Below the pieces are notes generated by a model. The model saw only the letters and a list, made by a program, of their open reading frames with translations. It did no database searches and was not told the origin of the DNA. A stretch of DNA of 64,000 bases from an uncultured Verrucomicrobiae bacterium. Lineage in GTDB: Bacteria > Verrucomicrobiota > Verrucomicrobiia > Limisphaerales > Palsa-1400. Where the stretch lies: contig OY969763.1 of assembly GCA_963702845.1 (NCBI GenBank), positions 1,056,001 through 1,120,000 on the forward strand, read 5' to 3'. Below are positions 1 to 64,000 of the stretch, piece by piece; within the stretch, counting starts at the first letter, position 1, and every line of letters begins with the position of its first letter. A program made the translations under genes and the position numbers.

Positions 1-1095
1 GAAGAGCCGGTCGGTGAAGAATCCAAGGTTCCGAAACTTTCGTTCGGCGGCGGTAATAAAATTTCGGCGCGCATTCTGGAAAATTTCACGCGTCTACTTT
101 CGAGTTTGCTCGCTGCCGGTGTCCCTTTAAGTCGCGCATTGGTCATTCTGCGCAAAGAAGCATCGACACCTCTCGCGGCGGAAAAATGGAAAGAAGTTCA
201 CGAATTGGTCATCGACGGTATGTCGCTGGCCGACGCCATGGGCCGGTCGCCTGATGTGTTTCCGCGAGTCTACGTGGCGATGGTGCAAGCGGGTGAGACG
301 GGGGGGTTCCTGGACCTCGTCCTTGCGCAGATTGCCGATTTTCAGTCGCGCGACAAGGAGCTGCGCGGGAAGGTGCTCGCCGCGTTAACGTATCCCATCA
401 TTCTCGTTCTCTTGTCGATTGTAGTGATTATCGTCCTGCTCGTCGTCTTCATTCCAAATTTCATGCCGGTATTCTCGAGTTTCGGTGGTGAACTTCCGTT
501 GCTCACAAAAATGATTTTAGCGGTAAGCAATGCGGTGCGGCATTACGGGTTGTTTGTCGGGGTGGGAATCGTCATGGCGGTGCTCCTCATTCGCAACTGG
601 TTCGTTTCGGAGAAAGGGCGCAGAACGTGGGAGGCAATGATCTTGCGCGCGCCCGTTGTTGGAAAACTTTCCGCGCAATTCGCCATGGCTCGGTTTTGTC
701 GAATGCTTGGGACATTGCTCGCTGCTGGCGTGCCGCTCGTGCAGTCGCTGAACGTCGCGCGCAAATCGATCGGCAATCAGGTGCTGGTTGATGCCGTTTC
801 CAATGCGATCGAACGCGTCAAGGAAGGCGGACAGCTTGCGCATAGTTTGAGCGATTGCCGCTATTTGTTTCCGGGCTCGGCATTGGAAATGATTTCCGTC
901 GCGGAAGAGAGCGGCAAACTCGACCAGGAATTGGTGCGTCTTGCAAACGTCACCGAGTCTGATCTTGATCGTAATATGAAAACGGCCGTTTCGCTCGTTG
1001 AGCCGCTTCTGCTGTTTTGTGTCGCAGCCCTGGTTGGGACCATCGTCATCGGAATGGTCGTTCCGATTTTCTCACTTCAACAATACATCAAATGA
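1..1095 (+). CDS. gspF: Type II secretion system F family inner-membrane platform protein (5'-partial)
   Basis: Two GspF repeats (LLAAGVPL...AGETGGFLD; LLAAGVPL...VAEESGKLD) with TM helices; frame open from the window edge; ATGA overlap with gspG. Confidence 0.93.
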   Translation, partial: EEPVGEESKVPKLSFGGGNKISARILENFTRLLSSLLAAGVPLSRALVILRKEASTPLAAEKWKEVHELVIDGMSLADAMGRSPDVFPRVYVAMVQAGETGGFLDLVLAQIADFQSRDKELRGKVLAALTYPIILVLLSIVVIIVLLVVFIPNFMPVFSSFGGELPLLTKMILAVSNAVRHYGLFVGVGIVMAVLLIRNWFVSEKGRRTWEAMILRAPVVGKLSAQFAMARFCRMLGTLLAAGVPLVQSLNVARKSIGNQVLVDAVSNAIERVKEGGQLAHSLSDCRYLFPGSALEMISVAEESGKLDQELVRLANVTESDLDRNMKTAVSLVEPLLLFCVAALVGTIVIGMVVPIFSLQQYIK

Positions 1096-1562
1096 AAATG
1101 CCAAACTTCAAACTCCAAAGTCTAAAGAAGCGTCAAACCTCAAAGAGCAAACTTCAAGCGCGTGGGTTCACGCTCATTGAACTGATGCTCGTTCTCGTTA
1201 TCTTGAGCATCCTTGCCGCCATCGTTGTCCCGAAGTTTTCAGGACGCACCGAACAGGCGCGCCAGACGGCCGCTCAGACTCAGATTTCGAGCTTCGGAAC
1301 AGCGCTCGATGCTTTCGAAGTCGATAATGGGTATTATCCCAAAGGTCGAAACGGTTTACAGGATCTGGTGCAGCAACCGCGCGAGGCTCAGAACTGGAAG
1401 GGACCTTACGTGAAGGACATCCCGAATGATCCGTGGCAACACCCGTACATTTATGAATGCCCCGGCAAGCACAATCCGTCGTCCTACGATTTGTCCTCGG
1501 CCGGCCCGGACGGTCGCACGGGCAGTGAAGACGACACCACCAATTGGCAGAATAAGAAGTAA
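1092..1562 (+). CDS. gspG: Type II secretion major pseudopilin GspG
   Basis: G|FTLIELMLV prepilin motif; 'WKGPY..IPNDPWQHPYIY..PG...YDLSSAGPDG' GspG C-domain; ATG at 1092 overlaps gspF stop. Confidence 0.95.
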   Translation: MKMPNFKLQSLKKRQTSKSKLQARGFTLIELMLVLVILSILAAIVVPKFSGRTEQARQTAAQTQISSFGTALDAFEVDNGYYPKGRNGLQDLVQQPREAQNWKGPYVKDIPNDPWQHPYIYECPGKHNPSSYDLSSAGPDGRTGSEDDTTNWQNKK

Positions 1563-1586
1563 TTGAAATTCGGAAACACAACGCGC

Positions 1587-2099
1587 ATGAACGGCAACGG
1601 TGCATTCACCTTCATCGAGTTAATCCTCGTGATGGTGCTTATGGCCGTCGTGCTCAGCCTTGTGTTCCCGTCGCTCAAAGGTTTTTTCCGCGCCCGTAAT
1701 CTCGATTCTGAAGCGCAGCGGTTTTTGGCCCTGACGCGTTATGGGCAGAGTCGGGCTATTTCCGAAGGTGTGCCGATCATTTTATGGATGGATCCGCAGG
1801 CGAAGTCGTATGGGCTAGAGGTGCAGGCCGGCTATGGCGTTAATGATACGAAGCAGCGGCAGTTTCGCCTCGATGAATCGTTGCAATTGCAGGCGCAGAT
1901 TCCAGTCGCGGGTTTAATGACTCAGTCCAATTTGTGGACGCAAGTTCGCAGAACGACGATTCGTCCGGAGATTCGTTTTCTGCCCGACGGATCGATCAGC
2001 GAGACCAGCCCCGACCGTATTTTAATCACCCAAGATAAAGACGACGCGTTGTCGATCACTGAGACAACGAACCATTTGCGGTATGAAATTCACCACTAA
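1587..2099 (+). CDS. Minor pseudopilin, GspH/FimT-like
   Basis: A|FTFIELILV N-methylation motif, 'RYGQSRAISEG', 'IRFLPDGS'; start may be 1563 (TTG) or 1587 (ATG). Confidence 0.8.
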   Translation: MNGNGAFTFIELILVMVLMAVVLSLVFPSLKGFFRARNLDSEAQRFLALTRYGQSRAISEGVPIILWMDPQAKSYGLEVQAGYGVNDTKQRQFRLDESLQLQAQIPVAGLMTQSNLWTQVRRTTIRPEIRFLPDGSISETSPDRILITQDKDDALSITETTNHLRYEIHH

Positions 2100-2472
2100 T
2101 AAACGGTCGAAAGCTGCACGATCCGCCTTCACGTTGATGGAGGTGCTGGCCGCGTTGTTGTTCATGGCAATTGTCATTCCGGTCGCGATTGAAGGCATTC
2201 GCATCGCGAGCCTCGCGGGTGAAGTTGGGCAGCGCAAAAAAATCGCTGCACGCATCGGCCAGAGCGCACTCGATGAAATGCGTTCCAACACTCAAACGCA
2301 GAACTCTGTTTCCAGCGGTCAGGTGCAGCAAGGCGCGCTGACTTATCAATATACGATTCGCACTGAGACGTGGCCCGAAGACGCAATGCGTTTAGCGACG
2401 GTCGATGTCGCATTTGCGGTGCAGGGCAGGAATTACGACGTGCAATTAAGCACGTTACTGGCGCAACAATGA
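2083..2472 (+). CDS. Minor pseudopilin, GspI/PilV-like
   Basis: A|FTLMEVLAAL motif, 129 aa, position in the operon. Confidence 0.8.
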   Translation: MKFTTNKRSKAARSAFTLMEVLAALLFMAIVIPVAIEGIRIASLAGEVGQRKKIAARIGQSALDEMRSNTQTQNSVSSGQVQQGALTYQYTIRTETWPEDAMRLATVDVAFAVQGRNYDVQLSTLLAQQ

Positions 2473-3101
2473 TTACGAGCAGCACAGTTGATTCGCGAAA
2501 GGCTTTCACCTTGTTGGAAGTCCTCATCGCTATTGCTGTTTCTGCCATTGTGCTAGCCGCGATCAACATGGTTTTCTACAGCGCTTTGCGCCTGCGCAAT
2601 CGGACGATGGCATCTTTGGACGAATCCGCGCCGATTGATCACGCTCTTGCTACAATCCGCCGTGACCTGGCGAACATCGTCGCGCCGAGCCGCACAAATT
2701 TTCCATTGCAGAGCACGATCATAAGCCAATCGCAGTTCGGTCAGATCACTCCTGATTTATATACTGCCACTGGCCAAATTGACGGACTGTCCCCTTGGGG
2801 AGATGTGCAAAAAATTTCGTACGGTCTCGCGCCTTCAGCCGACGGCATGTCACGCGATCTGATTCGAATCGTATCTCACAACCTTCTCGCCACGACAACC
2901 GAGATGCCGGAACAACAATGGCTCCTCGGCGGCGTTAGAAATATCGCTTTGCATTATTTCGACGGAGCGCAATGGGCTGATGTTTGGGACACAACCACCC
3001 AATCCAATTTACCGACGGCAATTAAAGTGGATCTGGATCTGACGAACAACTTGATGCACATGGTCGTCGCATTGGACACACAAGTGAGAACGAATCAATG
3101 A
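2469..3101 (+). CDS. gspJ: Minor pseudopilin GspJ
   Basis: A|FTLLEVLIAI motif; 'YFDGAQWADVWD...LPTAIKV' GspJ-type C-terminus; ATGA overlap at 2469. Confidence 0.82.
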   Translation: MITSSTVDSRKAFTLLEVLIAIAVSAIVLAAINMVFYSALRLRNRTMASLDESAPIDHALATIRRDLANIVAPSRTNFPLQSTIISQSQFGQITPDLYTATGQIDGLSPWGDVQKISYGLAPSADGMSRDLIRIVSHNLLATTTEMPEQQWLLGGVRNIALHYFDGAQWADVWDTTTQSNLPTAIKVDLDLTNNLMHMVVALDTQVRTNQ

Positions 3102-4432
3102 ACCTGCGCGTGTCCAATTTAGAAACCGGTTCGGTGCTCATCATCGTGCTTTGGATTGCGATTGGTCTTGTCTCGATCGCGCTCTACTTCGGGCACGCGA
3201 TGTCTTCTGAATTGCAGGCGTCTGCGAACACGGTGGCTGCGACCGAAGCCGAGATGGCAATCGAAGGCGCCGCTCGTTACGTCAGCAACGTCCTCGCGAA
3301 CGCGCAGCCCGGCTACATGCCACAAAACCTGCATTGCACGAATATCGCCATCGGCAACGCGCGGTTTTGGATAATCGGACGCGCAACCAACGACACGCAG
3401 ACGACATTGCAAGAACCGACGTGGGGCTTGGTCGATGAAGCGTCGAAGATCAATATCAACGCGACGAACATCACCTATAACGTTCTGACCAACGTGCCCA
3501 ATCTGACATCTGACCTCGCCGATGCCATTGTCGATTGGCGCAGTTCGACGTCATCGAACACTTCGATTTCGGCGAATTACTCGATGATGCAAACTTCGTC
3601 GTACACCTCCAAACACGCGCCGTTCAATACGGTTGATGAATTGCGTTTGATTTCGGGAATGGACCTTGCAACGTTGTATGGAGAAGACGCAAACCTCAAC
3701 GGGTTTTTGGATCCCAACGAAGATGATGCGGACAATCTACCGCCGAGCGATAATCACGACGGTCACCTTGACTCCGGGTTGCTGGAATTTTTAACGGTCT
3801 ACAGCCGTGAACCGAACACGGACACAAATGGTGACGTTCGTGTCAACATCAGAGACCGCGCGCAACAAACCAGGTTGCGCACATTGCTGCAGCAGCAAAG
3901 CATCCCGCAGAGCAAAATTAACTCGATGTTGTCGTGGGGACTGCAATCGAGTAACGTGCTCGAGTTCTACATTCGAAACGTGAACGTCAATCAATTGAGC
4001 GAAATGGATTTCGCTGCAATTGAGCCAAGTATTTCCGCCACCAGTAGCAATTTTCTTTACGGCTTGGTCAACATCAATACCGCGAGCGAGCAAGTGCTTG
4101 CCTGCATTCCGGGAATTGGATCAAACAACGCGCCCGCGATTGTTTCTTATCGCGAAAATAATCCGAGTCGAATCAATAGCATTGCGTGGCTTGCGCAAGC
4201 AATGAGCATCACGCCGACGACCGCGCGGACAATCGGGCAATACATCACCAGCCGTTCGTATCAGTTTACCGCCGACATCGCCGCGGTCGGTTCCTATGGC
4301 CGTGGATATCGGCGCGTGAAATTCGTTTTCGACACCAGTGAAGGCATGCCAAAAATTATTTATCGCCAGGACCTGACCCATCTCGGTTGGGCGCTCGGTC
4401 CGCAGGCGAGGGAGGTAACTTCGATCTTATGA
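3098..4432 (+). CDS. gspK: General secretion pathway protein GspK
   Basis: G|SVLIIVLW N-terminus, 'DEASKININ', 'ADAIVDWR', 'PFNTVDELRLISG', 'VNINTAS..VLACIPGIG'. Confidence 0.9.
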   Translation: MNLRVSNLETGSVLIIVLWIAIGLVSIALYFGHAMSSELQASANTVAATEAEMAIEGAARYVSNVLANAQPGYMPQNLHCTNIAIGNARFWIIGRATNDTQTTLQEPTWGLVDEASKININATNITYNVLTNVPNLTSDLADAIVDWRSSTSSNTSISANYSMMQTSSYTSKHAPFNTVDELRLISGMDLATLYGEDANLNGFLDPNEDDADNLPPSDNHDGHLDSGLLEFLTVYSREPNTDTNGDVRVNIRDRAQQTRLRTLLQQQSIPQSKINSMLSWGLQSSNVLEFYIRNVNVNQLSEMDFAAIEPSISATSSNFLYGLVNINTASEQVLACIPGIGSNNAPAIVSYRENNPSRINSIAWLAQAMSITPTTARTIGQYITSRSYQFTADIAAVGSYGRGYRRVKFVFDTSEGMPKIIYRQDLTHLGWALGPQAREVTSIL

Positions 4433-5853
4433 TTTCTTTCAAACCACAACGCCTCACATCAGTTTTAGGATTGGCGTTCGACGGCAGCCAAATCGAAGGC
4501 GTCGTCCTGCGCCGCACCAATGGTCACGTGGCCGTTCGTCAGACATTTTCGGCGGCACTGACGCTTGATCCCTTAACTGCGGACACAGAATTGGTTGGTC
4601 GCGAACTGCGCAATCACCTCGACAAAAACGAAATTCGTGAACGGCGATGTGTTGTTTGCCTGCCACTGAATTGGGTGGTGTCGCTTCACGTGAAGCTCCC
4701 GGATTTGCCGGAAGCGGACATCCCGAGTTTTCTGCAGATTGAAGCCGAGCGTGGGTTTCATGCCTCGCCCGAGTCTCTCGCGATTGTAAGTTCACGATTC
4801 ACCGCATCCGATGGCGAAAAATTCGCTACGATCATGGCGGTGTCGAGGCAGAACCTTGATCAACTGGAAACGGCGTTACGCGCGGCGCAGTTGAAACCGG
4901 TGAGTTTCTCGATTGGAACCGCGGCGCTGCAACCGGTGGGCAAGAGCGGCATCGCTTTATTGCCGGGCATCGGCAACGCTGGATTGCAGGTCAATTGCGA
5001 CGGCGGCATTGCGGCGCTACGCACGATTGACGGCATCATGGAAACCGAAGGCGCGCAAAAGCGTCTCTTCGCAGACTTACTCGCGCGCGAAATTCGCATC
5101 ACCCTCGGCCAATTGCCCGAGGCCGTTCGCAACGATCTCAAAGTCGTGCGCGTTTTTGGTAAATCGGAACTCGCCCAACGCATGGCTGCGGACATCACAC
5201 CGCGTTTGGCTGCGATGAATCTGCAAGTCGAACGCGTCGACCGCGCCGCCACGGAAAGCTGGGGTAAGGTTCTGCCGCCTGAGGCGGCTGCCTCGCCGGC
5301 GATGGCGTTAGGTGCGCGCTACCTAATGGAGCACGCGGCGCCGTTCGAGTTCATGCCGGCAAAAGTGAGCGCTCTCGAGCAACTCGCTAATCGTCTCAAG
5401 GGAGGCAAACTCGGCACGGTCGGTGCAACCGCCGGCGCTGTTGTGGTGATTGGAGTTCTCGCTGTTGCGGTCCACATGGCGATCGCGGCGCATTACGAAT
5501 CGCGCTGGTCTGCGATGGAGCCGAAGGTGAAAGATCTTCAGGAAATCCAAGACAATATCAAAAAGTACCGGCCATGGTTTGACGATTCCTGTCGCAGCCT
5601 GGTTGTCCTTCGCAAGCTGACGGAATCGTTTCCCGAAGACGGCGTTGTTTCGGCGAAGACCGTCGAAATCCGCGATCAGTCCACTGTCACGTGCTCGGGA
5701 ACAGCGCGCGACAAACAATCCTTTATCAAAATGTTCGATAAACTCAGCGCCTCGCAAGGTATCTCTGACTTGACGATCGACCAGGTGCAGGGCGAAGGAC
5801 CGGTCCAATTTACCCTTAACTTTCAATGGGACGGAGGTGCTCGTGCAAATTAA
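4429..5853 (+). CDS. GspL-like protein (PilM actin-like cytoplasmic domain + TM + PilN-like periplasmic domain)
   Basis: 'VLGLAFDG' PilM-like start, single TM near residue 340, ferredoxin-like C-domain ('VTCSGTA'); ATGA overlap. Confidence 0.7.
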   Translation: MISFKPQRLTSVLGLAFDGSQIEGVVLRRTNGHVAVRQTFSAALTLDPLTADTELVGRELRNHLDKNEIRERRCVVCLPLNWVVSLHVKLPDLPEADIPSFLQIEAERGFHASPESLAIVSSRFTASDGEKFATIMAVSRQNLDQLETALRAAQLKPVSFSIGTAALQPVGKSGIALLPGIGNAGLQVNCDGGIAALRTIDGIMETEGAQKRLFADLLAREIRITLGQLPEAVRNDLKVVRVFGKSELAQRMAADITPRLAAMNLQVERVDRAATESWGKVLPPEAAASPAMALGARYLMEHAAPFEFMPAKVSALEQLANRLKGGKLGTVGATAGAVVVIGVLAVAVHMAIAAHYESRWSAMEPKVKDLQEIQDNIKKYRPWFDDSCRSLVVLRKLTESFPEDGVVSAKTVEIRDQSTVTCSGTARDKQSFIKMFDKLSASQGISDLTIDQVQGEGPVQFTLNFQWDGGARAN

Positions 5854-6370
5854 GAACCGCCAACAAATCCTGATTTTCGTTGCCCTCGGCGCGCTGCTGT
5901 TTTTCGTCGGCGACCATTTAGTCTTAACGCCGTTGGTCAGCGGCTGGCAAACGCGCACCAAACGCATCGCTGAACTGAAGCAATTTATAAAACAGGGTGA
6001 AATGCTGCAGGATCGCGAGCAAAACATTCGCAGTCATTGGAGCCAAATGCGGACGAATACGTTGTCCTCTAATGCGTCAGTCGCTCAAAGTGAAATCTTC
6101 AAAGCGTTCGATAGCTGGTCGCAAGACAGCCGGATGAAAGTTGGCTCGATCAAACCGCAATGGAAGCATAACGACGAGTATACGATCCTCGAATGCCGCG
6201 TTAATGCGACCGGTGATATTCAGTCCCTTTCCAAATTCATTTACGACGCCGAAAAAGACCCGCTCGCCGTGAAGGTGGAATCGGTCGAGATCACGTCACG
6301 CGACAATAACGGCCAACAATTGAGCCTGGTGCTGCAAGTCAGCGGCTTGGTTTTGAATCAGACGCAATGA
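5843..6370 (+). CDS. GspM/PilO-like protein
   Basis: N-terminal TM, coiled coil and PilO-like C-domain; GGAGG RBS before GTG 5843. Confidence 0.68.
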   Translation: MQIKNRQQILIFVALGALLFFVGDHLVLTPLVSGWQTRTKRIAELKQFIKQGEMLQDREQNIRSHWSQMRTNTLSSNASVAQSEIFKAFDSWSQDSRMKVGSIKPQWKHNDEYTILECRVNATGDIQSLSKFIYDAEKDPLAVKVESVEITSRDNNGQQLSLVLQVSGLVLNQTQ

Positions 6371-7041
6371 CCAACAAGTTTAAAATTCCAGGTGTAAGGT
6401 TCAAAGTGCCGCTGCTTGTTTGCGGTTTTGGACTTCTTTTGGTTAGTGCACAAGCGGCGACGACGAATTCAGTCCAGACGACGAACTCGCCCACAGTGGT
6501 AGCCACTGCCAACACCAACACCGGAACGACTTTCCCATCGTTCAAAATTATCGCAGAGCGAAATATTTTCAGCGCAAACCGCTCCGGTCGCGTGTCTCGT
6601 GGCCCCACGACAAAGCCGACCAAAGTGGATACATTCACGCTCGTCGGAGTCGTCGACTATTCCAAGGGGATGTTCGCAATTTTCGACGGATCGAGCAGCG
6701 AATTGCGAAAAACATTGAAGATCGGCGATTCCCTCGCGGGCTTCACAATTACCGATGTCGACCTCGACCATGTCACTATCGCTAACACCAACGGTGCAGA
6801 CACGGTGTTGCATGTCGGCTCGCAGATGCGCCGGTTGGACGAGGGACCCTGGGCTCTCGGATCTGGTCCTGCGCCTCAAATCGCTAAAGCAAATAATTTA
6901 ACTTACGAAGCGGCCGATGCCGTACTGAGCGAGGACAAATCTGACAATACGAACGAAGCACCGCCGAGTGCGGAGGCAAACGATGTTCTCAAGAAACTTA
7001 TGCAAAAACGCAAAGCGGAGGTAAAAAATGAATCCGAATAA
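6367..7041 (+). CDS. Exported protein, probable GspC-like secretin-coupling component
   Basis: Hydrophobic N-terminus; 'RNIF..', 'TLVGVV...FAIFDG', 'LKIGDSLAGFTITDV' resemble the GspC/PilP HR domain; lies directly before the secretin. Confidence 0.55.
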   Translation: MTNKFKIPGVRFKVPLLVCGFGLLLVSAQAATTNSVQTTNSPTVVATANTNTGTTFPSFKIIAERNIFSANRSGRVSRGPTTKPTKVDTFTLVGVVDYSKGMFAIFDGSSSELRKTLKIGDSLAGFTITDVDLDHVTIANTNGADTVLHVGSQMRRLDEGPWALGSGPAPQIAKANNLTYEAADAVLSEDKSDNTNEAPPSAEANDVLKKLMQKRKAEVKNESE

Positions 7042-8590
7042 ATTCCTTATCATCATTTCCATTTTCGCCAGCACTCTGCTGTTGCGCGCCGACGATCAAC
7101 CAGCACCGGATAACCCGGCCGACGCACCGAAAGCAGACGCTGCAGCTGCCAAGCCGGACGCGAAGCCCGCGCCCGCCAAAACGGCCCCTGCGCGAAAACC
7201 AGCTCAACCACCGCAACTCACGGTGACGAGCGAAACTGATCGCGGTCTGCGCTTTAATTTCCGCGGCGTGCCGCTGGAAACGGTGCTGAACTACCTCAGC
7301 GATGCGGCCGGTTTCATCATTATTCCCGAGGCGGACCTGAAGGGAAAAGTCGACATCATCAGCACGCAGCCACTGAACAAGCAGGAAGCCGTCGATTTGC
7401 TCAACACCATTGTGAGTAAGAACGGTCTCGCCGCCATTCGGAATGGTCGCACACTGACCATCATCACGACCGATGAAGCGAAGAAGCGCGACATCCCTGT
7501 CATGAGCGGGTCCGAGCCTGACGACATTCCCAAGACCGACAATATCGTGACGCAGATTTTGCCGATGCACACGCTCAACGCGACGCAGTTAGCGAAAGAC
7601 CTTGGTTCGGTCGTCCCCTCATCGGCAACGCTCACTGCCAATGAAGCCGGCAACGCCCTCGTCATGACCGGCACACAAACGCAGATTCATCGTGTTGCGG
7701 AAATCATCAAGGCTCTGGATTCATCCAGTATTTCGTCAGTGCGCGTTTTCTCCCTGCGCTATGCCGATTCCAAAACGCTGGCCACCGTTATTAAAGATGT
7801 TTTCAGTTCTCCTGCTGAATCTTCCCGCGACGCCGTGCGTTCCTATTTCCGTATGCGTTTTGGAGGCGGAGGAGAGGAAGGCGGAGACAGCGGCAGGGGT
7901 TCGCGCGAATCAAGTTCAAGCGGGCGTGGCAGCAGCGGCGGCGGGAGCAAGGTCACTGCTGTCGCTGACGACTACAGTAATTCTGTTATCGTCAGCGCCC
8001 CGGAAGATCTAATGAGCACGATCGAAAAAGTCGTGAAGGAAGTGGATCAACCAGTCGAAGACGTCAGCAGCGTGCGCGTGTTCCGTTTGAAATTTGCCGA
8101 TGCCGGCGAAATGGCGGATCTGCTGAACAGCCTGTTTGGCGATGAAAGCAAAACCGACGAAAATAATCGCCCACGGTTTTCGTTCTTTACTCCTCCACAA
8201 TCAAGTTCGTCGTCCACTGCGAACGAAAGTTCGCGTGCGAAAAAGCAAGCTCGCGTTAGTGCCGTTGCAGATCGTCGCACCGGCTCAGTCGTTGTCACTG
8301 CCTCTAAACCAATGCTCGAGCAGATCGCGGAAATGATTAAAAACCTCGATGCAGACCCCGCGCGAAAGCAACAGGTCTACGTCTATTCGTTGGAAAACGC
8401 CGACGTCCAACAGGTCGAAGGTGTGTTGCATGACCTATTCCAAACCACCACGACTGCCAGCCAGCGCAGCACGCAACAACAAAACAGCGATGCTTTGACC
8501 CAACGTCAAACCAGCGCCGCTCAACAAACCACCACCGGATCGACCTTTAGCATCGGCACCGGCAACAACAGCGCTTTGCGCGGCCAATAA
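7028..8590 (+). CDS. Secretin N-terminal part (N0 + NolW-like N domains, no barrel)
   Basis: Signal peptide; 'LRFNFRGVPLETVL' N0; three complete 'V..L.yAd...D..N.v.v' N repeats plus a half repeat; no secretin core. Confidence 0.88.
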   Translation: MNPNKFLIIISIFASTLLLRADDQPAPDNPADAPKADAAAAKPDAKPAPAKTAPARKPAQPPQLTVTSETDRGLRFNFRGVPLETVLNYLSDAAGFIIIPEADLKGKVDIISTQPLNKQEAVDLLNTIVSKNGLAAIRNGRTLTIITTDEAKKRDIPVMSGSEPDDIPKTDNIVTQILPMHTLNATQLAKDLGSVVPSSATLTANEAGNALVMTGTQTQIHRVAEIIKALDSSSISSVRVFSLRYADSKTLATVIKDVFSSPAESSRDAVRSYFRMRFGGGGEEGGDSGRGSRESSSSGRGSSGGGSKVTAVADDYSNSVIVSAPEDLMSTIEKVVKEVDQPVEDVSSVRVFRLKFADAGEMADLLNSLFGDESKTDENNRPRFSFFTPPQSSSSSTANESSRAKKQARVSAVADRRTGSVVVTASKPMLEQIAEMIKNLDADPARKQQVYVYSLENADVQQVEGVLHDLFQTTTTASQRSTQQQNSDALTQRQTSAAQQTTTGSTFSIGTGNNSALRGQ

Positions 8591-8607
8591 TTAGAAAGAA
8601 AACCAAT

Positions 8608-9921
8608 ATGACCCCAAAACTGACCTTTCGTTTCTGGTTCATCCTGGCCGTGTGTTGCGCGACTGCCCCCGCCTTGTTCGCGCAACGTTCCAGCGGTTCC
8701 TCCGGTTCTTCCGGCTCCTCTGGTTACGGCGGATTCCGCGGTGGATCTTCCGGAAGTTCGTCAAGTTCCGGCTCCGGCGGTAGAACTACCACCGGCACGC
8801 GCGATTATCCGAACAGCACGATGATTGGCGACGCGCTGATCACCAGTGACCCGGAAACACGACGTCTCATCGTCATCACCGACGAACAAACGCACGAACA
8901 CATCAGCCAAGTCATTTCGAATCTCGACCGCCCCAAGCCGCAGGTGTTGATCAAAGTCGTGTTCGCCGAAGTCACCTATAATAACCAGCTCGATATCGGC
9001 CTTGAAGGAGGCTTTATCCACAACACCGGCTCGTTTTTGGGCGCGGTGACCAACTTCAATATTTTGAGTAATGGCACGCAAGTCCCGATTGTGTCGCAGC
9101 AGCCGGTCAACTCGGTTTTGGGCGGTTCGACGAGTTTTGGTTTGGCGCAATCGACCGGCATTCCCGGCGGCGCTTTTGCCACACTCACAGGACAGGATTA
9201 CATCGTCACGCTCAAAGCGGCTGCTCAACATGGTAAAGTGGAAATCCTTTCCCGGCCCTCGATTCTCGCGCGCAACAATCAAAAGGCGAGTATCGTCGTC
9301 GGCCAGGAAGTGCCACTGATTACTGGTGTGAATTACGACAGCTTCGGCAATCAGCGAAACGCCATCACCTACCAAAACGTTGGTATCATTTTGGACGTCA
9401 CGCCGTTCATCACGCCAGATGGCATGGTCGAAATGATTCTCAAACCGCAAATTTCATCGGTTGATCCCAATTCAACTGTTCAGATTGCCGGGGCGACGAC
9501 TAACAGCGGGGCCATCAATGCGCCTGTGATCGATATCCGCGCCGCGGACACTGTCGTCGTAACGCCCGACGGCAACACGGTTGTTATCGGTGGTCTCATG
9601 CAGAATAACAGGGCCAGCACGATTACGAAGGTTCCGCTGCTGGGCGACATCCCCGTCCTGGGAGCGCTGTTCAAACATAAAGTGACGTCAGATACCAAAA
9701 CAGAGTTGCTTATATTCCTGACCCCATATGTCGTGCAGACGCCGCACCAACTCGCGTTGATGTCCACGAGTGAAACGAGCCGCTTGCAACTTGCTCCGGA
9801 AGCGTTTAGTGAAAAGGAACTCAACCAATTCCTGGACAACGTTCAGCTCCATAGGAAGAAGGACGCCAAGGGAGCCCGACCGACCGGGTCGAATTCGAAC
9901 TCCCCTAAGAATCAGGATTAA
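8608..9921 (+). CDS. gspD: Secretin C-terminal part (GspD barrel domain) with its own signal peptide
   Basis: 'PQVLIKVVFAEV', 'ILSRPSILARNNQKASIVVGQEVP', 'KVPLLGDIPVLGALF', 'TELLIFLTPYVV'. Confidence 0.92.
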   Translation: MTPKLTFRFWFILAVCCATAPALFAQRSSGSSGSSGSSGYGGFRGGSSGSSSSSGSGGRTTTGTRDYPNSTMIGDALITSDPETRRLIVITDEQTHEHISQVISNLDRPKPQVLIKVVFAEVTYNNQLDIGLEGGFIHNTGSFLGAVTNFNILSNGTQVPIVSQQPVNSVLGGSTSFGLAQSTGIPGGAFATLTGQDYIVTLKAAAQHGKVEILSRPSILARNNQKASIVVGQEVPLITGVNYDSFGNQRNAITYQNVGIILDVTPFITPDGMVEMILKPQISSVDPNSTVQIAGATTNSGAINAPVIDIRAADTVVVTPDGNTVVIGGLMQNNRASTITKVPLLGDIPVLGALFKHKVTSDTKTELLIFLTPYVVQTPHQLALMSTSETSRLQLAPEAFSEKELNQFLDNVQLHRKKDAKGARPTGSNSNSPKNQD

Positions 9922-9935
9922 CGTATTAGTAAGCA

Positions 9936-11417
9936 ATGATCACTCGTCGCAATTGGCTCGTTTACGGAGTGCTCATTGCTGTCTGGATCATGCTCGTTGC
10001 GTGGCAGGTTGCCGAGCACATGCGCGTGCAACGGAATGCCCATCGTGCGTTGATTCATCGTGCCGAGGATATTTCCGATACTCTCGGTGTCGTCATGCGC
10101 TCGCAACGTCGTTTCGGCATCATCACTAAAGAACAATTGGAATCGGCGATGAAGGCTTTGGTCAAGCCCGGCGAAATCGATGCCATCGCGTTGCTCAACG
10201 CCTCCGGCGACGTCGTTGCTGCCGCTGGTGAAACAGTGGATGTCCAGAGCAAGGGTCTCACCTCGAGTGGCGAATACTGGGACAATCAAAATCTCGTCGT
10301 CATGAACCTGGTCGATCTCGGCACGAACATGACGCACGATCTCGAGTCCACGAACGTCACGCTTGTTCTGCCTCAAACCGAGCGCAGCCAATTGTTCAGT
10401 CGCACCAATCGACCACCATCACCGGAGGCCACAAATGAAGCGGGCCTTCCCACAACAAATCGTTTCGGTACTCGCGGCTCGCGCTGGACAAATGGTTTCC
10501 CCACATATTTTCGGAAACCCCCATGGATGAAAGATCCCGACTACAAAGCGCTGATCGAAAAACAAGGCGTGCATAGCTTTGCGTTGGTATTGTCGACACA
10601 AGCGATCACTGCCGCGGCCAACGACGATCTGTGGATGCGGCTGATGATCGTTGTTCTCGCTACGCTTGCAGCGGGCGGTGGTTTCATGGCCTGGCGCAAC
10701 GTCGCAAAAACTTCTGAACTTCAAATCCGTCTTGTCCGCGCGAGTGAGTTGAATTCGCACCTCAAGGAAATGAACCTCGCTGCCGCCGGCCTCGCGCATG
10801 AAACTCGAAATCCGCTCAATATCATTCGCGGACTCGCCCAGTTGATTTGCAAACAGGAAGATGTCTCACCGGAGGTTGCCCGGAAAACCCGCGACATCAT
10901 CAACGAAGCTGATCGGTTGACCGGGCAGCTCAATGAATTCATCAATTACTCACGCCCTCGTGAGGTGCGCCGAACCGCTGTTGACGTGCAATTCGTTGCT
11001 TCCGAAGTCGTGCGCGCGCTCAACTACGACATCGAAGAAAAGAAGATCATGCTGCAAGTTCCATCTGAGCCGTTGAAAATCCAGGCCGACGAACAACTCC
11101 TGCGCCAGGCTTTATTTAACCTGGTGCTGAACGCTATTCAGGCAGCCGATATCGGCGGAACGATTGATTTACGTTGTGGCAAGACTTCGCCGACCGATGC
11201 TTTCATCGAGATCCGCGATAACGGCCATGGCGTTGCCCCCGAAAATCGAGATGAAATTTTCAAACCATATTTTACCACGAACGAAAAAGGCACTGGCCTT
11301 GGCCTCGCCGTAGTTCAACAAATTGTCCTCGCGCACGGCTGGGAAATTGTCTGTCTGCCGAACGAACCAAAAGGCGCGATTTTGCGCATCGACCATGTTA
11401 AACTAGCTGCTGCATAA
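9936..11417 (+). CDS. Membrane sensor histidine kinase (ZraS/PilS-like)
   Basis: Two TMs, H-box 'AAGLAHETRNPL', N-box 'NLVLNAIQA', G boxes 'DNGHG', 'GTGLGL'. Confidence 0.93.
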   Translation: MITRRNWLVYGVLIAVWIMLVAWQVAEHMRVQRNAHRALIHRAEDISDTLGVVMRSQRRFGIITKEQLESAMKALVKPGEIDAIALLNASGDVVAAAGETVDVQSKGLTSSGEYWDNQNLVVMNLVDLGTNMTHDLESTNVTLVLPQTERSQLFSRTNRPPSPEATNEAGLPTTNRFGTRGSRWTNGFPTYFRKPPWMKDPDYKALIEKQGVHSFALVLSTQAITAAANDDLWMRLMIVVLATLAAGGGFMAWRNVAKTSELQIRLVRASELNSHLKEMNLAAAGLAHETRNPLNIIRGLAQLICKQEDVSPEVARKTRDIINEADRLTGQLNEFINYSRPREVRRTAVDVQFVASEVVRALNYDIEEKKIMLQVPSEPLKIQADEQLLRQALFNLVLNAIQAADIGGTIDLRCGKTSPTDAFIEIRDNGHGVAPENRDEIFKPYFTTNEKGTGLGLAVVQQIVLAHGWEIVCLPNEPKGAILRIDHVKLAAA

Positions 11418-11425
11418 TTGTATTT

Positions 11426-11451
11426 GGTAGGGCGTCACTCCGCGCGCGCCG
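11426..11451 (+). repeat. GTAG-type REP-like short palindrome
   Basis: GGTAG foot followed by an imperfect GGCGTCACTCCGCGCGCGCC hairpin in a 62-bp intergenic gap. Confidence 0.45.
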
Positions 11452-11479
11452 TTAGTCTGAGAGGACTGAAATAAAACAA

Positions 11480-12853
11480 TTGAATCAATCGAGTCCAAAT
11501 ATTGAATCTGCCAAACCTCGTGTCCTCATCGTCGATGATGATGCCAGCCAACGCAGCTTGCTTGATTCATTTTTAGGCGGGCAGGGTTTCGATACGATCG
11601 CGGTTGAATCTGGCGAGCGTGCCCTCGATGTCCTGCGCAAAGGTGGGGTGGACATGATGGTTTCCGACGTGCGCATGCCCGGTATATCCGGTCTCGAGAC
11701 GCTGCGCCTTGCTCGTCAGGAACACGCGCGCTTACCCGTTCTACTCGTCACAGCTTTTGCCGATATTCGTCAGGCGGTCGACGCCATGCGCGATGGCGCC
11801 GTCGATTATTTGGGCAAACCCATTGATCTCGACGAACTCCTCGCGTCAGTCCGGCACGCGACTGGTCTGGCGGAAAACGCGCCGCGCACTTTTAACGACT
11901 CACGAGAACTCCCGGCACAAGTCGTCGCGCAGAGTCCGCTCATGCAAGCGGTTTTTCGCGACATCTCGCTCGTCGCACCTTCCGAGAGCCGTGTTTTGAT
12001 TACTGGCGAAAGTGGCGTCGGCAAGGAAGTTATCGCCGACGTCATTCATCTTTGGAGCAAACGCGCCGATGGTCCGCTCGTTAAAGTAAACTGCGCCGCC
12101 ATTCCCGAAACGCTTTTGGAAAGTGAATTGTTTGGTCACGAAAAAGGCGCGTTTACCGGCGCGACCGCCCAGCGCATCGGCCGTTTCGAACAGGCCAACA
12201 ACGGGACGATCATGCTCGATGAAATAGCGGAAATGTCGCCGGGTTTGCAGGCCAAGCTTTTGCGCGTCACTCAAAACGGGTCATTTCAACGCATCGGTTC
12301 CAACACCGAAATTCGTTCCAATGCCCGAATTCTCGCTGCCAGCAATCGTAACCTCGAAGAAGAAGTTAAAAAGAACCGCTTCCGCGAAGATCTCTTTTAT
12401 CGCCTGAACGTCGTCGAGATGAACATCCCGCCATTGCGTGAACGTCCTGAGGACATCCTCGCATTGGCTCAAAAATTTCTCGACGAGCTAACCCAGGGAC
12501 GCGCGCGCTTGTCCGCTGCCGTAGGTGAACTGCTGCAAAACTATTCCTGGCCGGGCAACGTCCGTGAAGTGCGCAATGCCATGGAACGCGCTGCGTTATT
12601 ATCGCGGGGCGAAATGATTTTGCCCGAGCATTTGCCGATCCGCGTTCGAACCTCTTCGGAGCCCGCGCCTGCTCCGGTTATCGACGAACAAAAACTCGGC
12701 GATATTGAGCGTAGCGCGTTGCTGCTGGCGTTGAAGAAGCACGATTACAACCGCACCGAAACTGCCAAAGCCCTCGGTATCAGCCGGCGCGCGCTCATCT
12801 ACAAGCTCCAGCGCTTGCGCGAATTGGGCTATCAGATAGACTCTCCAGCGTGA
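11480..12853 (+). CDS. Sigma-54-dependent response regulator (NtrC family: receiver-AAA+-Fis HTH)
   Basis: Receiver 'VLIVDDD..SDVRMP', 'GESGVGKE', 'ESELFGHEKGAFTGA', HTH 'NRTETAKALGISRRAL'. Confidence 0.96.
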   Translation: MNQSSPNIESAKPRVLIVDDDASQRSLLDSFLGGQGFDTIAVESGERALDVLRKGGVDMMVSDVRMPGISGLETLRLARQEHARLPVLLVTAFADIRQAVDAMRDGAVDYLGKPIDLDELLASVRHATGLAENAPRTFNDSRELPAQVVAQSPLMQAVFRDISLVAPSESRVLITGESGVGKEVIADVIHLWSKRADGPLVKVNCAAIPETLLESELFGHEKGAFTGATAQRIGRFEQANNGTIMLDEIAEMSPGLQAKLLRVTQNGSFQRIGSNTEIRSNARILAASNRNLEEEVKKNRFREDLFYRLNVVEMNIPPLRERPEDILALAQKFLDELTQGRARLSAAVGELLQNYSWPGNVREVRNAMERAALLSRGEMILPEHLPIRVRTSSEPAPAPVIDEQKLGDIERSALLLALKKHDYNRTETAKALGISRRALIYKLQRLRELGYQIDSPA

Positions 12854-15663
12854 CCTCGCTTCAGCGGACCGCACTTAAGAATGTAAAATGCGAACTAGCG
12901 TCAGATGACCTGACGCGAACACTTTACGCTTCCGACGCCTCACTCCACCAAATTATGCCAAGCGCCGTCGCCTTCCCGCGAACGGCGCAAGAGGCGTCAG
13001 CTGCTGTCAAAGCCGCGGTTGATTCCGGCCTCTCGATTACACCGCGCGGCGCGGGAACCGGGCTCGTTGGTGGTGCGATTGGTGACGGACTCATTATCGA
13101 TTTCGGCAAATACAATCGCCAGATCTCAAACATCGATCTCGAGCGCGGCACGGTCCGCGTCGGCACTGGCGTTGTCCTTGATCAACTCAATGCCGCGCTA
13201 AAGCCGCACGGGTTTTGTTTTGGCCCGGACGTCGCCACGAGCGCGCGCGCGACAATCGGTGGGATGATCGCGAACAATTCCTCTGGTTCGCATTGTCCGT
13301 ATTACGGCTGCACCGCCGACCATGTGCGTTCAGTAGAAGTCGTGCTGGCCGACGGCAGCATCGAAACGCTCGGTATCAACGGCACTGATTCGCAGCGCAA
13401 CTACCAACTCAAAAAAATGGTGTTCGCGCGCAAGCCGGAGATTGAAGCGAACATGCCCGGCGATCTCCTCAAGCGCTGGCCGGGTTACAGCGTCGAACGC
13501 TTTCTGCGCGACCCGGCGCAATACAATCATTTGCTCGCCGGCAGCGAAGGCACGCTCGCGGCGATGGTTTCTGCCGAGCTGAAAATCGTTCCCATTCCCA
13601 AACGCAAAACTCTTGGCGTCGTGTTCTACGCGACGGTCGAAGAAGCAATGCAAGGCACAGTCGATCTGCTCGACCTCAAACCAGCGGCGATCGAACACGT
13701 CGACGACGTCCTCGCCGATCAAACCAAAGGCCAACTTGCTTTCAAAGCCGCGCGCGATTTACTCGAGCTTGACACCAAACCTTGCAAAGCGATGTTGTTC
13801 GTCGATTTCTTTGATGAGACCGGTGAGCAACTCGCCGAGTTCTCAAAGCGGAAACTTGGTTTACGCACATTGTCGGTCAGCGATCCTGCAACGATGGCTC
13901 TCGCCTGGAACATGCGCAAAGCCGGACTCTCGCTCGTTACCGGCTGCAAAGGCGCTTCGAAACCAGTCACGACAATCGAAGACGCCGCCGTTCGGCCACA
14001 ACAACTCCCTGCATATTACAAGGCCGTTCGAAGCATCCTCGAAAGCAAAAACCTTCACGCCTGCTATTACGGTCACGCTGCTTCGGGACTGTTGCACATT
14101 CGGCCTGTGCTCGATCTGCGCCAACCGGATGACCTGAAAAAATTTCGTGAAGTCTCGGACGAAGTCGCCGCCGTCGTGAAGCAGTTCAAAGGCTCGTTCT
14201 GCTCCGAACACGGCGTCGGCATGGCTCGCACCGAATACATGCCGATGCTCATGGGCAATGAGCTGATGCAGTTGTTCGCCGATATCAAAAATGTTTTCGA
14301 TCCGAAGAACGTTTTCAATCCCGGCAAGATCATCCCGAACGGTCGCTTCAAAATCGACAAAGACCTCCGCGCCCAAATCGACATCACCTTGCCGTTCGAG
14401 CCCGTCCTCGCTTTCGCGGCGAAAGACGAAGGCTTCATCGGCAACCTTGAACAATGCAACGGCTGCGGTGGTTGCCGCAAAGCGCCACCGACGATGTGTC
14501 CGACTTATGTCGCCACTGGCGAAGAAATCATGTCCACACGCGGCCGCGCCAACACCATTCGCGCCGCCGTCAGCCAACGCGGTAATCCCGAAGCGCTCAT
14601 ATCCGAAGAACTCGACGCCGCCCTCGCCAATTGTCTGGCCTGCAAAGCGTGCACGACCGAGTGCCCGTCGAACGTGAACCTGGCGCTGCTCAAAGCCGAA
14701 TTGCTCCACGCGCGCCACGAGAAATTCGGCATGACCTTGCGCGAACGCATTTTCAGCGCCGCCGATCGTCTCGGTCAGATGGGTTGCATCACGCCCGGCA
14801 TTGCCAATGCGATGCTTAAGTCGAAGCCGTTGCGCAAAGCGATGGAGAAATTCCTCGGCGTCGCCGCAAACCGTCCTTTGCCCGAATACACCAGCGAACG
14901 ATTCGACAAATGGTTCAATTCACGCGCAAAGAAAAACGGCAAGAACGGCAAACGTGGTCGCATCATTTTGTGGGACGATACCTTTGTGCGTTATCACGAG
15001 CCGCACATCGGCAAAGCTGCCGTCCAGGTTTTGGAAGCCGCTGGTTTCGAAGTCGCGCTCGTGGAAAATCGCCAATGCTGCGGACGTCCATCGTTTAGCC
15101 AGGGGGACCTGCATCGCGCCTCGGCGCTCGGTAAGCACAATCTCGAGATTCTCGCCGACGGCACCGAGCCGATCCTTTTCCTCGAACCGTCCTGCTACTC
15201 GATGTTCGCGGAGGACTACATCGAACTGAAACTGCCGCACGCCAGGAAAGTCAAAGCGCGTTGTTTCATTTTCGAGCATTTCATCGATCAATTGCTCACG
15301 CGCGAACCCGACGCGATCAAATTTAAAGCCACCTCGAACCCAATCGCGATCCACGCGCATTGCCACGCCAAATCGCTGCTCAATCCAGCGTTCATGAAGA
15401 AGCTGGCCGAACGCGTGCCGCAAGCCAAAGCAACATTGCTGGAGACCGGTTGCTGCGGTATGGCCGGTGGTTTCGGCGCGACTGCTTCGAAATATGAATT
15501 GTCGGTGAAAGTTGCCGAGCCGCTCATTGCGAAGCTCGCCGCTCAGCCGCAAGGCGCGACCGTCATTGCTTCCGGCACCAGTTGCCGGCATCAGATCGAT
15601 CACTTCAGCAGCCATAGTCATCCGCTGCATTTCGCCGAATATCTGGCAGCTCAACTCGCCTGA
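12850..15663 (+). CDS. FAD-linked oxidase / 4Fe-4S / CCG fusion oxidoreductase (YdiJ/GlcD-GlcF-like 2-hydroxyacid dehydrogenase)
   Basis: 'PRGAGTGLVG', 'ATIGGMIANNSSG', 'SEHGVG', CNGCGGC and CLACKACTTECP clusters, two CCG motifs. Confidence 0.9.
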   Translation: MTSLQRTALKNVKCELASDDLTRTLYASDASLHQIMPSAVAFPRTAQEASAAVKAAVDSGLSITPRGAGTGLVGGAIGDGLIIDFGKYNRQISNIDLERGTVRVGTGVVLDQLNAALKPHGFCFGPDVATSARATIGGMIANNSSGSHCPYYGCTADHVRSVEVVLADGSIETLGINGTDSQRNYQLKKMVFARKPEIEANMPGDLLKRWPGYSVERFLRDPAQYNHLLAGSEGTLAAMVSAELKIVPIPKRKTLGVVFYATVEEAMQGTVDLLDLKPAAIEHVDDVLADQTKGQLAFKAARDLLELDTKPCKAMLFVDFFDETGEQLAEFSKRKLGLRTLSVSDPATMALAWNMRKAGLSLVTGCKGASKPVTTIEDAAVRPQQLPAYYKAVRSILESKNLHACYYGHAASGLLHIRPVLDLRQPDDLKKFREVSDEVAAVVKQFKGSFCSEHGVGMARTEYMPMLMGNELMQLFADIKNVFDPKNVFNPGKIIPNGRFKIDKDLRAQIDITLPFEPVLAFAAKDEGFIGNLEQCNGCGGCRKAPPTMCPTYVATGEEIMSTRGRANTIRAAVSQRGNPEALISEELDAALANCLACKACTTECPSNVNLALLKAELLHARHEKFGMTLRERIFSAADRLGQMGCITPGIANAMLKSKPLRKAMEKFLGVAANRPLPEYTSERFDKWFNSRAKKNGKNGKRGRIILWDDTFVRYHEPHIGKAAVQVLEAAGFEVALVENRQCCGRPSFSQGDLHRASALGKHNLEILADGTEPILFLEPSCYSMFAEDYIELKLPHARKVKARCFIFEHFIDQLLTREPDAIKFKATSNPIAIHAHCHAKSLLNPAFMKKLAERVPQAKATLLETGCCGMAGGFGATASKYELSVKVAEPLIAKLAAQPQGATVIASGTSCRHQIDHFSSHSHPLHFAEYLAAQLA

Positions 15664-15666
15664 GTC

Positions 15667-15939
15667 ATCGGCCCCAACACACCGGTTCTTGTCACCAACG
15701 CTTCCGGCGTTGAGGCCAACGCGCTCATTGTTGGGTCCAACATTCCATCCGTTGAGGCCAACGGCGATCGCGTTGGGTGCAACGATGCATGCGTTGGCTT
15801 CAACGCCCCTTCTGTTGGGCCCAACCGCAACGGCGTTGGCGCCCACGGTGGCTCCGTTAGGCCCAACGACGGCTCCGTTGGCCCCGACGGCGGTACCGGT
15901 GGTCCCAACGGTCGCAGTGTTGGTTGCAGCAAAAATGGC
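15667..15939. repeat. Array of 13 units with 21-bp period: palindromic 12-mer GTTG-N4-CAAC + variable 9-mer
   Basis: Boxes start at 15667, 15688, 15709 ... 15919, each exactly 21 bp apart. Confidence 0.9.
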
Positions 15940-15962
15940 GCAACTCCCTTAATTGCAAGTTG

Positions 15963-16029
15963 TTAAAAACGTATTAAAAGCATTTACGTCGTTCTGCATT
16001 TGACGCCGCCCCTCTTTTCAAGACACTAT
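15963..16029 (+). promoter_or_regulatory. Candidate promoter with upstream AT-rich direct repeat
   Basis: TTAAAA repeated at 15963 and 15974 (11-bp period); TTGACG at 16000 and CACTAT at 16024. Confidence 0.4.
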
Positions 16030-16068
16030 CTGCGCCAGTGACCTGGCGTTTACCACTTAAAGGGAAGC

Positions 16069-17899
16069 ATGGATAGTATTGGTGTTCACCGCCCACGCAA
16101 CGTGGGTTGGAAGCGGGCGGCTGGCTTACTTTATGGTGACTGGGGCACGAGCAAGGCCTATGTCATCGGCGCGGCCTTTTACGCAACCGGCTACGCTTCG
16201 TTGCCGATGATCCTCGCGGTCTGCGCGCTGACCGGACTTGTCGGATACAATTATCGCATCATTTGCCGCCATTTTCCCGACGGCGGCGGCGTTTACTCGG
16301 CCGCGCGAAGCCAGAGCCGCCTGCTTGCCGTTGTCGGCGCGTTGATGCTTGTGGCCGACCTGACCGTCACCGCTTCGCTGAGCGGATTCCAAGCGTTCAC
16401 GTATCTGCTGAGCCATTTTCACCCCAGCAACGGCTGGCTTGTTTTCGCCACCATCGGTCTCATCTGTGGCGTCGGGGCTGTCAACGCTTACGGTCCGAAA
16501 CACTCCGGCAGCATGGCCGTTGTGCTTTGCGTGCCGATGGTGATCGTGGTCGTCGGTATCCTCGCGATGAGCGCGCCGCATTTGACGACCGTGCACCTTG
16601 AGAAAATGCAGGGCACCTTCAGGGAACACTGGACCGGGTTCGTGGCGATCATTCTGGCGCTGAGCGGTGTCGAATCCATTGCCAACATGACTGGGGTGAT
16701 GACGCTGGACAAGGGTTCAACGATGGACCACCCGCGAGTCGACAAAACTTCGGGCAAAGCCATTTTGTGGGTCGCGATCGAAGTCTGCATCGGCACGTCG
16801 CTGCTCGCCTGGGCCATGCTTTCGTTGCCGCAAACCTACAAAGCAGAACTGCACGATCGTTGGGAAGATATGCTGAACGTCCTCGCCGAAAAATACGGCG
16901 AGATGACGTTTCACAGCGCAGCGGCTGGACAGGTTTGCGGCTATATTACCGCAATTATCGTCGGCTTGCTGTTGCTCAGCGCTGTAAATACTGCGATCAG
17001 CGCTTTGATCGGCTTGTTCTATATGATGGCGCGCGACGGCGAAATGCCGCGACCTTTGTTGCGCCTCAATTCCCACGGCGTGCCGATTCTCCCGCTGGTT
17101 ATCGCCACTGCGCTGCCAATCCTGGTGTTGATTGCGTCGCCCGACACGATGTCACTGATGGAGCTTTATGCTATCGGTGTCGTCGGCGCGATCATGCTTA
17201 ACCTCGGTTCTTGCATCCTGAACAAGAAACTCGGGCTCAATTGGCGTGAAGTTTCTGTGATGAGCGTTACGTTTGTCATGTTGCTTGCAGTTGAATTCAC
17301 ACTCGCCAAAACGAAGCCCAACGCACTTTTCTTCATTGTCTGCATTCTTGTGGTCGGTCTTACCTTGCGTTCATGGTCGCAACGCCGCGCTGGATTGCGT
17401 ACCGTCACTGTCGCTGAACACGTCGCTGCAGCTGTTTCTCCGGAGCGAAGTGCGTGAATTCAAACTCAACCTTGTTCCTGGCCAAACTATTCTCGTCGCC
17501 GCCCGCGGCTTGACGCCTGTCTTCCGTTACGCGATGGAAGAAGCCCAACTGCGCCAGGGCACGCTTTACGTCCTTTACGTCAAAGAACTCGCCGTTAACT
17601 TGCCCGGCCCATTACCCACCGGCGAACGTCCCCGTTGGCAGGACGACAAACACGCTGCCGAGATCATGTATGGTATGGTCGATGCCGGGCAAGAAGAACA
17701 GCGTCACCGTCGTGCCGCTTTACACCATCAGCGAAAACCCGCGACCACGATTCTCGACATGTCCGCAACCCTCGGCGTCGACATCCTCGCCCTCGGCTCC
17801 GCCCATCGCAATCGTCTGGTCTCACTATTGAAAGGCGACGTCGTCACCGAAGTTGCCAAGAACCTTCCGGAGAACATTCAATTAGTAATTTACAGTTAA
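16069..17899 (+). CDS. APC-superfamily permease with C-terminal universal-stress-protein domain (frameshift at ~17450, compensating shifts at ~17690-17740)
   Basis: About 12 TMs, 'LYGDWGTSKAY', 'GGGVYS', 'LSGVESIAN'; downstream frame gives USP 'GVDILALGSAHRNRLVSLLKGDV'. Confidence 0.85.
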
Positions 17900-17950
17900 A
17901 GTTTGGAGCTTGGCGGTTGAAGTCTCTCTGAAGTTTGGAATTTGAAGTTC
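17899..17950. repeat. Heptamer tandem-repeat element between convergent genes
   Basis: aagtttg gagcttg gcggttg ... aagtttg gaatttg aagttc. Confidence 0.6.
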
Positions 17951-19243
17951 TACGACTGAACTTCCACTTTACCCTCACGCACCGGTTCTTTTACCGGTTC
18001 TGCCTGCACCAATCTCCCAAACTTCCGTATCTCCGGCCAAAACCCTGCCACGCCGCAACCGTGACAATCGTCGCAATACCTCCCGAAACCACCGAGAACA
18101 CCGGCCCCAGGTATTGGCTGACAGCTGCCAGATTCAAACCCACCCAATTCATTCGACGTTCCGATAAACAGATTGTTCACCGCCGAAACACGCCCACGCA
18201 TTTCATCCGGCGTCAATAATTGCACCAACGTATGCCGCACAATCACGCTGATGTTATCCGCGAACCCGCAGATAAACAGCGTCGACCATCGAAAACCAAA
18301 ACGAGCGCGAAATGCCAAACACAATCGTCGCCGCACCAAATACGCGACCGCAAAATTAATGAACGTCCCGCCTTTTGCATTGGTGGCCGATGCGCCATGT
18401 AAAGCGCGCACACCAGCGATCCAATCGGCAACGCCGCTTGCAACAGCCCAAGCCCTTGCGGGCCCACATGCAAAATCTCCTTCGCATACTGCGGCAACAG
18501 CGCGGTCGCGCCACCAAAGAACACCGCAAACAAATCCAACGTGATCGCGCCCGGAAATGATGCGGTTGCGAAATACAAAATGAAATCCGCCAATGAATAC
18601 TTTGCCAGCGAAAACTCCTGCTTCGGCGCAAGCTGTTGTTTGATGCGGACCATCAGCACCAACCCCAAACAGACGAAAACCGCCACTGCATTCGTCACGT
18701 AAACTGGCACGGCGCTATTCGTCAGCGCGATAATCGCTCCCCCGGCTGCCGGTCCCGCCACCGCTGAAAATTGAAAACTCGCTCGTCGCCCACGTCAGTG
18801 CGCGAGGGAACTCTTCGCGTGAGACCAACAGCGGCAAAAACGACGCGCTCGCCGACCATAGAAACGTTCGCGCAATTCCAGAGATAACCAAACACGCAAA
18901 AACCCAACCAACATTAATATGCGATACCGAAATGGCCGCCAGCCCGGCTGATGCCAGGCCCACAATTGCCAGCATGCTGACGATAACACGTTTGCGTTCG
19001 CGCGTGTCTGCGACGTGTCCGGCGGGCAACGTCATCAGGACCATGGGGACGAATTGCGTCAAGGCCCACCAAACCTAGATAGAGCGGGGACCGCGTGCGT
19101 TCGTATAACTCCCAACCGACGGCCACGGTCAGCATCTGCTGTCCGAACGAAGCGACGAATCTTCCTATGACGTACGGTAAAAAATTGCGGTTCCGAAGAA
19201 CCGCATACGGACTGTCGCTTGGGGGCGCCGACTGTGACTGCAC
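17950..19243 (-). CDS. MFS transporter (EntS/MFS_3-like), several indels
   Basis: Consecutive fragments '[14 protein letters not shown]', '[10 protein letters not shown]', '[17 protein letters not shown]', '[27 protein letters not shown]'. Confidence 0.85.
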
Positions 19244-19288
19244 GCTACTAGTGTTCCTGATTTTACCACGAGTGCAAGTATCGCGGCT

Positions 19289-21184
19289 TCAGAAGTGAAG
19301 GTTCGGCTAACCGGCAAGGTCTACCATCTCCAGATAGCCTTGGCCCGTCTCGCTGTAAGAAAAGCCGAGCGTGTAATTGAGGATGCGCTCGGCTTCTTTC
19401 CAGTCGCCGATTTGCATCATGTGCCATGCTTTATAGATGAGCGCCGTAAGTGATCATTCGGCGCGAGCTTGAGCGCTTTTTCAAAATATTTCGCCGCTTC
19501 ATCGTGCTTGTCCAACCAATCGAAACACATCCCGTACCGCATCGGTGAATAGGGATCGTAAGGGTTTGCCATCGAGGCGCGTTCATACCACTTCATCGCG
19601 TCGGGTATAGTTTCTGGTAACCGTGACTGTTCCAGCCTTGCAAGCGCAGGCATTCGCCGATCTCGTAAGCGGTTTGGTAATTATCCGGCGCAACCTCCAA
19701 CGCTCGCATCAGCGTCGTTTGTTTTTCGGTGCCGTAATTCTCGATCTGTTGCGCGCGGGTTAATAAATCGTATTCGCGTTGATCCGTGAGCGCCTGATTG
19801 CCGACGTAAATTCCGACTGCTGCAATACATAACGTCAAAGCGAGTTTGCCGGCGAGGCGTGGGTTGAGCCAGAAACCTTCCGTCGCAAACCGCCAGTGAG
19901 CCGTCAAGGAAGCCGGCCAGCACCGTTGCGATCACGGCGTTGGCCGGGATATGCAGGTTGAAGTCGGTGAACGAGTGCAAAAGGATTGCGAACAGAGCGA
20001 ACGCCGCGCCGAATACAAACGCACCTTTGTTACTGCGCATGCTGCCGAGTTCGTTTGGTTGTTTGCGAACGAACGGCCACGTGCGCCAAACTCCGCGATA
20101 GAGCAGGGCACAACAACCAAGCACAACGCCAGTCCAACTGCGCCCCAATCGCATAGTGCGTTGAGATAATCGTTGTGAGAGAATTGCGCGCGCTCCTGGA
20201 ACGACTTTGGCGCGTATTCGCGAAACTCATAATCGAAGTGCCCAGGGCCGGGGCCGAGGATTGGCGCTTTCGCGTAGATATTTTTGGCGGCGTCCCAGAT
20301 AACAACGCGCGAATCTTGAACTTCGCCTGAATCGGTGAACAGCTTGCCAAAGCGGCGTTCGACAGAGCCCATTTGTGTCAGCGCGCCGCAAATCAATGCG
20401 ATAAGGAGAATGAGACACAAGGCGGCTTTCAGCCAGAAGTCGCGTTGGAAGAGCAGAGCGACGAAGACGGCGGTCAGCATGATGCCAGTGGCCATCATGC
20501 CGCCGCGCGAGAGCGACATGCAGATCGCAGTGATCATCATCAACGCGCAATAAGCCAGCAGGACCTTCACCACAATTGGCAGGCGGCCCATGAACATGTA
20601 GGCGATGGCGAGTGGGACTATCAATTCGAGAAAGCCGGCGAGGTGGTTGGGATTGACGAATGTGCCGCTGGCGCGAGCGAGGAACTGCGGCGGTTTGTAG
20701 AGGCCCCAGATGTTGCCGTTGTGCGTCGAGAATTGGTAGATTGCTAGTGCCGACACACCGAGGGCAAGGCAGACCAGGGCCATGCTGAGGACGGTGGCGG
20801 AGTTGCGCCGGGTCAGGTTGTTGGTCGCGAGGAAAAACAGCGAAGCATAGGTCAGGATGCTCGCCATGTCGTGACGGGCGGGATAGTGCAGATTGTTGGT
20901 GAGACAACGAACGATGGCGTAGAGCACAAACGCAAGGACGGCCCAACTAACCGGTGGCCAGAGCAAGCCGGAAGCGGGGTTTGAACCAGATTCGCACCAG
21001 CCACAAAGCAAGGCCAACAATGGTCAGGCCTTGAACGATGACGAAATCCGGAGTCCGGACGCCGCCGAAAGCGAGCACTGCGTAAATCAGCGCTGCTAAA
21101 ATGACCCCGAGAATCCCGCGTTCACAAAACCGGTCAATCGCTTTCGGCGCCGCGTTCGGCGGCTGGTTGTTCCGCTGTTTCCAA
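19289..21184 (-). CDS. O-antigen ligase (Wzy_C) family protein with C-terminal TPRs, several indels; ends approximate
   Basis: 'RASGTFVNPNHLAGFLE', 'SLSRGG', 'LGPGPG', 'HNDYL', 'LHSFTDFNLHIPAN', TPR-like 'AAKYFEKALKLAPND'. Confidence 0.82.
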
Positions 21185-21221
21185 AATATCTACCGCTTGC
21201 TGACGCGCACGGCTCTGTTCG

Positions 21222-22592
21222 TTAGCTCACGTATTCGCGCGGGTCGGTAATGTGACCCGTCAACGCGCTCGCGGCGACTGTCATTGGCGAGGCGAGGAAT
21301 ACTTGCGATTCTTTGTGTCCCATGCGACCGGGGAAATTTCGGTTCGTCGCACTGATGCATTTCATCGGAGAGTTCATGCGGCCGAATGTGTCGACTGGAC
21401 CACCGAGACAGGCGGCGCAACCGGCGTTTTCGGTCATCTGCACACCGGCGTCGACGAGGATTTGCCAGACGGTCTTGTCGCCCCAACGCGCGGTTTGGAG
21501 ATCATGCACGATTTCCGGTGTCGCAGGAACGCCGAAGGTGTCGATGACAACTTTCTTGCCGTTGAGCACGCGGGCGAATTCGAGGAAGTCGCTCGTCTTG
21601 CCACCTGTGCAAGAGCCGACGTAAGCGCGGTCGAGCTTGGTAGCGGTCATCGTCTTGGCGAGCTTGCGCTGGCCGGGGTCAGGATGACAGGCAACGGTCG
21701 GTTCGAGTTGGTTGAGATCGACCACTTTTTCGTAAATGAATTTTTCGTCGCTGTCGCGTTCGACCGGGGTGTAAGTGGCTTTGGTGCCGTTGAGTTGGCA
21801 GCGAGCATCGACAAACGCTTTCGTTTGCGCGTCGAATTCGAAAATGCCGTTTTTGCCGCCGGCTTCAATGGCCATATTAGCGACGGTCATACGGTCGTCG
21901 ATGGAGAGATTGCTCGCGCCTTCGCCGTCAAACTGCATGGCACGATAGGTTGCGCCGTCAAACCCGATTTCGCCGATGCAATGGAGGATGATGTCTTTTG
22001 CCATCACGCCTTTTTGCATTTTGCCTTCGAGACGGAAATGCATTGTCTCGGGGACCTTGAGCAAGAGTTTGCCGGTGCCCATGACGAAACCAGCGTCGGT
22101 GTTGCCGATGCCGGTGGCGAATTCATTGAACGCGCCAGCCATGCAGGTGTGGGAATCGGTGCCGAAAAGGATTTCGCCGGGACGGGTGTGGCCTTTTTGG
22201 GGCAAGGCAGTGTGGCATACGCCCGCGTAACGGGAGCCGTATTGTTTCTGCAACTTGCCTTTGCTGGCGTCGAATTTCCAGGTGCCGTTCGGGTCGTCGA
22301 TGACGTCGTAGAAATAGGGCAATCCTTGTTCGCGGACGAAATCGCGGAGGATGTCGACGTTACGATTCGAGAGCGAGTCGGCGGTAAAGATATAGTGGTC
22401 AGGGATAATGACGATTTTGTTTTTGTCCCAGACTTTGGCGGTTTTGCCGAATTCACGTTTGAACACGCCGATGGTGCCGGGGCCGCAAACGTCGTGTGTC
22501 ATGAGCACGTCGGCGTTGACCCAGATATTGTCACCGGCCTGCACCCGGGTTTTTCCCGCAGCGCGAGCTAAAATCTTTTCAGTTAACGTCAT
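21222..22592 (-). CDS. leuC: 3-isopropylmalate dehydratase large subunit (aconitase family)
   Basis: 'MTLTEKIL', 'GTDSHTC', 'VGSCTGG', 'CAACLGG', 'SATNRNFPGRMG'; promoter TTGAAG-16-TACGCT at 22633-22606. Confidence 0.88.
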   Translation of the reverse strand: MTLTEKILARAAGKTRVQAGDNIWVNADVLMTHDVCGPGTIGVFKREFGKTAKVWDKNKIVIIPDHYIFTADSLSNRNVDILRDFVREQGLPYFYDVIDDPNGTWKFDASKGKLQKQYGSRYAGVCHTALPQKGHTRPGEILFGTDSHTCMAGAFNEFATGIGNTDAGFVMGTGKLLLKVPETMHFRLEGKMQKGVMAKDIILHCIGEIGFDGATYRAMQFDGEGASNLSIDDRMTVANMAIEAGGKNGIFEFDAQTKAFVDARCQLNGTKATYTPVERDSDEKFIYEKVVDLNQLEPTVACHPDPGQRKLAKTMTATKLDRAYVGSCTGGKTSDFLEFARVLNGKKVVIDTFGVPATPEIVHDLQTARWGDKTVWQILVDAGVQMTENAGCAACLGGPVDTFGRMNSPMKCISATNRNFPGRMGHKESQVFLASPMTVAASALTGHITDPREYVS

Positions 22593-22660
22593 AATCGAAG
22601 TCCTTAGCGTAACGTAGGATGGGGAAACTTCAAACTGCAAATGCCAGGGCAGAGATCGAG

Positions 22661-22875
22661 CCTTTGCACAAATTTTTTTTCGGTCGGTTAATGGGCGGTA
22701 GTGGACGTAATTGGTTGGATGTGGGCGCAATTGGGCGAAAGTGGGCAGCCCCTGGGCGGCGCGGTGGACGGTAATGGGCAGGGTGGATGTGGATATTTTA
22801 ATTTTACTGCGGATAACCGCGGATTGAGCAGCGAATTTTAGTTTGGTGATATTTACTGATACTTGGTGATATCTG
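22661..22875. repeat. Blocks of 10-bp phased imperfect repeats (DTGGGCGNAA; TTGGTGATA) next to an A/T tract
   Basis: atgggcggta/gtggacgtaa/ttggttggat/gtgggcgcaa/ttgggcgaaa/gtgggcagcc at 22691-22750; ttggtgata-type repeats at 22843-22871. Confidence 0.7.
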
Positions 22876-22973
22876 CCTCCGCCAAGCTTGCCCATGATCG
22901 CTGGGCACACCGCTGGCGTCAGATTCATTCCTGGGTCCCGGTTGGCATCGCAATCTGTTTCTTTCACGTCGGG

Positions 22974-23001
22974 ATTGTGACGGAAGTAGCTAATCTGTCA
23001 A
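22974..23001 (-). promoter_or_regulatory. Sigma-70-type promoter TTGACA-16-CACAAT
   Basis: Near-consensus hexamers; GTG 6 nt after the -10 (22967). Confidence 0.6.
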
Positions 23002-23008
23002 AAAATGT

Positions 23009-23044
23009 AGGGAAAGGAGGGAAGTCAGGGAAAGGAGGGAAAGA
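23009..23044 (+). repeat. 4 x 9-bp purine-rich repeat AGGGAAAGG
   Basis: agggaaagg agggaagtc agggaaagg agggaaaga. Confidence 0.75.
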
Positions 23045-23384
23045 AACGACACATTGTTGTGACAAAAAGTTTCCATGTGATGTGGTTGGCACGGAAGTTG
23101 AGTTGCGTGCAAATATGACAATACCACGAACCGACCCGTTCTTTGGGCTACAATTATGTCACGCCTAACGGGGTTTCTAAGTGATGTGGTCGGTCCAACA
23201 TATTTATACTTATTGGACACGACGTTGTCTTTAGAAGCTGTCAAAGGCTGTGATGCAGAAACGGGAGTATAAATGTGGGGGGACCGCCCTTTATGCGGAC
23301 ACAAGGATCCTCATGTCGTTGTGGCAAGAGTTAGAACTGACACGCGCTCGATTTTGATGAGCAGCGTAAACAAACGAATCGCTA

Positions 23385-24047
23385 CTACGAGCGTTTCGGC
23401 CAGAGCCATTGGCAAAAACCCAAATGTCTGTCCGTGTCGCCTTTCAGACCATGACTGTAGCGGATGACGGTATCGAGTCCGAGCAGAGCCAACAGCGCCA
23501 AATCATAGAGGATAAAGGCTCTTCCAAAGGTTTGGGTCAGTAATCCACCGCCGAATCGGCCGACGAAAACTCCTTGCAACGAAAGAGAGCAGAATGTGAG
23601 GAAGACCGAAGCGCTGGTGATCGACTGAGGATCGAATCCGCATCGCGACAATGTTCCATTTTTGAAATCAGACCAGGCAAGGCCTAGAAATGGGTACAAC
23701 GGAACGAGCACATTGTAGAAACGATCGTGCCCACGAACGGACCCGGCCAGGCGATTGCGTGCGATCACGTAATCTTCGTCGTAACGAATGCTTTGGGGGG
23801 ATTCGGCACCGTGCAGGTCTTCGGGCCATGGCACAAGTTCATAGATGACGCCGCGTGGCGGTTGACCCGTTCGTTTCGATCGCAGATAATATTTCTGGTC
23901 GCGAAACCAAATCGGGACTTTGCAGAACTCGCGAATCCGCCAGTCCATCGCTTCGGTTGCGTGAATAACAACGAGGTCGCCTTCAAAAACAACTTTGTCA
24001 GTAGCGATGAAGAGTTCTGTGTCGCGATGCATGTCTTGCGTTTGCAT
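23385..24047 (-). CDS. Hypothetical membrane protein
   Basis: 220-aa ORF, soluble N-half and about 3 hydrophobic segments in the C-half. Confidence 0.65.
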   Translation of the reverse strand: MQTQDMHRDTELFIATDKVVFEGDLVVIHATEAMDWRIREFCKVPIWFRDQKYYLRSKRTGQPPRGVIYELVPWPEDLHGAESPQSIRYDEDYVIARNRLAGSVRGHDRFYNVLVPLYPFLGLAWSDFKNGTLSRCGFDPQSITSASVFLTFCSLSLQGVFVGRFGGGLLTQTFGRAFILYDLALLALLGLDTVIRYSHGLKGDTDRHLGFCQWLWPKRS

Positions 24048-24328
24048 AGGGTGAATGATTGATGATCGTTTTTTCTGCTCACTTAAGCAGGGCGAATCGG
24101 GACTGTCCTTCCGACGCGTTTTTTATGCCGCCATCGAAATCCAGGGCAGTGAGATGCCACAATTCGCTTTGTTGAGTCATGTTTCCTTTCCTTCTGCGTT
24201 TGTCAGGGACAAGTCGACACTCCCGCCCGAGGCGTAATTCCCACTAAAAATTTAGTGTCAACAGAACGTGTAAAAGCAGGTCCAATGCCAATTGCGGGCG
24301 GCTTTACTGCAAAAAGTAAATCGGACGG

Positions 24329-24463
24329 ATGGCGATGGCTGACGGCATTCTTGTCACCCGCGTCAAACACAGCCGTGGCAGAAACGTCATTGCCACCGTT
24401 TTGTGCGGCGGAAAGATTAAGGGCCGGACCAAAGACCTTCTCTGATTGACTCGTGGCACCTGA
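24329..24463 (+). pseudogene. Remnant of AbrB/MazE-type antitoxin (C-terminal half, in-frame TGA at 24443)
   Basis: Reads DGILVTRVKHSRGRNVIATVLCGGKIKGRTKDLL*LTRGT, like AbrB-type VapB tails ending in 'LTRG'; overlaps the PIN gene start. Confidence 0.55.
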
Positions 24464-24570
24464 TGTTCTGGTTGATACCAGCGTTATTGCGGACGTTCTG
24501 ACCAAAGATCCAGATTGGTTTGATTGGTCATCTGCAGAATTAGAAAGCTGGGCTGATCCTGGCCCCAAGT
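24453..24570 (+). pseudogene. Truncated VapC/PIN-domain toxin
   Basis: 'VLVDTSVIADVLTKDPDWFDWSSAEL' PIN N-terminus, similarity ends after about 37 aa. Confidence 0.7.
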
Positions 24571-24600
24571 TTTCGTCTATCGGCGTTTTCCAACTTCAGA

Positions 24601-24745
24601 TTGACGCCACACAGGCATTTGCTACGCTTTTCCCGTGAATATTTAGTGCTCGATTTTACTTTACCAGCCTGTCGGCTCCGCGCCCGAAGCTGCTTTAGAG
24701 ATTCGATTTCCTAAACAGCCCCGACGCGGATGTCGGGGCTTTTTT
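24601..24745 (+). promoter_or_regulatory. Promoter plus transcription attenuator (Phe-Tyr-Phe leader, antiterminator, terminator) for DAHP synthase
   Basis: TTGACG-16-TACGCT; TTT TAC TTT at 24654-24662; 24677-24698 complementary to 24711-24730; terminator at 24717-24745. Confidence 0.75.
24717..24745 (+). terminator. Intrinsic terminator of the attenuator
   Basis: AGCCCCGAC-gcggat-GTCGGGGCT followed by TTTTT, 33 nt before the start codon. Confidence 0.85.
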
Positions 24746-24778
24746 ATTATTCCCGAAACAAATTAACTATCGCGAATT

Positions 24779-25794
24779 ATGATTATTGTCCTGAAGCCGA
24801 ATATCTCGAAAAAAGACGAGAACGAAGTCCTTAAGGAGATCAAAAAGCTCGGCTACCGCCCGCACGTCATGCGCGGCGTCGAACGCACGGTCGTCGGCGC
24901 GATCGGCGACGAACGCACGCACACATCCCTCGAAGTCCTCGGCTCGTGGCCGCAGGTCGAGAGCGTCATGCCCGTGCAGAAGAAATACAAACTCGTCAGC
25001 CGCGAAGCTCACAAAATCACTTCCACCATCAAAGTTGGTAAACAGATCATCGGCGGCAAAAAACTTCAGATCATGGCCGGGCCGTGCTCTGTTGAAGATG
25101 AAGTTCAATTGATGACCACCGCTCATTCCGTGGCGAAAGCCGGCGCGACGATCCTGCGCGGCGGCGCTTTCAAGCCGCGCACTTCGCCCTACGAATTCCA
25201 GGGCCTCGGCGAAAAGGGGCTGAAACTTTTGGCCAAAGCCCGTCGTGAAACTGGGCTGTACGTGATTACCGAATTGCTTTCGGAAGCCCACGCCGAACTC
25301 GTCGCCGAATATAGCGATATTCTCCAAATCGGCGCGCGCAACGCCCAGAACTTTCCAATTGCTCATCGCTGCGGCAAAAACCGGCAAACCCGTCCTGCTC
25401 AAGCGCGGCCTTTCGATGCGCATCGAAGAATGGCTGCTCGCCGGCGAATACGTTTTGTCGAACAACAACCCGAACTTGATGTTCTGCGAACGCGGCATCC
25501 GCACCTTCGAGACCTACACCCGCAACACGCTGGATCTTTCGACCATCCCGATCATCAAGAAAGAATCGCACTGCCCGATCGTCATCGATCCGAGCCAGGG
25601 CGCAGGCCGTGCCGACCTCGTTGTCGCGATGTGCAAAGGCGCGGCTGGCGATGGGAGCCGATGCGTTGCTCATCGAAGTGCATCCGAATCCGGCGGAAGC
25701 CTGGAGCGACGGCGCGCAGCAATTGTCGTTGGATGGCTTCGCGAAATTGATGGAAGAACTGAAGCCGTTCATCGCGGCGGCGGGACGCGAGTAA
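24779..25794 (+). CDS. aroF: 3-deoxy-7-phosphoheptulonate (DAHP) synthase, type I-beta with N-terminal regulatory domain; indels at ~25355 and ~25640
   Basis: 'IMAGPCSVE', '[18 protein letters not shown]', 'QIGARN', 'KPVLLKRG', 'CERGIRTFE', '[11 protein letters not shown]'. Confidence 0.93.
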
Positions 25795-25829
25795 GGCTAA
25801 AACAGCGTCACTCCATGACGCTTCGTCAG

Positions 25830-27561
25830 TTATGATGCGGGTTGCCAATCTGCAATCTTCATTTGAACCGAGCGGCGTCCGTTGAACTCATTGATTTGCG
25901 GGGTAAAGGCGAGGTCGAAACGGATTTTGGCAGAGTTCGGCATCGCCGCAGTTGAACCACACAGCCTCGACCATTTTAGTTCCATCGGTCACACGAAATT
26001 TCACGTGCTGGTTCTCTTTGCCCATGCGTTGAGGTGGTTGTTGATGGGACGAGTCCACGAATGCAAAACGGAATCGCTGGATTCGCATGCCCGCTAGGTT
26101 GAAGTCGTTCCAATGCGGTGATGTTCTCGATGGTCATATCGCTCAGAGCGACTTCCCCATCGATTCGGAGATTCGGCTGCAAGATGTTCTGGTTTGAGCT
26201 GCGCGCGTGCGATTTCGTTTAGTCGCGCGCGGAGCAGATCAATTTTCGTGGCCTCGACGGTGATGCCAGCCGCCATAGCATGTCCGCCATGGCGCACAAG
26301 CAAGTCATTGCATTCACGCAAGCCAGCGGCGAGGTCAAAGCCTTCGATGCTGCGGCCGGACCCGCGGAACTGCCCCGAGTCGCCGCCAAGAATCAGCGTT
26401 GGGCGATGAAAAGTTTGCACCACGCGCGATGCGACGATGCCGACGACGCCGATGTGCCACGATTCGCGGGCTTCAACGATGACGTAATCAGTCTCAGGAT
26501 TGAACTGCGCTTTGGTGGCGCGCGATGGCTTCGATGGCGATGGCTCGTTCCAGGTTCTGGCGCTCGCGATTGTGCGAGTCGAGCGCGCTCGCGATTGGCG
26601 CAGCAGTGCCGACTGTCGTTTGAGAGCAGTAACTTTAAGCGCATCTTCCGCCGTCTCCAAACGGCCGGCGGCGTTGAGTCGCGGCGCGAGTTGAAAGCCG
26701 ACTTCGTACGCGCCGATGGTTTCCGGACAACGCGCAAAATGTTTTTAGCGCGATCAGTCCAGAGCGTTGCGTGTCGGTGAGATGCTTCAGGCCGGCGCTG
26801 GCGAAAATTCGATTTTCGCCAGTGAGCGGAACGAGGTCAGCAATCGTGCCGAGCGCGACGAGATCTAAGAAGTTTTTTAGATCAAAGTTGGCTGGCGATG
26901 GCGACATTGTCTTCGCGCAACGTTTCTGACCAGCGCATGCGCGAGTTTGAAGGCGAGCCCAACCGAACAGAGTTCGCGGAAACACGGTTCGGTTGCCGAG
27001 GCGAGTTGCGGGTTCACCAAGGCTTGCGCATTCGGATGCGGATTCGAAACCTGATGGTGATCGAGCACGAGAACATCAATGCCTTTATCGCCGAGCGTTT
27101 GAATGACGGTGTTCGAGGTAGAGCCGCAGTCAACCGCGAGCAGCAGTTTGACCGGGAATTTTTGCAGACAGTTCTCGACGGCTTCTGCGCTCAGTCCATA
27201 ACCTTCGTCGAAATCGGTTGGGAAGGTAGTAGTGAACTTTCCATCCCAGTGCGGTGAGCACTTCAACGAGCAACGCGGTCGACGTGACGCCATCAACATC
27301 GTAATCACCAAAGATGACGAGTGGTTCGTTGTTGTGGGCGAGCAGCGAAGAGGCGGTCAACCGCCATGCGCATATTCGGCAACAGAAATGGATCAGCAAG
27401 ATTTTTGAGTCGCGGTTCGAGAAAGATCGAGGCTGCGAACAACGGTTTGCAAAACCACGATTGACCAAACAGCGAGCGAGCAGGGGAGAGATCTTTAGTG
27501 CGTCAGTGAGTTGGCAACGAGCTGCGTCGTCCGCGGTTTGGATGCTCCACCGATACTTCAT
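25830..27561 (-). CDS. recJ: Single-stranded-DNA exonuclease RecJ, multiple indels
   Basis: 'FGDYDVDGVTS', 'VDCG', 'LDHH', 'LVALGTIADLVPL.GENR', 'GSGRS', 'GGHAMAAG', 'PQINEFNGR'. Confidence 0.93.
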
Positions 27562-28211
27562 TTCGCGAGCGAATGTACCAGTTTAAGAGCGTTGCGGAGA
27601 TGATGTGAAGAAAAAACAAAATAGGCCGTGGTGCACGCGGAGCGGCGTAACCAAGCCAGATCATCACGCCATCTTCTTCCATCATCGCGACAGACAACAA
27701 AACAATCGAGTAGCCCGGGAACATATTGGTGAACGGAACAGGAACCGGCGGAATCGGGAGTGCCAGCAGGAAAGCCATCCACGCGATGATCAGCGCGTTG
27801 ATCTTGCTGGGCGCGCGCCACGACATCCAGGGTGTGCGGCGAGGTTTGACCAGTTTTTCGATAAACCGCAATAGACGAACACTGGCGCGAAGCACTTTGT
27901 TCATCGCAGCTTTTGGCAAGGCGTAATCGCCGACAAATCTGGCAATCGCATCTGTCGTTCAAATGCCAGGCAACAAGGCCAGGAACATCAGGACCAAACC
28001 AAGCGCCACACTTACTCCCGGCAGGTAAACGAGGGCAGCGCGAGCAGGACAAAACGAGGAAAAGGCCGCGGCCTTCGGTTTGTTCGAGAAGGAAATTGAG
28101 CGTCAGTTTATCACGTGCCGATTCGTGCTGGAGGATGCCTTGCAGTCTGTCTGAAAGAGGTTGGTGCTGCTGCGTGTTCACGGTTACTGTTGTTGTGGCT
28201 TCTGTCGCCAT
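27558..28211 (-). CDS. exoD: Exopolysaccharide biosynthesis protein ExoD family, indels
   Basis: 'LLEQTEGRG', 'EKLVKPR', 'LALPIPP.P.PFTNMFP', 'MMEEDG'; ATGA overlap with recJ. Confidence 0.75.
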
Positions 28212-29128
28212 ACAGAGATCAGTGAAACCAAAATAGACAGCGCGATGATCCCAGCCACGACGATGAGCGAAACATTAATAGGAATGTGATGCCATTTCGC
28301 AATCAGCATTTTCCCGCCGATGAACACCAGCACGATCGACAGCCCGAATTTTAGATAACGGAAATACGAAATGGCGCCTGCCAAAACGAAATAGAGCGAA
28401 CGTAAACCGAGGATGGCAAATACATTTGAGGTGAACACAATGAATGTCTTTTCCGTGACCGCGAAAATCGCGGGAATAGAATCAAGAGCGAAGATGAGGT
28501 CGGTTGTTTCGACCATTAACAGTACAAGCGCGAGCGGAGTGAGGGCACGGCCCCATTGATCCGGGTAATGAATTTTTGACCGTCGAAATTCGTGAGAGAC
28601 GGGAAAAACTTTTTGGCGAGGCGAATGACCACGTTTTTTTCCGGATCAACGCCTTGCTCGTTCGGCATGGCCATGCGAATGCCCGTAAACACAAGAAACC
28701 CTCCAAAAATATATAAAACCCAATGAAACGTGGAAATCAGCGCGCCGCCGATGCCGATCATAATGCCGCGCATGACCAGTGCGCCGACAATTCCCCAGAA
28801 CAAGACGCGATGTTGCTGTGAGGCGGAACGGCGAAGTAATCCGAAGATCAACGCCATGACGAACACATTGTCCATCGAGAGCGAGAGTTCGATGAGATAG
28901 CCGGTGAGAAACTCGATCGATTCGTCATCGCCGCGCCACGACAAGAGTCCGCGCGCAAAGAGCAGGGCGAGCAGGAACCAGATAGATGCTCCAGAGCAGC
29001 GCTTCTTTGAAACGGACGACGTGTGCCGACCGATGAAATACGCCAAGGTCGAGCGCGAGGAAGAACAGGATTGCGACAATGAAACCGGCCCAGTGCCAGG
29101 GTGTAATTTGGGTTAGGGCCAACATCAT
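28184..29128 (-). CDS. TerC/Alx family membrane protein, indels
   Basis: '[18 protein letters not shown]', '[17 protein letters not shown]', '[15 protein letters not shown]', '[15 protein letters not shown]'. Confidence 0.9.
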
Positions 29129-29243
29129 TTGCTTTTAGATGAAGTCTAAGCTATCCGCGTTCAATCAGCAATTCTGTTGATCTAAAAATAGAGCAAACGG
29201 TGGACAAGCTTATTGCTGCCACCGTCTGGAATTAACGAGATTA

Positions 29244-31797
29244 TTACGCTTCGGCGCGGACGCGTTCTTCGCGGGCGTCTGGGTGCGCCTTCGCCGATCG
29301 AGACGGTGGAAGCTGATCTTCGGGCGTTCGCCTTTGTGCCACCAGAGGACCAGAAACGCTGGCGATGTAGATACTGGAATATGTGCCGGTGACGATACCG
29401 ACCAGGAACGTGAACGCGAAGTCGTTGATTGACGCCGCCACCGAAGAGGTAGAGCGCCATCGTCGACAGGAACACGGTGCCGGAGGTGATGATCGTTCGG
29501 CTCAAGGTTTGGTTGAGCGCTTTGTTCATGACTTCCTTGAACGTGCCGCGCACGCCCAGTTTCAGGTCTTCACGGATACGGTCAAAGATAACGATGGTGT
29601 CGTTAATCGAGAAACCGATGATGGTCAGCACCGCCGCGACCATTGGCGCGCTGAGTTGGCGTCCGGAGATGAAGAAGATGCCGAGGGTCATGAGCACGTC
29701 GTGCATGACGGCGACAACCGCGCCGACCGAGAATGAGAACTCATATCGGAATGCGACGTAAATCAGGATGCCGAATAGCGAAAGGAATGATGCAATGACG
29801 GCTGACTTTTGGATTTCAACACCAACAGTTCCGCCGACATGTTCGCGGCCCATGACCTGGAAGCCAGCGTTCGGGAATGTCTTTTGCAACGTTTGTTCAA
29901 CAGCGGTTGATTTGCCGTCAGGTGTGACGACCTGAAGCATGTCGTGATCTGCGCCTTTTTGATATTGGATCTGAGATTCGCCAGCGATCGGTTCGACCGA
30001 CTTTACGAATGTCTTCAGCGTCGACCTTCTGCTTGAACGCCGAGCGTAATTGCGTCACCACCAGCGAAGTCAATACCCATGACGTTGTGGCCGCGATGAA
30101 AACCCCAGCCAATGCCGATCAACGATAATTACCCATGAGGTGACAAACGCCGGCAAAGCCCAGCGCATGAAGTCCCAGTGCGGGTTCTTAATGATGTGCA
30201 GCATGCCGATGCGATTGAGCCAACCGCGATCGAACAGGAAGTCGAAAATCAAGCGGGTCACGACCAACGCGGTGAACAAGCTCAGCGCGACACCGATGGT
30301 CAGCGTGACACCGAAGCCTTTGACTGGGACCGGTGCCCATATAAATCAGGATGATCGCAGAAATGAGCGTCGGTGCTGTGCGAATCGAAAATGGTGCCGA
30401 ACGCTTTGTCATACGCAGCGGCAATTGCGCCACGCAACGACTTGCCGGTCGCCATTTCTTCACGCAGACGTTCGTAAATCAGAACGTTGGCGTCGACCGC
30501 CATACCGACCGTCAGCACGATGCCAGCGATACCAGGCAGGGTGAGCGTGGTGCCGATTGAGCACATGACACCAAGCAGGATCACGAAGTTGATGAGCATC
30601 GCGATCGTCGCGAGCAAACCGCAGCGGTGATAGTAGACGAGCATGAAGATCGCAACGAAGAGGGTGCCGAGAACGGCCGCTTGCAAGCCGCTGTGAACCG
30701 AGTCTTTACCGAGCGTCGGGTCGACCTGACGAACTTCATCAATCTTGACTGGAGTTTCGAGCGGGTTTTCCAAAACGTTCGCGATGGAGATTGCTTCTGC
30801 GATGTCGAAATTACCCGTAATGACGCCGCGGCCGCCCATGATGGCGCTTTGGATCACAGGAGCGGTTTCTAATTCGCCGTCGAGCACGATGGCGAGACGG
30901 TCACCGATGTGAGTTTGCGTAATTTCGCCGAAGCGCTTCGCGCCTTCGGAATCGAATTCGAACTCGATTTCAGGAGCATTCGAAAGTTGCTCGCGACTGG
31001 GGAAAGCGCGTTTGATGAATTTACCGGTCAGCCCGTTGGCTAACCGCTTTTCAACGAGCAACGGTTCGTAATGTTCCGAACCATCATGAGCCTTTAACCT
31101 TCAGCTTCAAGACTTCGTAGCCGGGTTCGATGATATTTTCCTTGAGCAACTCTTCGCTCTTCGGATGGACCATGCGGAATTCCAGGTAAGCGGCCTGTTG
31201 GATATTCTTTTTTGCGGCGTCCTGATCGGCCTGGGACAAGCCGGGCAACTGAATCAAAATGTGATTCGCGCCAGCAGGTTGAATGACCGGTTCAGCAACA
31301 CCGAGACGGTCGACACGGCGACGGAGAACTTCGGCCGCTTGCGAGATCAATCGGGTGCGTTCTTCTTCTTTAACCAGAACAGTTGTGTTCGTGTCGGCAT
31401 GCGTCAAACGGTTCGTGTCGAGGCTGACCAGGAACTGCGTGCCGCCCTGGAGGTCGAGACCGAGTTTGATTTTGCCCGCGGCTTTGCGCTGTAAACGGTT
31501 CAGGATCGCGTAGTTCGGATCCTTGTCCGCCTTCACATTGTAATAAGGGAAGTAGGCCTGAAGGTCGTTAGTGCCGACGGCTTCGCGCAGCATCGTGAAT
31601 TCGTGCTGCTGGGGATTATTGTCCTTGGCGATGGCCGCTTTTGCATCGTCGACGATTTTATTGAACTTCGCGTCAGGATGTTGAGCTTCCTCCTGGAAAA
31701 TCTTCACCAACGGTTGATTCGTGGGCGGATAAATTTCCCAAACCGACCATGCCACGAGGAATACGATTAACGCCCACCAGAATTTTCTATTTTTCAT
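29244..31797 (-). CDS. secDF: Fused protein translocase subunit SecDF, multiple indels
   Basis: 'LGLDLQGG', 'TLPGIAGIVLTVGMAVDANVLIYER', 'IGFSINDTIVIFDRIRE', 'GTYSSIYIA'; follows yajC. Confidence 0.92.
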
Positions 31798-31806
31798 TGT
31801 TGTTTA

Positions 31807-32160
31807 TCAGGAAGCGGCAACAGCTTCGCCACTGCGCTCGGTTACATCTGCGATTGCGGACTTCAGAACTTCCAGTTTCGTGTCCGCAGAACGTAAAGAT
31901 ACGGTTTTGTCTTTGATGCTGAGCACCACGCCAAGAATGCCGCTGGTCGTGACGACTTTGTCGCCGGGACGCAGGCCTTTCATGAGGGTGTCATGTTCTT
32001 TCGCCTTTTTCTGCTGCGGGCGGATCATCAGCAAATACATCATCACGCCAAAAAGGGCGATCATCCCCACCATTTTTACCATTTCGCCGGTAGGATTCGG
32101 CGCCATCGGCTGCGCTTGCGCGAGCAATGGTGTCAGCGTGTTCAGAACGTGAGAAATCAT
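31807..32160 (-). CDS. yajC: Preprotein translocase subunit YajC
   Basis: 'YLLMIRPQQKK', 'LRPGDKVVTTSGILG'; promoter TTGCTA-16-TAGATT at 32207-32180. Confidence 0.95.
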   Translation of the reverse strand: MISHVLNTLTPLLAQAQPMAPNPTGEMVKMVGMIALFGVMMYLLMIRPQQKKAKEHDTLMKGLRPGDKVVTTSGILGVVLSIKDKTVSLRSADTKLEVLKSAIADVTERSGEAVAAS

Positions 32161-32232
32161 AGTTTCAATCGAGCCGTTTAATCTATGAATAAGCTTTCAA
32201 TTAGCAAGCCTAACGTTTGCGGAAATTCGACT

Positions 32233-33022
32233 CTATTTGCTTACTGTCGGCGCGCCATTTACGAGTTGAAATTGGGGCACCGAGGCGGCAATTAAAGTCT
32301 TAACCTTCTCGTAAGCGGCATCTTCCTGGCCGGGCAGGCAAGGCACAAGATAGCTTACGTAAGCCCAGCGTTCGAGTTCGCCCTTGGTAAACATGCTCTT
32401 CGCAATGGAAATCATGCGGCCGCTGTGTTCACGGGTGATTTCGCGATCATTGACGAACCAAAAAACATATAAACCGTCGATGGTTCCGCCGCGAGTTTCT
32501 TGAGTGACGGTCCATTTCATGACCGGCAGTTTGTAAGGTTGCGGGCTGTTAATGGCGATCTCGTCCGATTCCTTTTTCTGAATGTGCCAACCATTTCCCG
32601 GCAGGCAAAACTCGGGTTTATGGATGCTCGTGCGGTCCGACCCCATCAAAACAACGCCGCCTGCCGCCCTGAAAACCATCGTCGGTGAAATACAACCGAC
32701 GTCCGTAAGTGGTGTCGCCCGGCAACGCGTGTAATTGAGGCTCGGTAATCGGTATGGGCTGCGATTTAAAATCGAGCACGTTCTCCGGTAAAGGAACGCT
32801 TTGCTGTGTCATCGCGTTGCCCTTTTCATCGCGCAAGGGGACCGCAACCACCTTCACGCCGGGTGTGCCGAGCTTTTGATGACCCCGGAAGTAAACCAAT
32901 GCGACCGCTCCCAACACAATGAGCAGCATAGCCGCGATGAAGGGCAGCGGAGAGCTTTGCGACGGTGCATTGCGGCTACGGGTTGTAGCAACCGTTGGCT
33001 GATCGAACACAGGCGCGTTCAC
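32233..33022 (-). CDS. Exosortase-associated EpsI family protein (indel at ~32665)
   Basis: N-terminal TM, 'MGSDRTSIHKPEFCLPGNGW', 'YVFWFV'; GTGA overlap with the exosortase. Confidence 0.8.
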
Positions 33023-33961
33023 TGAGCCACCTCCACGGAACGACTGTTGGCGGAGCTGGGTTTGTCTTTCCAAAAATGGCTGATTACAAACATGGCGATT
33101 ATCGCCAAGGCAAACGTGAAAATCCATGCCGTGTCGTCCGTCGTTTTTGCTGCTTGAAACCCAAAAGTCTCGCCTCCGACGATCATCGCCAGCACGCGAA
33201 GGATGTTGCATAGGAGTGCCAGCGGCACCGTCAGCACGACAATCGCCGTCCGCTTCCATGGGCTGCGGAAGTTCATCATTGAGTAAACAATCATCAGTGC
33301 AGAGAGCGCGAGCAAACTGCGAATACCGCTGCACGCAGCAGCGACTTCGTAGATATAATTGTGATGCGGATTGAAAATTTGCGTTCCTTGCCGGACGACG
33401 TCCAGGCCGAGAACTGTATGTGCAATGGCCGTGCTGGCGGCTGCTGCCAAAATGCGCAGCGGTAGCGTGATGTTAGTGAGCAAATCCAAACTGCTCAACG
33501 GCATGCAATACGCGAAGAGCACGAAAGGAAATAACGTCGCTTTCATCCAGCGCCAGCCCCAGGTCAATCCAACCAGCGCGTACAATCCGGTAAAAAATGC
33601 GGCAATCGAAATACGCGGCTGTTGCACGACGTATCCAATGACATGCATCGTCACGGCGACCAACAGCAGGCCCACTCCCGGCCACCAGGAGCGTTGTGGC
33701 AATTCGAGTAGTTGTTGGCGTTTCCACCAGATCAGCGCCGAGAACAGCAAACGGGATAAGGAGCCCGTGACTGTCGTCCGAGTTCGCCTCGTTGTAGGTG
33801 TTGAACATCCAGCGAAGGAGCGAGGGGGTTTTGTAATAGCCGAAGCTGGAGTTGCCGATGAAATGAAACAGCAACAGCCATGCAGCCAACAAAGCGAAGA
33901 AAAACGGCTTATTGGTAATGCGTGGCCAGACTGCGGCAAACTCCTTTTTGAACTCCGTCAT
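33019..33961 (-). CDS. Exosortase/archaeosortase family protein (indel at ~33745)
   Basis: 'DDSHGLLIP', catalytic 'YEVAAACSGIRSL', 'NILRV', multi-TM. Confidence 0.88.
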
Positions 33962-34052
33962 TTGGAGGGGTGATATTACGCTAAGTAGGGGTTTTTCTCA
34001 ACCTTTGTTCCTGCTTTGCACCTTTGCGTCTTTGCGTTAATAATCGCGGCGC

Positions 34053-35015
34053 ATGAATTTTCTGGTCACAGGCGGCGCGGGGTTTATCGGCTCGCATTTA
34101 TGTGAGCGCCTCCTTCACGAAGGTCACGCCGTATGGACCCTCGACGACCTGAATCCGTTTTACGATATCGCGATCAAGCAGCGGAACTTGCGCGATATCC
34201 AGGCGCTGGCCAAACCGTTCACGTTCGTCCACGGCGACCTGACCAATCCGGAGTGTTTGGCAGAATTATTCGGCGAGGTTCAATTCGACCAGATCATCCA
34301 TCTCGCGGCGCGCGCGGGCGTGCGCCCGAGTTTGCAGGAGCCCGCGCTTTATCAACGGGTGAATGTGGAAGGCACCGTAAACCTGCTCGAAACGGCGCGA
34401 AAACACCGGGTTAAGAAAATCACCATTGCCTCGTCATCGTCGGTTTATGGCGTGAACGCCAAAGTGCCGTTTAGTGAAAGCGATCCGATTTTCTCGGCGA
34501 TCTCTCCTTACGCAGCCAGCAAGCTGGCCTGCGAAGCGCTGGGTCATGTCTATCATCACGTTTACGGTATGGACGTCGCGATGCTTCGATTTTTCACGGT
34601 TTATGGTCCGCGCCAACGTCCTGATCTCGCCATTCACAAATTCGCGCAGTTGATCGAGTGCGGCAAACCGATTCCAGTTTTCGGCGATGGCAAGACGGCG
34701 CGTGACTACACCTATGTGACCGACACGCTCGATGGCATCATCGCATGCACGAAGAAGGAGTTTGGTTTTGAAGTTCTCAACCTCGGTGAATCTCAAACTG
34801 TCGAACTGGACTTTTTGATTTCGCTGATAGAAAAAGCGCTCGGCAAAAAAGCCATCATAGATCGCCAGCCTTCACAACCGGGCGATGTGCCGATTACATT
34901 CGCCGATATTTCCAAAGCACGAAAAGTCCTCGGCTACAACCCGCAGGTCAAAATAGAGCAGGGGATTCCGAAATTTGTGGAGTGGTTTCGCAAAACCTAC
35001 TCGCCCAAGACATAA
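34053..35015 (+). CDS. NAD-dependent epimerase (UDP-glucuronate 4-epimerase-like)
   Basis: 'TGGAGFIGS', 'HLAARAGVRPS', 'SSSSVYG', 'YAASK', 'LRFFTVYGPRQRPDLA'. Confidence 0.92.
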   Translation: MNFLVTGGAGFIGSHLCERLLHEGHAVWTLDDLNPFYDIAIKQRNLRDIQALAKPFTFVHGDLTNPECLAELFGEVQFDQIIHLAARAGVRPSLQEPALYQRVNVEGTVNLLETARKHRVKKITIASSSSVYGVNAKVPFSESDPIFSAISPYAASKLACEALGHVYHHVYGMDVAMLRFFTVYGPRQRPDLAIHKFAQLIECGKPIPVFGDGKTARDYTYVTDTLDGIIACTKKEFGFEVLNLGESQTVELDFLISLIEKALGKKAIIDRQPSQPGDVPITFADISKARKVLGYNPQVKIEQGIPKFVEWFRKTYSPKT

Positions 35016-37700
35016 ACATTTCCATCGCCGACGCTAACGACGATTTCACTTTTACCGTCGCCGTTGATATCAGCTATGAGCGGCGTGCCGACGGGTCCAT
35101 CAAATTTCTTTGTCCAAATCGTTTCGGAATGATCGCCCGCATCTTTGATCGTGTATAGGTTGGCATCCTGTCCCCCGAGCAGCAAATCCGCCGAGCCATC
35201 TCCATCGATGTCGCCGGTGACAATTCCCGCGCTGGAAGTCGGCATGGCCAGTTTCCAATAATTTGTGCCGTTCTCGGCGTCGTAGCAGTAGATGGTTCCA
35301 TCCGCTTCCATCTGCACACCACGCCAACCTCGTGATTTTGTCGAAGGCAACAGGCCTTCGTTGAAACCCGAGTTGCCGTTGCGTTGCGGCCAGCGTTCCG
35401 TCGGCAAGTATTCGTGCCACAAACCTCGTTTGCCATCCAACGCGATACTGCCGCGCGAACTGTAAACGCCGCCCAGATAGACGAACGGATCGTGTCCTTC
35501 GCGCGTGAGCACAGCGGGGGATGCATATGCGCCCCACCAGGTAATCAAACTCGTAATGTTCACCGGGCCGACCAACAAATTGCCGGTCTTCCCATCGGCG
35601 ACGCAGTAGAAATCGGGGTTGAGGAACACAACGTCATCCGCGCCGTCGTGATTCATATCGAATGCGCTGCCACGTCCGCCGAAAGGTTGGAAGTGCCGCT
35701 CGATCGCCTTGATCTCGTCTTTTTCCCACACGATTTTGCCGGTGCGGCCATCAAGCAAATAAGTCCTCGCTCCGGGCTTCGATGAATAGGTGAACACATC
35801 GAAATGTTTGCCGCCGGTGAAATGGCCGATTTGGAAACAGTGCGGCCGTTCAAAATAAGCGCCACACGCGCCGCTATGCGGAAAATCGCAGCGCCACAAA
35901 ACATTCTTATGAATGTCGCGCGCCTGCACCCAAAGGTTGCCATCGGCAGCGCGGCCGCCGGTCAGGACGCACGGCTTCCCATCGCCAAGCAAATCGCAAA
36001 CGATCGGAATTTCGGACGATGGAAATTTCTCGATGGTGCGCAGCTTCTTCTTGTCGAGCCGGAGGACGGTTACGTCTTTGTTGTCGTAAATGAGGAGGTC
36101 GTTCTTGCCGCGTCCATACAAATCCGCAGCGAGCAGGTAGGGGACGGTCGTGCCTTGCAGCGGTTTTATGGAGCGCGGCAATTCGCGTGGCTCCTCGATC
36201 GGAAGTTTGCCGCGTTTCGCGACGACTTCGCCGGCTTTATTAATTCCCCACGCCTGGGACGTCATTCGTGTCCGGATCATTTCGTGTGAAGAATTCGGGA
36301 CTGCCGTCATGGTCGACATCTGTGGTCGTCGCCCATTGTGGATTGACGGCGTTGTAATAAAAGACGCGTTTGTCGTCGGATTTGTCGCCGTGCAGAACGA
36401 AAGGTGCGTTGGTGCGAGACCAGATTTTTTCCAATTTGCCATCGCGCAAACGCCGCGCTTCGTAGCTCTCCGGCGGTTTGAATTCCAATTGTGAACTGCG
36501 CATGCAGAACAGCGCGCGTGGACCATTCGTTCCCCACAGGGGCACGGAGCATTCAGGAACCAAATCGAGCATGGTCGCTTTTTCCGCGCCGGTCGCTGCG
36601 TCGAAAATGGTCGTGTGCCAACGTTTGTCGGTGCCTCCTTCGTAGACACTGACGATGACCACTTTGTGTCCGTTGCCTTCAAGATCGACGACTGGATCGG
36701 ACGGACATCGCAGCGAGCGCACTTCGGTTGTGACCGGATCGGGCCAACCCTTTGTCCACGCGAGTTCAAGTTTGCCATTAACGTTGCGCAGCACATCGAC
36801 GTGCTTGGTCCACGAGATGTTAACGAAATCCAATTTGCCGTCGCCGTCGACATCGATCAATTCGTTCCAGCCATATTGACGATGATTGGCGCCTTGTGGA
36901 TCCCACGCGGTGTGCGAAACAGCTTTGCCGGTCGCGAGATCGATCGTCCAAACATGGCACCAACTGTCCACCACCGCGTATGCGTGTCCGTCGCCATTCA
37001 GATCAGCGACCATGGTCGAGGGATAATAAATGACGTGTTCGGCGGGAACCCAATTCCACTGTCGCTGCACCTGTTTGCCGTCGAAACTCCAAAGCGCAAA
37101 CTCACCATTCATCCGCGAGCCGCCGGTTGAATTTTGCAGCATGGAAGTGACGACGAAAATTTGTTTTCCATTTTTGCCGGGAATGTAAGCGCCGCAATGG
37201 CCGCGAAATGAATAGTCGCCCGTGTTCACTTCGATCGCAGCGCGGCGCTTCCCAGTGCGTCCGTCCAAAATTAAATAGGCCTGCCGCGTGATCCCCATGT
37301 GCCCGGCAACCGCAATCACTTCGTTCTGTCCGTCGCCATCGAGGTCCTCAACCCATTCGACGTGATCCATGACGTAACCGTCCGGCGAACTTTCCCAAAG
37401 TTGTTTGCCGTTTTTGTCGTAAGCGATGAGACGCGCGCGCGCCGAAATGATGATGTCGTCTTTTTTGCCGGTTCCATGCAAGTCCGCATACGTCACAGCG
37501 CCTTGCTGCGAGCCGACGAAATACTGCGCAAGCACGCGCGGTTCTTTGGACATTTGCGCGACGAGAGGTTGGTTGCCGGTGAGAACGATATCGTGCCGCC
37601 ACATCGGCCAGTCACCGGGCGCGGCGGCGATTGGCGTGAACACGCCCGCGAGGAAAAGAATGCAGACGACTAGGGTTGTCGGCTTTCGGTGGAGTTGCAC
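34997..37700 (-). CDS. Secreted FG-GAP/VCBS-repeat beta-propeller protein (indel at ~36245)
   Basis: Signal peptide, 'DWPMWRHD', repeated D(L/I/V)(D/N)GDG motifs in two adjoining frames. Confidence 0.8.
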
Positions 37701-37734
37701 ACAGCCAACAATGCAGAAACCTTGAGCCAGCAGA

Positions 37735-37766
37735 AATAAAAAAGAGCGGGAGCAAACTCCCGCTCT
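37735..37766 (-). terminator. Intrinsic terminator after tig
   Basis: AGAGCGGGAG-caaa-CTCCCGCTCT with a T-run on the minus strand. Confidence 0.85.
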
Positions 37767-37789
37767 CGTGTAAATATTTCGAACTAAAC

Positions 37790-39106
37790 TTACGCCTTTG
37801 CCGCCGCCGGCACGTCTTCGACTTTCGCGTTCTGCACGAGCAGTTCGATGACTTTCTCGGTGAGCAGTTGCGAATAGATGTCCTGCAGGCGATCGGCTTT
37901 TTCCAAATCTTTCACCAGCTTATCGACAGGCACCTGATACTGCGCGGCCATCGCTTGCAAGCGTCCGGCGATTTCCATCTGCTCGACGCGCACGCCTTCT
38001 TTCGCAGCAATCTTTTGGAAAATGAACGACGCCTTGACGCGTTCCTTGGCCATGTTGTTGGCGTTCTTGTAAATGTCGTCCTTCTTGGCTTCGAGCGCTT
38101 CCTTCGGCACGCCGCGTTGCTGATTTTCGTTCACGAGATTGTAAACGATCGAACGCGTTTCGTGCTGGACGAGCGTTTCAGGCAATTCAACGTTCACCTT
38201 CTTCAGCAACTCTTCCGTTACTTGATTGCGAATGGCGCGGCTCTGTTTGGTGTTCAGTTCGTTTTGCAAATCGGCGCGCACGCCTTCGCGCAGCTTATCC
38301 ATGTTCTCTGCGCCGTATTGTTTGGCGAACGCCTCATCCAACGCCGGTAGAACTTTTTCCTTCACCTCAACGAGGTCGACTTCGTAGGTCCCTTTTTTGC
38401 CGGCGAGCGGCGCGGAAACGAAATCAGCCGGGAAATCGACATTCACAGTTCGCTTGTCGCCGATATTCATTCCGATCAATTGATCGGCGAAACCGGGGAT
38501 GAACGAGTTCTCTTTCACTTCCACCCAAAAAGCCTTTTGCTCGGTCAAACCGCGCGCGGTTGGCGCGATCTCAGTCAGCGGTTTGCCTTCGCTGCTGCCT
38601 TTATAATTCACCACGGCGAAGTCGCCTTTTTGTAACGGCCGCGTCTGGTTTTTAAAATCACCGACACGATCGCGCAACATAGTGATCGCATTGTCGACAT
38701 CGGCTTCCGTCACAGTCGACTGCTCGCGCTTCGCGGGAAGACCTTTGTATTCGGGCAACTCGAAATCAGGAGCGGTTTCAATCGTCGCGGCGAACTGGAG
38801 CGGCTGGCCCTTGGCAAATTGAATTTCTTCCACGTCCGGCGCGCCGACGACCGTCAGGTTTTGGTCTTTGATGGCCTTGTGGTAGGCGTTGCTGATGAGT
38901 TTGCGTTTAACTTCTTCCTGGATTTCCGCGTCGTATTTCTTCAGCACCATTTCTTTTGGTGCTTTGCCGGGACGAAAGCCGGGCAGGCGCGCGTGCTTTG
39001 AAAAATCTTTGGCGACCTCGTCAAAGCTTTCATCGACTTTTTGCGCTTCAAGTTCAACTCGGAGCAATTTCTTGCACGGACCCAAATTCTCAACAGTAAC
39101 GTTCAC
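37790..39106 (-). CDS. tig: Trigger factor
   Basis: 'LPGFRPGKAP' ribosome-binding motif, FKBP-like 'FIPGFADQLIG', 438 aa. Confidence 0.96.
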   Translation of the reverse strand: MNVTVENLGPCKKLLRVELEAQKVDESFDEVAKDFSKHARLPGFRPGKAPKEMVLKKYDAEIQEEVKRKLISNAYHKAIKDQNLTVVGAPDVEEIQFAKGQPLQFAATIETAPDFELPEYKGLPAKREQSTVTEADVDNAITMLRDRVGDFKNQTRPLQKGDFAVVNYKGSSEGKPLTEIAPTARGLTEQKAFWVEVKENSFIPGFADQLIGMNIGDKRTVNVDFPADFVSAPLAGKKGTYEVDLVEVKEKVLPALDEAFAKQYGAENMDKLREGVRADLQNELNTKQSRAIRNQVTEELLKKVNVELPETLVQHETRSIVYNLVNENQQRGVPKEALEAKKDDIYKNANNMAKERVKASFIFQKIAAKEGVRVEQMEIAGRLQAMAAQYQVPVDKLVKDLEKADRLQDIYSQLLTEKVIELLVQNAKVEDVPAAAKA

Positions 39107-39212
39107 AAAATGACCTTTCTTTACGCTTGCGGGAGAAAATACCCACCTAGCGAGTTGGCAAAGCTAAGTATTGCACGGTTTCCCGTCAATGCGAAATCGG
39201 TTAGAAAACTGT

Positions 39213-39242
39213 TGTAGGAGACTTGTCACCTCGTCTACTACA
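39213..39242 (-). repeat. GTAG-type REP-like element
   Basis: Reverse complement of 39218-39242 matches 41951-41975 at 23/25 positions. Confidence 0.7.
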
Positions 39243-40476
39243 AGTTACGAAGGCGGATGCAGATCAGGCTGTTTTTGCTGCGGGCGTAGAACAGGCCGTT
39301 GGCCAGCGCCGGAAACGCACGAGTGCCGGAACCGAGGATCTGCGCGCGGGCCGTGATTTTAAATTCCGCGGGCGAGGTAGGGCAGCGCAATAGTTCGCCG
39401 CCTTCGGTCAGAATAAATAATTGGCCATCGGCGAACGTCAAGGTCGCGGGGCCGGTCTCTTCGGTTGACCAGCGGATCTTGCCGGTCTTGAAATCGACAC
39501 AACGTAAACTTGGACGCGGTCCAAAACCCGGGTCGGTCCGGCCATGAATGCCATAGAGGAAGCCATCGTGCAAAATGCTGGTGGCATAGTGATCGGAGAG
39601 AATCTCGTCGCCGGACCAAACTTTTTCGGCGATTCCATCTTTCAATCGCAACAAAACAGCGCCGGTGCCGTAACTGGCGGACAGGAAAACCAAATCAGCT
39701 TGCACCAAAGGGGTGGCGGCATTAACCGATGCGTTCATGCGCGAGCGCCAGGGGAACTCAAACGCAATATTTCCATCAGCAGGGCGAAGGACGGTCAGTC
39801 CATCCCGAGTAAAAATAAATGCGCAACGATTTCCGTTTATATCCGCCATCACCGGCGAGGAATAACTGGCTTCGTGGCCTGTCTTTTTCCAGCGAACCGC
39901 GCCGGTCTTTTTGTCGAAAGCCACAATGCCGGCACCGTCCGAACCACCGAGGTTCATGATGACCGAGTCGCCCTCGACCAATGGCGAGCAGGCCCTGCCA
40001 AAAAAGCCTTTGGGCGCGTGAAAGGTTTGTTTGGTATCGACGCTCCAAATCTTTTTTCCGGATTGAAAATCAAGTGCGTGCAAAGCGCCTTCCGCGCCGA
40101 AAGTATAAACGCGGCCGTCGGCAATTGTCGGCGTGGCGCGCGGGCCTTCGTCGAAGCCGAAATCATCGCGATAAGTTGTTGGATAATCGAAACGCCAAAT
40201 TGGGCTGCCGTTTTTTGCGTCAAAGCACTCGACGATTTCTTTGTTGGTTTGCCGTTGGAAAAGGATGACTCGATTTCCGGCGACGACTGGGCCGCTGAAA
40301 CCTTCCCCGATTTTTTTCTGCCAGACTACAGGCGGGCCTTCGGTCGGCCACGGGCTGCTAAGATTTGTCTCTGTCGAGATGCCGTTTCGGGTCGGTCCCA
40401 AAAACTGCGGCCAATCAGCGGCGTGACTTTTGCCTGCCAAAATCGAAAGGAGAATTGCGATTACGGCGTTTTTCAT
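39238..40476 (-). CDS. PQQ-binding-like beta-propeller protein (BamB-like repeats)
   Basis: Signal peptide [13 protein letters not shown], '[12 protein letters not shown]', 'GPRATP', repeated 'D..TG...W'. Confidence 0.88.
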
Positions 40477-41940
40477 TGTCCTCGCAACATTCGGGCTTTG
40501 ATTTGTTTTAGATCTCCGGCTTCGGTTTTCGTGCCGTAGTGTTTGTCTAATGGATAGCACCCGCTCGGTAAGCCGTTGCGCGGGGCGGTGGTGCAGTCGC
40601 TGAATGTTCGGCAGATTAGTTTTGGTGTTAAGGTTTGGCGATCGAGAGCGTCGGGGAAAATGTTTGGATAACTCAACACCATGCGACCGATGCCGACCAT
40701 GTCTGTCCAACCTTCGCGAACGGCGGCTTGCGCGACGTTCGGTAAGAATTCCTGCAGATAGCTGTAGCCAGTTCCCACAATAACAATGCTCGCTGGCGCT
40801 TGCGCTTTGATTTCCCGCACTGCGTTCAATTGTCGCGCGACATCAATCAACGGATCATTCGGCGGTTGGTAGCCGTCGGATGGCGGATAGGCGGCGGGCC
40901 TTTGAATGTGCGGATTGTAATAAGGCGAGCCTGCGCTCAGGTTGACGATTTTAATTCCCAGGTCGGCGCACAGTTTGACGAACTTCACCGGTTCGGTGAG
41001 ATCCATTTCGAGCGGGTTGTTTCTGGTTTACGCCGAACGCGTACGGGTAGGGCAGTGGGAATTGCTCCGGGATGCCGGGCCCGAGTTTGCCGGCTTCGGC
41101 CCGCGTGGGATCTGGTTTGAACGGGACCAGATCAAAGGCGCTCAGACGAAGCGCTAAATCAATCTTGTTCCCGCTCGCGCGAATGCCTTCCACAATCTCG
41201 CGCAACATCCGCGTGCGATTCTCGAACGAGCCGCCATACGGCCCGGGTCGCGTGAACGCGCTGAGAAACTCATGCAGCAAATAGCCGTGACAATGTTTGA
41301 TATCGACGAAATCTGCGCCCACGTCCGCCGCGACCTTTGCCGCGCGCACATAATCTTCGATCAACGTCTTCAGCTCAGAATCTGTGAACACCTGCGCGTC
41401 ACTGGTCACGCCAAATTTTCTGTCCAAAATCGGATGCCGATAGGCGACGCGCGATTCGAGCTGTTTGGAATTCGGACGGCAGAACCTGCCGGAGTGCGTG
41501 AGTTGGAAACCAATCACCAAATCATCGGTCGTACCATAAAGTTCTCGATGTGCCGCAACGAGGGTTTCACGGAGTGTGGCTAGGCCAGCTTTATTTTCCT
41601 CGGTGATGATCAACTGATTCGGGTTCGCGCGACCATCGGGACGAACGGCCATGGCTTCACCGCCGAAAATCAGCTTCGCGCCACTTTCACCGAATCGTTT
41701 CCAGCGACGCACCACATCGTTCGTGATGCCGCCAGTGCGTGTGCCGTCCCAACCTTCCATCGGATGAACACAAATGCGATTGCCGATGCGTTTGCCGTTC
41801 ACCGTCACGTTCGTGACCGGCTGCGCGAGTGGCGATTCAGTGCGCGGTGCGATCTTTTCGTCGCACGGCATCTCCACCTGCAATTGGTGCAGGAGCTTTT
41901 TGAAGTTCTCGACAGTTTTGAGCGTCGGGATGCGAACCAT
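40473..41940 (-). CDS. NADH:flavin oxidoreductase (old yellow enzyme family), indel at ~41010
   Basis: 'HPMEGWDG', 'QLTHSGR', '[15 protein letters not shown]', '[10 protein letters not shown]', 'CRTFSDC'. Confidence 0.88.
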
Positions 41941-41950
41941 TCTTCAATCA

Positions 41951-41975
41951 TGTAGGAGACGAGGTGACGAGTCTC
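41951..41975 (+). repeat. GTAG-type REP-like element
   Basis: TGTAGGAGACGAGGTGACGAGTCTC, second copy of the 39218 element. Confidence 0.7.
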
Positions 41976-42040
41976 TAACTTTTTCTGGCGATTGCTTTCC
42001 CAATATTGTTGCACGTTCAGATCCTCCGACGTCAGCTGCT

Positions 42041-42078
42041 AAAAAAAAAAACCTCCGCTGCATCTCTGCAACGGGGGT
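42041..42078 (-). terminator. Intrinsic terminator after the EF-hand gene
   Basis: 12-bp imperfect stem with GAGA loop, followed by a 10-11 nt T-run on the minus strand. Confidence 0.75.
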
Positions 42079-42104
42079 CTCCGTTAGTACGTGTGTTTGT
42101 AAAA

Positions 42105-42692
42105 CTATTGCTGACCGCTGGGGCCTCCGTCGGGCGGAGCAGGGCAGAACTCGTCGTGAGTCAATTGCCCGTCACCATTCGCGTCCAATGTTTTCAAGGC
42201 AGCACTCGAATTGGCGATTTCCTGAGCATCAATCGTCCCGTCGCCGTTCGTATCGAGCGCTTGGATCAAGGGCGGTATCGGATGATTGCCGTCCGGACCT
42301 TTTCCCGGGCCGCCATTCTGCTGTTGCCCGTCACGTCCTGCGCGAGCGCCGCGATTGGCTTGACCCTTGTTAGCGCCATTGCCGCCTTGTCCATTTTGAG
42401 GAGGTGGCGGCCGCAATTCATCGGGCGTCAATGCGCCGTCGCCATTTATGTCGAGGCTCGCCAATGCGGCTGGCGCATTAGCAATTTCCTGCGCGTCGAT
42501 CACGCCGTCGTGATTCGCATCCAACACCATCACGACCGGTGACGGTGGCGGCCGATGTCCATCAGGTCCGCCTTGTCCGCCTCCCGCTCCGCCAGCACCG
42601 CGCGGTCCGCGCCCGCCGGGACCAGGTTGAGCCAAAGTAGTGAGGGCGGGCAATGCAGCCGCCAATGCGATCGCAACCAATATCTTTTTCAT
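42105..42692 (-). CDS. Exported EF-hand repeat protein, Gly/Pro-rich
   Basis: Signal peptide; four DxN/DxDG loops (DANHDG, DINGDG, DTNGDG, DANGDG) in two repeats. Confidence 0.85.
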   Translation of the reverse strand: MKKILVAIALAAALPALTTLAQPGPGGRGPRGAGGAGGGQGGPDGHRPPPSPVVMVLDANHDGVIDAQEIANAPAALASLDINGDGALTPDELRPPPPQNGQGGNGANKGQANRGARAGRDGQQQNGGPGKGPDGNHPIPPLIQALDTNGDGTIDAQEIANSSAALKTLDANGDGQLTHDEFCPAPPDGGPSGQQ

Positions 42693-42790
42693 ATGACCTT
42701 TCGTGTGTTTGTTCTCGATGATCGTTTTCATCTTCTTGCTATATAAGACACCGGCACCATTAAGTTTTGATGAAGAGGGCAGGGCAAAAT

Positions 42791-42807
42791 TGTAAAGGGA
42801 TTGTAAA
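42791..42807. promoter_or_regulatory. OmpR/CpxR-type direct repeat
   Basis: TGTAAA-gggat-TGTAAA, 11-bp period, between the divergent EF-hand and regulator genes. Confidence 0.55.
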
Positions 42808-42852
42808 AGTTACGGACTTTCCTCAGCACCCCATTAACCTGTAAATAGCTCC

Positions 42853-43599
42853 ATGCTTAAACCGACTTCATCCAGCACAGACGCCGGCAAACAGCGTATC
42901 CTCGTGATCGACGACGACAAAAAGCTCGCGCGTCTTATTCACGATTACCTTTCGCCGCTCGGCTACGAAGTCGCGCTCGTCCACACCGGGCCTGACGGTG
43001 TCGAGCAAGCCACCAAAGAAAAATGGGCCGCCGTCATTCTCGATGTGATGCTCCCCGGCATGGACGGTTTCGAAGTGTTAAAACAAATCCGCAAAACGTC
43101 CGACGTTCCCGTGCTGATGTTAACCGCGCGAGGGGATGAAGCTGATCGTATCGTGGGATTGGAAATTGGAGCGGACGATTATCTGCCAAAAACATTTTCC
43201 ACGCGCGAACTGCTCGCGAGACTGCGCGCCGTGGTCCGCCGCACATCCGGCGCGACAGGCGCCAAAAAAACCGATGCCCCCGAAGCAGAAATTGTCATTG
43301 GTAAACTTCGCGTCGCCCCGGGACCACGTGTCGCGTTGTTAAATGACGAACCGCTCGTCCTTACACCGGTCGAGTTCGATTTGCTTCTCTCACTCGCTCG
43401 CGCTCGTGGCCGTGTCAAATCGCGCGAACAGCTTCTCGAAGAAATCCGTGACCGCAACTACGACGTGTTCGATCGCTCCATCGATGTCCACATTTCCGGA
43501 TTGCGCAAGAAACTTGGGGATGATCCAAAAATTCCACGCTACATCCGCACCTTGCGCGCTGCGGGCTACATGTTGATCAACCCCGACGCGCCTTATTGA
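42853..43599 (+). CDS. OmpR-family response regulator (CpxR-like)
   Basis: 'ILDVMLPGMDG', 'GLEIGADDYLPK', wHTH 'FDRSIDVHIS.LRKKLG..IRTLR..GY'. Confidence 0.95.
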   Translation: MLKPTSSSTDAGKQRILVIDDDKKLARLIHDYLSPLGYEVALVHTGPDGVEQATKEKWAAVILDVMLPGMDGFEVLKQIRKTSDVPVLMLTARGDEADRIVGLEIGADDYLPKTFSTRELLARLRAVVRRTSGATGAKKTDAPEAEIVIGKLRVAPGPRVALLNDEPLVLTPVEFDLLLSLARARGRVKSREQLLEEIRDRNYDVFDRSIDVHISGLRKKLGDDPKIPRYIRTLRAAGYMLINPDAPY

Positions 43600-43600
43600 A

Positions 43601-45091
43601 ATGAACGTCCGTTTTCCCCTTTACGCGAAAATCCTGCTCTGGTTCTTTCTGAACCTGGTGATTATCGCGGTTGGGTTTTTCATCTTCTTCAACTTCGAGT
43701 TCGGTCTGAACTCCGCGATCGAACGACAGGCCCATGATCGTCTGCGCCCGATTGAACAGTTGATCATTTCCGAACTGGTTCCGACGCCGCGCTCAGAATG
43801 GAACAATGTGTTGAAACGTTTCAGCTCGGCCTATGGAGTTGAATTCGCGTTATTCCGGAATTCTGGTGAGCAAGTCGCTGGCGGCGCAGTGAATTTGCCG
43901 ACGGCAGTGCTGGCGGAGTTGAATCAACAGGGGCCTCGGCGCGATGGTCCTCCTGACATGGCGCTCGATGATCCTCGCCGCGATCAATTCGCTCCGCCTC
44001 CTGAAGATCGTCCGGACCCTGAAAGGCCGCGCGCTCGTGGCCCGATGCCTTTGCGTCTACCCGGTGGCGCGGTTGGACTGTTCTTCGTTCATAGCGATGG
44101 AAAGTATTGGGTGGGCTTGCGCACCCGCATTCAGCGCCCTGACCAACCCCCACAACCAATGACCCTGATCGCCGTCTCAAAGACGCTCTCAGCCGGTGGG
44201 CTCTTTTTTGACTTTCGACCGTGGGCCATCGCGGGCCTGGTCGTTATCGTTGTGTCGGGATTGTTCTGGTTCCCGTTGATCCGAAGCCTGACGCATTCCG
44301 TTTCGAAGATGACCACCGCAACACAATTGATCGCGGCTGGTGATTTCGACGCGCGCGTTGCCGACCAACGCCGTGACGAACTCGGCAGTCTTGGCGAGGC
44401 AATCAACAGCATGGCAATGCGCTTAAAGGGATTGGTCACCGGTCAGAAACGTTTTCTTGGCGACACCGCTCACGAGCTTTGCACGCCTATTGCCCGCATC
44501 CAACTTCAACTCGGCATCCTCGAAGAAAGCGCGCATCCGCAAGACAAGCCGCGCATCGAAGAACTTCGTGAAGAAATCCAACAAATGTCCGCGTTGGTGA
44601 ACGAACTTCTGTCGTTTTCCAAAGCTTCGCTTGAGCCCGCCGCCGTAAAACTCCAACCCGTCCGCGTGCGAACCGTCGCCGAACAGGCGGCTCGACGTGA
44701 ATCCGTTTCCGGATCGCAAATCAATGTGGAAGTCGCGGAAGAAATTGGCGTGTTCGCCGACCCGGAACTCTTGATTCGCACCATCGGCAACCTCCTCCGC
44801 AATGCTATCCGCTACGCTGGCAATTGCGGACCGATTACGATCACCGCCAAACGCAAAGATGATCTCGTCCAAATCCACATCCGCGACTGCGGTCCCGGTG
44901 TTCCCGACGAATCCGTTCCACAGTTGTTTGACCCATTTTACCGTCCCGAAGTCGCCCGCGACCGGGAGAGCGGGGGAGTCGGACTTGGACTCGCGATCGT
45001 CAAAACTTGCGTCGAATCCTGTCACGGCATCGTCTCGTGTCGAAATCTCAAGCCAGGATTCGAAGTCACCATTGAACTACAAGCGGCATAA
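43601..45091 (+). CDS. HAMP-domain sensor histidine kinase (CpxA-like)
   Basis: Two TMs, HAMP 'RRDELGSLGEAINSMA', 'AHELCTP', 'NLLRNAIRY', 'GVGLGLAIV'. Confidence 0.93.
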   Translation: MNVRFPLYAKILLWFFLNLVIIAVGFFIFFNFEFGLNSAIERQAHDRLRPIEQLIISELVPTPRSEWNNVLKRFSSAYGVEFALFRNSGEQVAGGAVNLPTAVLAELNQQGPRRDGPPDMALDDPRRDQFAPPPEDRPDPERPRARGPMPLRLPGGAVGLFFVHSDGKYWVGLRTRIQRPDQPPQPMTLIAVSKTLSAGGLFFDFRPWAIAGLVVIVVSGLFWFPLIRSLTHSVSKMTTATQLIAAGDFDARVADQRRDELGSLGEAINSMAMRLKGLVTGQKRFLGDTAHELCTPIARIQLQLGILEESAHPQDKPRIEELREEIQQMSALVNELLSFSKASLEPAAVKLQPVRVRTVAEQAARRESVSGSQINVEVAEEIGVFADPELLIRTIGNLLRNAIRYAGNCGPITITAKRKDDLVQIHIRDCGPGVPDESVPQLFDPFYRPEVARDRESGGVGLGLAIVKTCVESCHGIVSCRNLKPGFEVTIELQAA

Positions 45092-45203
45092 ACGACCGTT
45101 TCCGGTTGACATCCCGATTGTGTTTTCGTCAGTGTCAGTGATTCACGCGAACCTAACAGACCGCAGGGATTCCTTGTCGCCGTGAGCCTAAAAAAGCGAG
45201 ATT

Positions 45204-48200
45204 ATGCAAACTAAACTCTTCTTCTGCCGCTCGATAAAATATCTGTTGCTGTCTAGCTTCTTTGCCACTTTGTCCACCGGTTACGCTGCCATTCCGTTCT
45301 ACGAACCGTTTGCCGATTTAACTGCTTCGGGCGGCACCAGCTACACTGTCGGCAGCACCGTCAAAGGCAATATCAATGCCACGGGGGATGTCTGGTTCGG
45401 CGCGGGCACCACCACTGCCGGCACCAAGGCTGTTATCACCGGTATCAATCTTTCGTATCCGGGCCTCGCTGCTTCATCAGGCAACGCCTATCAAACAAGC
45501 GCGGCTAGCGGGGAAGGCGCCCGCATGTTTGTTTCCTTGCAAACCAGCGGAAGTGCAATGGGCATCACCAATCAAAACGTGACGCTTTATTATTCCCTCA
45601 TTATTCAACTGACCGATGTGACCGCACTCTCCACCACTGGTGAATATTGGATCGGATTCAACAACCAAGGCACAGTCAACAACCAGACCAGTCAGGCGGG
45701 CATTCAAGGGGCGCGCCTTTATTTTAAGAAAGTAGACGCAACTAGTTTCAACGTCGGCATCGGAAAGGGCGGCCCCACCATTGCCTGGGACGCCACGTTG
45801 CGCACCACCAGCGACGTTCTTTACATCGCTGCTGCTTACAACATGAATTCCGCCGGTGGCGTCGGCACGGACGATAACATTTATCTATGGGTCAATCCTG
45901 ATCCACCACGTTCGGCCAACCGGCTGCACCATCGTCAAATACCGCCCAGATCATCGGAACGGACGCTGACATCTCTTTTATTTCGTCGTTCGTAATTTTG
46001 GATCGATCAGCCACCTGCGCCACCTCGGCGATCATTGACGAAGTGCGCGTCGGCAAAACGTGGATGTTCGTTACAGGCGGCCCGGAGTTTGTCACCGTGC
46101 CTCCCGCCGCGACGAATATCGCTTCGCAAGCGACGGTGAATTTGAGCGCCATCGCCAAAAGCGGTAGCGGCACGACGCTCTCATATAAATGGCAGAAGAA
46201 CGGCGTGAACCTTACCGATAGCGGCAACATCTCCGGCTCAGCGACCGCCAACTTCACGTTGTCAAATGCTACGACGGATGATTCCGGGTCTTATTCCTTA
46301 ATTGCCAGCGACGCCATCGGCTCAATAACCAACGTTACAACAATCAATGTCAGCCGTCCTGGCTCGATTTTTTGGCGCGGCGGCAATAATGCGAATCCGA
46401 CCGCATGGGACCACGCCACCACCAACTGGTTTAATTCGACCACCAGCGCTTTCGATGTTTTTCATGATGGTGATGCCACTGTTTTCGATGACACCGCCGC
46501 CACGAATTTCGTGACCGTCATTGGCACCAACGCTTTTTCCGCGATGACCATATCGAATAATCTTAAACCGTTCACATTCTCGGGCAGCGGCGTTTTGAGC
46601 GGCCCCCTCGACCTCGAGGGAGCGAGCAGCGTCACACTCGCTTTATCAACCCCGCCGTTGTTCAGCGGTATCACAAACAATTCAGGGTCGCTCATTTTTG
46701 CTCTCGGCGGCACCACGAATATTCTGGCCGCGCCAATATCGGATAACGGCGCAGGCCAGGGAACCATTATTCAAAACGCGGCCAACACGCTGGTTTTGAG
46801 CGGTAACAACTCCAGCTTTAACGGGAAGGTTGTAGTTCAAGCCGGTACACTTAAGGCCGGAAGCGCCGCCTCCCTCGGCAGCTCAGCCGGCAACATTGTC
46901 ATTTCCAACGGTGGCACTCTGGACTTGGGTGGATTCAATCTCTCCAACAATCCGGTTGTCGTTCAGGGCACTGGCACGGGCGGCACCAACGGCGCCATCA
47001 ACAATAGTGGCGGGAACGCGCTGCAAGCGTTCGCGATGGTCACTTTGAGTGGCGACACAACCTTCAACGCCTCCGCCGGACGCTGGGACATCGGCACCAA
47101 CGCCGTTGGCGGATACATCCACGGTAACGGTTATACTCTTTCCAAAATTGGCGCCCAGCCGGTCGTAATCAAAGACGTCGGCGATACCAGCATAGGAGAC
47201 GTGCACATTGTTGGTGGTCGCTTGGCCTTTCAAGGCAACGTGACGATGGGCGATTCTACCAAAACTCTTACCGCAGAGGCGGGCACGGTCCTGACCTTTT
47301 TTAGCGCTCAAAACAGTCCGAATAAAAAAGTTGTGCTCAATTCCGCCATAATTGATTCCGGCGGCAGCGGTAACAATTTCTACGGCCCCATCACCCTTAG
47401 CGGCACATGCACTATTGGTTTGCGGTCCGCATTGGATATCTGGAGCGGTGTCACCGGGACCGGTTCCCTCATCGCGACGATTAATGACTCCGTCGGCAAT
47501 GGCGCAGCTGGAACGCAATTGCATCTCCACGGCACCAACACTTTCACAGGTGCGACCATCGTTCGCACCAACACTGGCCTCGTGCTCGACTCTCAATCGG
47601 CGCTGGCCAGTTCGCTAATCCAAGTGGACGCGGCTGGCTCGTTGGACGCAACCGCGATCCCAACTTGGACATTAACTAGTGGGCAAACCATCTCCGGTAG
47701 CGGGACGTTGGGCGGGAACTCGATAATCTTCGGCAGCGGTTCCAGTTTGGCTCCTGGCCCATCAAATTCCATTGGCACTCTCACCTTTAACGGCAGTCCC
47801 ACGTTCCAATCCGGCAGCACAAGCTTCTTCAAACTCAATCCGTCGGCATTGACCAGCGATCAGGTGAGCGGGCTGGGCAACGTGACATTCGGCGGCACGC
47901 TCGTGTTATCGAACACGACCGCAACTCCATACGTCTCGGGCAACAGCTTCACGCTCTTTGCCGCCAGCGGTTACCAGGGTTCCTTCGCCGCGATTGTTCC
48001 TGCCACTCCAGGCGCTGGTTTGCTGTGGGACACCAACAGCCTGGCGCTCAACGGTTCAATCGCCGTTGTTGCGGCTCCCCATTTTATCGGCGGCTCGACG
48101 TTGCTCGATGGGAATTTTCAACTGACGTTTTCCGGCCCGGTTGGACGGCCATACACACTGCTGGCCTCCACCAACGTTGCCCTATCGTTGACGAACTGGA

Positions 48201-48304
48201 TACCCATCGCTAACGGCTCTATCGACACCGATCCATTTACCGTTTCTGACCTTACCGCCACCAATTTCCCCCGTCGCTTTTACTCGATAACTATAGGTCA
48301 ATAA
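45204..48304 (+). CDS. Secreted protein with Ig-like domain and autotransporter-associated beta-strand repeats (indel at ~45905)
   Basis: Signal peptide; 'LSYKWQKNG...DSGSYSL' Ig domain; 'LVLSGNNSSFNG', 'LHGTNTFTGAT' repeats; no C-terminal barrel. Confidence 0.82.
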
Positions 48305-48340
48305 TCGAATCGGTTATCTCATTGACAGTGCAGTGCCTAC

Positions 48341-48370
48341 AAAAAATAAGGACGGCTTTCGCCGTCCTTA
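48341..48370 (-). terminator. Intrinsic terminator after rplW
   Basis: TAAGGACGGC-gaaa-GCCGTCCTTA followed by TTTTTT on the minus strand. Confidence 0.88.
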
Positions 48371-48395
48371 CGTGTAAATAACTTTTTGCGGATGA

Positions 48396-48677
48396 CTAGG
48401 TCAACGTGATCTTGTCGCCTTCTTTCAAGGTGACGATGGCTTTCTTCCACGCGTTGGTCCAACCGGCGGCCGGCTGGCGTTGACGACGGGGCTTGCCACG
48501 GACGTTCAGTGTGTTGACGGCAGTTACCTTGACCTTGAACAGCTCTTGCACAGCCTGGCGGATCTGCGTCTTGTTGGCGCGAGGATCGGCGACGACGGTG
48601 TATTGGTTCAGGAGCGAGGACTGGCGCGTGCCTTTTTCGGTCACGCGAACGGTTTTGATGATTTCGAAAGCGTTCAT
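48396..48677 (-). CDS. rplW: 50S ribosomal protein L23
   Basis: 'VTEK', 'ANKTQIRQAVQELFKVKVTAVNT', 'WKKAIVTLKEG'. Confidence 0.97.
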   Translation of the reverse strand: MNAFEIIKTVRVTEKGTRQSSLLNQYTVVADPRANKTQIRQAVQELFKVKVTAVNTLNVRGKPRRQRQPAAGWTNAWKKAIVTLKEGDKITLT

Positions 48678-48678
48678 A

Positions 48679-49302
48679 TTACTTGGCCAATCGTTTTTCG
48701 ACGGCTTCGTAGCCGGCGCGGGTGAAAAGGACTTTGCTCGGGCGGAGCAGTTGATAGGTGTTCAAATCGTCGCCGGTGGTGACTTCGATGTCAGCCACGT
48801 TGCGCGAAGCGAGTTCCAGGTTCTTGTCGTGAGTCTGCGCGACGATCAGGGCGGTGCCCGTGACTTTCAGCGCTGACAACACGCCAACGAAATCTTTGGT
48901 CTTGGACGAGGACAGTTTCAGGTCGTCGAGGACCATGACGTCTCCGGCTTTGATGCGTTCGGTCAATGCCTTGCGCAATGCGAGTTGGCGCGTGGAGGTG
49001 TTGACTTTCTTCGCGAAGTCGCGGGGCCTGGGGCCGAAAACGACACCGCCGCCACGCCACAAGGGCGATGCGAACGAGCCGGCGCGAGCGCGGCCTGTGC
49101 CTTTTTGTTTCCACGGCTTCTTGTTGGAGCCAGCGACTTCACCAACGGTTTTGGTGCAAGCGGTGCCCATGCGTTGCGCCGCGTTGTAGGCGACGACGAC
49201 ATCATGGACGGCTTGAGTGCCGCGGCCATCTTCGACCATGGCGAACTTCACTTCGAGTTCACCCGAGTCTTTACCTTGAATATTTTTAACGGGAAGTTTC
49301 AT
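48679..49302 (-). CDS. rplD: 50S ribosomal protein L4
   Basis: 'KPWKQKGTGRARAGS..SPLWRGGGVVFGPRPR'. Confidence 0.98.
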   Translation of the reverse strand: MKLPVKNIQGKDSGELEVKFAMVEDGRGTQAVHDVVVAYNAAQRMGTACTKTVGEVAGSNKKPWKQKGTGRARAGSFASPLWRGGGVVFGPRPRDFAKKVNTSTRQLALRKALTERIKAGDVMVLDDLKLSSSKTKDFVGVLSALKVTGTALIVAQTHDKNLELASRNVADIEVTTGDDLNTYQLLRPSKVLFTRAGYEAVEKRLAK

Positions 49303-49308
49303 ACGTCA

Positions 49309-50067
49309 TTACTTCTTGGCAGGTGCAGCGGCCTTAGCGGGAGCAGCAGCGGCTTTTTCTTTCTTAGCACCACCGGCAGCGGCCGAAGGAGCATTGGCGT
49401 TAGCGACGGCCAGGGCGCGCTTGGCGACGTCTGAGCCTTTGGGCAATTTCTTTGCTTCGCGAATGACGACGTAGTCGTTGTTCGCACCGGGGATCGCGCC
49501 TTTGATGAGCAGAAGGTTTTCTGCTTCGCGAACCTGAATGATCTGCAAATTTTGGACTGTGCGTTGCACCTGGCCCATGTGACCGGGCATTTTCATGCCG
49601 CGCATAACTGTTCCAGGGAACAAACGCTGACCGATTGCGCCGGAACGACGACGCCAACCTTTGGCACCGTGCGAGGCGTCACCGCCGCGGAAGTTGTGGC
49701 GCTTCATGACGCCTTCGAAGCCGCGACCTTTGGTCACGCCGATGGCATCAATGAAATCACCGGCAGCGAAGATGGTCGCGCCGACAACGTCACCGGGTTT
49801 GACCGGCAAGGTGAAATCACGAAATTCTTTGACGCGCTTTGTGGGCTTCGCGCCGAATTTCTTGAAATGGCCGACCAACGCTTTGGTGAGGCGTTGTTCT
49901 TTTTGATCGTCGAAACCAAGTTGAACGGCGTTGTAACCGTCTGATTCCTGGTTTTTCGTCTGGATGACGCGATTTGGACCGGCGAGCACGATGGTGACGG
50001 GTTGGAGAACGCCGTGGGCATCGTAGACGCTGGTTTGTCCGAGTTTTTTTCCTAAAAGTCCTAGCAT
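49309..50067 (-). CDS. rplC: 50S ribosomal protein L3 with Ala/Lys-rich C-terminal tail
   Basis: 'GLLGKKLG', 'DGYNAVQLG', 'KGRGFEGVMKRHNF', 'KMPGHMG'. Confidence 0.98.
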   Translation of the reverse strand: MLGLLGKKLGQTSVYDAHGVLQPVTIVLAGPNRVIQTKNQESDGYNAVQLGFDDQKEQRLTKALVGHFKKFGAKPTKRVKEFRDFTLPVKPGDVVGATIFAAGDFIDAIGVTKGRGFEGVMKRHNFRGGDASHGAKGWRRRSGAIGQRLFPGTVMRGMKMPGHMGQVQRTVQNLQIIQVREAENLLLIKGAIPGANNDYVVIREAKKLPKGSDVAKRALAVANANAPSAAAGGAKKEKAAAAPAKAAAPAKK

Positions 50068-50081
50068 AGGTTTCTCGCGCG

Positions 50082-50390
50082 TTAAATTTTAATGGTGATG
50101 TCAACGCCCGCAGGGAGGTTGAGCTTTTTCAACTCGTCCACTGTTTTGGCAGTGGGATCGATGATGTCGAGCAGGCGCTTGTGAGTGCGTTGCTCGAAGG
50201 TTTCCTGAGACTTTTTGTCCGAATGAGGTGAGCGCAAAACGGTGAAGCGTTCGACGCGAGTGGGAAGTGGAATCGGACCAGCAACACGGGCACCCGTGCG
50301 CTTAACAGTCTCGACAATATCGTGCGCTGATTGGTCAATGACGCGATGGTCAAAGGCCTTCAGGCGAATGCGTATACGTTGTCCAGCCAT
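50082..50390 (-). CDS. rpsJ: 30S ribosomal protein S10
   Basis: '[11 protein letters not shown]', 'GPIPLPT', 'RSPH.DKKS.E.FE.RTHKRL'. Confidence 0.99.
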
Positions 50391-50556
50391 ACAAAGAACA
50401 ATGTTAATTAGTTACGTTAAATGCCGCACGCCAGAGCTTTACTTCAAGCGTGAGCCGACTGACAGTCGGCAATGCAATCCCGAAACATCGGGACGCTCAG
50501 ACACCCCTCGGGACTCCGAGAGCGGGCTAATATAGCGAGCCAAGTTTTGAATGCAA
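50391..50556 (-). promoter_or_regulatory. rpsJ promoter and structured 5' leader
   Basis: TTGCAT-16-TATATT at 50556-50529; hairpins at 50507-50520, 50478-50493, 50454-50470, 50427-50452. Confidence 0.65.
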
Positions 50557-50699
50557 CAGGTATTTTACAGAAGTTTCCAAGGGGTATCTAACCGCAAAGA
50601 ACGCAAAGATTGGTGAAAAACCAAGAATCCAAATTAGTGTAAGTAGCGGCAGGCGTGCCGTTTGGGTTTAATAGACCGCTTTAAACGGGGGGATACCCC

Positions 50700-50850
50700 G
50701 GCGAATTATGCGGAAAGCTGCGGCAATCTACGGAAAGGTGCGGAAATCTGCGGTAATTTGCGAATATGCGGCTCGCGGCACTAGTCGAAAAAACTTTTCT
50801 GCAAACGGTGTATTTTGGTGTAGTTAGGTGTATTTAGCTGTAGCTCGCTT
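50700..50850. repeat. Two blocks of 10-bp phased repeats (TGCGGAAATC; GGTGTATTTA) flanking an A/T tract
   Basis: tgcggaaagc tgcggcaatc tacggaaagg tgcggaaatc tgcggtaatt; ggtgtatttt ggtgtagtta ggtgtattta gctgtagctc. Confidence 0.8.
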
Positions 50851-51015
50851 TAGATTCGGTAAGGTTTCGACTACACCTTGAATAAGGTTCCGCTATTCCG
50901 CCGCTGGTTTACTAGTTAAATCGTGGCGTTTTCGATGATTTTAATCTCAAAGAACGGCGCGGGACTTCGAATATCTTCGACAGCCCTTGGCCGATAGGGA
51001 CCGGCTGTGCTGCAT

Positions 51016-51044
51016 ATTATGGAGTGAAGGGGCGACAGAGTCAA
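51016..51044 (-). promoter_or_regulatory. Sigma-70-type promoter TTGACT-17-CATAAT
   Basis: Near-consensus hexamers pointing toward the decamer repeats and rpsJ. Confidence 0.55.
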
Positions 51045-51362
51045 TAGTTGGTTGAGGGTTGAGGGCAGCAAATTGGGGTGAATGAACAGGTCGCGCAGGA
51101 TAGTCTTCCGGGAATTGGTCGGGATCGTCGAATTTACTGGTTCCGTTGATTTTGTTTTTAGGTGATGGCTCGGCAACTTCGGAGTGATGAGCCAGGCGAT
51201 TGTGGCGATTACGAGGAGTGTCGCACCGAGGCCCCTGATGGCCGCAGTTGGATCAAAATACAGCTGCTTCTGGCTGTGCTCGACGGCGGCGGCTTCGGCC
51301 TGTTTCACAGCTTCTGTGTTCGCAAAAGGGTAAGCCGGAGAGGTCCTTTTTTGGGTTTGGCC

Positions 51363-53578
51363 TTAACGACTGTTCTCTTGGGCTGCGTTCTTTGGCGGGC
51401 TTGTTGCCGCTTCTTCGTAGCGATAGTTGAATCTTCCGTTGGGCGCGGTGTCGCCTTCGATCATGAATTGGAGAATGTTTCCGTCTTGGGGGATGTTGTC
51501 AGCCCATTTGAATTCGAATCGCATCTTTCCTTTTTTGGTCTGGAGTCCAAGGGCGATAGCGGGATGGCAAGTTGAAGTTGGTTTTCTTTGACGACGAATT
51601 TGATGGTGCCGGACGAGGTCCAATGCCAGCCGCCCGTGTTGCGTTCCAGAACTGCTTCATTCCGTTTCGGTTTCTGGCGGTTGACGATGAAGTCGTATCC
51701 TTCCCAGCCGGTGGCGTGATTTTGGTCGGCGTCGATCAAGAGCATCATCCACGAAGGATCACTCGAACGCGTGATGGGTGAACGGGTGCGCGCGTAGAAG
51801 TAGAGGTAGCGTTCGTCGCGGGCGACCTTGAGGGCCAGAAAATCGTTTCGTCCGGAGGTTGTCACGTAACGGCCGCAGTTGTTGAAGCCCGGGAAATCGC
51901 GATGGCCAGTGTCTCCGTCATCGTCCCGAAATTCGGGAAGGACGTCAGTCCATTGTTCAAAGTCCTGGTTCATGCGAATGGTTTTTTGCGGTCCAGGCAA
52001 GGGCAGGGGACGGCTACCTTTGAATCGCCGGATGAAGGCGGTCATTTGGTAGTAATAGTTGTCGCCATGCCCGCCGTTCATCGGCTCGATGTCGCGACTG
52101 TTTTCCTGGTCGTATTCATCCGGAAAGAGGGCATTGCCCTTGATGCCGTTGAATTCGGGGTGGCGCGAGGCGATCCATTCGTTCCAGCCGGTGATGAAGA
52201 TGAATCGCGGGTCTTCGTTGAGGGCACGTTCGAACTGTTCGGCAAAGTTGTATCCGTGCTGGACATCAGTGGGTTTGCGCACTGTAGTGCCTTTATGGAA
52301 GCTGCGTCCGCGCACGCCCGGTTCGCTCATGGAGCCAAGGCGATTTGTGACGGCGTTTTGGGCGACGCCAACGGACATTTGTTCTTTCTCGCCTCGATCG
52401 TTTTTGAAGGTGTGTTGAGGGTAGACCTCAAGCCAACTCCACATGTTGGTTTCAGTGGGGCCTTCGAAGTAGCTGGGTTGTGGTTTGCGGAAGGTGAAGA
52501 AGTTTTGAATTTGCCGGAGTTGGTCGCCGGGAATGGAAATCTGCCAGCTACGCGTGCCGGGGCAAGGCTGGCCGTTGGCGTAGGCGTGTATTGAAGGGGT
52601 CCGGGCGTCGCGTTCGCCCCACCAGCCGACGCGTCCTGCGGGTTTCGAGATTTCGAGATAATAGATTCCGGGAGGTTGTGTGGTGGGAAGCGATAGGTTG
52701 AGCCATTCGTTGTCTGCAACGGGCAGCCGCTCGGTTGCGATGCATTCGCCGCCAGGCCCGTTTCGATATAATGAAAGTGTTACGACGGAGTTGGTCTGGA
52801 ACTGGGTTGGAAAACAGCCGCCGGCGGTATTGAATGGTCGGCTGGCATTAAAAGTTTGACCTAAAGTCTGGCCGTCATTGAGTTCTGTTTCGGATTGGCC
52901 CTGCACTCCTCCTTCAACATCGGCGAGCTTGGTCGAGTCCGCCAAAATGAGGGGCCTGCCCTCCCATCGAAACCATAAATGGGGATAGAGATTGGGTTGG
53001 TAAAAGTCATGCCAAAGTTCGGTGACCACTCTATCGGGCTTCCAAAACGGACAGAGGAAAGCGATTTGCGGGGTTTTCCCGCCGCGCCGCCGGATGTCGT
53101 CAAATGTACGGAGGAGCGCCATGTAGTTGCTTTTGTAGGTCTGTTGGTTGGTGACGTCGAAGATGACGGTGTCGACTCCTGCGTCGGTAAGCATTTGGGC
53201 GTGTTTGGCCAGCACGAACGGGTCTTGGGTCAAATAGTAGCCGTAGATTGATTCACCCCAGTGATGAGGCGCATACATCGGTCCCCACTGCGGGTTCTCT
53301 GGATCGATGGATTTGATTTTGGTGACATCGTATGGACCGCCGTTGGCGTGGGTCCCTAGCCAAAGGAAATAGAATATGCCGATAAACCGGTCTTGGCGTG
53401 GTGAACCGGTTTGCGGCCAGACGGGCAGTCGACGGCCTAGATTGTCGGTTGCAGCCCAAGTATCGCTGAAGGTGTCCCACGCCGCGGTTGCCGACGTGTC
53501 CCGGGCGGACGCTCGCGGGCCGCCGGTCCAAAGGAACGCGACGGCCAACATAATTCGACTCCAGTAGCAATAGTTCAC
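51363..53578 (-). CDS. Secreted glycoside-hydrolase-like protein (GH99/GH71-like TIM barrel), indel at ~51560
   Basis: Signal peptide; 'IGIFYFLW', 'HHWGE..YGYY', 'HAQMLTDAGVD', 'FITGWNEW'; C-terminus 'FEFKWADN...GDTAPNGRFNY' in the adjacent frame. Confidence 0.7.
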
Positions 53579-53719
53579 GCGCGTTCAGACGCCGTCGTAT
53601 ACCTCGTTCCGTGGAGTAATGTTCGATTGAACACTTACTCCATGCTCGCGTCCGGCTTTGGATTTCTATCATCCAGTTTGCATGGAAGCGATTATTTCTC
53701 GTGGTTGATTGTAGGTTAT

Positions 53720-54058
53720 CTACAGGAGAAGTTTGGCCACGGTTGCGGGGATGCCTTCGGGCAGTTCGACGGCGCGGGTTTTTAGGAAGTCCTGGATGAG
53801 AAGGTTGATCCATTCGCGGGAGGTTTGGATTTCGGTGAATTCGAGGAGTTTCTTTTCGCCGTCGAGTTTCGGTTGGTATTTGGCGCTGCCGGTCAGGGGC
53901 GTGGTTTCGCCTTTGAGGAGGACCTCGAAATGGATGGTGCGAGTGGCGGAATCGATTTGCAGGTTTGTCATATGGCCATATTTCTGGATGCGTTCGTTTG
54001 CGTAGTGTTTGGCTCCGGCCTGGAGCGCCCAGTCTTTGAATGTTCGGATTAAGCCCAT
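53720..54058 (-). CDS. Hypothetical protein
   Basis: 112-aa ORF with ATG start and protein-like composition. Confidence 0.7.
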   Translation of the reverse strand: MGLIRTFKDWALQAGAKHYANERIQKYGHMTNLQIDSATRTIHFEVLLKGETTPLTGSAKYQPKLDGEKKLLEFTEIQTSREWINLLIQDFLKTRAVELPEGIPATVAKLLL

Positions 54059-54111
54059 GGGAAATTCATCTCATAATCCGATAATCTACACTAATTGGAA
54101 ATAATTGGGTT

Positions 54112-54414
54112 GTGGCTGCTCCTCGAAAACGAACCATGTTAAGGACTGACTCGTTCTTATCAAACCGCCGATGCAACACAGAATATGTCAGCGTCCGATG
54201 GGCGGGTCGCGAAAACATGCATTTGATTCGTCCTAGTGGAGAAGTCGAATTCATTTGGTCCAAGCTAAAGAGCGTCAAACGCCCCGACCGCTGCGACGAA
54301 CGCGCTTTCTACATGAACCTTGCGATGAATTCACTGGCGAAGGACGGTTACCAAGTCGTCACGCTTTCCAACGACGACCTGATAATGAAACGCGGAGCGC
54401 ACAGAGGGCAGTGA
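54112..54414 (+). CDS. Hypothetical protein (5' end uncertain, possibly truncated)
   Basis: C-terminal 75 aa look like a real protein ('MNLAMNSLAKDGYQVV'); N-terminus unconvincing. Confidence 0.45.
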   Translation: MAAPRKRTMLRTDSFLSNRRCNTEYVSVRWAGRENMHLIRPSGEVEFIWSKLKSVKRPDRCDERAFYMNLAMNSLAKDGYQVVTLSNDDLIMKRGAHRGQ

Positions 54415-54566
54415 CTTGCCTGAAACGCGAAAAGCGGATTAAAACGTCACAGAACGAATCATGCTATGGTTTGACCCCTTCGATGATTTGACTCTTGCAC
54501 ACCTGTGTTGATCCGCGTCAACCGGTTGTAACTGTCAAGAACATTTCCACCACTTTGATTGTAGGT

Positions 54567-54582
54567 TGGCTCGGGTATTGCT
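54567..54582 (+). promoter_or_regulatory. Sigma-54 (-24/-12) promoter
   Basis: TGGCTCGGGTATTGCT with GG-N10-GC spacing, 15 nt before ATG 54598. Confidence 0.65.
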
Positions 54583-54597
54583 GTATACAGCCCAAGA

Positions 54598-57500
54598 ATG
54601 GGATTCCAACCAAAGAGCAGAGGACTTTTCGCGTACCAAGTCCTACAAATTCTTCTTTTCTGCACTTTATCGGTGGCTGCTGCGAACACTCGTGTTGCGG
54701 TCGGTAGCTTTGGACTCGCGTCTGATAAGTCGGACGGCGATTTGGCCGATTTGATCGCTGTCAAACTTTCAACTGCGCCAGGAATCGAACTGGTCGATCG
54801 GCGCGAATTGAACAAAACCCTCAACGAAGTCACCCTAACCTTGGCGGGCCTTACGAAACCCAAAGATGCCGTGCGCATCGGAGCGTTGCTGCGTGCCGAT
54901 CAGTTCGTTTTAGGCACCACCGTTCCAATCAACGGCACGAACCATCACATTGTCAGGTTAGTAGATGCCCGGTCAGGTGCGATTCGCGCGATCAATGTCT
55001 TTCATGATGACCCATTGGAAACTCTGGCCGGAAACATCGCCACCTTTGTCACATCCGAACTGAAACACCCGGCACAAGAAAAGCGTGACTATCTCGCCAT
55101 TGGTGTCATTCAAAATCTTGGCGTCAATAATCGCTTCAGTGATTTTCCCGCACAGATGCGAGGCAGCGTCGCGGCGAATCTCAGCGGAAAAGTAACCGTC
55201 CTGGAACGTGACGTCGTTTCTTTTTTGGCCAATGAAGTGCGAATGAACCTCGCTGGTCTGACCGAATCTGCTGGCGGCACGAATTCACAAATCCGATCCG
55301 CATTTTGGATCGTGGACGGGTTTTACCAATCTTACGAAGTCGCCAAGCCAGAGCTACAACTGAAACTTCGGGTCGAGCGGCTCGACGGGGGCTCACAAAC
55401 TATCATACTCCAAAGCGAACCCAACGAACAGTTCTTCGCCAAAATCTCGCAAACGATCGAAGCCGCGTTAAAGCCCGGTGACACAAACGCACCCACCAGA
55501 CAGAGTCAACACGCAACGGTAGAAGCGCGCCGTTGGCAACTCATAGATTACCGGCCGAGCAAGGAAACTTTGGGTGCCAGTGATGAGCTTCGGACCGTGA
55601 ACATGCGTTTTGCGATCGGCAGCTTTGGCTCGGCTTCTGAAAAGGCGGACAGCGATTTGGCTGATTTGATAACTGGTAAACTTTGCGCACCAGGATTCCA
55701 TCTGGCAGAGCCGCGCGAATTTAAAAAAACCGGTGGCGAAACCAACCTAACCATAGCAGACCTTGCCAACCCCAAAAATGTCATCCGTGTCGGAGCATTG
55801 CTTGGAGCCAACCAGTTGGTTTTAGGCACCACCGTTTCAATCAACCGAACAAATCATGTTATCGTAAAACTAGTAGATGCCCGGTCGGGTTCAATTCGCG
55901 CGATCAATGTCTTTCATGACAATACGTTGGAGGCGCTGGCATGGAACATCGCCAGCTTTGTCACTGCCAACCTGAAATGGCCTGCTCAAGATAAACATGA
56001 CTTCCTCGCCCTTGGCGTTATTCGAAATGATGGCGGCAGTGATTGCTACGCCGATTTTCCAGAACAAATACGAGGCAGCATCGCTACAAACCTCAGCGGA
56101 AACGTCACCGTGGTGGAACGTGACATTCTTCCTTTTTTGGCCGATGAAATGCAAACGAACCTGGCCGGCCTGACCGAATCTGCGGGACCCGCCAATTCGG
56201 GACACCAATTCGGATTCTGGATTATGGATGGTTCTTACGGATGCTTCAAAGGACGAGTTCTAACACGAGCAGGCGACCTAGTCGTCAAATCTATACTGAC
56301 TACGGATTTTCACGTTGCATGCATCGGAGGCCAGCCGCGAAGTTTCACGCTTCTGGGCGAACCCGATGAACAGTTCTTCGCGGACCTCTCGCAGCGGATC
56401 GAAACCACATTAAAACAGCCGCCATTAGTCGGCAGAGAGGGTGAAATCGGAGCGCTGGAAGAGCGCGGGAGGCAACTAATAGATTATAGACCGCTTCCGG
56501 ACAGTTTAATTCAGCAGATTGTCGTTCGCAGCTCGCTCAATCCAGCCCAGGCTACGAATACTCTTGATGAAGCCATAAGGGTGTATGAGTCAATTCTTCT
56601 GATCGATCCCGACAATGTTGCGGCCAAAATGCGTTTGGCGGGATGCTTGCTCTACAAGCTGGGGAGCCGAACAACCGGTCAGGTTTGGCCGGCTGATGTC
56701 GTGGCCCGTGTTACTGACTTATACAAAGAAGTCAGCTCCAGCGGGTCGTCGAAAGATAGTGTCGACGCAAAAGTCTGCCTCGCTTCCCTCGAGGATGGAA
56801 TGGAGGGCTTGAGAATGTTACGTCGATTCGCCCGTGAAACAGACGATCCGAACGCGAAGAAGACTCTGCGCTCCTACGTCTACATGTTCACAACGCGCAT
56901 AAGCGTGCCGTCCGAAGAAGTCCTTCCGGACCTGCGCGACGTAATTTTCGATGATCTCGAAGAGGTGGAGAAACGAACAAATCAAGCGTTCATTGTCAGT
57001 TTTGAGTGGCGGTTGGGCGGTTTCATGTACGTTGACGGCAGCAAAGCCTTTGATGTCATTCTCCCAGAACTTCTGGAAAAATTCCCGAAGCTCAAACCTC
57101 AAATCTTACTCGCTGCAGTTTGTGAAGAAACTGACACGAACTCGCCGGTGATCCCGAAATTTTTGGAGTCACTCAAACAATCCGAGGAGCATCCCGAAAC
57201 AGTGCCGCAACCCACCAGCTATTTCACTCACCTCAGCACAACCTTGGAAGACGAGAAAGCGGCGCGTTCGCACCGGTTTTACGACAGGGGGTACGAACGA
57301 ACCTTCGAGCACGGTCAATATTCGGCAGTCGTGGCGATGGCGCTGGCGCGCCAGCGAGCTTCCGAAAAAGGGCTCGCACCTCCGCTCACTGACCACGGCA
57401 AAGAACTTCTGGCAGATGCTTATCGTTTCCTTGGCCAATGGCAAAAGGCGCTCGATATCTATACCACACTTACGAACCTACCGCCGAAAGTACAAAATGA

Positions 57501-58872
57501 GTGTCGCAAACACCTCCAACTTCCTTTCGTTTCAGAAGCGGTTCCGGGCTGGGAAACGGACATCAACAAAGTCGAAATTGCTTATACCAACATGGAACAT
57601 AAGGAGTGGCTAAGTGCGGCTGCAATCCTGGACTCAATAGGGCATCGAACGGTTGTAATGAATCGTCCTGGACCATGGGGGTGGAACCGTCTGGTGCTGC
57701 CAGCGGTTGTCGCAAACGAATGCCGTATTCGAGCTGGAAAACCGCCGGTAAAAGATCCGATGATCTTTGAATTGGGCGACATCCCTTACATCGGCTTCAG
57801 TCGCGATGCGATCCATTTCGACTTCCAAATCGAGGGCGAAGATGTCTGGGTCGGGATTTACAAGCGAATCGAACGATTTAGTGGCCCCGGGCCTATCGAC
57901 GCCTTCAAGCCGATCGAGATGCATGACTTTCAGCGCATGGTCAAAAGTAGATCTACCGGCCTGTGCGTCACGCCTCAGTTTATCTGGTTGGGAACTGACG
58001 GGGAGGGATTGTTCGAATTGGATCGGAAGACCGGTTCCGCTCGTCACTTCACTATGAAAGACGGCCTGTTGCTCGACGGCATTTCCGGTCTTTGTTTGCA
58101 GGATAAAACCTTGTGGATTGCTTACCGGAAAATTGACAGCGGAGGCGTCGGCACACTGGATTTACAGACGCACAAGTTTTCGGCGCGGACTCCAAACCTG
58201 AATCCCAACGCCGGGAAACATTCTGAACCTTCGTATAACCAAGGGCCTATGGTACGATCGGACCAGCCGTCCCAGAAGCCCGTTGCAGGTATGGCAGCCG
58301 GTGCCCAAGGAGAGATGTGGTTTGGCGTCAGTCAAACAGGGATACAGTGTTATCATGATGGTGAGGGGCGCTGGACAACTTTTTCAGATTTCCCATTTAA
58401 CTTCGATTGTTCGAGCATCGCTGCTGACACCGCGCACGATCAATTACTGATTGGTTCGCACGATTCCTTTATCTCGGAAAACGAAAAATCGGATCAGGGT
58501 GGATTGTCTATTTACAATTACCGTGAAAACAGAAATGACTTGTTTCAAATTGCGCAAGGCCTGCCGGCCAACGAAACAACAGCAGTCGCGGTTGACGGGA
58601 ACATAGCGTGGGTGGGAGGCCGGGGATTCGTAGCCGTGGTTGATATAGCCAAGCGAAAGGTATTACGCATCGCCTATCTCTCAGCCAATAACATCAAGAA
58701 AATTGAGTTAGGGAAACGGTACGCGTGGGTACAGGTCTACACCAACCCTAATTTGGCGTGGCAACAGTCATACACCACCTCCGAGTTTGGTTTTGATCAT
58801 CATATATTTGACGATGGCGGGGAAGCCCAGACGGGCATTTACCGTCTTGAACGTGCGCCCATTGAGCGATGA
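54598..58872 (+). CDS. Large exported protein: duplicated CsgG/TolB-N-like modules, TPR-like region, beta-propeller
   Basis: Signal peptide; 'LVDRRELNKTLNE..L..AGL..P..AVRIGALLRADQFV' present twice; helical middle; 'IWLGTDGEGL', 'GLPANE..AV' propeller blades. Confidence 0.75.
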   Translation: MGFQPKSRGLFAYQVLQILLFCTLSVAAANTRVAVGSFGLASDKSDGDLADLIAVKLSTAPGIELVDRRELNKTLNEVTLTLAGLTKPKDAVRIGALLRADQFVLGTTVPINGTNHHIVRLVDARSGAIRAINVFHDDPLETLAGNIATFVTSELKHPAQEKRDYLAIGVIQNLGVNNRFSDFPAQMRGSVAANLSGKVTVLERDVVSFLANEVRMNLAGLTESAGGTNSQIRSAFWIVDGFYQSYEVAKPELQLKLRVERLDGGSQTIILQSEPNEQFFAKISQTIEAALKPGDTNAPTRQSQHATVEARRWQLIDYRPSKETLGASDELRTVNMRFAIGSFGSASEKADSDLADLITGKLCAPGFHLAEPREFKKTGGETNLTIADLANPKNVIRVGALLGANQLVLGTTVSINRTNHVIVKLVDARSGSIRAINVFHDNTLEALAWNIASFVTANLKWPAQDKHDFLALGVIRNDGGSDCYADFPEQIRGSIATNLSGNVTVVERDILPFLADEMQTNLAGLTESAGPANSGHQFGFWIMDGSYGCFKGRVLTRAGDLVVKSILTTDFHVACIGGQPRSFTLLGEPDEQFFADLSQRIETTLKQPPLVGREGEIGALEERGRQLIDYRPLPDSLIQQIVVRSSLNPAQATNTLDEAIRVYESILLIDPDNVAAKMRLAGCLLYKLGSRTTGQVWPADVVARVTDLYKEVSSSGSSKDSVDAKVCLASLEDGMEGLRMLRRFARETDDPNAKKTLRSYVYMFTTRISVPSEEVLPDLRDVIFDDLEEVEKRTNQAFIVSFEWRLGGFMYVDGSKAFDVILPELLEKFPKLKPQILLAAVCEETDTNSPVIPKFLESLKQSEEHPETVPQPTSYFTHLSTTLEDEKAARSHRFYDRGYERTFEHGQYSAVVAMALARQRASEKGLAPPLTDHGKELLADAYRFLGQWQKALDIYTTLTNLPPKVQNECRKHLQLPFVSEAVPGWETDINKVEIAYTNMEHKEWLSAAAILDSIGHRTVVMNRPGPWGWNRLVLPAVVANECRIRAGKPPVKDPMIFELGDIPYIGFSRDAIHFDFQIEGEDVWVGIYKRIERFSGPGPIDAFKPIEMHDFQRMVKSRSTGLCVTPQFIWLGTDGEGLFELDRKTGSARHFTMKDGLLLDGISGLCLQDKTLWIAYRKIDSGGVGTLDLQTHKFSARTPNLNPNAGKHSEPSYNQGPMVRSDQPSQKPVAGMAAGAQGEMWFGVSQTGIQCYHDGEGRWTTFSDFPFNFDCSSIAADTAHDQLLIGSHDSFISENEKSDQGGLSIYNYRENRNDLFQIAQGLPANETTAVAVDGNIAWVGGRGFVAVVDIAKRKVLRIAYLSANNIKKIELGKRYAWVQVYTNPNLAWQQSYTTSEFGFDHHIFDDGGEAQTGIYRLERAPIER

Positions 58873-59744
58873 ACACACAACCAATATTAAAGTTTGTCGC
58901 GCCATCTGCTGTCTATAGAACTTGCTGCGTTCTGATAGCGATACTGCTCAGCAGCAGCTCCGGCCTTGCAGAAATCAGAATCTCTCCTTTCAAAGCTGCT
59001 CCGCTGTTTGCATTTCCAGGAGGAGACACGATCGAGGTCGTTCTCAGCACTTCAGCGAGTAATTCGTTTGAAGGCAACGTTCAGATACGAGTATATCAAT
59101 GCAGTTCCGCCACGATCATGCCGATCGGCCCCCTCAAAGCTTGGAAAAAAATCGAGCTGCCATCCGGCCAAAGGACAATTGAAACCGTCGCCATTGATTA
59201 TCCTTCTGTTTCTAGCGAAACGATCTTCCAGGTTCATTTTTTCGACGACGCGAAGACGGTGGTCGGGAGGATAACGGTACATGTCTTACCACGTGATTTG
59301 TTGAAGCAACTATCGACGCTGTGCGGTAAAAATCCGGTCGGAATTTACGATCCCGAAAACCAGCTCAAACCGATGCTGGGCAAACTGGAGGTGGAATTTG
59401 AGGATTTAGAGGACGATGCCCGCTTTGACTCGTTTCACGGGAACCTGTTGCTTGCTGGCCCATTTTCGTCATCCGAAAAAATAAGCGACAATTTGAGAGG
59501 TCGTATTTCCACGAAGGCTAAAGAATCTTGTTCGGTCGTCTGGATGTTGCCACCTCAGTTGCAGGTGCCATTCGACTCAGTTTTTGTGCTTAAAGCAAAC
59601 GGGTCAGAAGTGGTCTTGCATGATACGGCTTTTAAAGATTTGGCCCACTCGGCCTCTGCGCAGTTCACCCTGCTCCGCTCTGCCCAACTCGCTCTCGATC
59701 CAGATAAGCTCTCTTTGTCACATAATCGATCCACTCCCAAATAA
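58869..59744 (+). CDS. Exported hypothetical protein
   Basis: ATGA overlap with the upstream gene, signal-like N-terminus, 291 aa. Confidence 0.7.
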   Translation: MNTQPILKFVAPSAVYRTCCVLIAILLSSSSGLAEIRISPFKAAPLFAFPGGDTIEVVLSTSASNSFEGNVQIRVYQCSSATIMPIGPLKAWKKIELPSGQRTIETVAIDYPSVSSETIFQVHFFDDAKTVVGRITVHVLPRDLLKQLSTLCGKNPVGIYDPENQLKPMLGKLEVEFEDLEDDARFDSFHGNLLLAGPFSSSEKISDNLRGRISTKAKESCSVVWMLPPQLQVPFDSVFVLKANGSEVVLHDTAFKDLAHSASAQFTLLRSAQLALDPDKLSLSHNRSTPK

Positions 59745-59745
59745 T

Positions 59746-60669
59746 ATGAAAAAAGTCATCATGCTCATTTCGGCAGTCTTCACGTTGGCCTGCCACAACT
59801 TGTTTGCCAGCGACCAAATTCTCACTGTCGCAGTTTTCGATTTCGATTCGAAGGACGAATCAGTGCGCGACCTGGGCCCAAAGGTAGCGACGTTGCTCAA
59901 TGCCAATCTTTCAGCGGACGCTGGTATCATCACAGTGGAACGGGCCGAACTCGAAAAAGTTTTGGGCGAACAGGAATTTGGATTGTCTGGCACCGTTTCT
60001 CCCCAAACAGCAGCGAAGGTGGGAAATCTAACCGGATGCAAGGTCTTGATCACTGGCCGCGTGTTTAAAATCGAAAAAGAACTAACCATTGTTGCAAAAA
60101 TTATCAGCGCGGAAACCAGCCGTGTGTACGGAGAAATTGTAAAAAGCCCGTCCGCAAGCATTTCGGATTTATCGACTGAACTCGCAACGAAAATTGCTAA
60201 AACGGTCAAGCAGAAAGCGGATACGCTAATAACCAAATCCCAAACCCGAGAGGAACGAATCGATAATCTCATCAAATCTCTAAAAGCCGGCAAACGACCA
60301 ACCGTGTCTGTCAAAATTGCCGAACGACACTTCGGTCAACCGGTTATCGACCCCGCTGCGGAGACGGAAGTAGGCGTAATCTTGCAAAAGGCTGGTTTTT
60401 CAGTGGTAGACGAAAACTCTGCAACAAAGCCAGACTTAGAGATTACCGGTGAAGCTTTCAGCGCCTATGGGGTTAGAAAAGGCAATTTGATTTCTTGCAA
60501 AGCTCGCGTAGAACTCAAAATCCAGCGGAAAAATCCGAGCGAAGTAATCATGGTCGATCGTCAAACCTCCGTTGCAGTTGATATTACAGAACAAACGGCG
60601 GCCAAAACCGCGTTACAAAATGCTGTTTGTGAAGCTGCCGAACGTTTTCTTCCTGCGTTATTAAAGTAG
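59746..60669 (+). CDS. CsgG/HfaB family protein
   Basis: Signal MKKVIMLIS; 'TVAVFDF', 'VERAELEKVLGEQEFGLSG.V..TAAKVG.LTG.KVLITG'. Confidence 0.82.
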   Translation: MKKVIMLISAVFTLACHNLFASDQILTVAVFDFDSKDESVRDLGPKVATLLNANLSADAGIITVERAELEKVLGEQEFGLSGTVSPQTAAKVGNLTGCKVLITGRVFKIEKELTIVAKIISAETSRVYGEIVKSPSASISDLSTELATKIAKTVKQKADTLITKSQTREERIDNLIKSLKAGKRPTVSVKIAERHFGQPVIDPAAETEVGVILQKAGFSVVDENSATKPDLEITGEAFSAYGVRKGNLISCKARVELKIQRKNPSEVIMVDRQTSVAVDITEQTAAKTALQNAVCEAAERFLPALLK

Positions 60670-60750
60670 TGGAAATTCTTCCCGCGAATTTCGGTTCTAT
60701 TGACGATCGTGGCTCGCGGTTCGCAAGATCGATCGTCAGATAAATAAACC

Positions 60751-60930
60751 ATGAAAGGCGCGACTTTGTAAAAACGCCGTTTGTTTCTGCGGCAGCGGCG
60801 CGTTCAATTCAAGTTCTGCGGCTGCCGAACCTGCATCGGTCACCCACAAGTTTTATGAATTGCGACTCTACCATCTCCGCGGGGACGCGATGCAAAAGCG
60901 GTTTGACGAATTTCTAGCGAGGGAAACAAA
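60751..60930 (+). pseudogene. Remnant of Tat-exported NIPSNAP-like gene
   Basis: With small indels reads M-K-R-R-D-F-V-K-T ... AAEPASVTHKFYELRLYHLRGDAMQKRFDEF, then degenerates. Confidence 0.5.
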
Positions 60931-61236
60931 GCTGAGGCCGGAACTGGTGTCGTATGCTTTTGCTGCAAAAAATGGGAATGCGCTTTGATGGTTTACACCG
61001 TTGAACGGCGTCAGCGGCGAGAATTAATTGGGAACGCGACCGCCGCGCCTCCCCCCTTTAAAGAAATTGGGACCAGTAACCCAGGGTTCCGGCGCAAATC
61101 ACCAGGCCCGCGCCTAACAAGTGAACAAATTATACGAGGACGCTTCGCATGGCCCTAGGCTACGATCATTTCATCACTTTGGGATTTCGGAGTGGTTGCG
61201 CGAGTTTTGTTGGTTGCGGGACTGACATTTCGGGGT

Positions 61237-61923
61237 TCAATCTGCGGTCCATTTGTAATCGTAACCGGCAGGCGGGTTGTAACGCCACGCTTCTTGATGG
61301 CCTGTGACGGCGTTGTTTGTGTCCCAATACATTTTGATGTAATCGGCGTGGCCGTCTATGAAGCTGACCATGTCGCGCGCATTGTTATAATGTGACTGGC
61401 CTTCGAACTGATGCCATGAATAGGGAAGAAATGCGGCAAATTCTATAATCAATAATGTCTTGGTGGGGTTTCGGATTGCGCTCAATTTCATTCCTGCGAC
61501 TCCGGCAAAGTTGGTGTTGTAATTGCCGGCGTTGAGCGCGTAGCTGGAATAACTATACATCGCCTGGGCGTGAAGGCTGTCGGAGAAACGGTCGTCGTAG
61601 GTGTAATAAAATGTATCGGCCGGACACGCGAACAGGCGGTCTCGCGGCGACGGCGCAGCGGCTAACCCGGCGTAGCTCCTGACCGGTTTGAGTTCTTCGA
61701 TCCCGATGCTGGTCGCGTTGTGTTTTTCGTTCCGCGCTAATGTATTCTGGTGGTCGTCTGCGTATAAATGTGTGGCGAGGTTGATTTGTTTGAGGTTGTT
61801 CAGACAGGTGGTGCGTTTTCCACGGGTTGTCGCTGTATTCAACGCGGGCAACAGGAGCGCTGCCAGTATTGCGATTATCGCCAGCACGACCATGAGTTCA
61901 ATTATTGTAAACGCTCGCTTCAT
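61237..61923 (-). CDS. Prepilin-type N-methylation domain protein with H-X9-DG-like motif (DUF1559-type)
   Basis: '[25 protein letters not shown]', 'CLNNLKQI', 'FACPAD', 'SFIDGHA'. Confidence 0.88.
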
Positions 61924-62176
61924 CCGATTGCACTCTGACGTCTTATCCTTTCGCGCTCCTCAACATTAAATAGACGTTCGCCGTCGATGGATTTGTGTAT
62001 GCGACTCGGTCCTCGCACGCAATATCCCTGTAGTTCTAATGAGTAACCACAGAAGATCGAATGGGCATCTCCTGCATAGCCTGACGGTCGGTCACGCGTT
62101 ATTCCTCTCTTCCACAAGACGCGGCTTGCGCAAGGTTTGGTGAATCAGTGTTGTGAATGAAATCGAAAGGGGTGTT

Positions 62177-62629
62177 ATGAAGGAAATGGATCGTGTCCGG
62201 GCACATACAGCGGATCATGTGAATGAGCGCATTGATTCGGAAATTGAAGAGCGAGTGAAGATTTTTGCAACGCAATCGGCTGACCGAATTTCGCAGCGGA
62301 TCGAGGAATTGGACGCGGAATGGTCGATGGAGCGGTTGCTGGAGAGGAATGCATCGACGCTTGCTATGGCGGGCGTTGTTTTGGGCGCGACCGTGAACAA
62401 GAAATGGTTGTGGCTGACCGGTGGAGTTTTGGGGTTCTTGTTCCTGCACGCCGTGCAAGGGTGGTGTCCGCCTGTTCCGATTATGAGACGTATGGGGATC
62501 CGCACGCGCGGTGAAATCGACCGGGAGAAGTATGCGTTGAAAATATTGCGCGGTGACCTCGATGAAGTAACTGAACATTCCAGGGCAAAAGCAGCGCCGA
62601 GCCGGTTGGTGGCGGCGTTGCAGGTGTAG
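62177..62629 (+). CDS. DUF2892 (YgaP-like) membrane protein
   Basis: 'ERLLERNA', two TMs, 'HAVQGWCPP..IMRRMG'; AAGGGG RBS. Confidence 0.82.
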   Translation: MKEMDRVRAHTADHVNERIDSEIEERVKIFATQSADRISQRIEELDAEWSMERLLERNASTLAMAGVVLGATVNKKWLWLTGGVLGFLFLHAVQGWCPPVPIMRRMGIRTRGEIDREKYALKILRGDLDEVTEHSRAKAAPSRLVAALQV

Positions 62630-62699
62630 TTGAGGGTTTGGGAGAGCTTCGCGGATAACGCGTGCTGTTCCGGTCCCAGTAATTCTAGCGGTTTGCTCT

Positions 62700-63128
62700 T
62701 TACGGGATAACGGGAACGAGACCGTGTTTGAGCATGACTGCTTTCATTTTTTCAACGTCGGGAGGACCGCCGGCATTGACGATCGCTGCCATGTCTTTGA
62801 AGAAATTGGAACCGAGGAGGGCAGGGGTGACAACGGCCAGAGCTTTGGCCTGGGTTTGTTTCTGATTGGTGAAACCGTGAACTGCGCCGCGCGGAATGAA
62901 ACAGGATTGGCCAGGGCCGATTTCGACGGGCTTGCCTTCGACGGTAAAGGTCATTACGCCTTCGAGCCCGTAGATGGTCTCATCGTATTCCTTGTGATAG
63001 TGCGGCACAGGCATCTTTGCGGCGGCAGGCACTATGAATTCAAACATGGCTAGAGAACCATTCGTGTCGACGGCTTCGAGTAGGAAGCGGATACTGATTT
63101 GTCCTACGCGGATGGTTTCGTTTTTCAT
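62700..63128 (-). CDS. Cupin domain protein
   Basis: 'PHYH..DETIYGLEG', 'PG..FIPRGAVHGF'. Confidence 0.9.
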   Translation of the reverse strand: MKNETIRVGQISIRFLLEAVDTNGSLAMFEFIVPAAAKMPVPHYHKEYDETIYGLEGVMTFTVEGKPVEIGPGQSCFIPRGAVHGFTNQKQTQAKALAVVTPALLGSNFFKDMAAIVNAGGPPDVEKMKAVMLKHGLVPVIP

Positions 63129-63140
63129 GTTGGTAGCGGT

Positions 63141-63797
63141 TTAGGGCAGCTCGCGGATACGGATGTCTTTGAAATAGTAGACGCTTGTCGGATCGTGACC
63201 TTGCAATGCAATGGCGCCGCCGGCGGGGTTCCATTTCCGGCCGGGAAGGGACTGCGGCGGTCGGGCGGGTGTTGGTTCGGTGTAGTCAACAACTACACGA
63301 TTATCGACAGAGATGACGATGTGTTTGTTCTGGGCCCGGATATTCATTTTGAACCACTTGGTTTCATCTACGGGCGATTGGTGCAGGTCTTTGACCATAT
63401 AGAGACTGCCTGTCTTGCGGTCGTCACGAGCCTGGTTATTTAATTGGGCTTCGAAGCCTTTGGCCAAATGGTTTTTTGCGTTTTTCACCGAGTAATCTGT
63501 GTGGAAGAAAATGCCAGAATTGGCAATGCCGTCACAGCGTGTCGTCACTTCCAATTCAAAATTCGTGAAGGGCACAAATGTACCTTTGTCACCAGACCCA
63601 ATGAAAAAGAGGTGCGATGATTCGTGCGTTGCGTTGACGCGAATTGTGCCGTTGGTGACGGACCATGATTCGGGGTAGACGTTTGCCTTCCATCCGGTCA
63701 GATCCTTGCCATTGAACAGACTTTTCCACTCAGCGGCGCACAGCGTGTTGTGTGAGAGGACCAGTATGGACGCGACCAGAAGGGCGAGAGTTCGCAT
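63141..63797 (-). CDS. DUF1080 / 3-keto-disaccharide hydrolase family protein
   Basis: Signal peptide, 'SLFNGKDLTGW', 'NSGIFF', 'TGSLY', 'GAIALQGHD', 'FKDIRIREL'. Confidence 0.92.
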   Translation of the reverse strand: MRTLALLVASILVLSHNTLCAAEWKSLFNGKDLTGWKANVYPESWSVTNGTIRVNATHESSHLFFIGSGDKGTFVPFTNFELEVTTRCDGIANSGIFFHTDYSVKNAKNHLAKGFEAQLNNQARDDRKTGSLYMVKDLHQSPVDETKWFKMNIRAQNKHIVISVDNRVVVDYTEPTPARPPQSLPGRKWNPAGGAIALQGHDPTSVYYFKDIRIRELP

Positions 63798-63896
63798 AGA
63801 TTTGAAAGAAGCTAACGAGAGCTTGAGATGGATAGCAATGCAAAGCGAATGTGGATTCACGTGCGAATTTCGCATTGGGGCTCAGAATGGCGTTTC

Positions 63897-64000
63897 CTAT
63901 CCGGCCATGGCGTCGATGGAGTTCATGCGGCGGAGTTCCAGTTCTTCGTAGCGACGCTGGATTGTGGGAAGTTGGAACACGATAGAGGCGAGGATGAGGC
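63897..64000 (-). CDS. 3' end of a hypothetical membrane protein (partial)
   Basis: ...LILASIVFQLPTIQRRYEELELRRMNSIDAMAG*. Confidence 0.5.
   Translation of the reverse strand, partial: LILASIVFQLPTIQRRYEELELRRMNSIDAMAG

Follow-up and report, generated by a model that had tools for sequence, protein, structure and literature searches.

The window, that is the whole stretch of 64,000 nucleotides that was analysed, carries genes of a type II secretion system (T2SS) in which the secretin is encoded by two adjacent genes, here called D1 and D2. The features are as follows.

106..1095, + strand: gspF (PF00482 in two stretches, E 5e-57); gene start precedes the window
1017..1562, + strand: gspG, major pseudopilin (TIGR01710, 139 bits, cut-off 89)
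1563..4432, + strand: gspH, gspI, gspJ and gspK, minor pseudopilins (Pfam)
4387..7041, + strand: GspL/PilM-PilN-like, GspM/PilO-like and GspC-like genes, assigned by position
7028..8590, + strand: gene 1 (D1), 520 aa, stop TAA; exported secretin N-module
7028..7090, + strand: signal-peptide-like start of D1, aa 1-21, judged by eye
7256..7450, + strand: N0 domain, PF21305, aa 77-141 (Pfam and predicted fold)
7538..7723, + strand: first complete N domain of D1, aa 171-232 (Pfam and predicted fold)
7730..8050, + strand: second complete N domain of D1, aa 235-341, with a Gly/Ser loop at about aa 262-305
8063..8353, + strand: third complete N domain of D1, aa 346-442, which served as cis control
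8363..8449, + strand: donor half of the barrel-proximal N domain, aa 446-474 (strand 1, helix 1)
8492..8527, + strand: ALxxR helix of the D1 tail, aa 489-500, containing Arg493
8591..8607, + strand: intergenic gap of 17 nt, with a purine-rich stretch ahead of the D2 ATG
8608..9921, + strand: gene 2 (D2), 437 aa, ATG start; half N domain and secretin barrel
8608..8682, + strand: signal-peptide-like segment of D2, aa 1-25, then Gln26; signal peptidase I type by rule
8686..8796, + strand: mature D2 head, Gly/Ser, disordered (predicted fold)
8797..8835, + strand: conserved RxY...G-x-A segment of D2, aa 64-76, preceding the acceptor half
8836..8928, + strand: acceptor half of the barrel-proximal N domain, aa 77-107 (strands 2 and 3, helix 2)
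8941..9738, + strand: secretin barrel domain of D2, aa 112-377 (Pfam and predicted fold)
9936..11417, + strand: sensor histidine kinase (best NCBIfam ZraS, 173 bits, below the cut-off of 479)
11480..12853, + strand: sigma-54-dependent response regulator, AtoC/NtrC/ZraR-like, below the respective cut-offs

Immediately upstream of the window lies a candidate gene for a GspE-type ATPase (PF00437, E 5e-140), which reached 611 bits against a cut-off of 630 for TIGR02533 and 566 against 676 for PilB. The minor pseudopilins H, J and K were above their Pfam cut-offs and I reached 22 bits against 25, while the GspC/L/M-like genes gave weak matches only (GspC_delta E 0.001, GspM E 3e-7, PilM E 0.001, PilN E 0.025). 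A prepilin peptidase was represented by one PF06750 match above the cut-off elsewhere in the genome.

The initial annotation had described a two-gene secretin with a 17-nt gap and a change of frame, and the ORFs 7028-8590 and 8608-9921 on this contig confirmed it, D2 being translated in a frame different from that of D1. Pfam and the single-chain fold likewise agreed that D1 holds N0 followed by three and a half N domains. Along with N0, Pfam matched three Secretin_N stretches, and D1 folded alone gave N0, three complete N domains and helices at 460-474 and 489-500, with no strand assigned at aa 447-456 in this single-chain fold. The missing second half and the barrel were located on D2, where the Pfam scan matched Secretin_N at model positions 35-69 of 69 only (aa 78-112) and then Secretin (aa 205-377). 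In the AlphaFold2 model of D2 alone, only a strand-strand-helix unit (77-81, 86-90, 93-107) stands ahead of the barrel, and aa 23-68 have pLDDT < 50. An unpaired half domain is visible in the single-chain model of each chain, and D1 and D2 taken jointly hold N0, N repeats and barrel. The D2 model also has C-terminal helices at 379-409; canonical GspD has a pilotin-binding S domain and a pilotin, or a lipid anchor. Both halves match an identical set of single-chain proteins, D2 with GspD as its best match, and their TIGR02517 GspD scores of 222 and 253 bits are both under the cut-off of 351. The best fold and sequence matches were the GspD structures PulD 6hcg, E. coli GspD 5wq7 and XcpQ 5wln, and alignment to 5wq7 places the split domain at the position of N3 in canonical GspD.

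Relatives, whose genome records include MAGs, share the split point. None of the 67 distinct close pairs was fused, 100 further loci comprised 92 split, 0 fused and 8 without gene 2, and the longest gene-1 frames were split in all seven cases checked. The signal peptide earlier proposed for D2 recurs as well: by a rule on charge, hydrophobicity and AxA it was assigned to 145 of 154 distinct gene-2 starts, and in some of the nine failing cases the start had been picked wrongly or gene 2 was frameshifted. Gln was found at +1 in 127 of the 154 and a lipobox-like motif in only one, and starts comparable to the signal-like start of D1 were present in most relatives. In a 150-row tree, obtained by a quick search, the 116 split-type rows fell on one side of a single branch (SH-aLRT 100). 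The nearest intact proteins (766-2185 aa) were 35-44% identical, and the named ones among them were from Phycisphaerae. A disordered loop of single-chain GspD at the cut position, stated in the initial annotation, was found in the nearest single chains with a median length of 94 aa (95 of 120 measured). The longer phylum-level matches G319, G253 and G406 were set aside as a different single-chain secretin of 32% identity, and presence in Akkermansia was not confirmed, the loci so titled nesting deep among Limisphaerales-type sequences and the titles being deemed unreliable. Carriage by Omnitrophota or Lentisphaerota was not confirmed from the loci examined, and cluster look-ups returned a taxon for one of 20 proteins, Sumerlaeota. 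Sequence comparison thereby confirmed the split as a real and natural feature conserved in the clade.

The proposal that the divided domain is rebuilt in trans stands on indirect grounds, namely the conserved cut, the core residues and co-variation. Core positions were hydrophobic in 161-175 of 175 pairs for the donor half and in 165-175 of 175 for the acceptor half. The Thr/Gln tail described for D1 is present but is not featureless, as it carries the ALxxR motif with Arg493 invariant in 175/175 pairs. Mean-field coupling between the halves amounted to 16 per 1000 pairs at z>3, as compared to 19 within the intact neighbouring domain and 4.5-9.2 in six wrong blocks, in an analysis that is shallow (effective number 119, subsamples not independent). 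The strongest coupled pair overall, Tyr451-Glu93, spans both genes. Cis and trans coupling maps correlated only weakly in register (smoothed rho 0.14-0.18), and in a first attempt with mutual information on 89 pairs the noise was too high for a signal. As both halves keep a hydrophobic core and co-vary like an intact domain, reassembly of the barrel-proximal N domain from D1 and D2 is likely.

We consider it probable that D1 and D2 constitute a functional, naturally two-chain T2SS secretin, cut in the barrel-proximal N domain of an ancestral GspD. The ancestral protein would have been cut within the long disordered loop of this domain, and its second half would have acquired an export signal of its own. 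One sigma-54 transcript would yield both chains, each exported separately by Sec, and in the periplasm the last strand and helix of D1 would pack on the strand-strand-helix of D2 to form one N domain, the ALxxR helix of D1 acting as an additional latch. The 1:1 pair would then oligomerise as an ordinary ring in which the pore comes from D2 and the N0-N ring stack, which meets the GspC-like protein, from D1, and the joint between them would probably be permanent after the ring is built.

It is improbable, in our estimate, that D2 alone makes the pore. Its half domain would then be completed by its own RxY segment or by neighbours, and D1 would serve as a more loosely attached adaptor for the inner-membrane platform. 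Such an arrangement would fit the conservation of the segment ahead of the half domain (Tyr67 in 156/175, Gly74 in 169/175) and the precedent of RhcC1, proposed in the available part of PMC3459982 to be a linker to RhcC2. However, aa 64-76 have no secondary structure in the model and no equivalent of helix 1, and the D1 half keeps its full hydrophobic core and shows stronger co-variation with the D2 half than with the first part of the barrel.

Slightly less probable still is that the cut is a regulatory device, by which assembled pores would lose or exchange their N-module in response to the two-component system of the operon. The operon usually ends with a kinase gene, placed directly 3' of D2 in 43 of the 67 pairs as judged by motif and followed in this genome by a sigma-54 activator gene, and a conserved sigma-54 promoter motif, found in 22/30 upstream regions against 2/30 control stretches and a shuffle mean of 1.1, precedes the first gene of the operon, which encodes a small exported helical protein. 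Moreover, a stand-alone gene-1 copy occurs in eight related genomes, seven of which have only one split-type barrel gene. Against this, the source genome has one copy each of D1 and D2, with no second D1 or D2, and the two share one operon; the donor half is less conserved in stand-alone copies (43% on average) than in in-operon copies (56%), and exchange after assembly would presumably unfold a shared domain that is core to the ring. The operon does resemble ZraP-ZraSR, by analogy only, in the small exported helical protein placed first, the sigma-54 promoter and the kinase with a sigma-54 activator (PMC4987338, available part). Yet the family scores are all below cut-off (ZraR 393 bits against 760 for the response regulator), neither Pfam nor NCBIfam gave a match for the small protein, and ZraP-ZraSR as described in that part has no secretion genes between its components. 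A TGCGCA palindrome searched at one locus with two mismatches allowed was not above chance (8 against 6.8); the 6-mer occurs in 24-25 of 30 upstream regions, a count without shuffle control. For G092 and G189, the upstream motif matches of their stand-alone copies lie inside the coding region and were discarded.

The same observations bear on the detachable or exchangeable periplasmic vestibule suggested by the initial annotation. A detachable vestibule is unlikely because the split domain, equivalent to N3, belongs to the core of the pore: the available parts of the sources place N3 in the conserved C-module of GspD (PMC10550240) and describe it as forming the hydrophobic ring on which oligomerisation of secretins is founded (PMC6155069), and removal of the D1 chain would be expected to unfold the shared N domain. 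Exchange finds no place in the source genome with its single copies, but is possible in the relatives owing to their stand-alone gene-1 copies, in which conservation of the donor half is mixed. A broader reading of the secretin as a modular kit with half-domain joints, stand-alone N-modules being built with the single barrel chain into alternative vestibules, appears to us rather doubtful. In such a kit the periplasmic part could be divided among several exported pieces, the stand-alone N-module paralogues would be under their own regulation and the vestibules would face substrates or partners.

Synthesis of a single polypeptide through frameshifting or stop-codon read-through can practically be discarded. 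D1 and D2 are in register in 52/154 relatives, about a third, but the remaining two thirds would require +1 or -1 shifts; the gaps range from -4 to 841 nt with all three frames represented, those of 335-805 nt occur with both genes intact, all three stop codons are used across the 67 pairs (TGA 32, TAA 28, TAG 7), and the conserved signal-peptide-like segment sits mid-way. An assembly error or recent pseudogene break is just as negligible. Frameshift-like breaks do occur nearby in the assembly (at 17950-19243 an MFS transporter spread over overlapping frames, at 24779 a truncated DAHP synthase), and the junction at 8560-8700 was bridged by none of the four sequencing runs examined (seven are listed, with shares of only 0.05-0.10 and no RNA run among them). 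As public contigs leave the junction unbridged, the case against an artefact rests on the relatives, and they already refute this reading: both other genomes of the genus, and relatives throughout the order, have the identical cut together with a new start and a signal-like segment.

The two-chain secretin shares N0, N repeats, barrel and gsp operon setting with single-chain GspD, both the above structures and TIGR02517, but differs from it in having two genes, a cut in the N3-equivalent domain and a signal-like start on each chain. It also has one extra N repeat and long Gly/Ser loops as compared to canonical GspD, hardly any lipobox among its D2 starts and no pilotin among the annotated genes of the operon. 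The long single-chain GspD of the Phycisphaerae type (P0008, P0055 and others), its nearest intact relative by identity to D2, has a Gly/Ser/Asn loop of about 94 aa at the cut site, yet is a single polypeptide. P0220 and P0156, database proteins that belong to this type, begin with a signal-like segment and half an N domain, and these starts suggest separate cuts in that group. Gene 1 itself is split again in 12 genomes at another N-domain loop with the same anatomy, this second cut site being the Gly/Ser loop of the second N domain of D1; it has at least three separate origins. The candidates G194 and G046, two of 13 with short frames, proved to be contig ends rather than three-piece forms. 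We propose that cuts in the mid-domain loop are tolerated in general, which would explain why some lineages cut again.

The rhizobial T3SS secretin RhcC1/RhcC2 likewise has its N-terminal part and barrel in separate genes, but these are non-adjacent and of distinct origins, RhcC2 having a BON domain and an origin in a Tad locus (PMC3574062 and PMC3459982, available parts). The halves described here, in contrast, look like one ancestral GspD cut mid-domain within a T2SS, and the Pfam/NCBIfam profile search found no BON domain in D2. As far as PMC8134430 was available, GspD of the mitochondrial T2SS is also divided among several polypeptides (GspD and GspDN1-3), and GspDN2 and GspDN3, which represent the C-terminal and the N-terminal half of one N domain, are the closest precedent for the mid-domain cut and the multi-piece forms. 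That system is eukaryotic, lacks N0 and GspC and has halves unassignable to N1-N3, whereas the present one lies in a bacterial operon, keeps N0 and retains the acceptor half on the barrel chain. Among the openly accessible papers listed in the literature searches, none concerned a divided GspD from Verrucomicrobiota, and the word "Verrucomicrobia" occurs 0 times in the main text of PMC6668835.

We regard the two-chain T2SS secretin as a new form of a known pore protein. On a practical note, annotation will label genes of the D1 and D2 type as partial or broken. The gene pair offers a natural two-part system for asking whether pore and N-module assemble separately in the T2SS and how the 15:12 mismatch with the inner-membrane partner, discussed in the available part of PMC10550240, is accommodated. 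Among bacteria it parallels the half-domain pieces described for the mitochondrial T2SS. The N ring next to the barrel is regarded as belonging to the conserved secretin core and, if the reading is true, a lineage that makes this ring from two chains, with further cuts recurring at equivalent loops, would demonstrate folding of secretin N domains by complementation.

Near the 3' end of a gsp-type operon, the secretin is encoded by two adjacent genes, the second beginning in a different frame 17 nt after the first, as the initial annotation had claimed:

7028-8590, + strand: D1 (gene 1)
8608-9921, + strand: D2 (gene 2)

In Pfam, D1 comprises N0 and three Secretin_N stretches and D2 matches the second half only of the Secretin_N model and, after it, has the Secretin domain. 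The AlphaFold2 models of the single chains agree with this placement: D1 has four folded domains, beyond which no strand is assigned to residues 447-456 and helices lie at 460-474 and 489-500, and D2 has a strand-strand-helix unit (77-107) ahead of the barrel and a disordered head. The proposed half-domain split is borne out by both the HMM scan and the modelling of each chain alone. The closest structures to D2 in a structural search were PulD, E. coli GspD, ExeD and XcpQ, and its start aligns to the N3 loop and N3 second half of E. coli GspD. The separate signal peptide claimed for D2 stands as a rule-based prediction, the rule being satisfied by 145 of 154 D2 starts across relatives. Of 154 D2 proteins, 127 have Gln as the first residue after the predicted cleavage site (here window 8683-8685); N-terminal Gln can cyclise to pyroglutamate, for example in exported proteins of Bacteroidota. 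The free tails at the cut (window 8507-8587 and 8686-8796) are Gly/Ser-rich with Asp/Glu below 0.5%, FG or GF occurs in 98/129 D1 tails and 74/137 D2 heads, and 30 such tails could fit as the lining of a channel.

The core positions of both halves are hydrophobic about as strictly as those of the intact neighbouring domain across 175 pairs, with Arg493 (175/175), Asp81 (174/175) and Asp92 (173/175) near-invariant. Mean-field coupling gave 16 strong pairs per 1000 between the donor (D1) and acceptor (D2) halves, 19 in the cis control (third complete N domain of D1) and 4.5-9.2 in six wrong blocks, which the donor-acceptor value exceeded in 25/25 overlapping subsamples; the top pair of the matrix, Tyr451-Glu93, spans both genes. 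With an effective number of just 119, a low depth, and a weak in-register map correlation (0.14-0.18), co-variation and core conservation are suggestive, not proof, that the two halves meet in one domain. In InvG, a variable loop links helix 1 of N3 to its strand 2 and partly folds into a packing helix, and the N3 ring founds oligomerisation (PMC6155069); N3 is assigned to the secretin C-module (PMC10550240). On this basis we infer that D1 and D2 form an obligate 1:1 pair rather than the detachable vestibule of the initial annotation.

Close relatives were labelled mostly Verrucomicrobiota, several of them Limisphaerales or Pedosphaera. The 71 close loci carrying both genes represent 67 distinct pairs including the present one, none of them fused, with gaps of -4 to 65 nt and frames distributed 20/20/27; two more close loci without gene 1 are contig ends. 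A profile search across the order had matches in 145 of 201 genomes, from which 120 loci were taken for inspection: all 7 of the longest frames were split, and 100 others comprised 92 split, 8 without gene 2 and no fused locus. Beyond the order, the split type occurred in 2 of 250 phylum genomes (E 1e-60) and in one database protein from Sumerlaeota. Among 7996 scored candidates of a long-protein search, top identities were just 35-44%, the named ones being Phycisphaerae; these single chains carry a Gly/Ser/Asn loop, with a median length of 94 residues, precisely where the cut falls. A quick tree was built from 150 barrel-side sequences. A branch with SH-aLRT 100 separates its 116 split-type rows from the database protein P0220, a giant single-chain locus and 32 single chains. 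Given the lack of fused relatives in these sets, the loop and this branch, the simplest reading is one ancient cut within an already long loop. An insert of 335-805 nt separates the intact genes in L161, L169 and L171, and L145 (G016) and L224 (G115) have extra frameshifts within D1 or D2, probably assembly errors. D1 variants with one fewer N domain (L031-L033, L035-L040, L043, L044, L102, L105, L109 and L130) are spread over more than one tree region, and related genomes encode giant single-chain secretins of ~4000-5500 aa with many N repeats (L143 in G025:C16, P0178, P0222).

Twelve genomes from five families (G029 and 11 of 13 short-frame candidates) carry a further cut in D1, at the loop of its second N domain, the middle gene beginning with its own signal-like segment followed by the second half of the cut domain. 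Three changes, forced by well-supported branches, are needed on the trees of both D2 and the N-terminal part of D1, and a single clade of three-piece forms was rejected (AU p 1.6e-29; 40 rows picked from 150); a single gain with many later re-fusions is formally possible. Two proteins of single-chain type, P0220 (which the tree nests within the single chains) and P0156 (absent from the tree, cut one domain earlier), also start with a signal-like segment and a half domain. Because of these changes and starts, the mid-domain loop is seen as a recurrent cut site.

Full-length D1 with the donor half still at its end was found outside any gsp operon in 8 genomes, seven of which also have the operon copy, with just one split-type D2 found; in G052, D2 is fragmentary and the operon D1 was not located. 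These intact copies have at least three origins, often lie closest in the tree to the operon copy of the same genome or family, and share roughly 35-80% per-domain identity with their operon partners. Next to two of them lies a further copy of the small gene heading the operon, and in G004 a consensus sigma-54 motif lies directly ahead of a plausible start. Their lower donor-half identity to orthologues (mean 43% vs 56% among operon copies) counts against a docking role, whereas the donor half being their best-kept domain in G092 (81%) and G062 (78%) counts for it. Individual cases may reflect MAG contamination. Neighbours in L248, L249, L250 and L253 include a CotH/EF-hand protein, a dioxygenase-like protein, OmpR-type two-component genes and an NHL-repeat protein.

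The operon runs in the order small exported protein, gspE (both just upstream of the window), gspF, G, H, I, J, K, L-like, M-like, C-like, D1, D2, sensor kinase and sigma-54 activator; the prepilin peptidase gene lies elsewhere in the genome, which has five secretin-domain matches but a single D1 and a single D2 of this type. The features at its head are:

G000:C1:1053368-1053382 (own genome, upstream of window): sigma-54 -24/-12 motif
L259:3279-3383 (same region): the motif with two upstream TGCGCA-N5-TGCGC palindromes
L259:3468-4019 = G000:C1:1053467-1054018 (just before window): small exported helical protein, operon head

A -24/-12 motif lies 92-156 nt upstream of the first gene's aligned start in 22 of 30 genomes (control 2/30, shuffle mean 1.1), and the palindromes are likely activator sites. 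By motif, a kinase gene lies 3' of D2 in 43 of 67 pairs. Of 101 genomes of the order, 65 have the first gene, and in 29 of 30 loci checked gspE accompanies it; it matched no Pfam or NCBIfam family, and its automatic Atlas name, Spy/CpxP, given with high confidence, serves as a lead only. The layout resembles that of ZraP-ZraSR (PMC4987338), but the operon's genes do not qualify as members of those families. The operon would be autoregulated by its own activator.

Elsewhere in the window, frameshift-like breaks in an MFS transporter (17950-19243), an O-antigen-ligase-like gene (19593-21020) and a DAHP synthase (24779-25750) may be indel errors in the assembly. At 16069-17899 an amino-acid permease overlaps a Usp-domain frame, possibly one frameshift-broken gene, and a small ORF of short repeated GPT-type peptide units without a Pfam match (15660-15950) is possibly a DNA repeat.

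Split secretins have precedents in RhcC1/RhcC2, from genes of two origins (PMC3574062, PMC3459982), and in the GspDN2/GspDN3 half domains of the mitochondrial T2SS (PMC8134430); no paper on a bacterial T2SS with a GspD split in the D1/D2 manner was found among open-access main texts. The pair appears to fit a T2SS secretin in all but the single-chain feature. The split is real, conserved and testable, and would surprise a secretin specialist despite these precedents.
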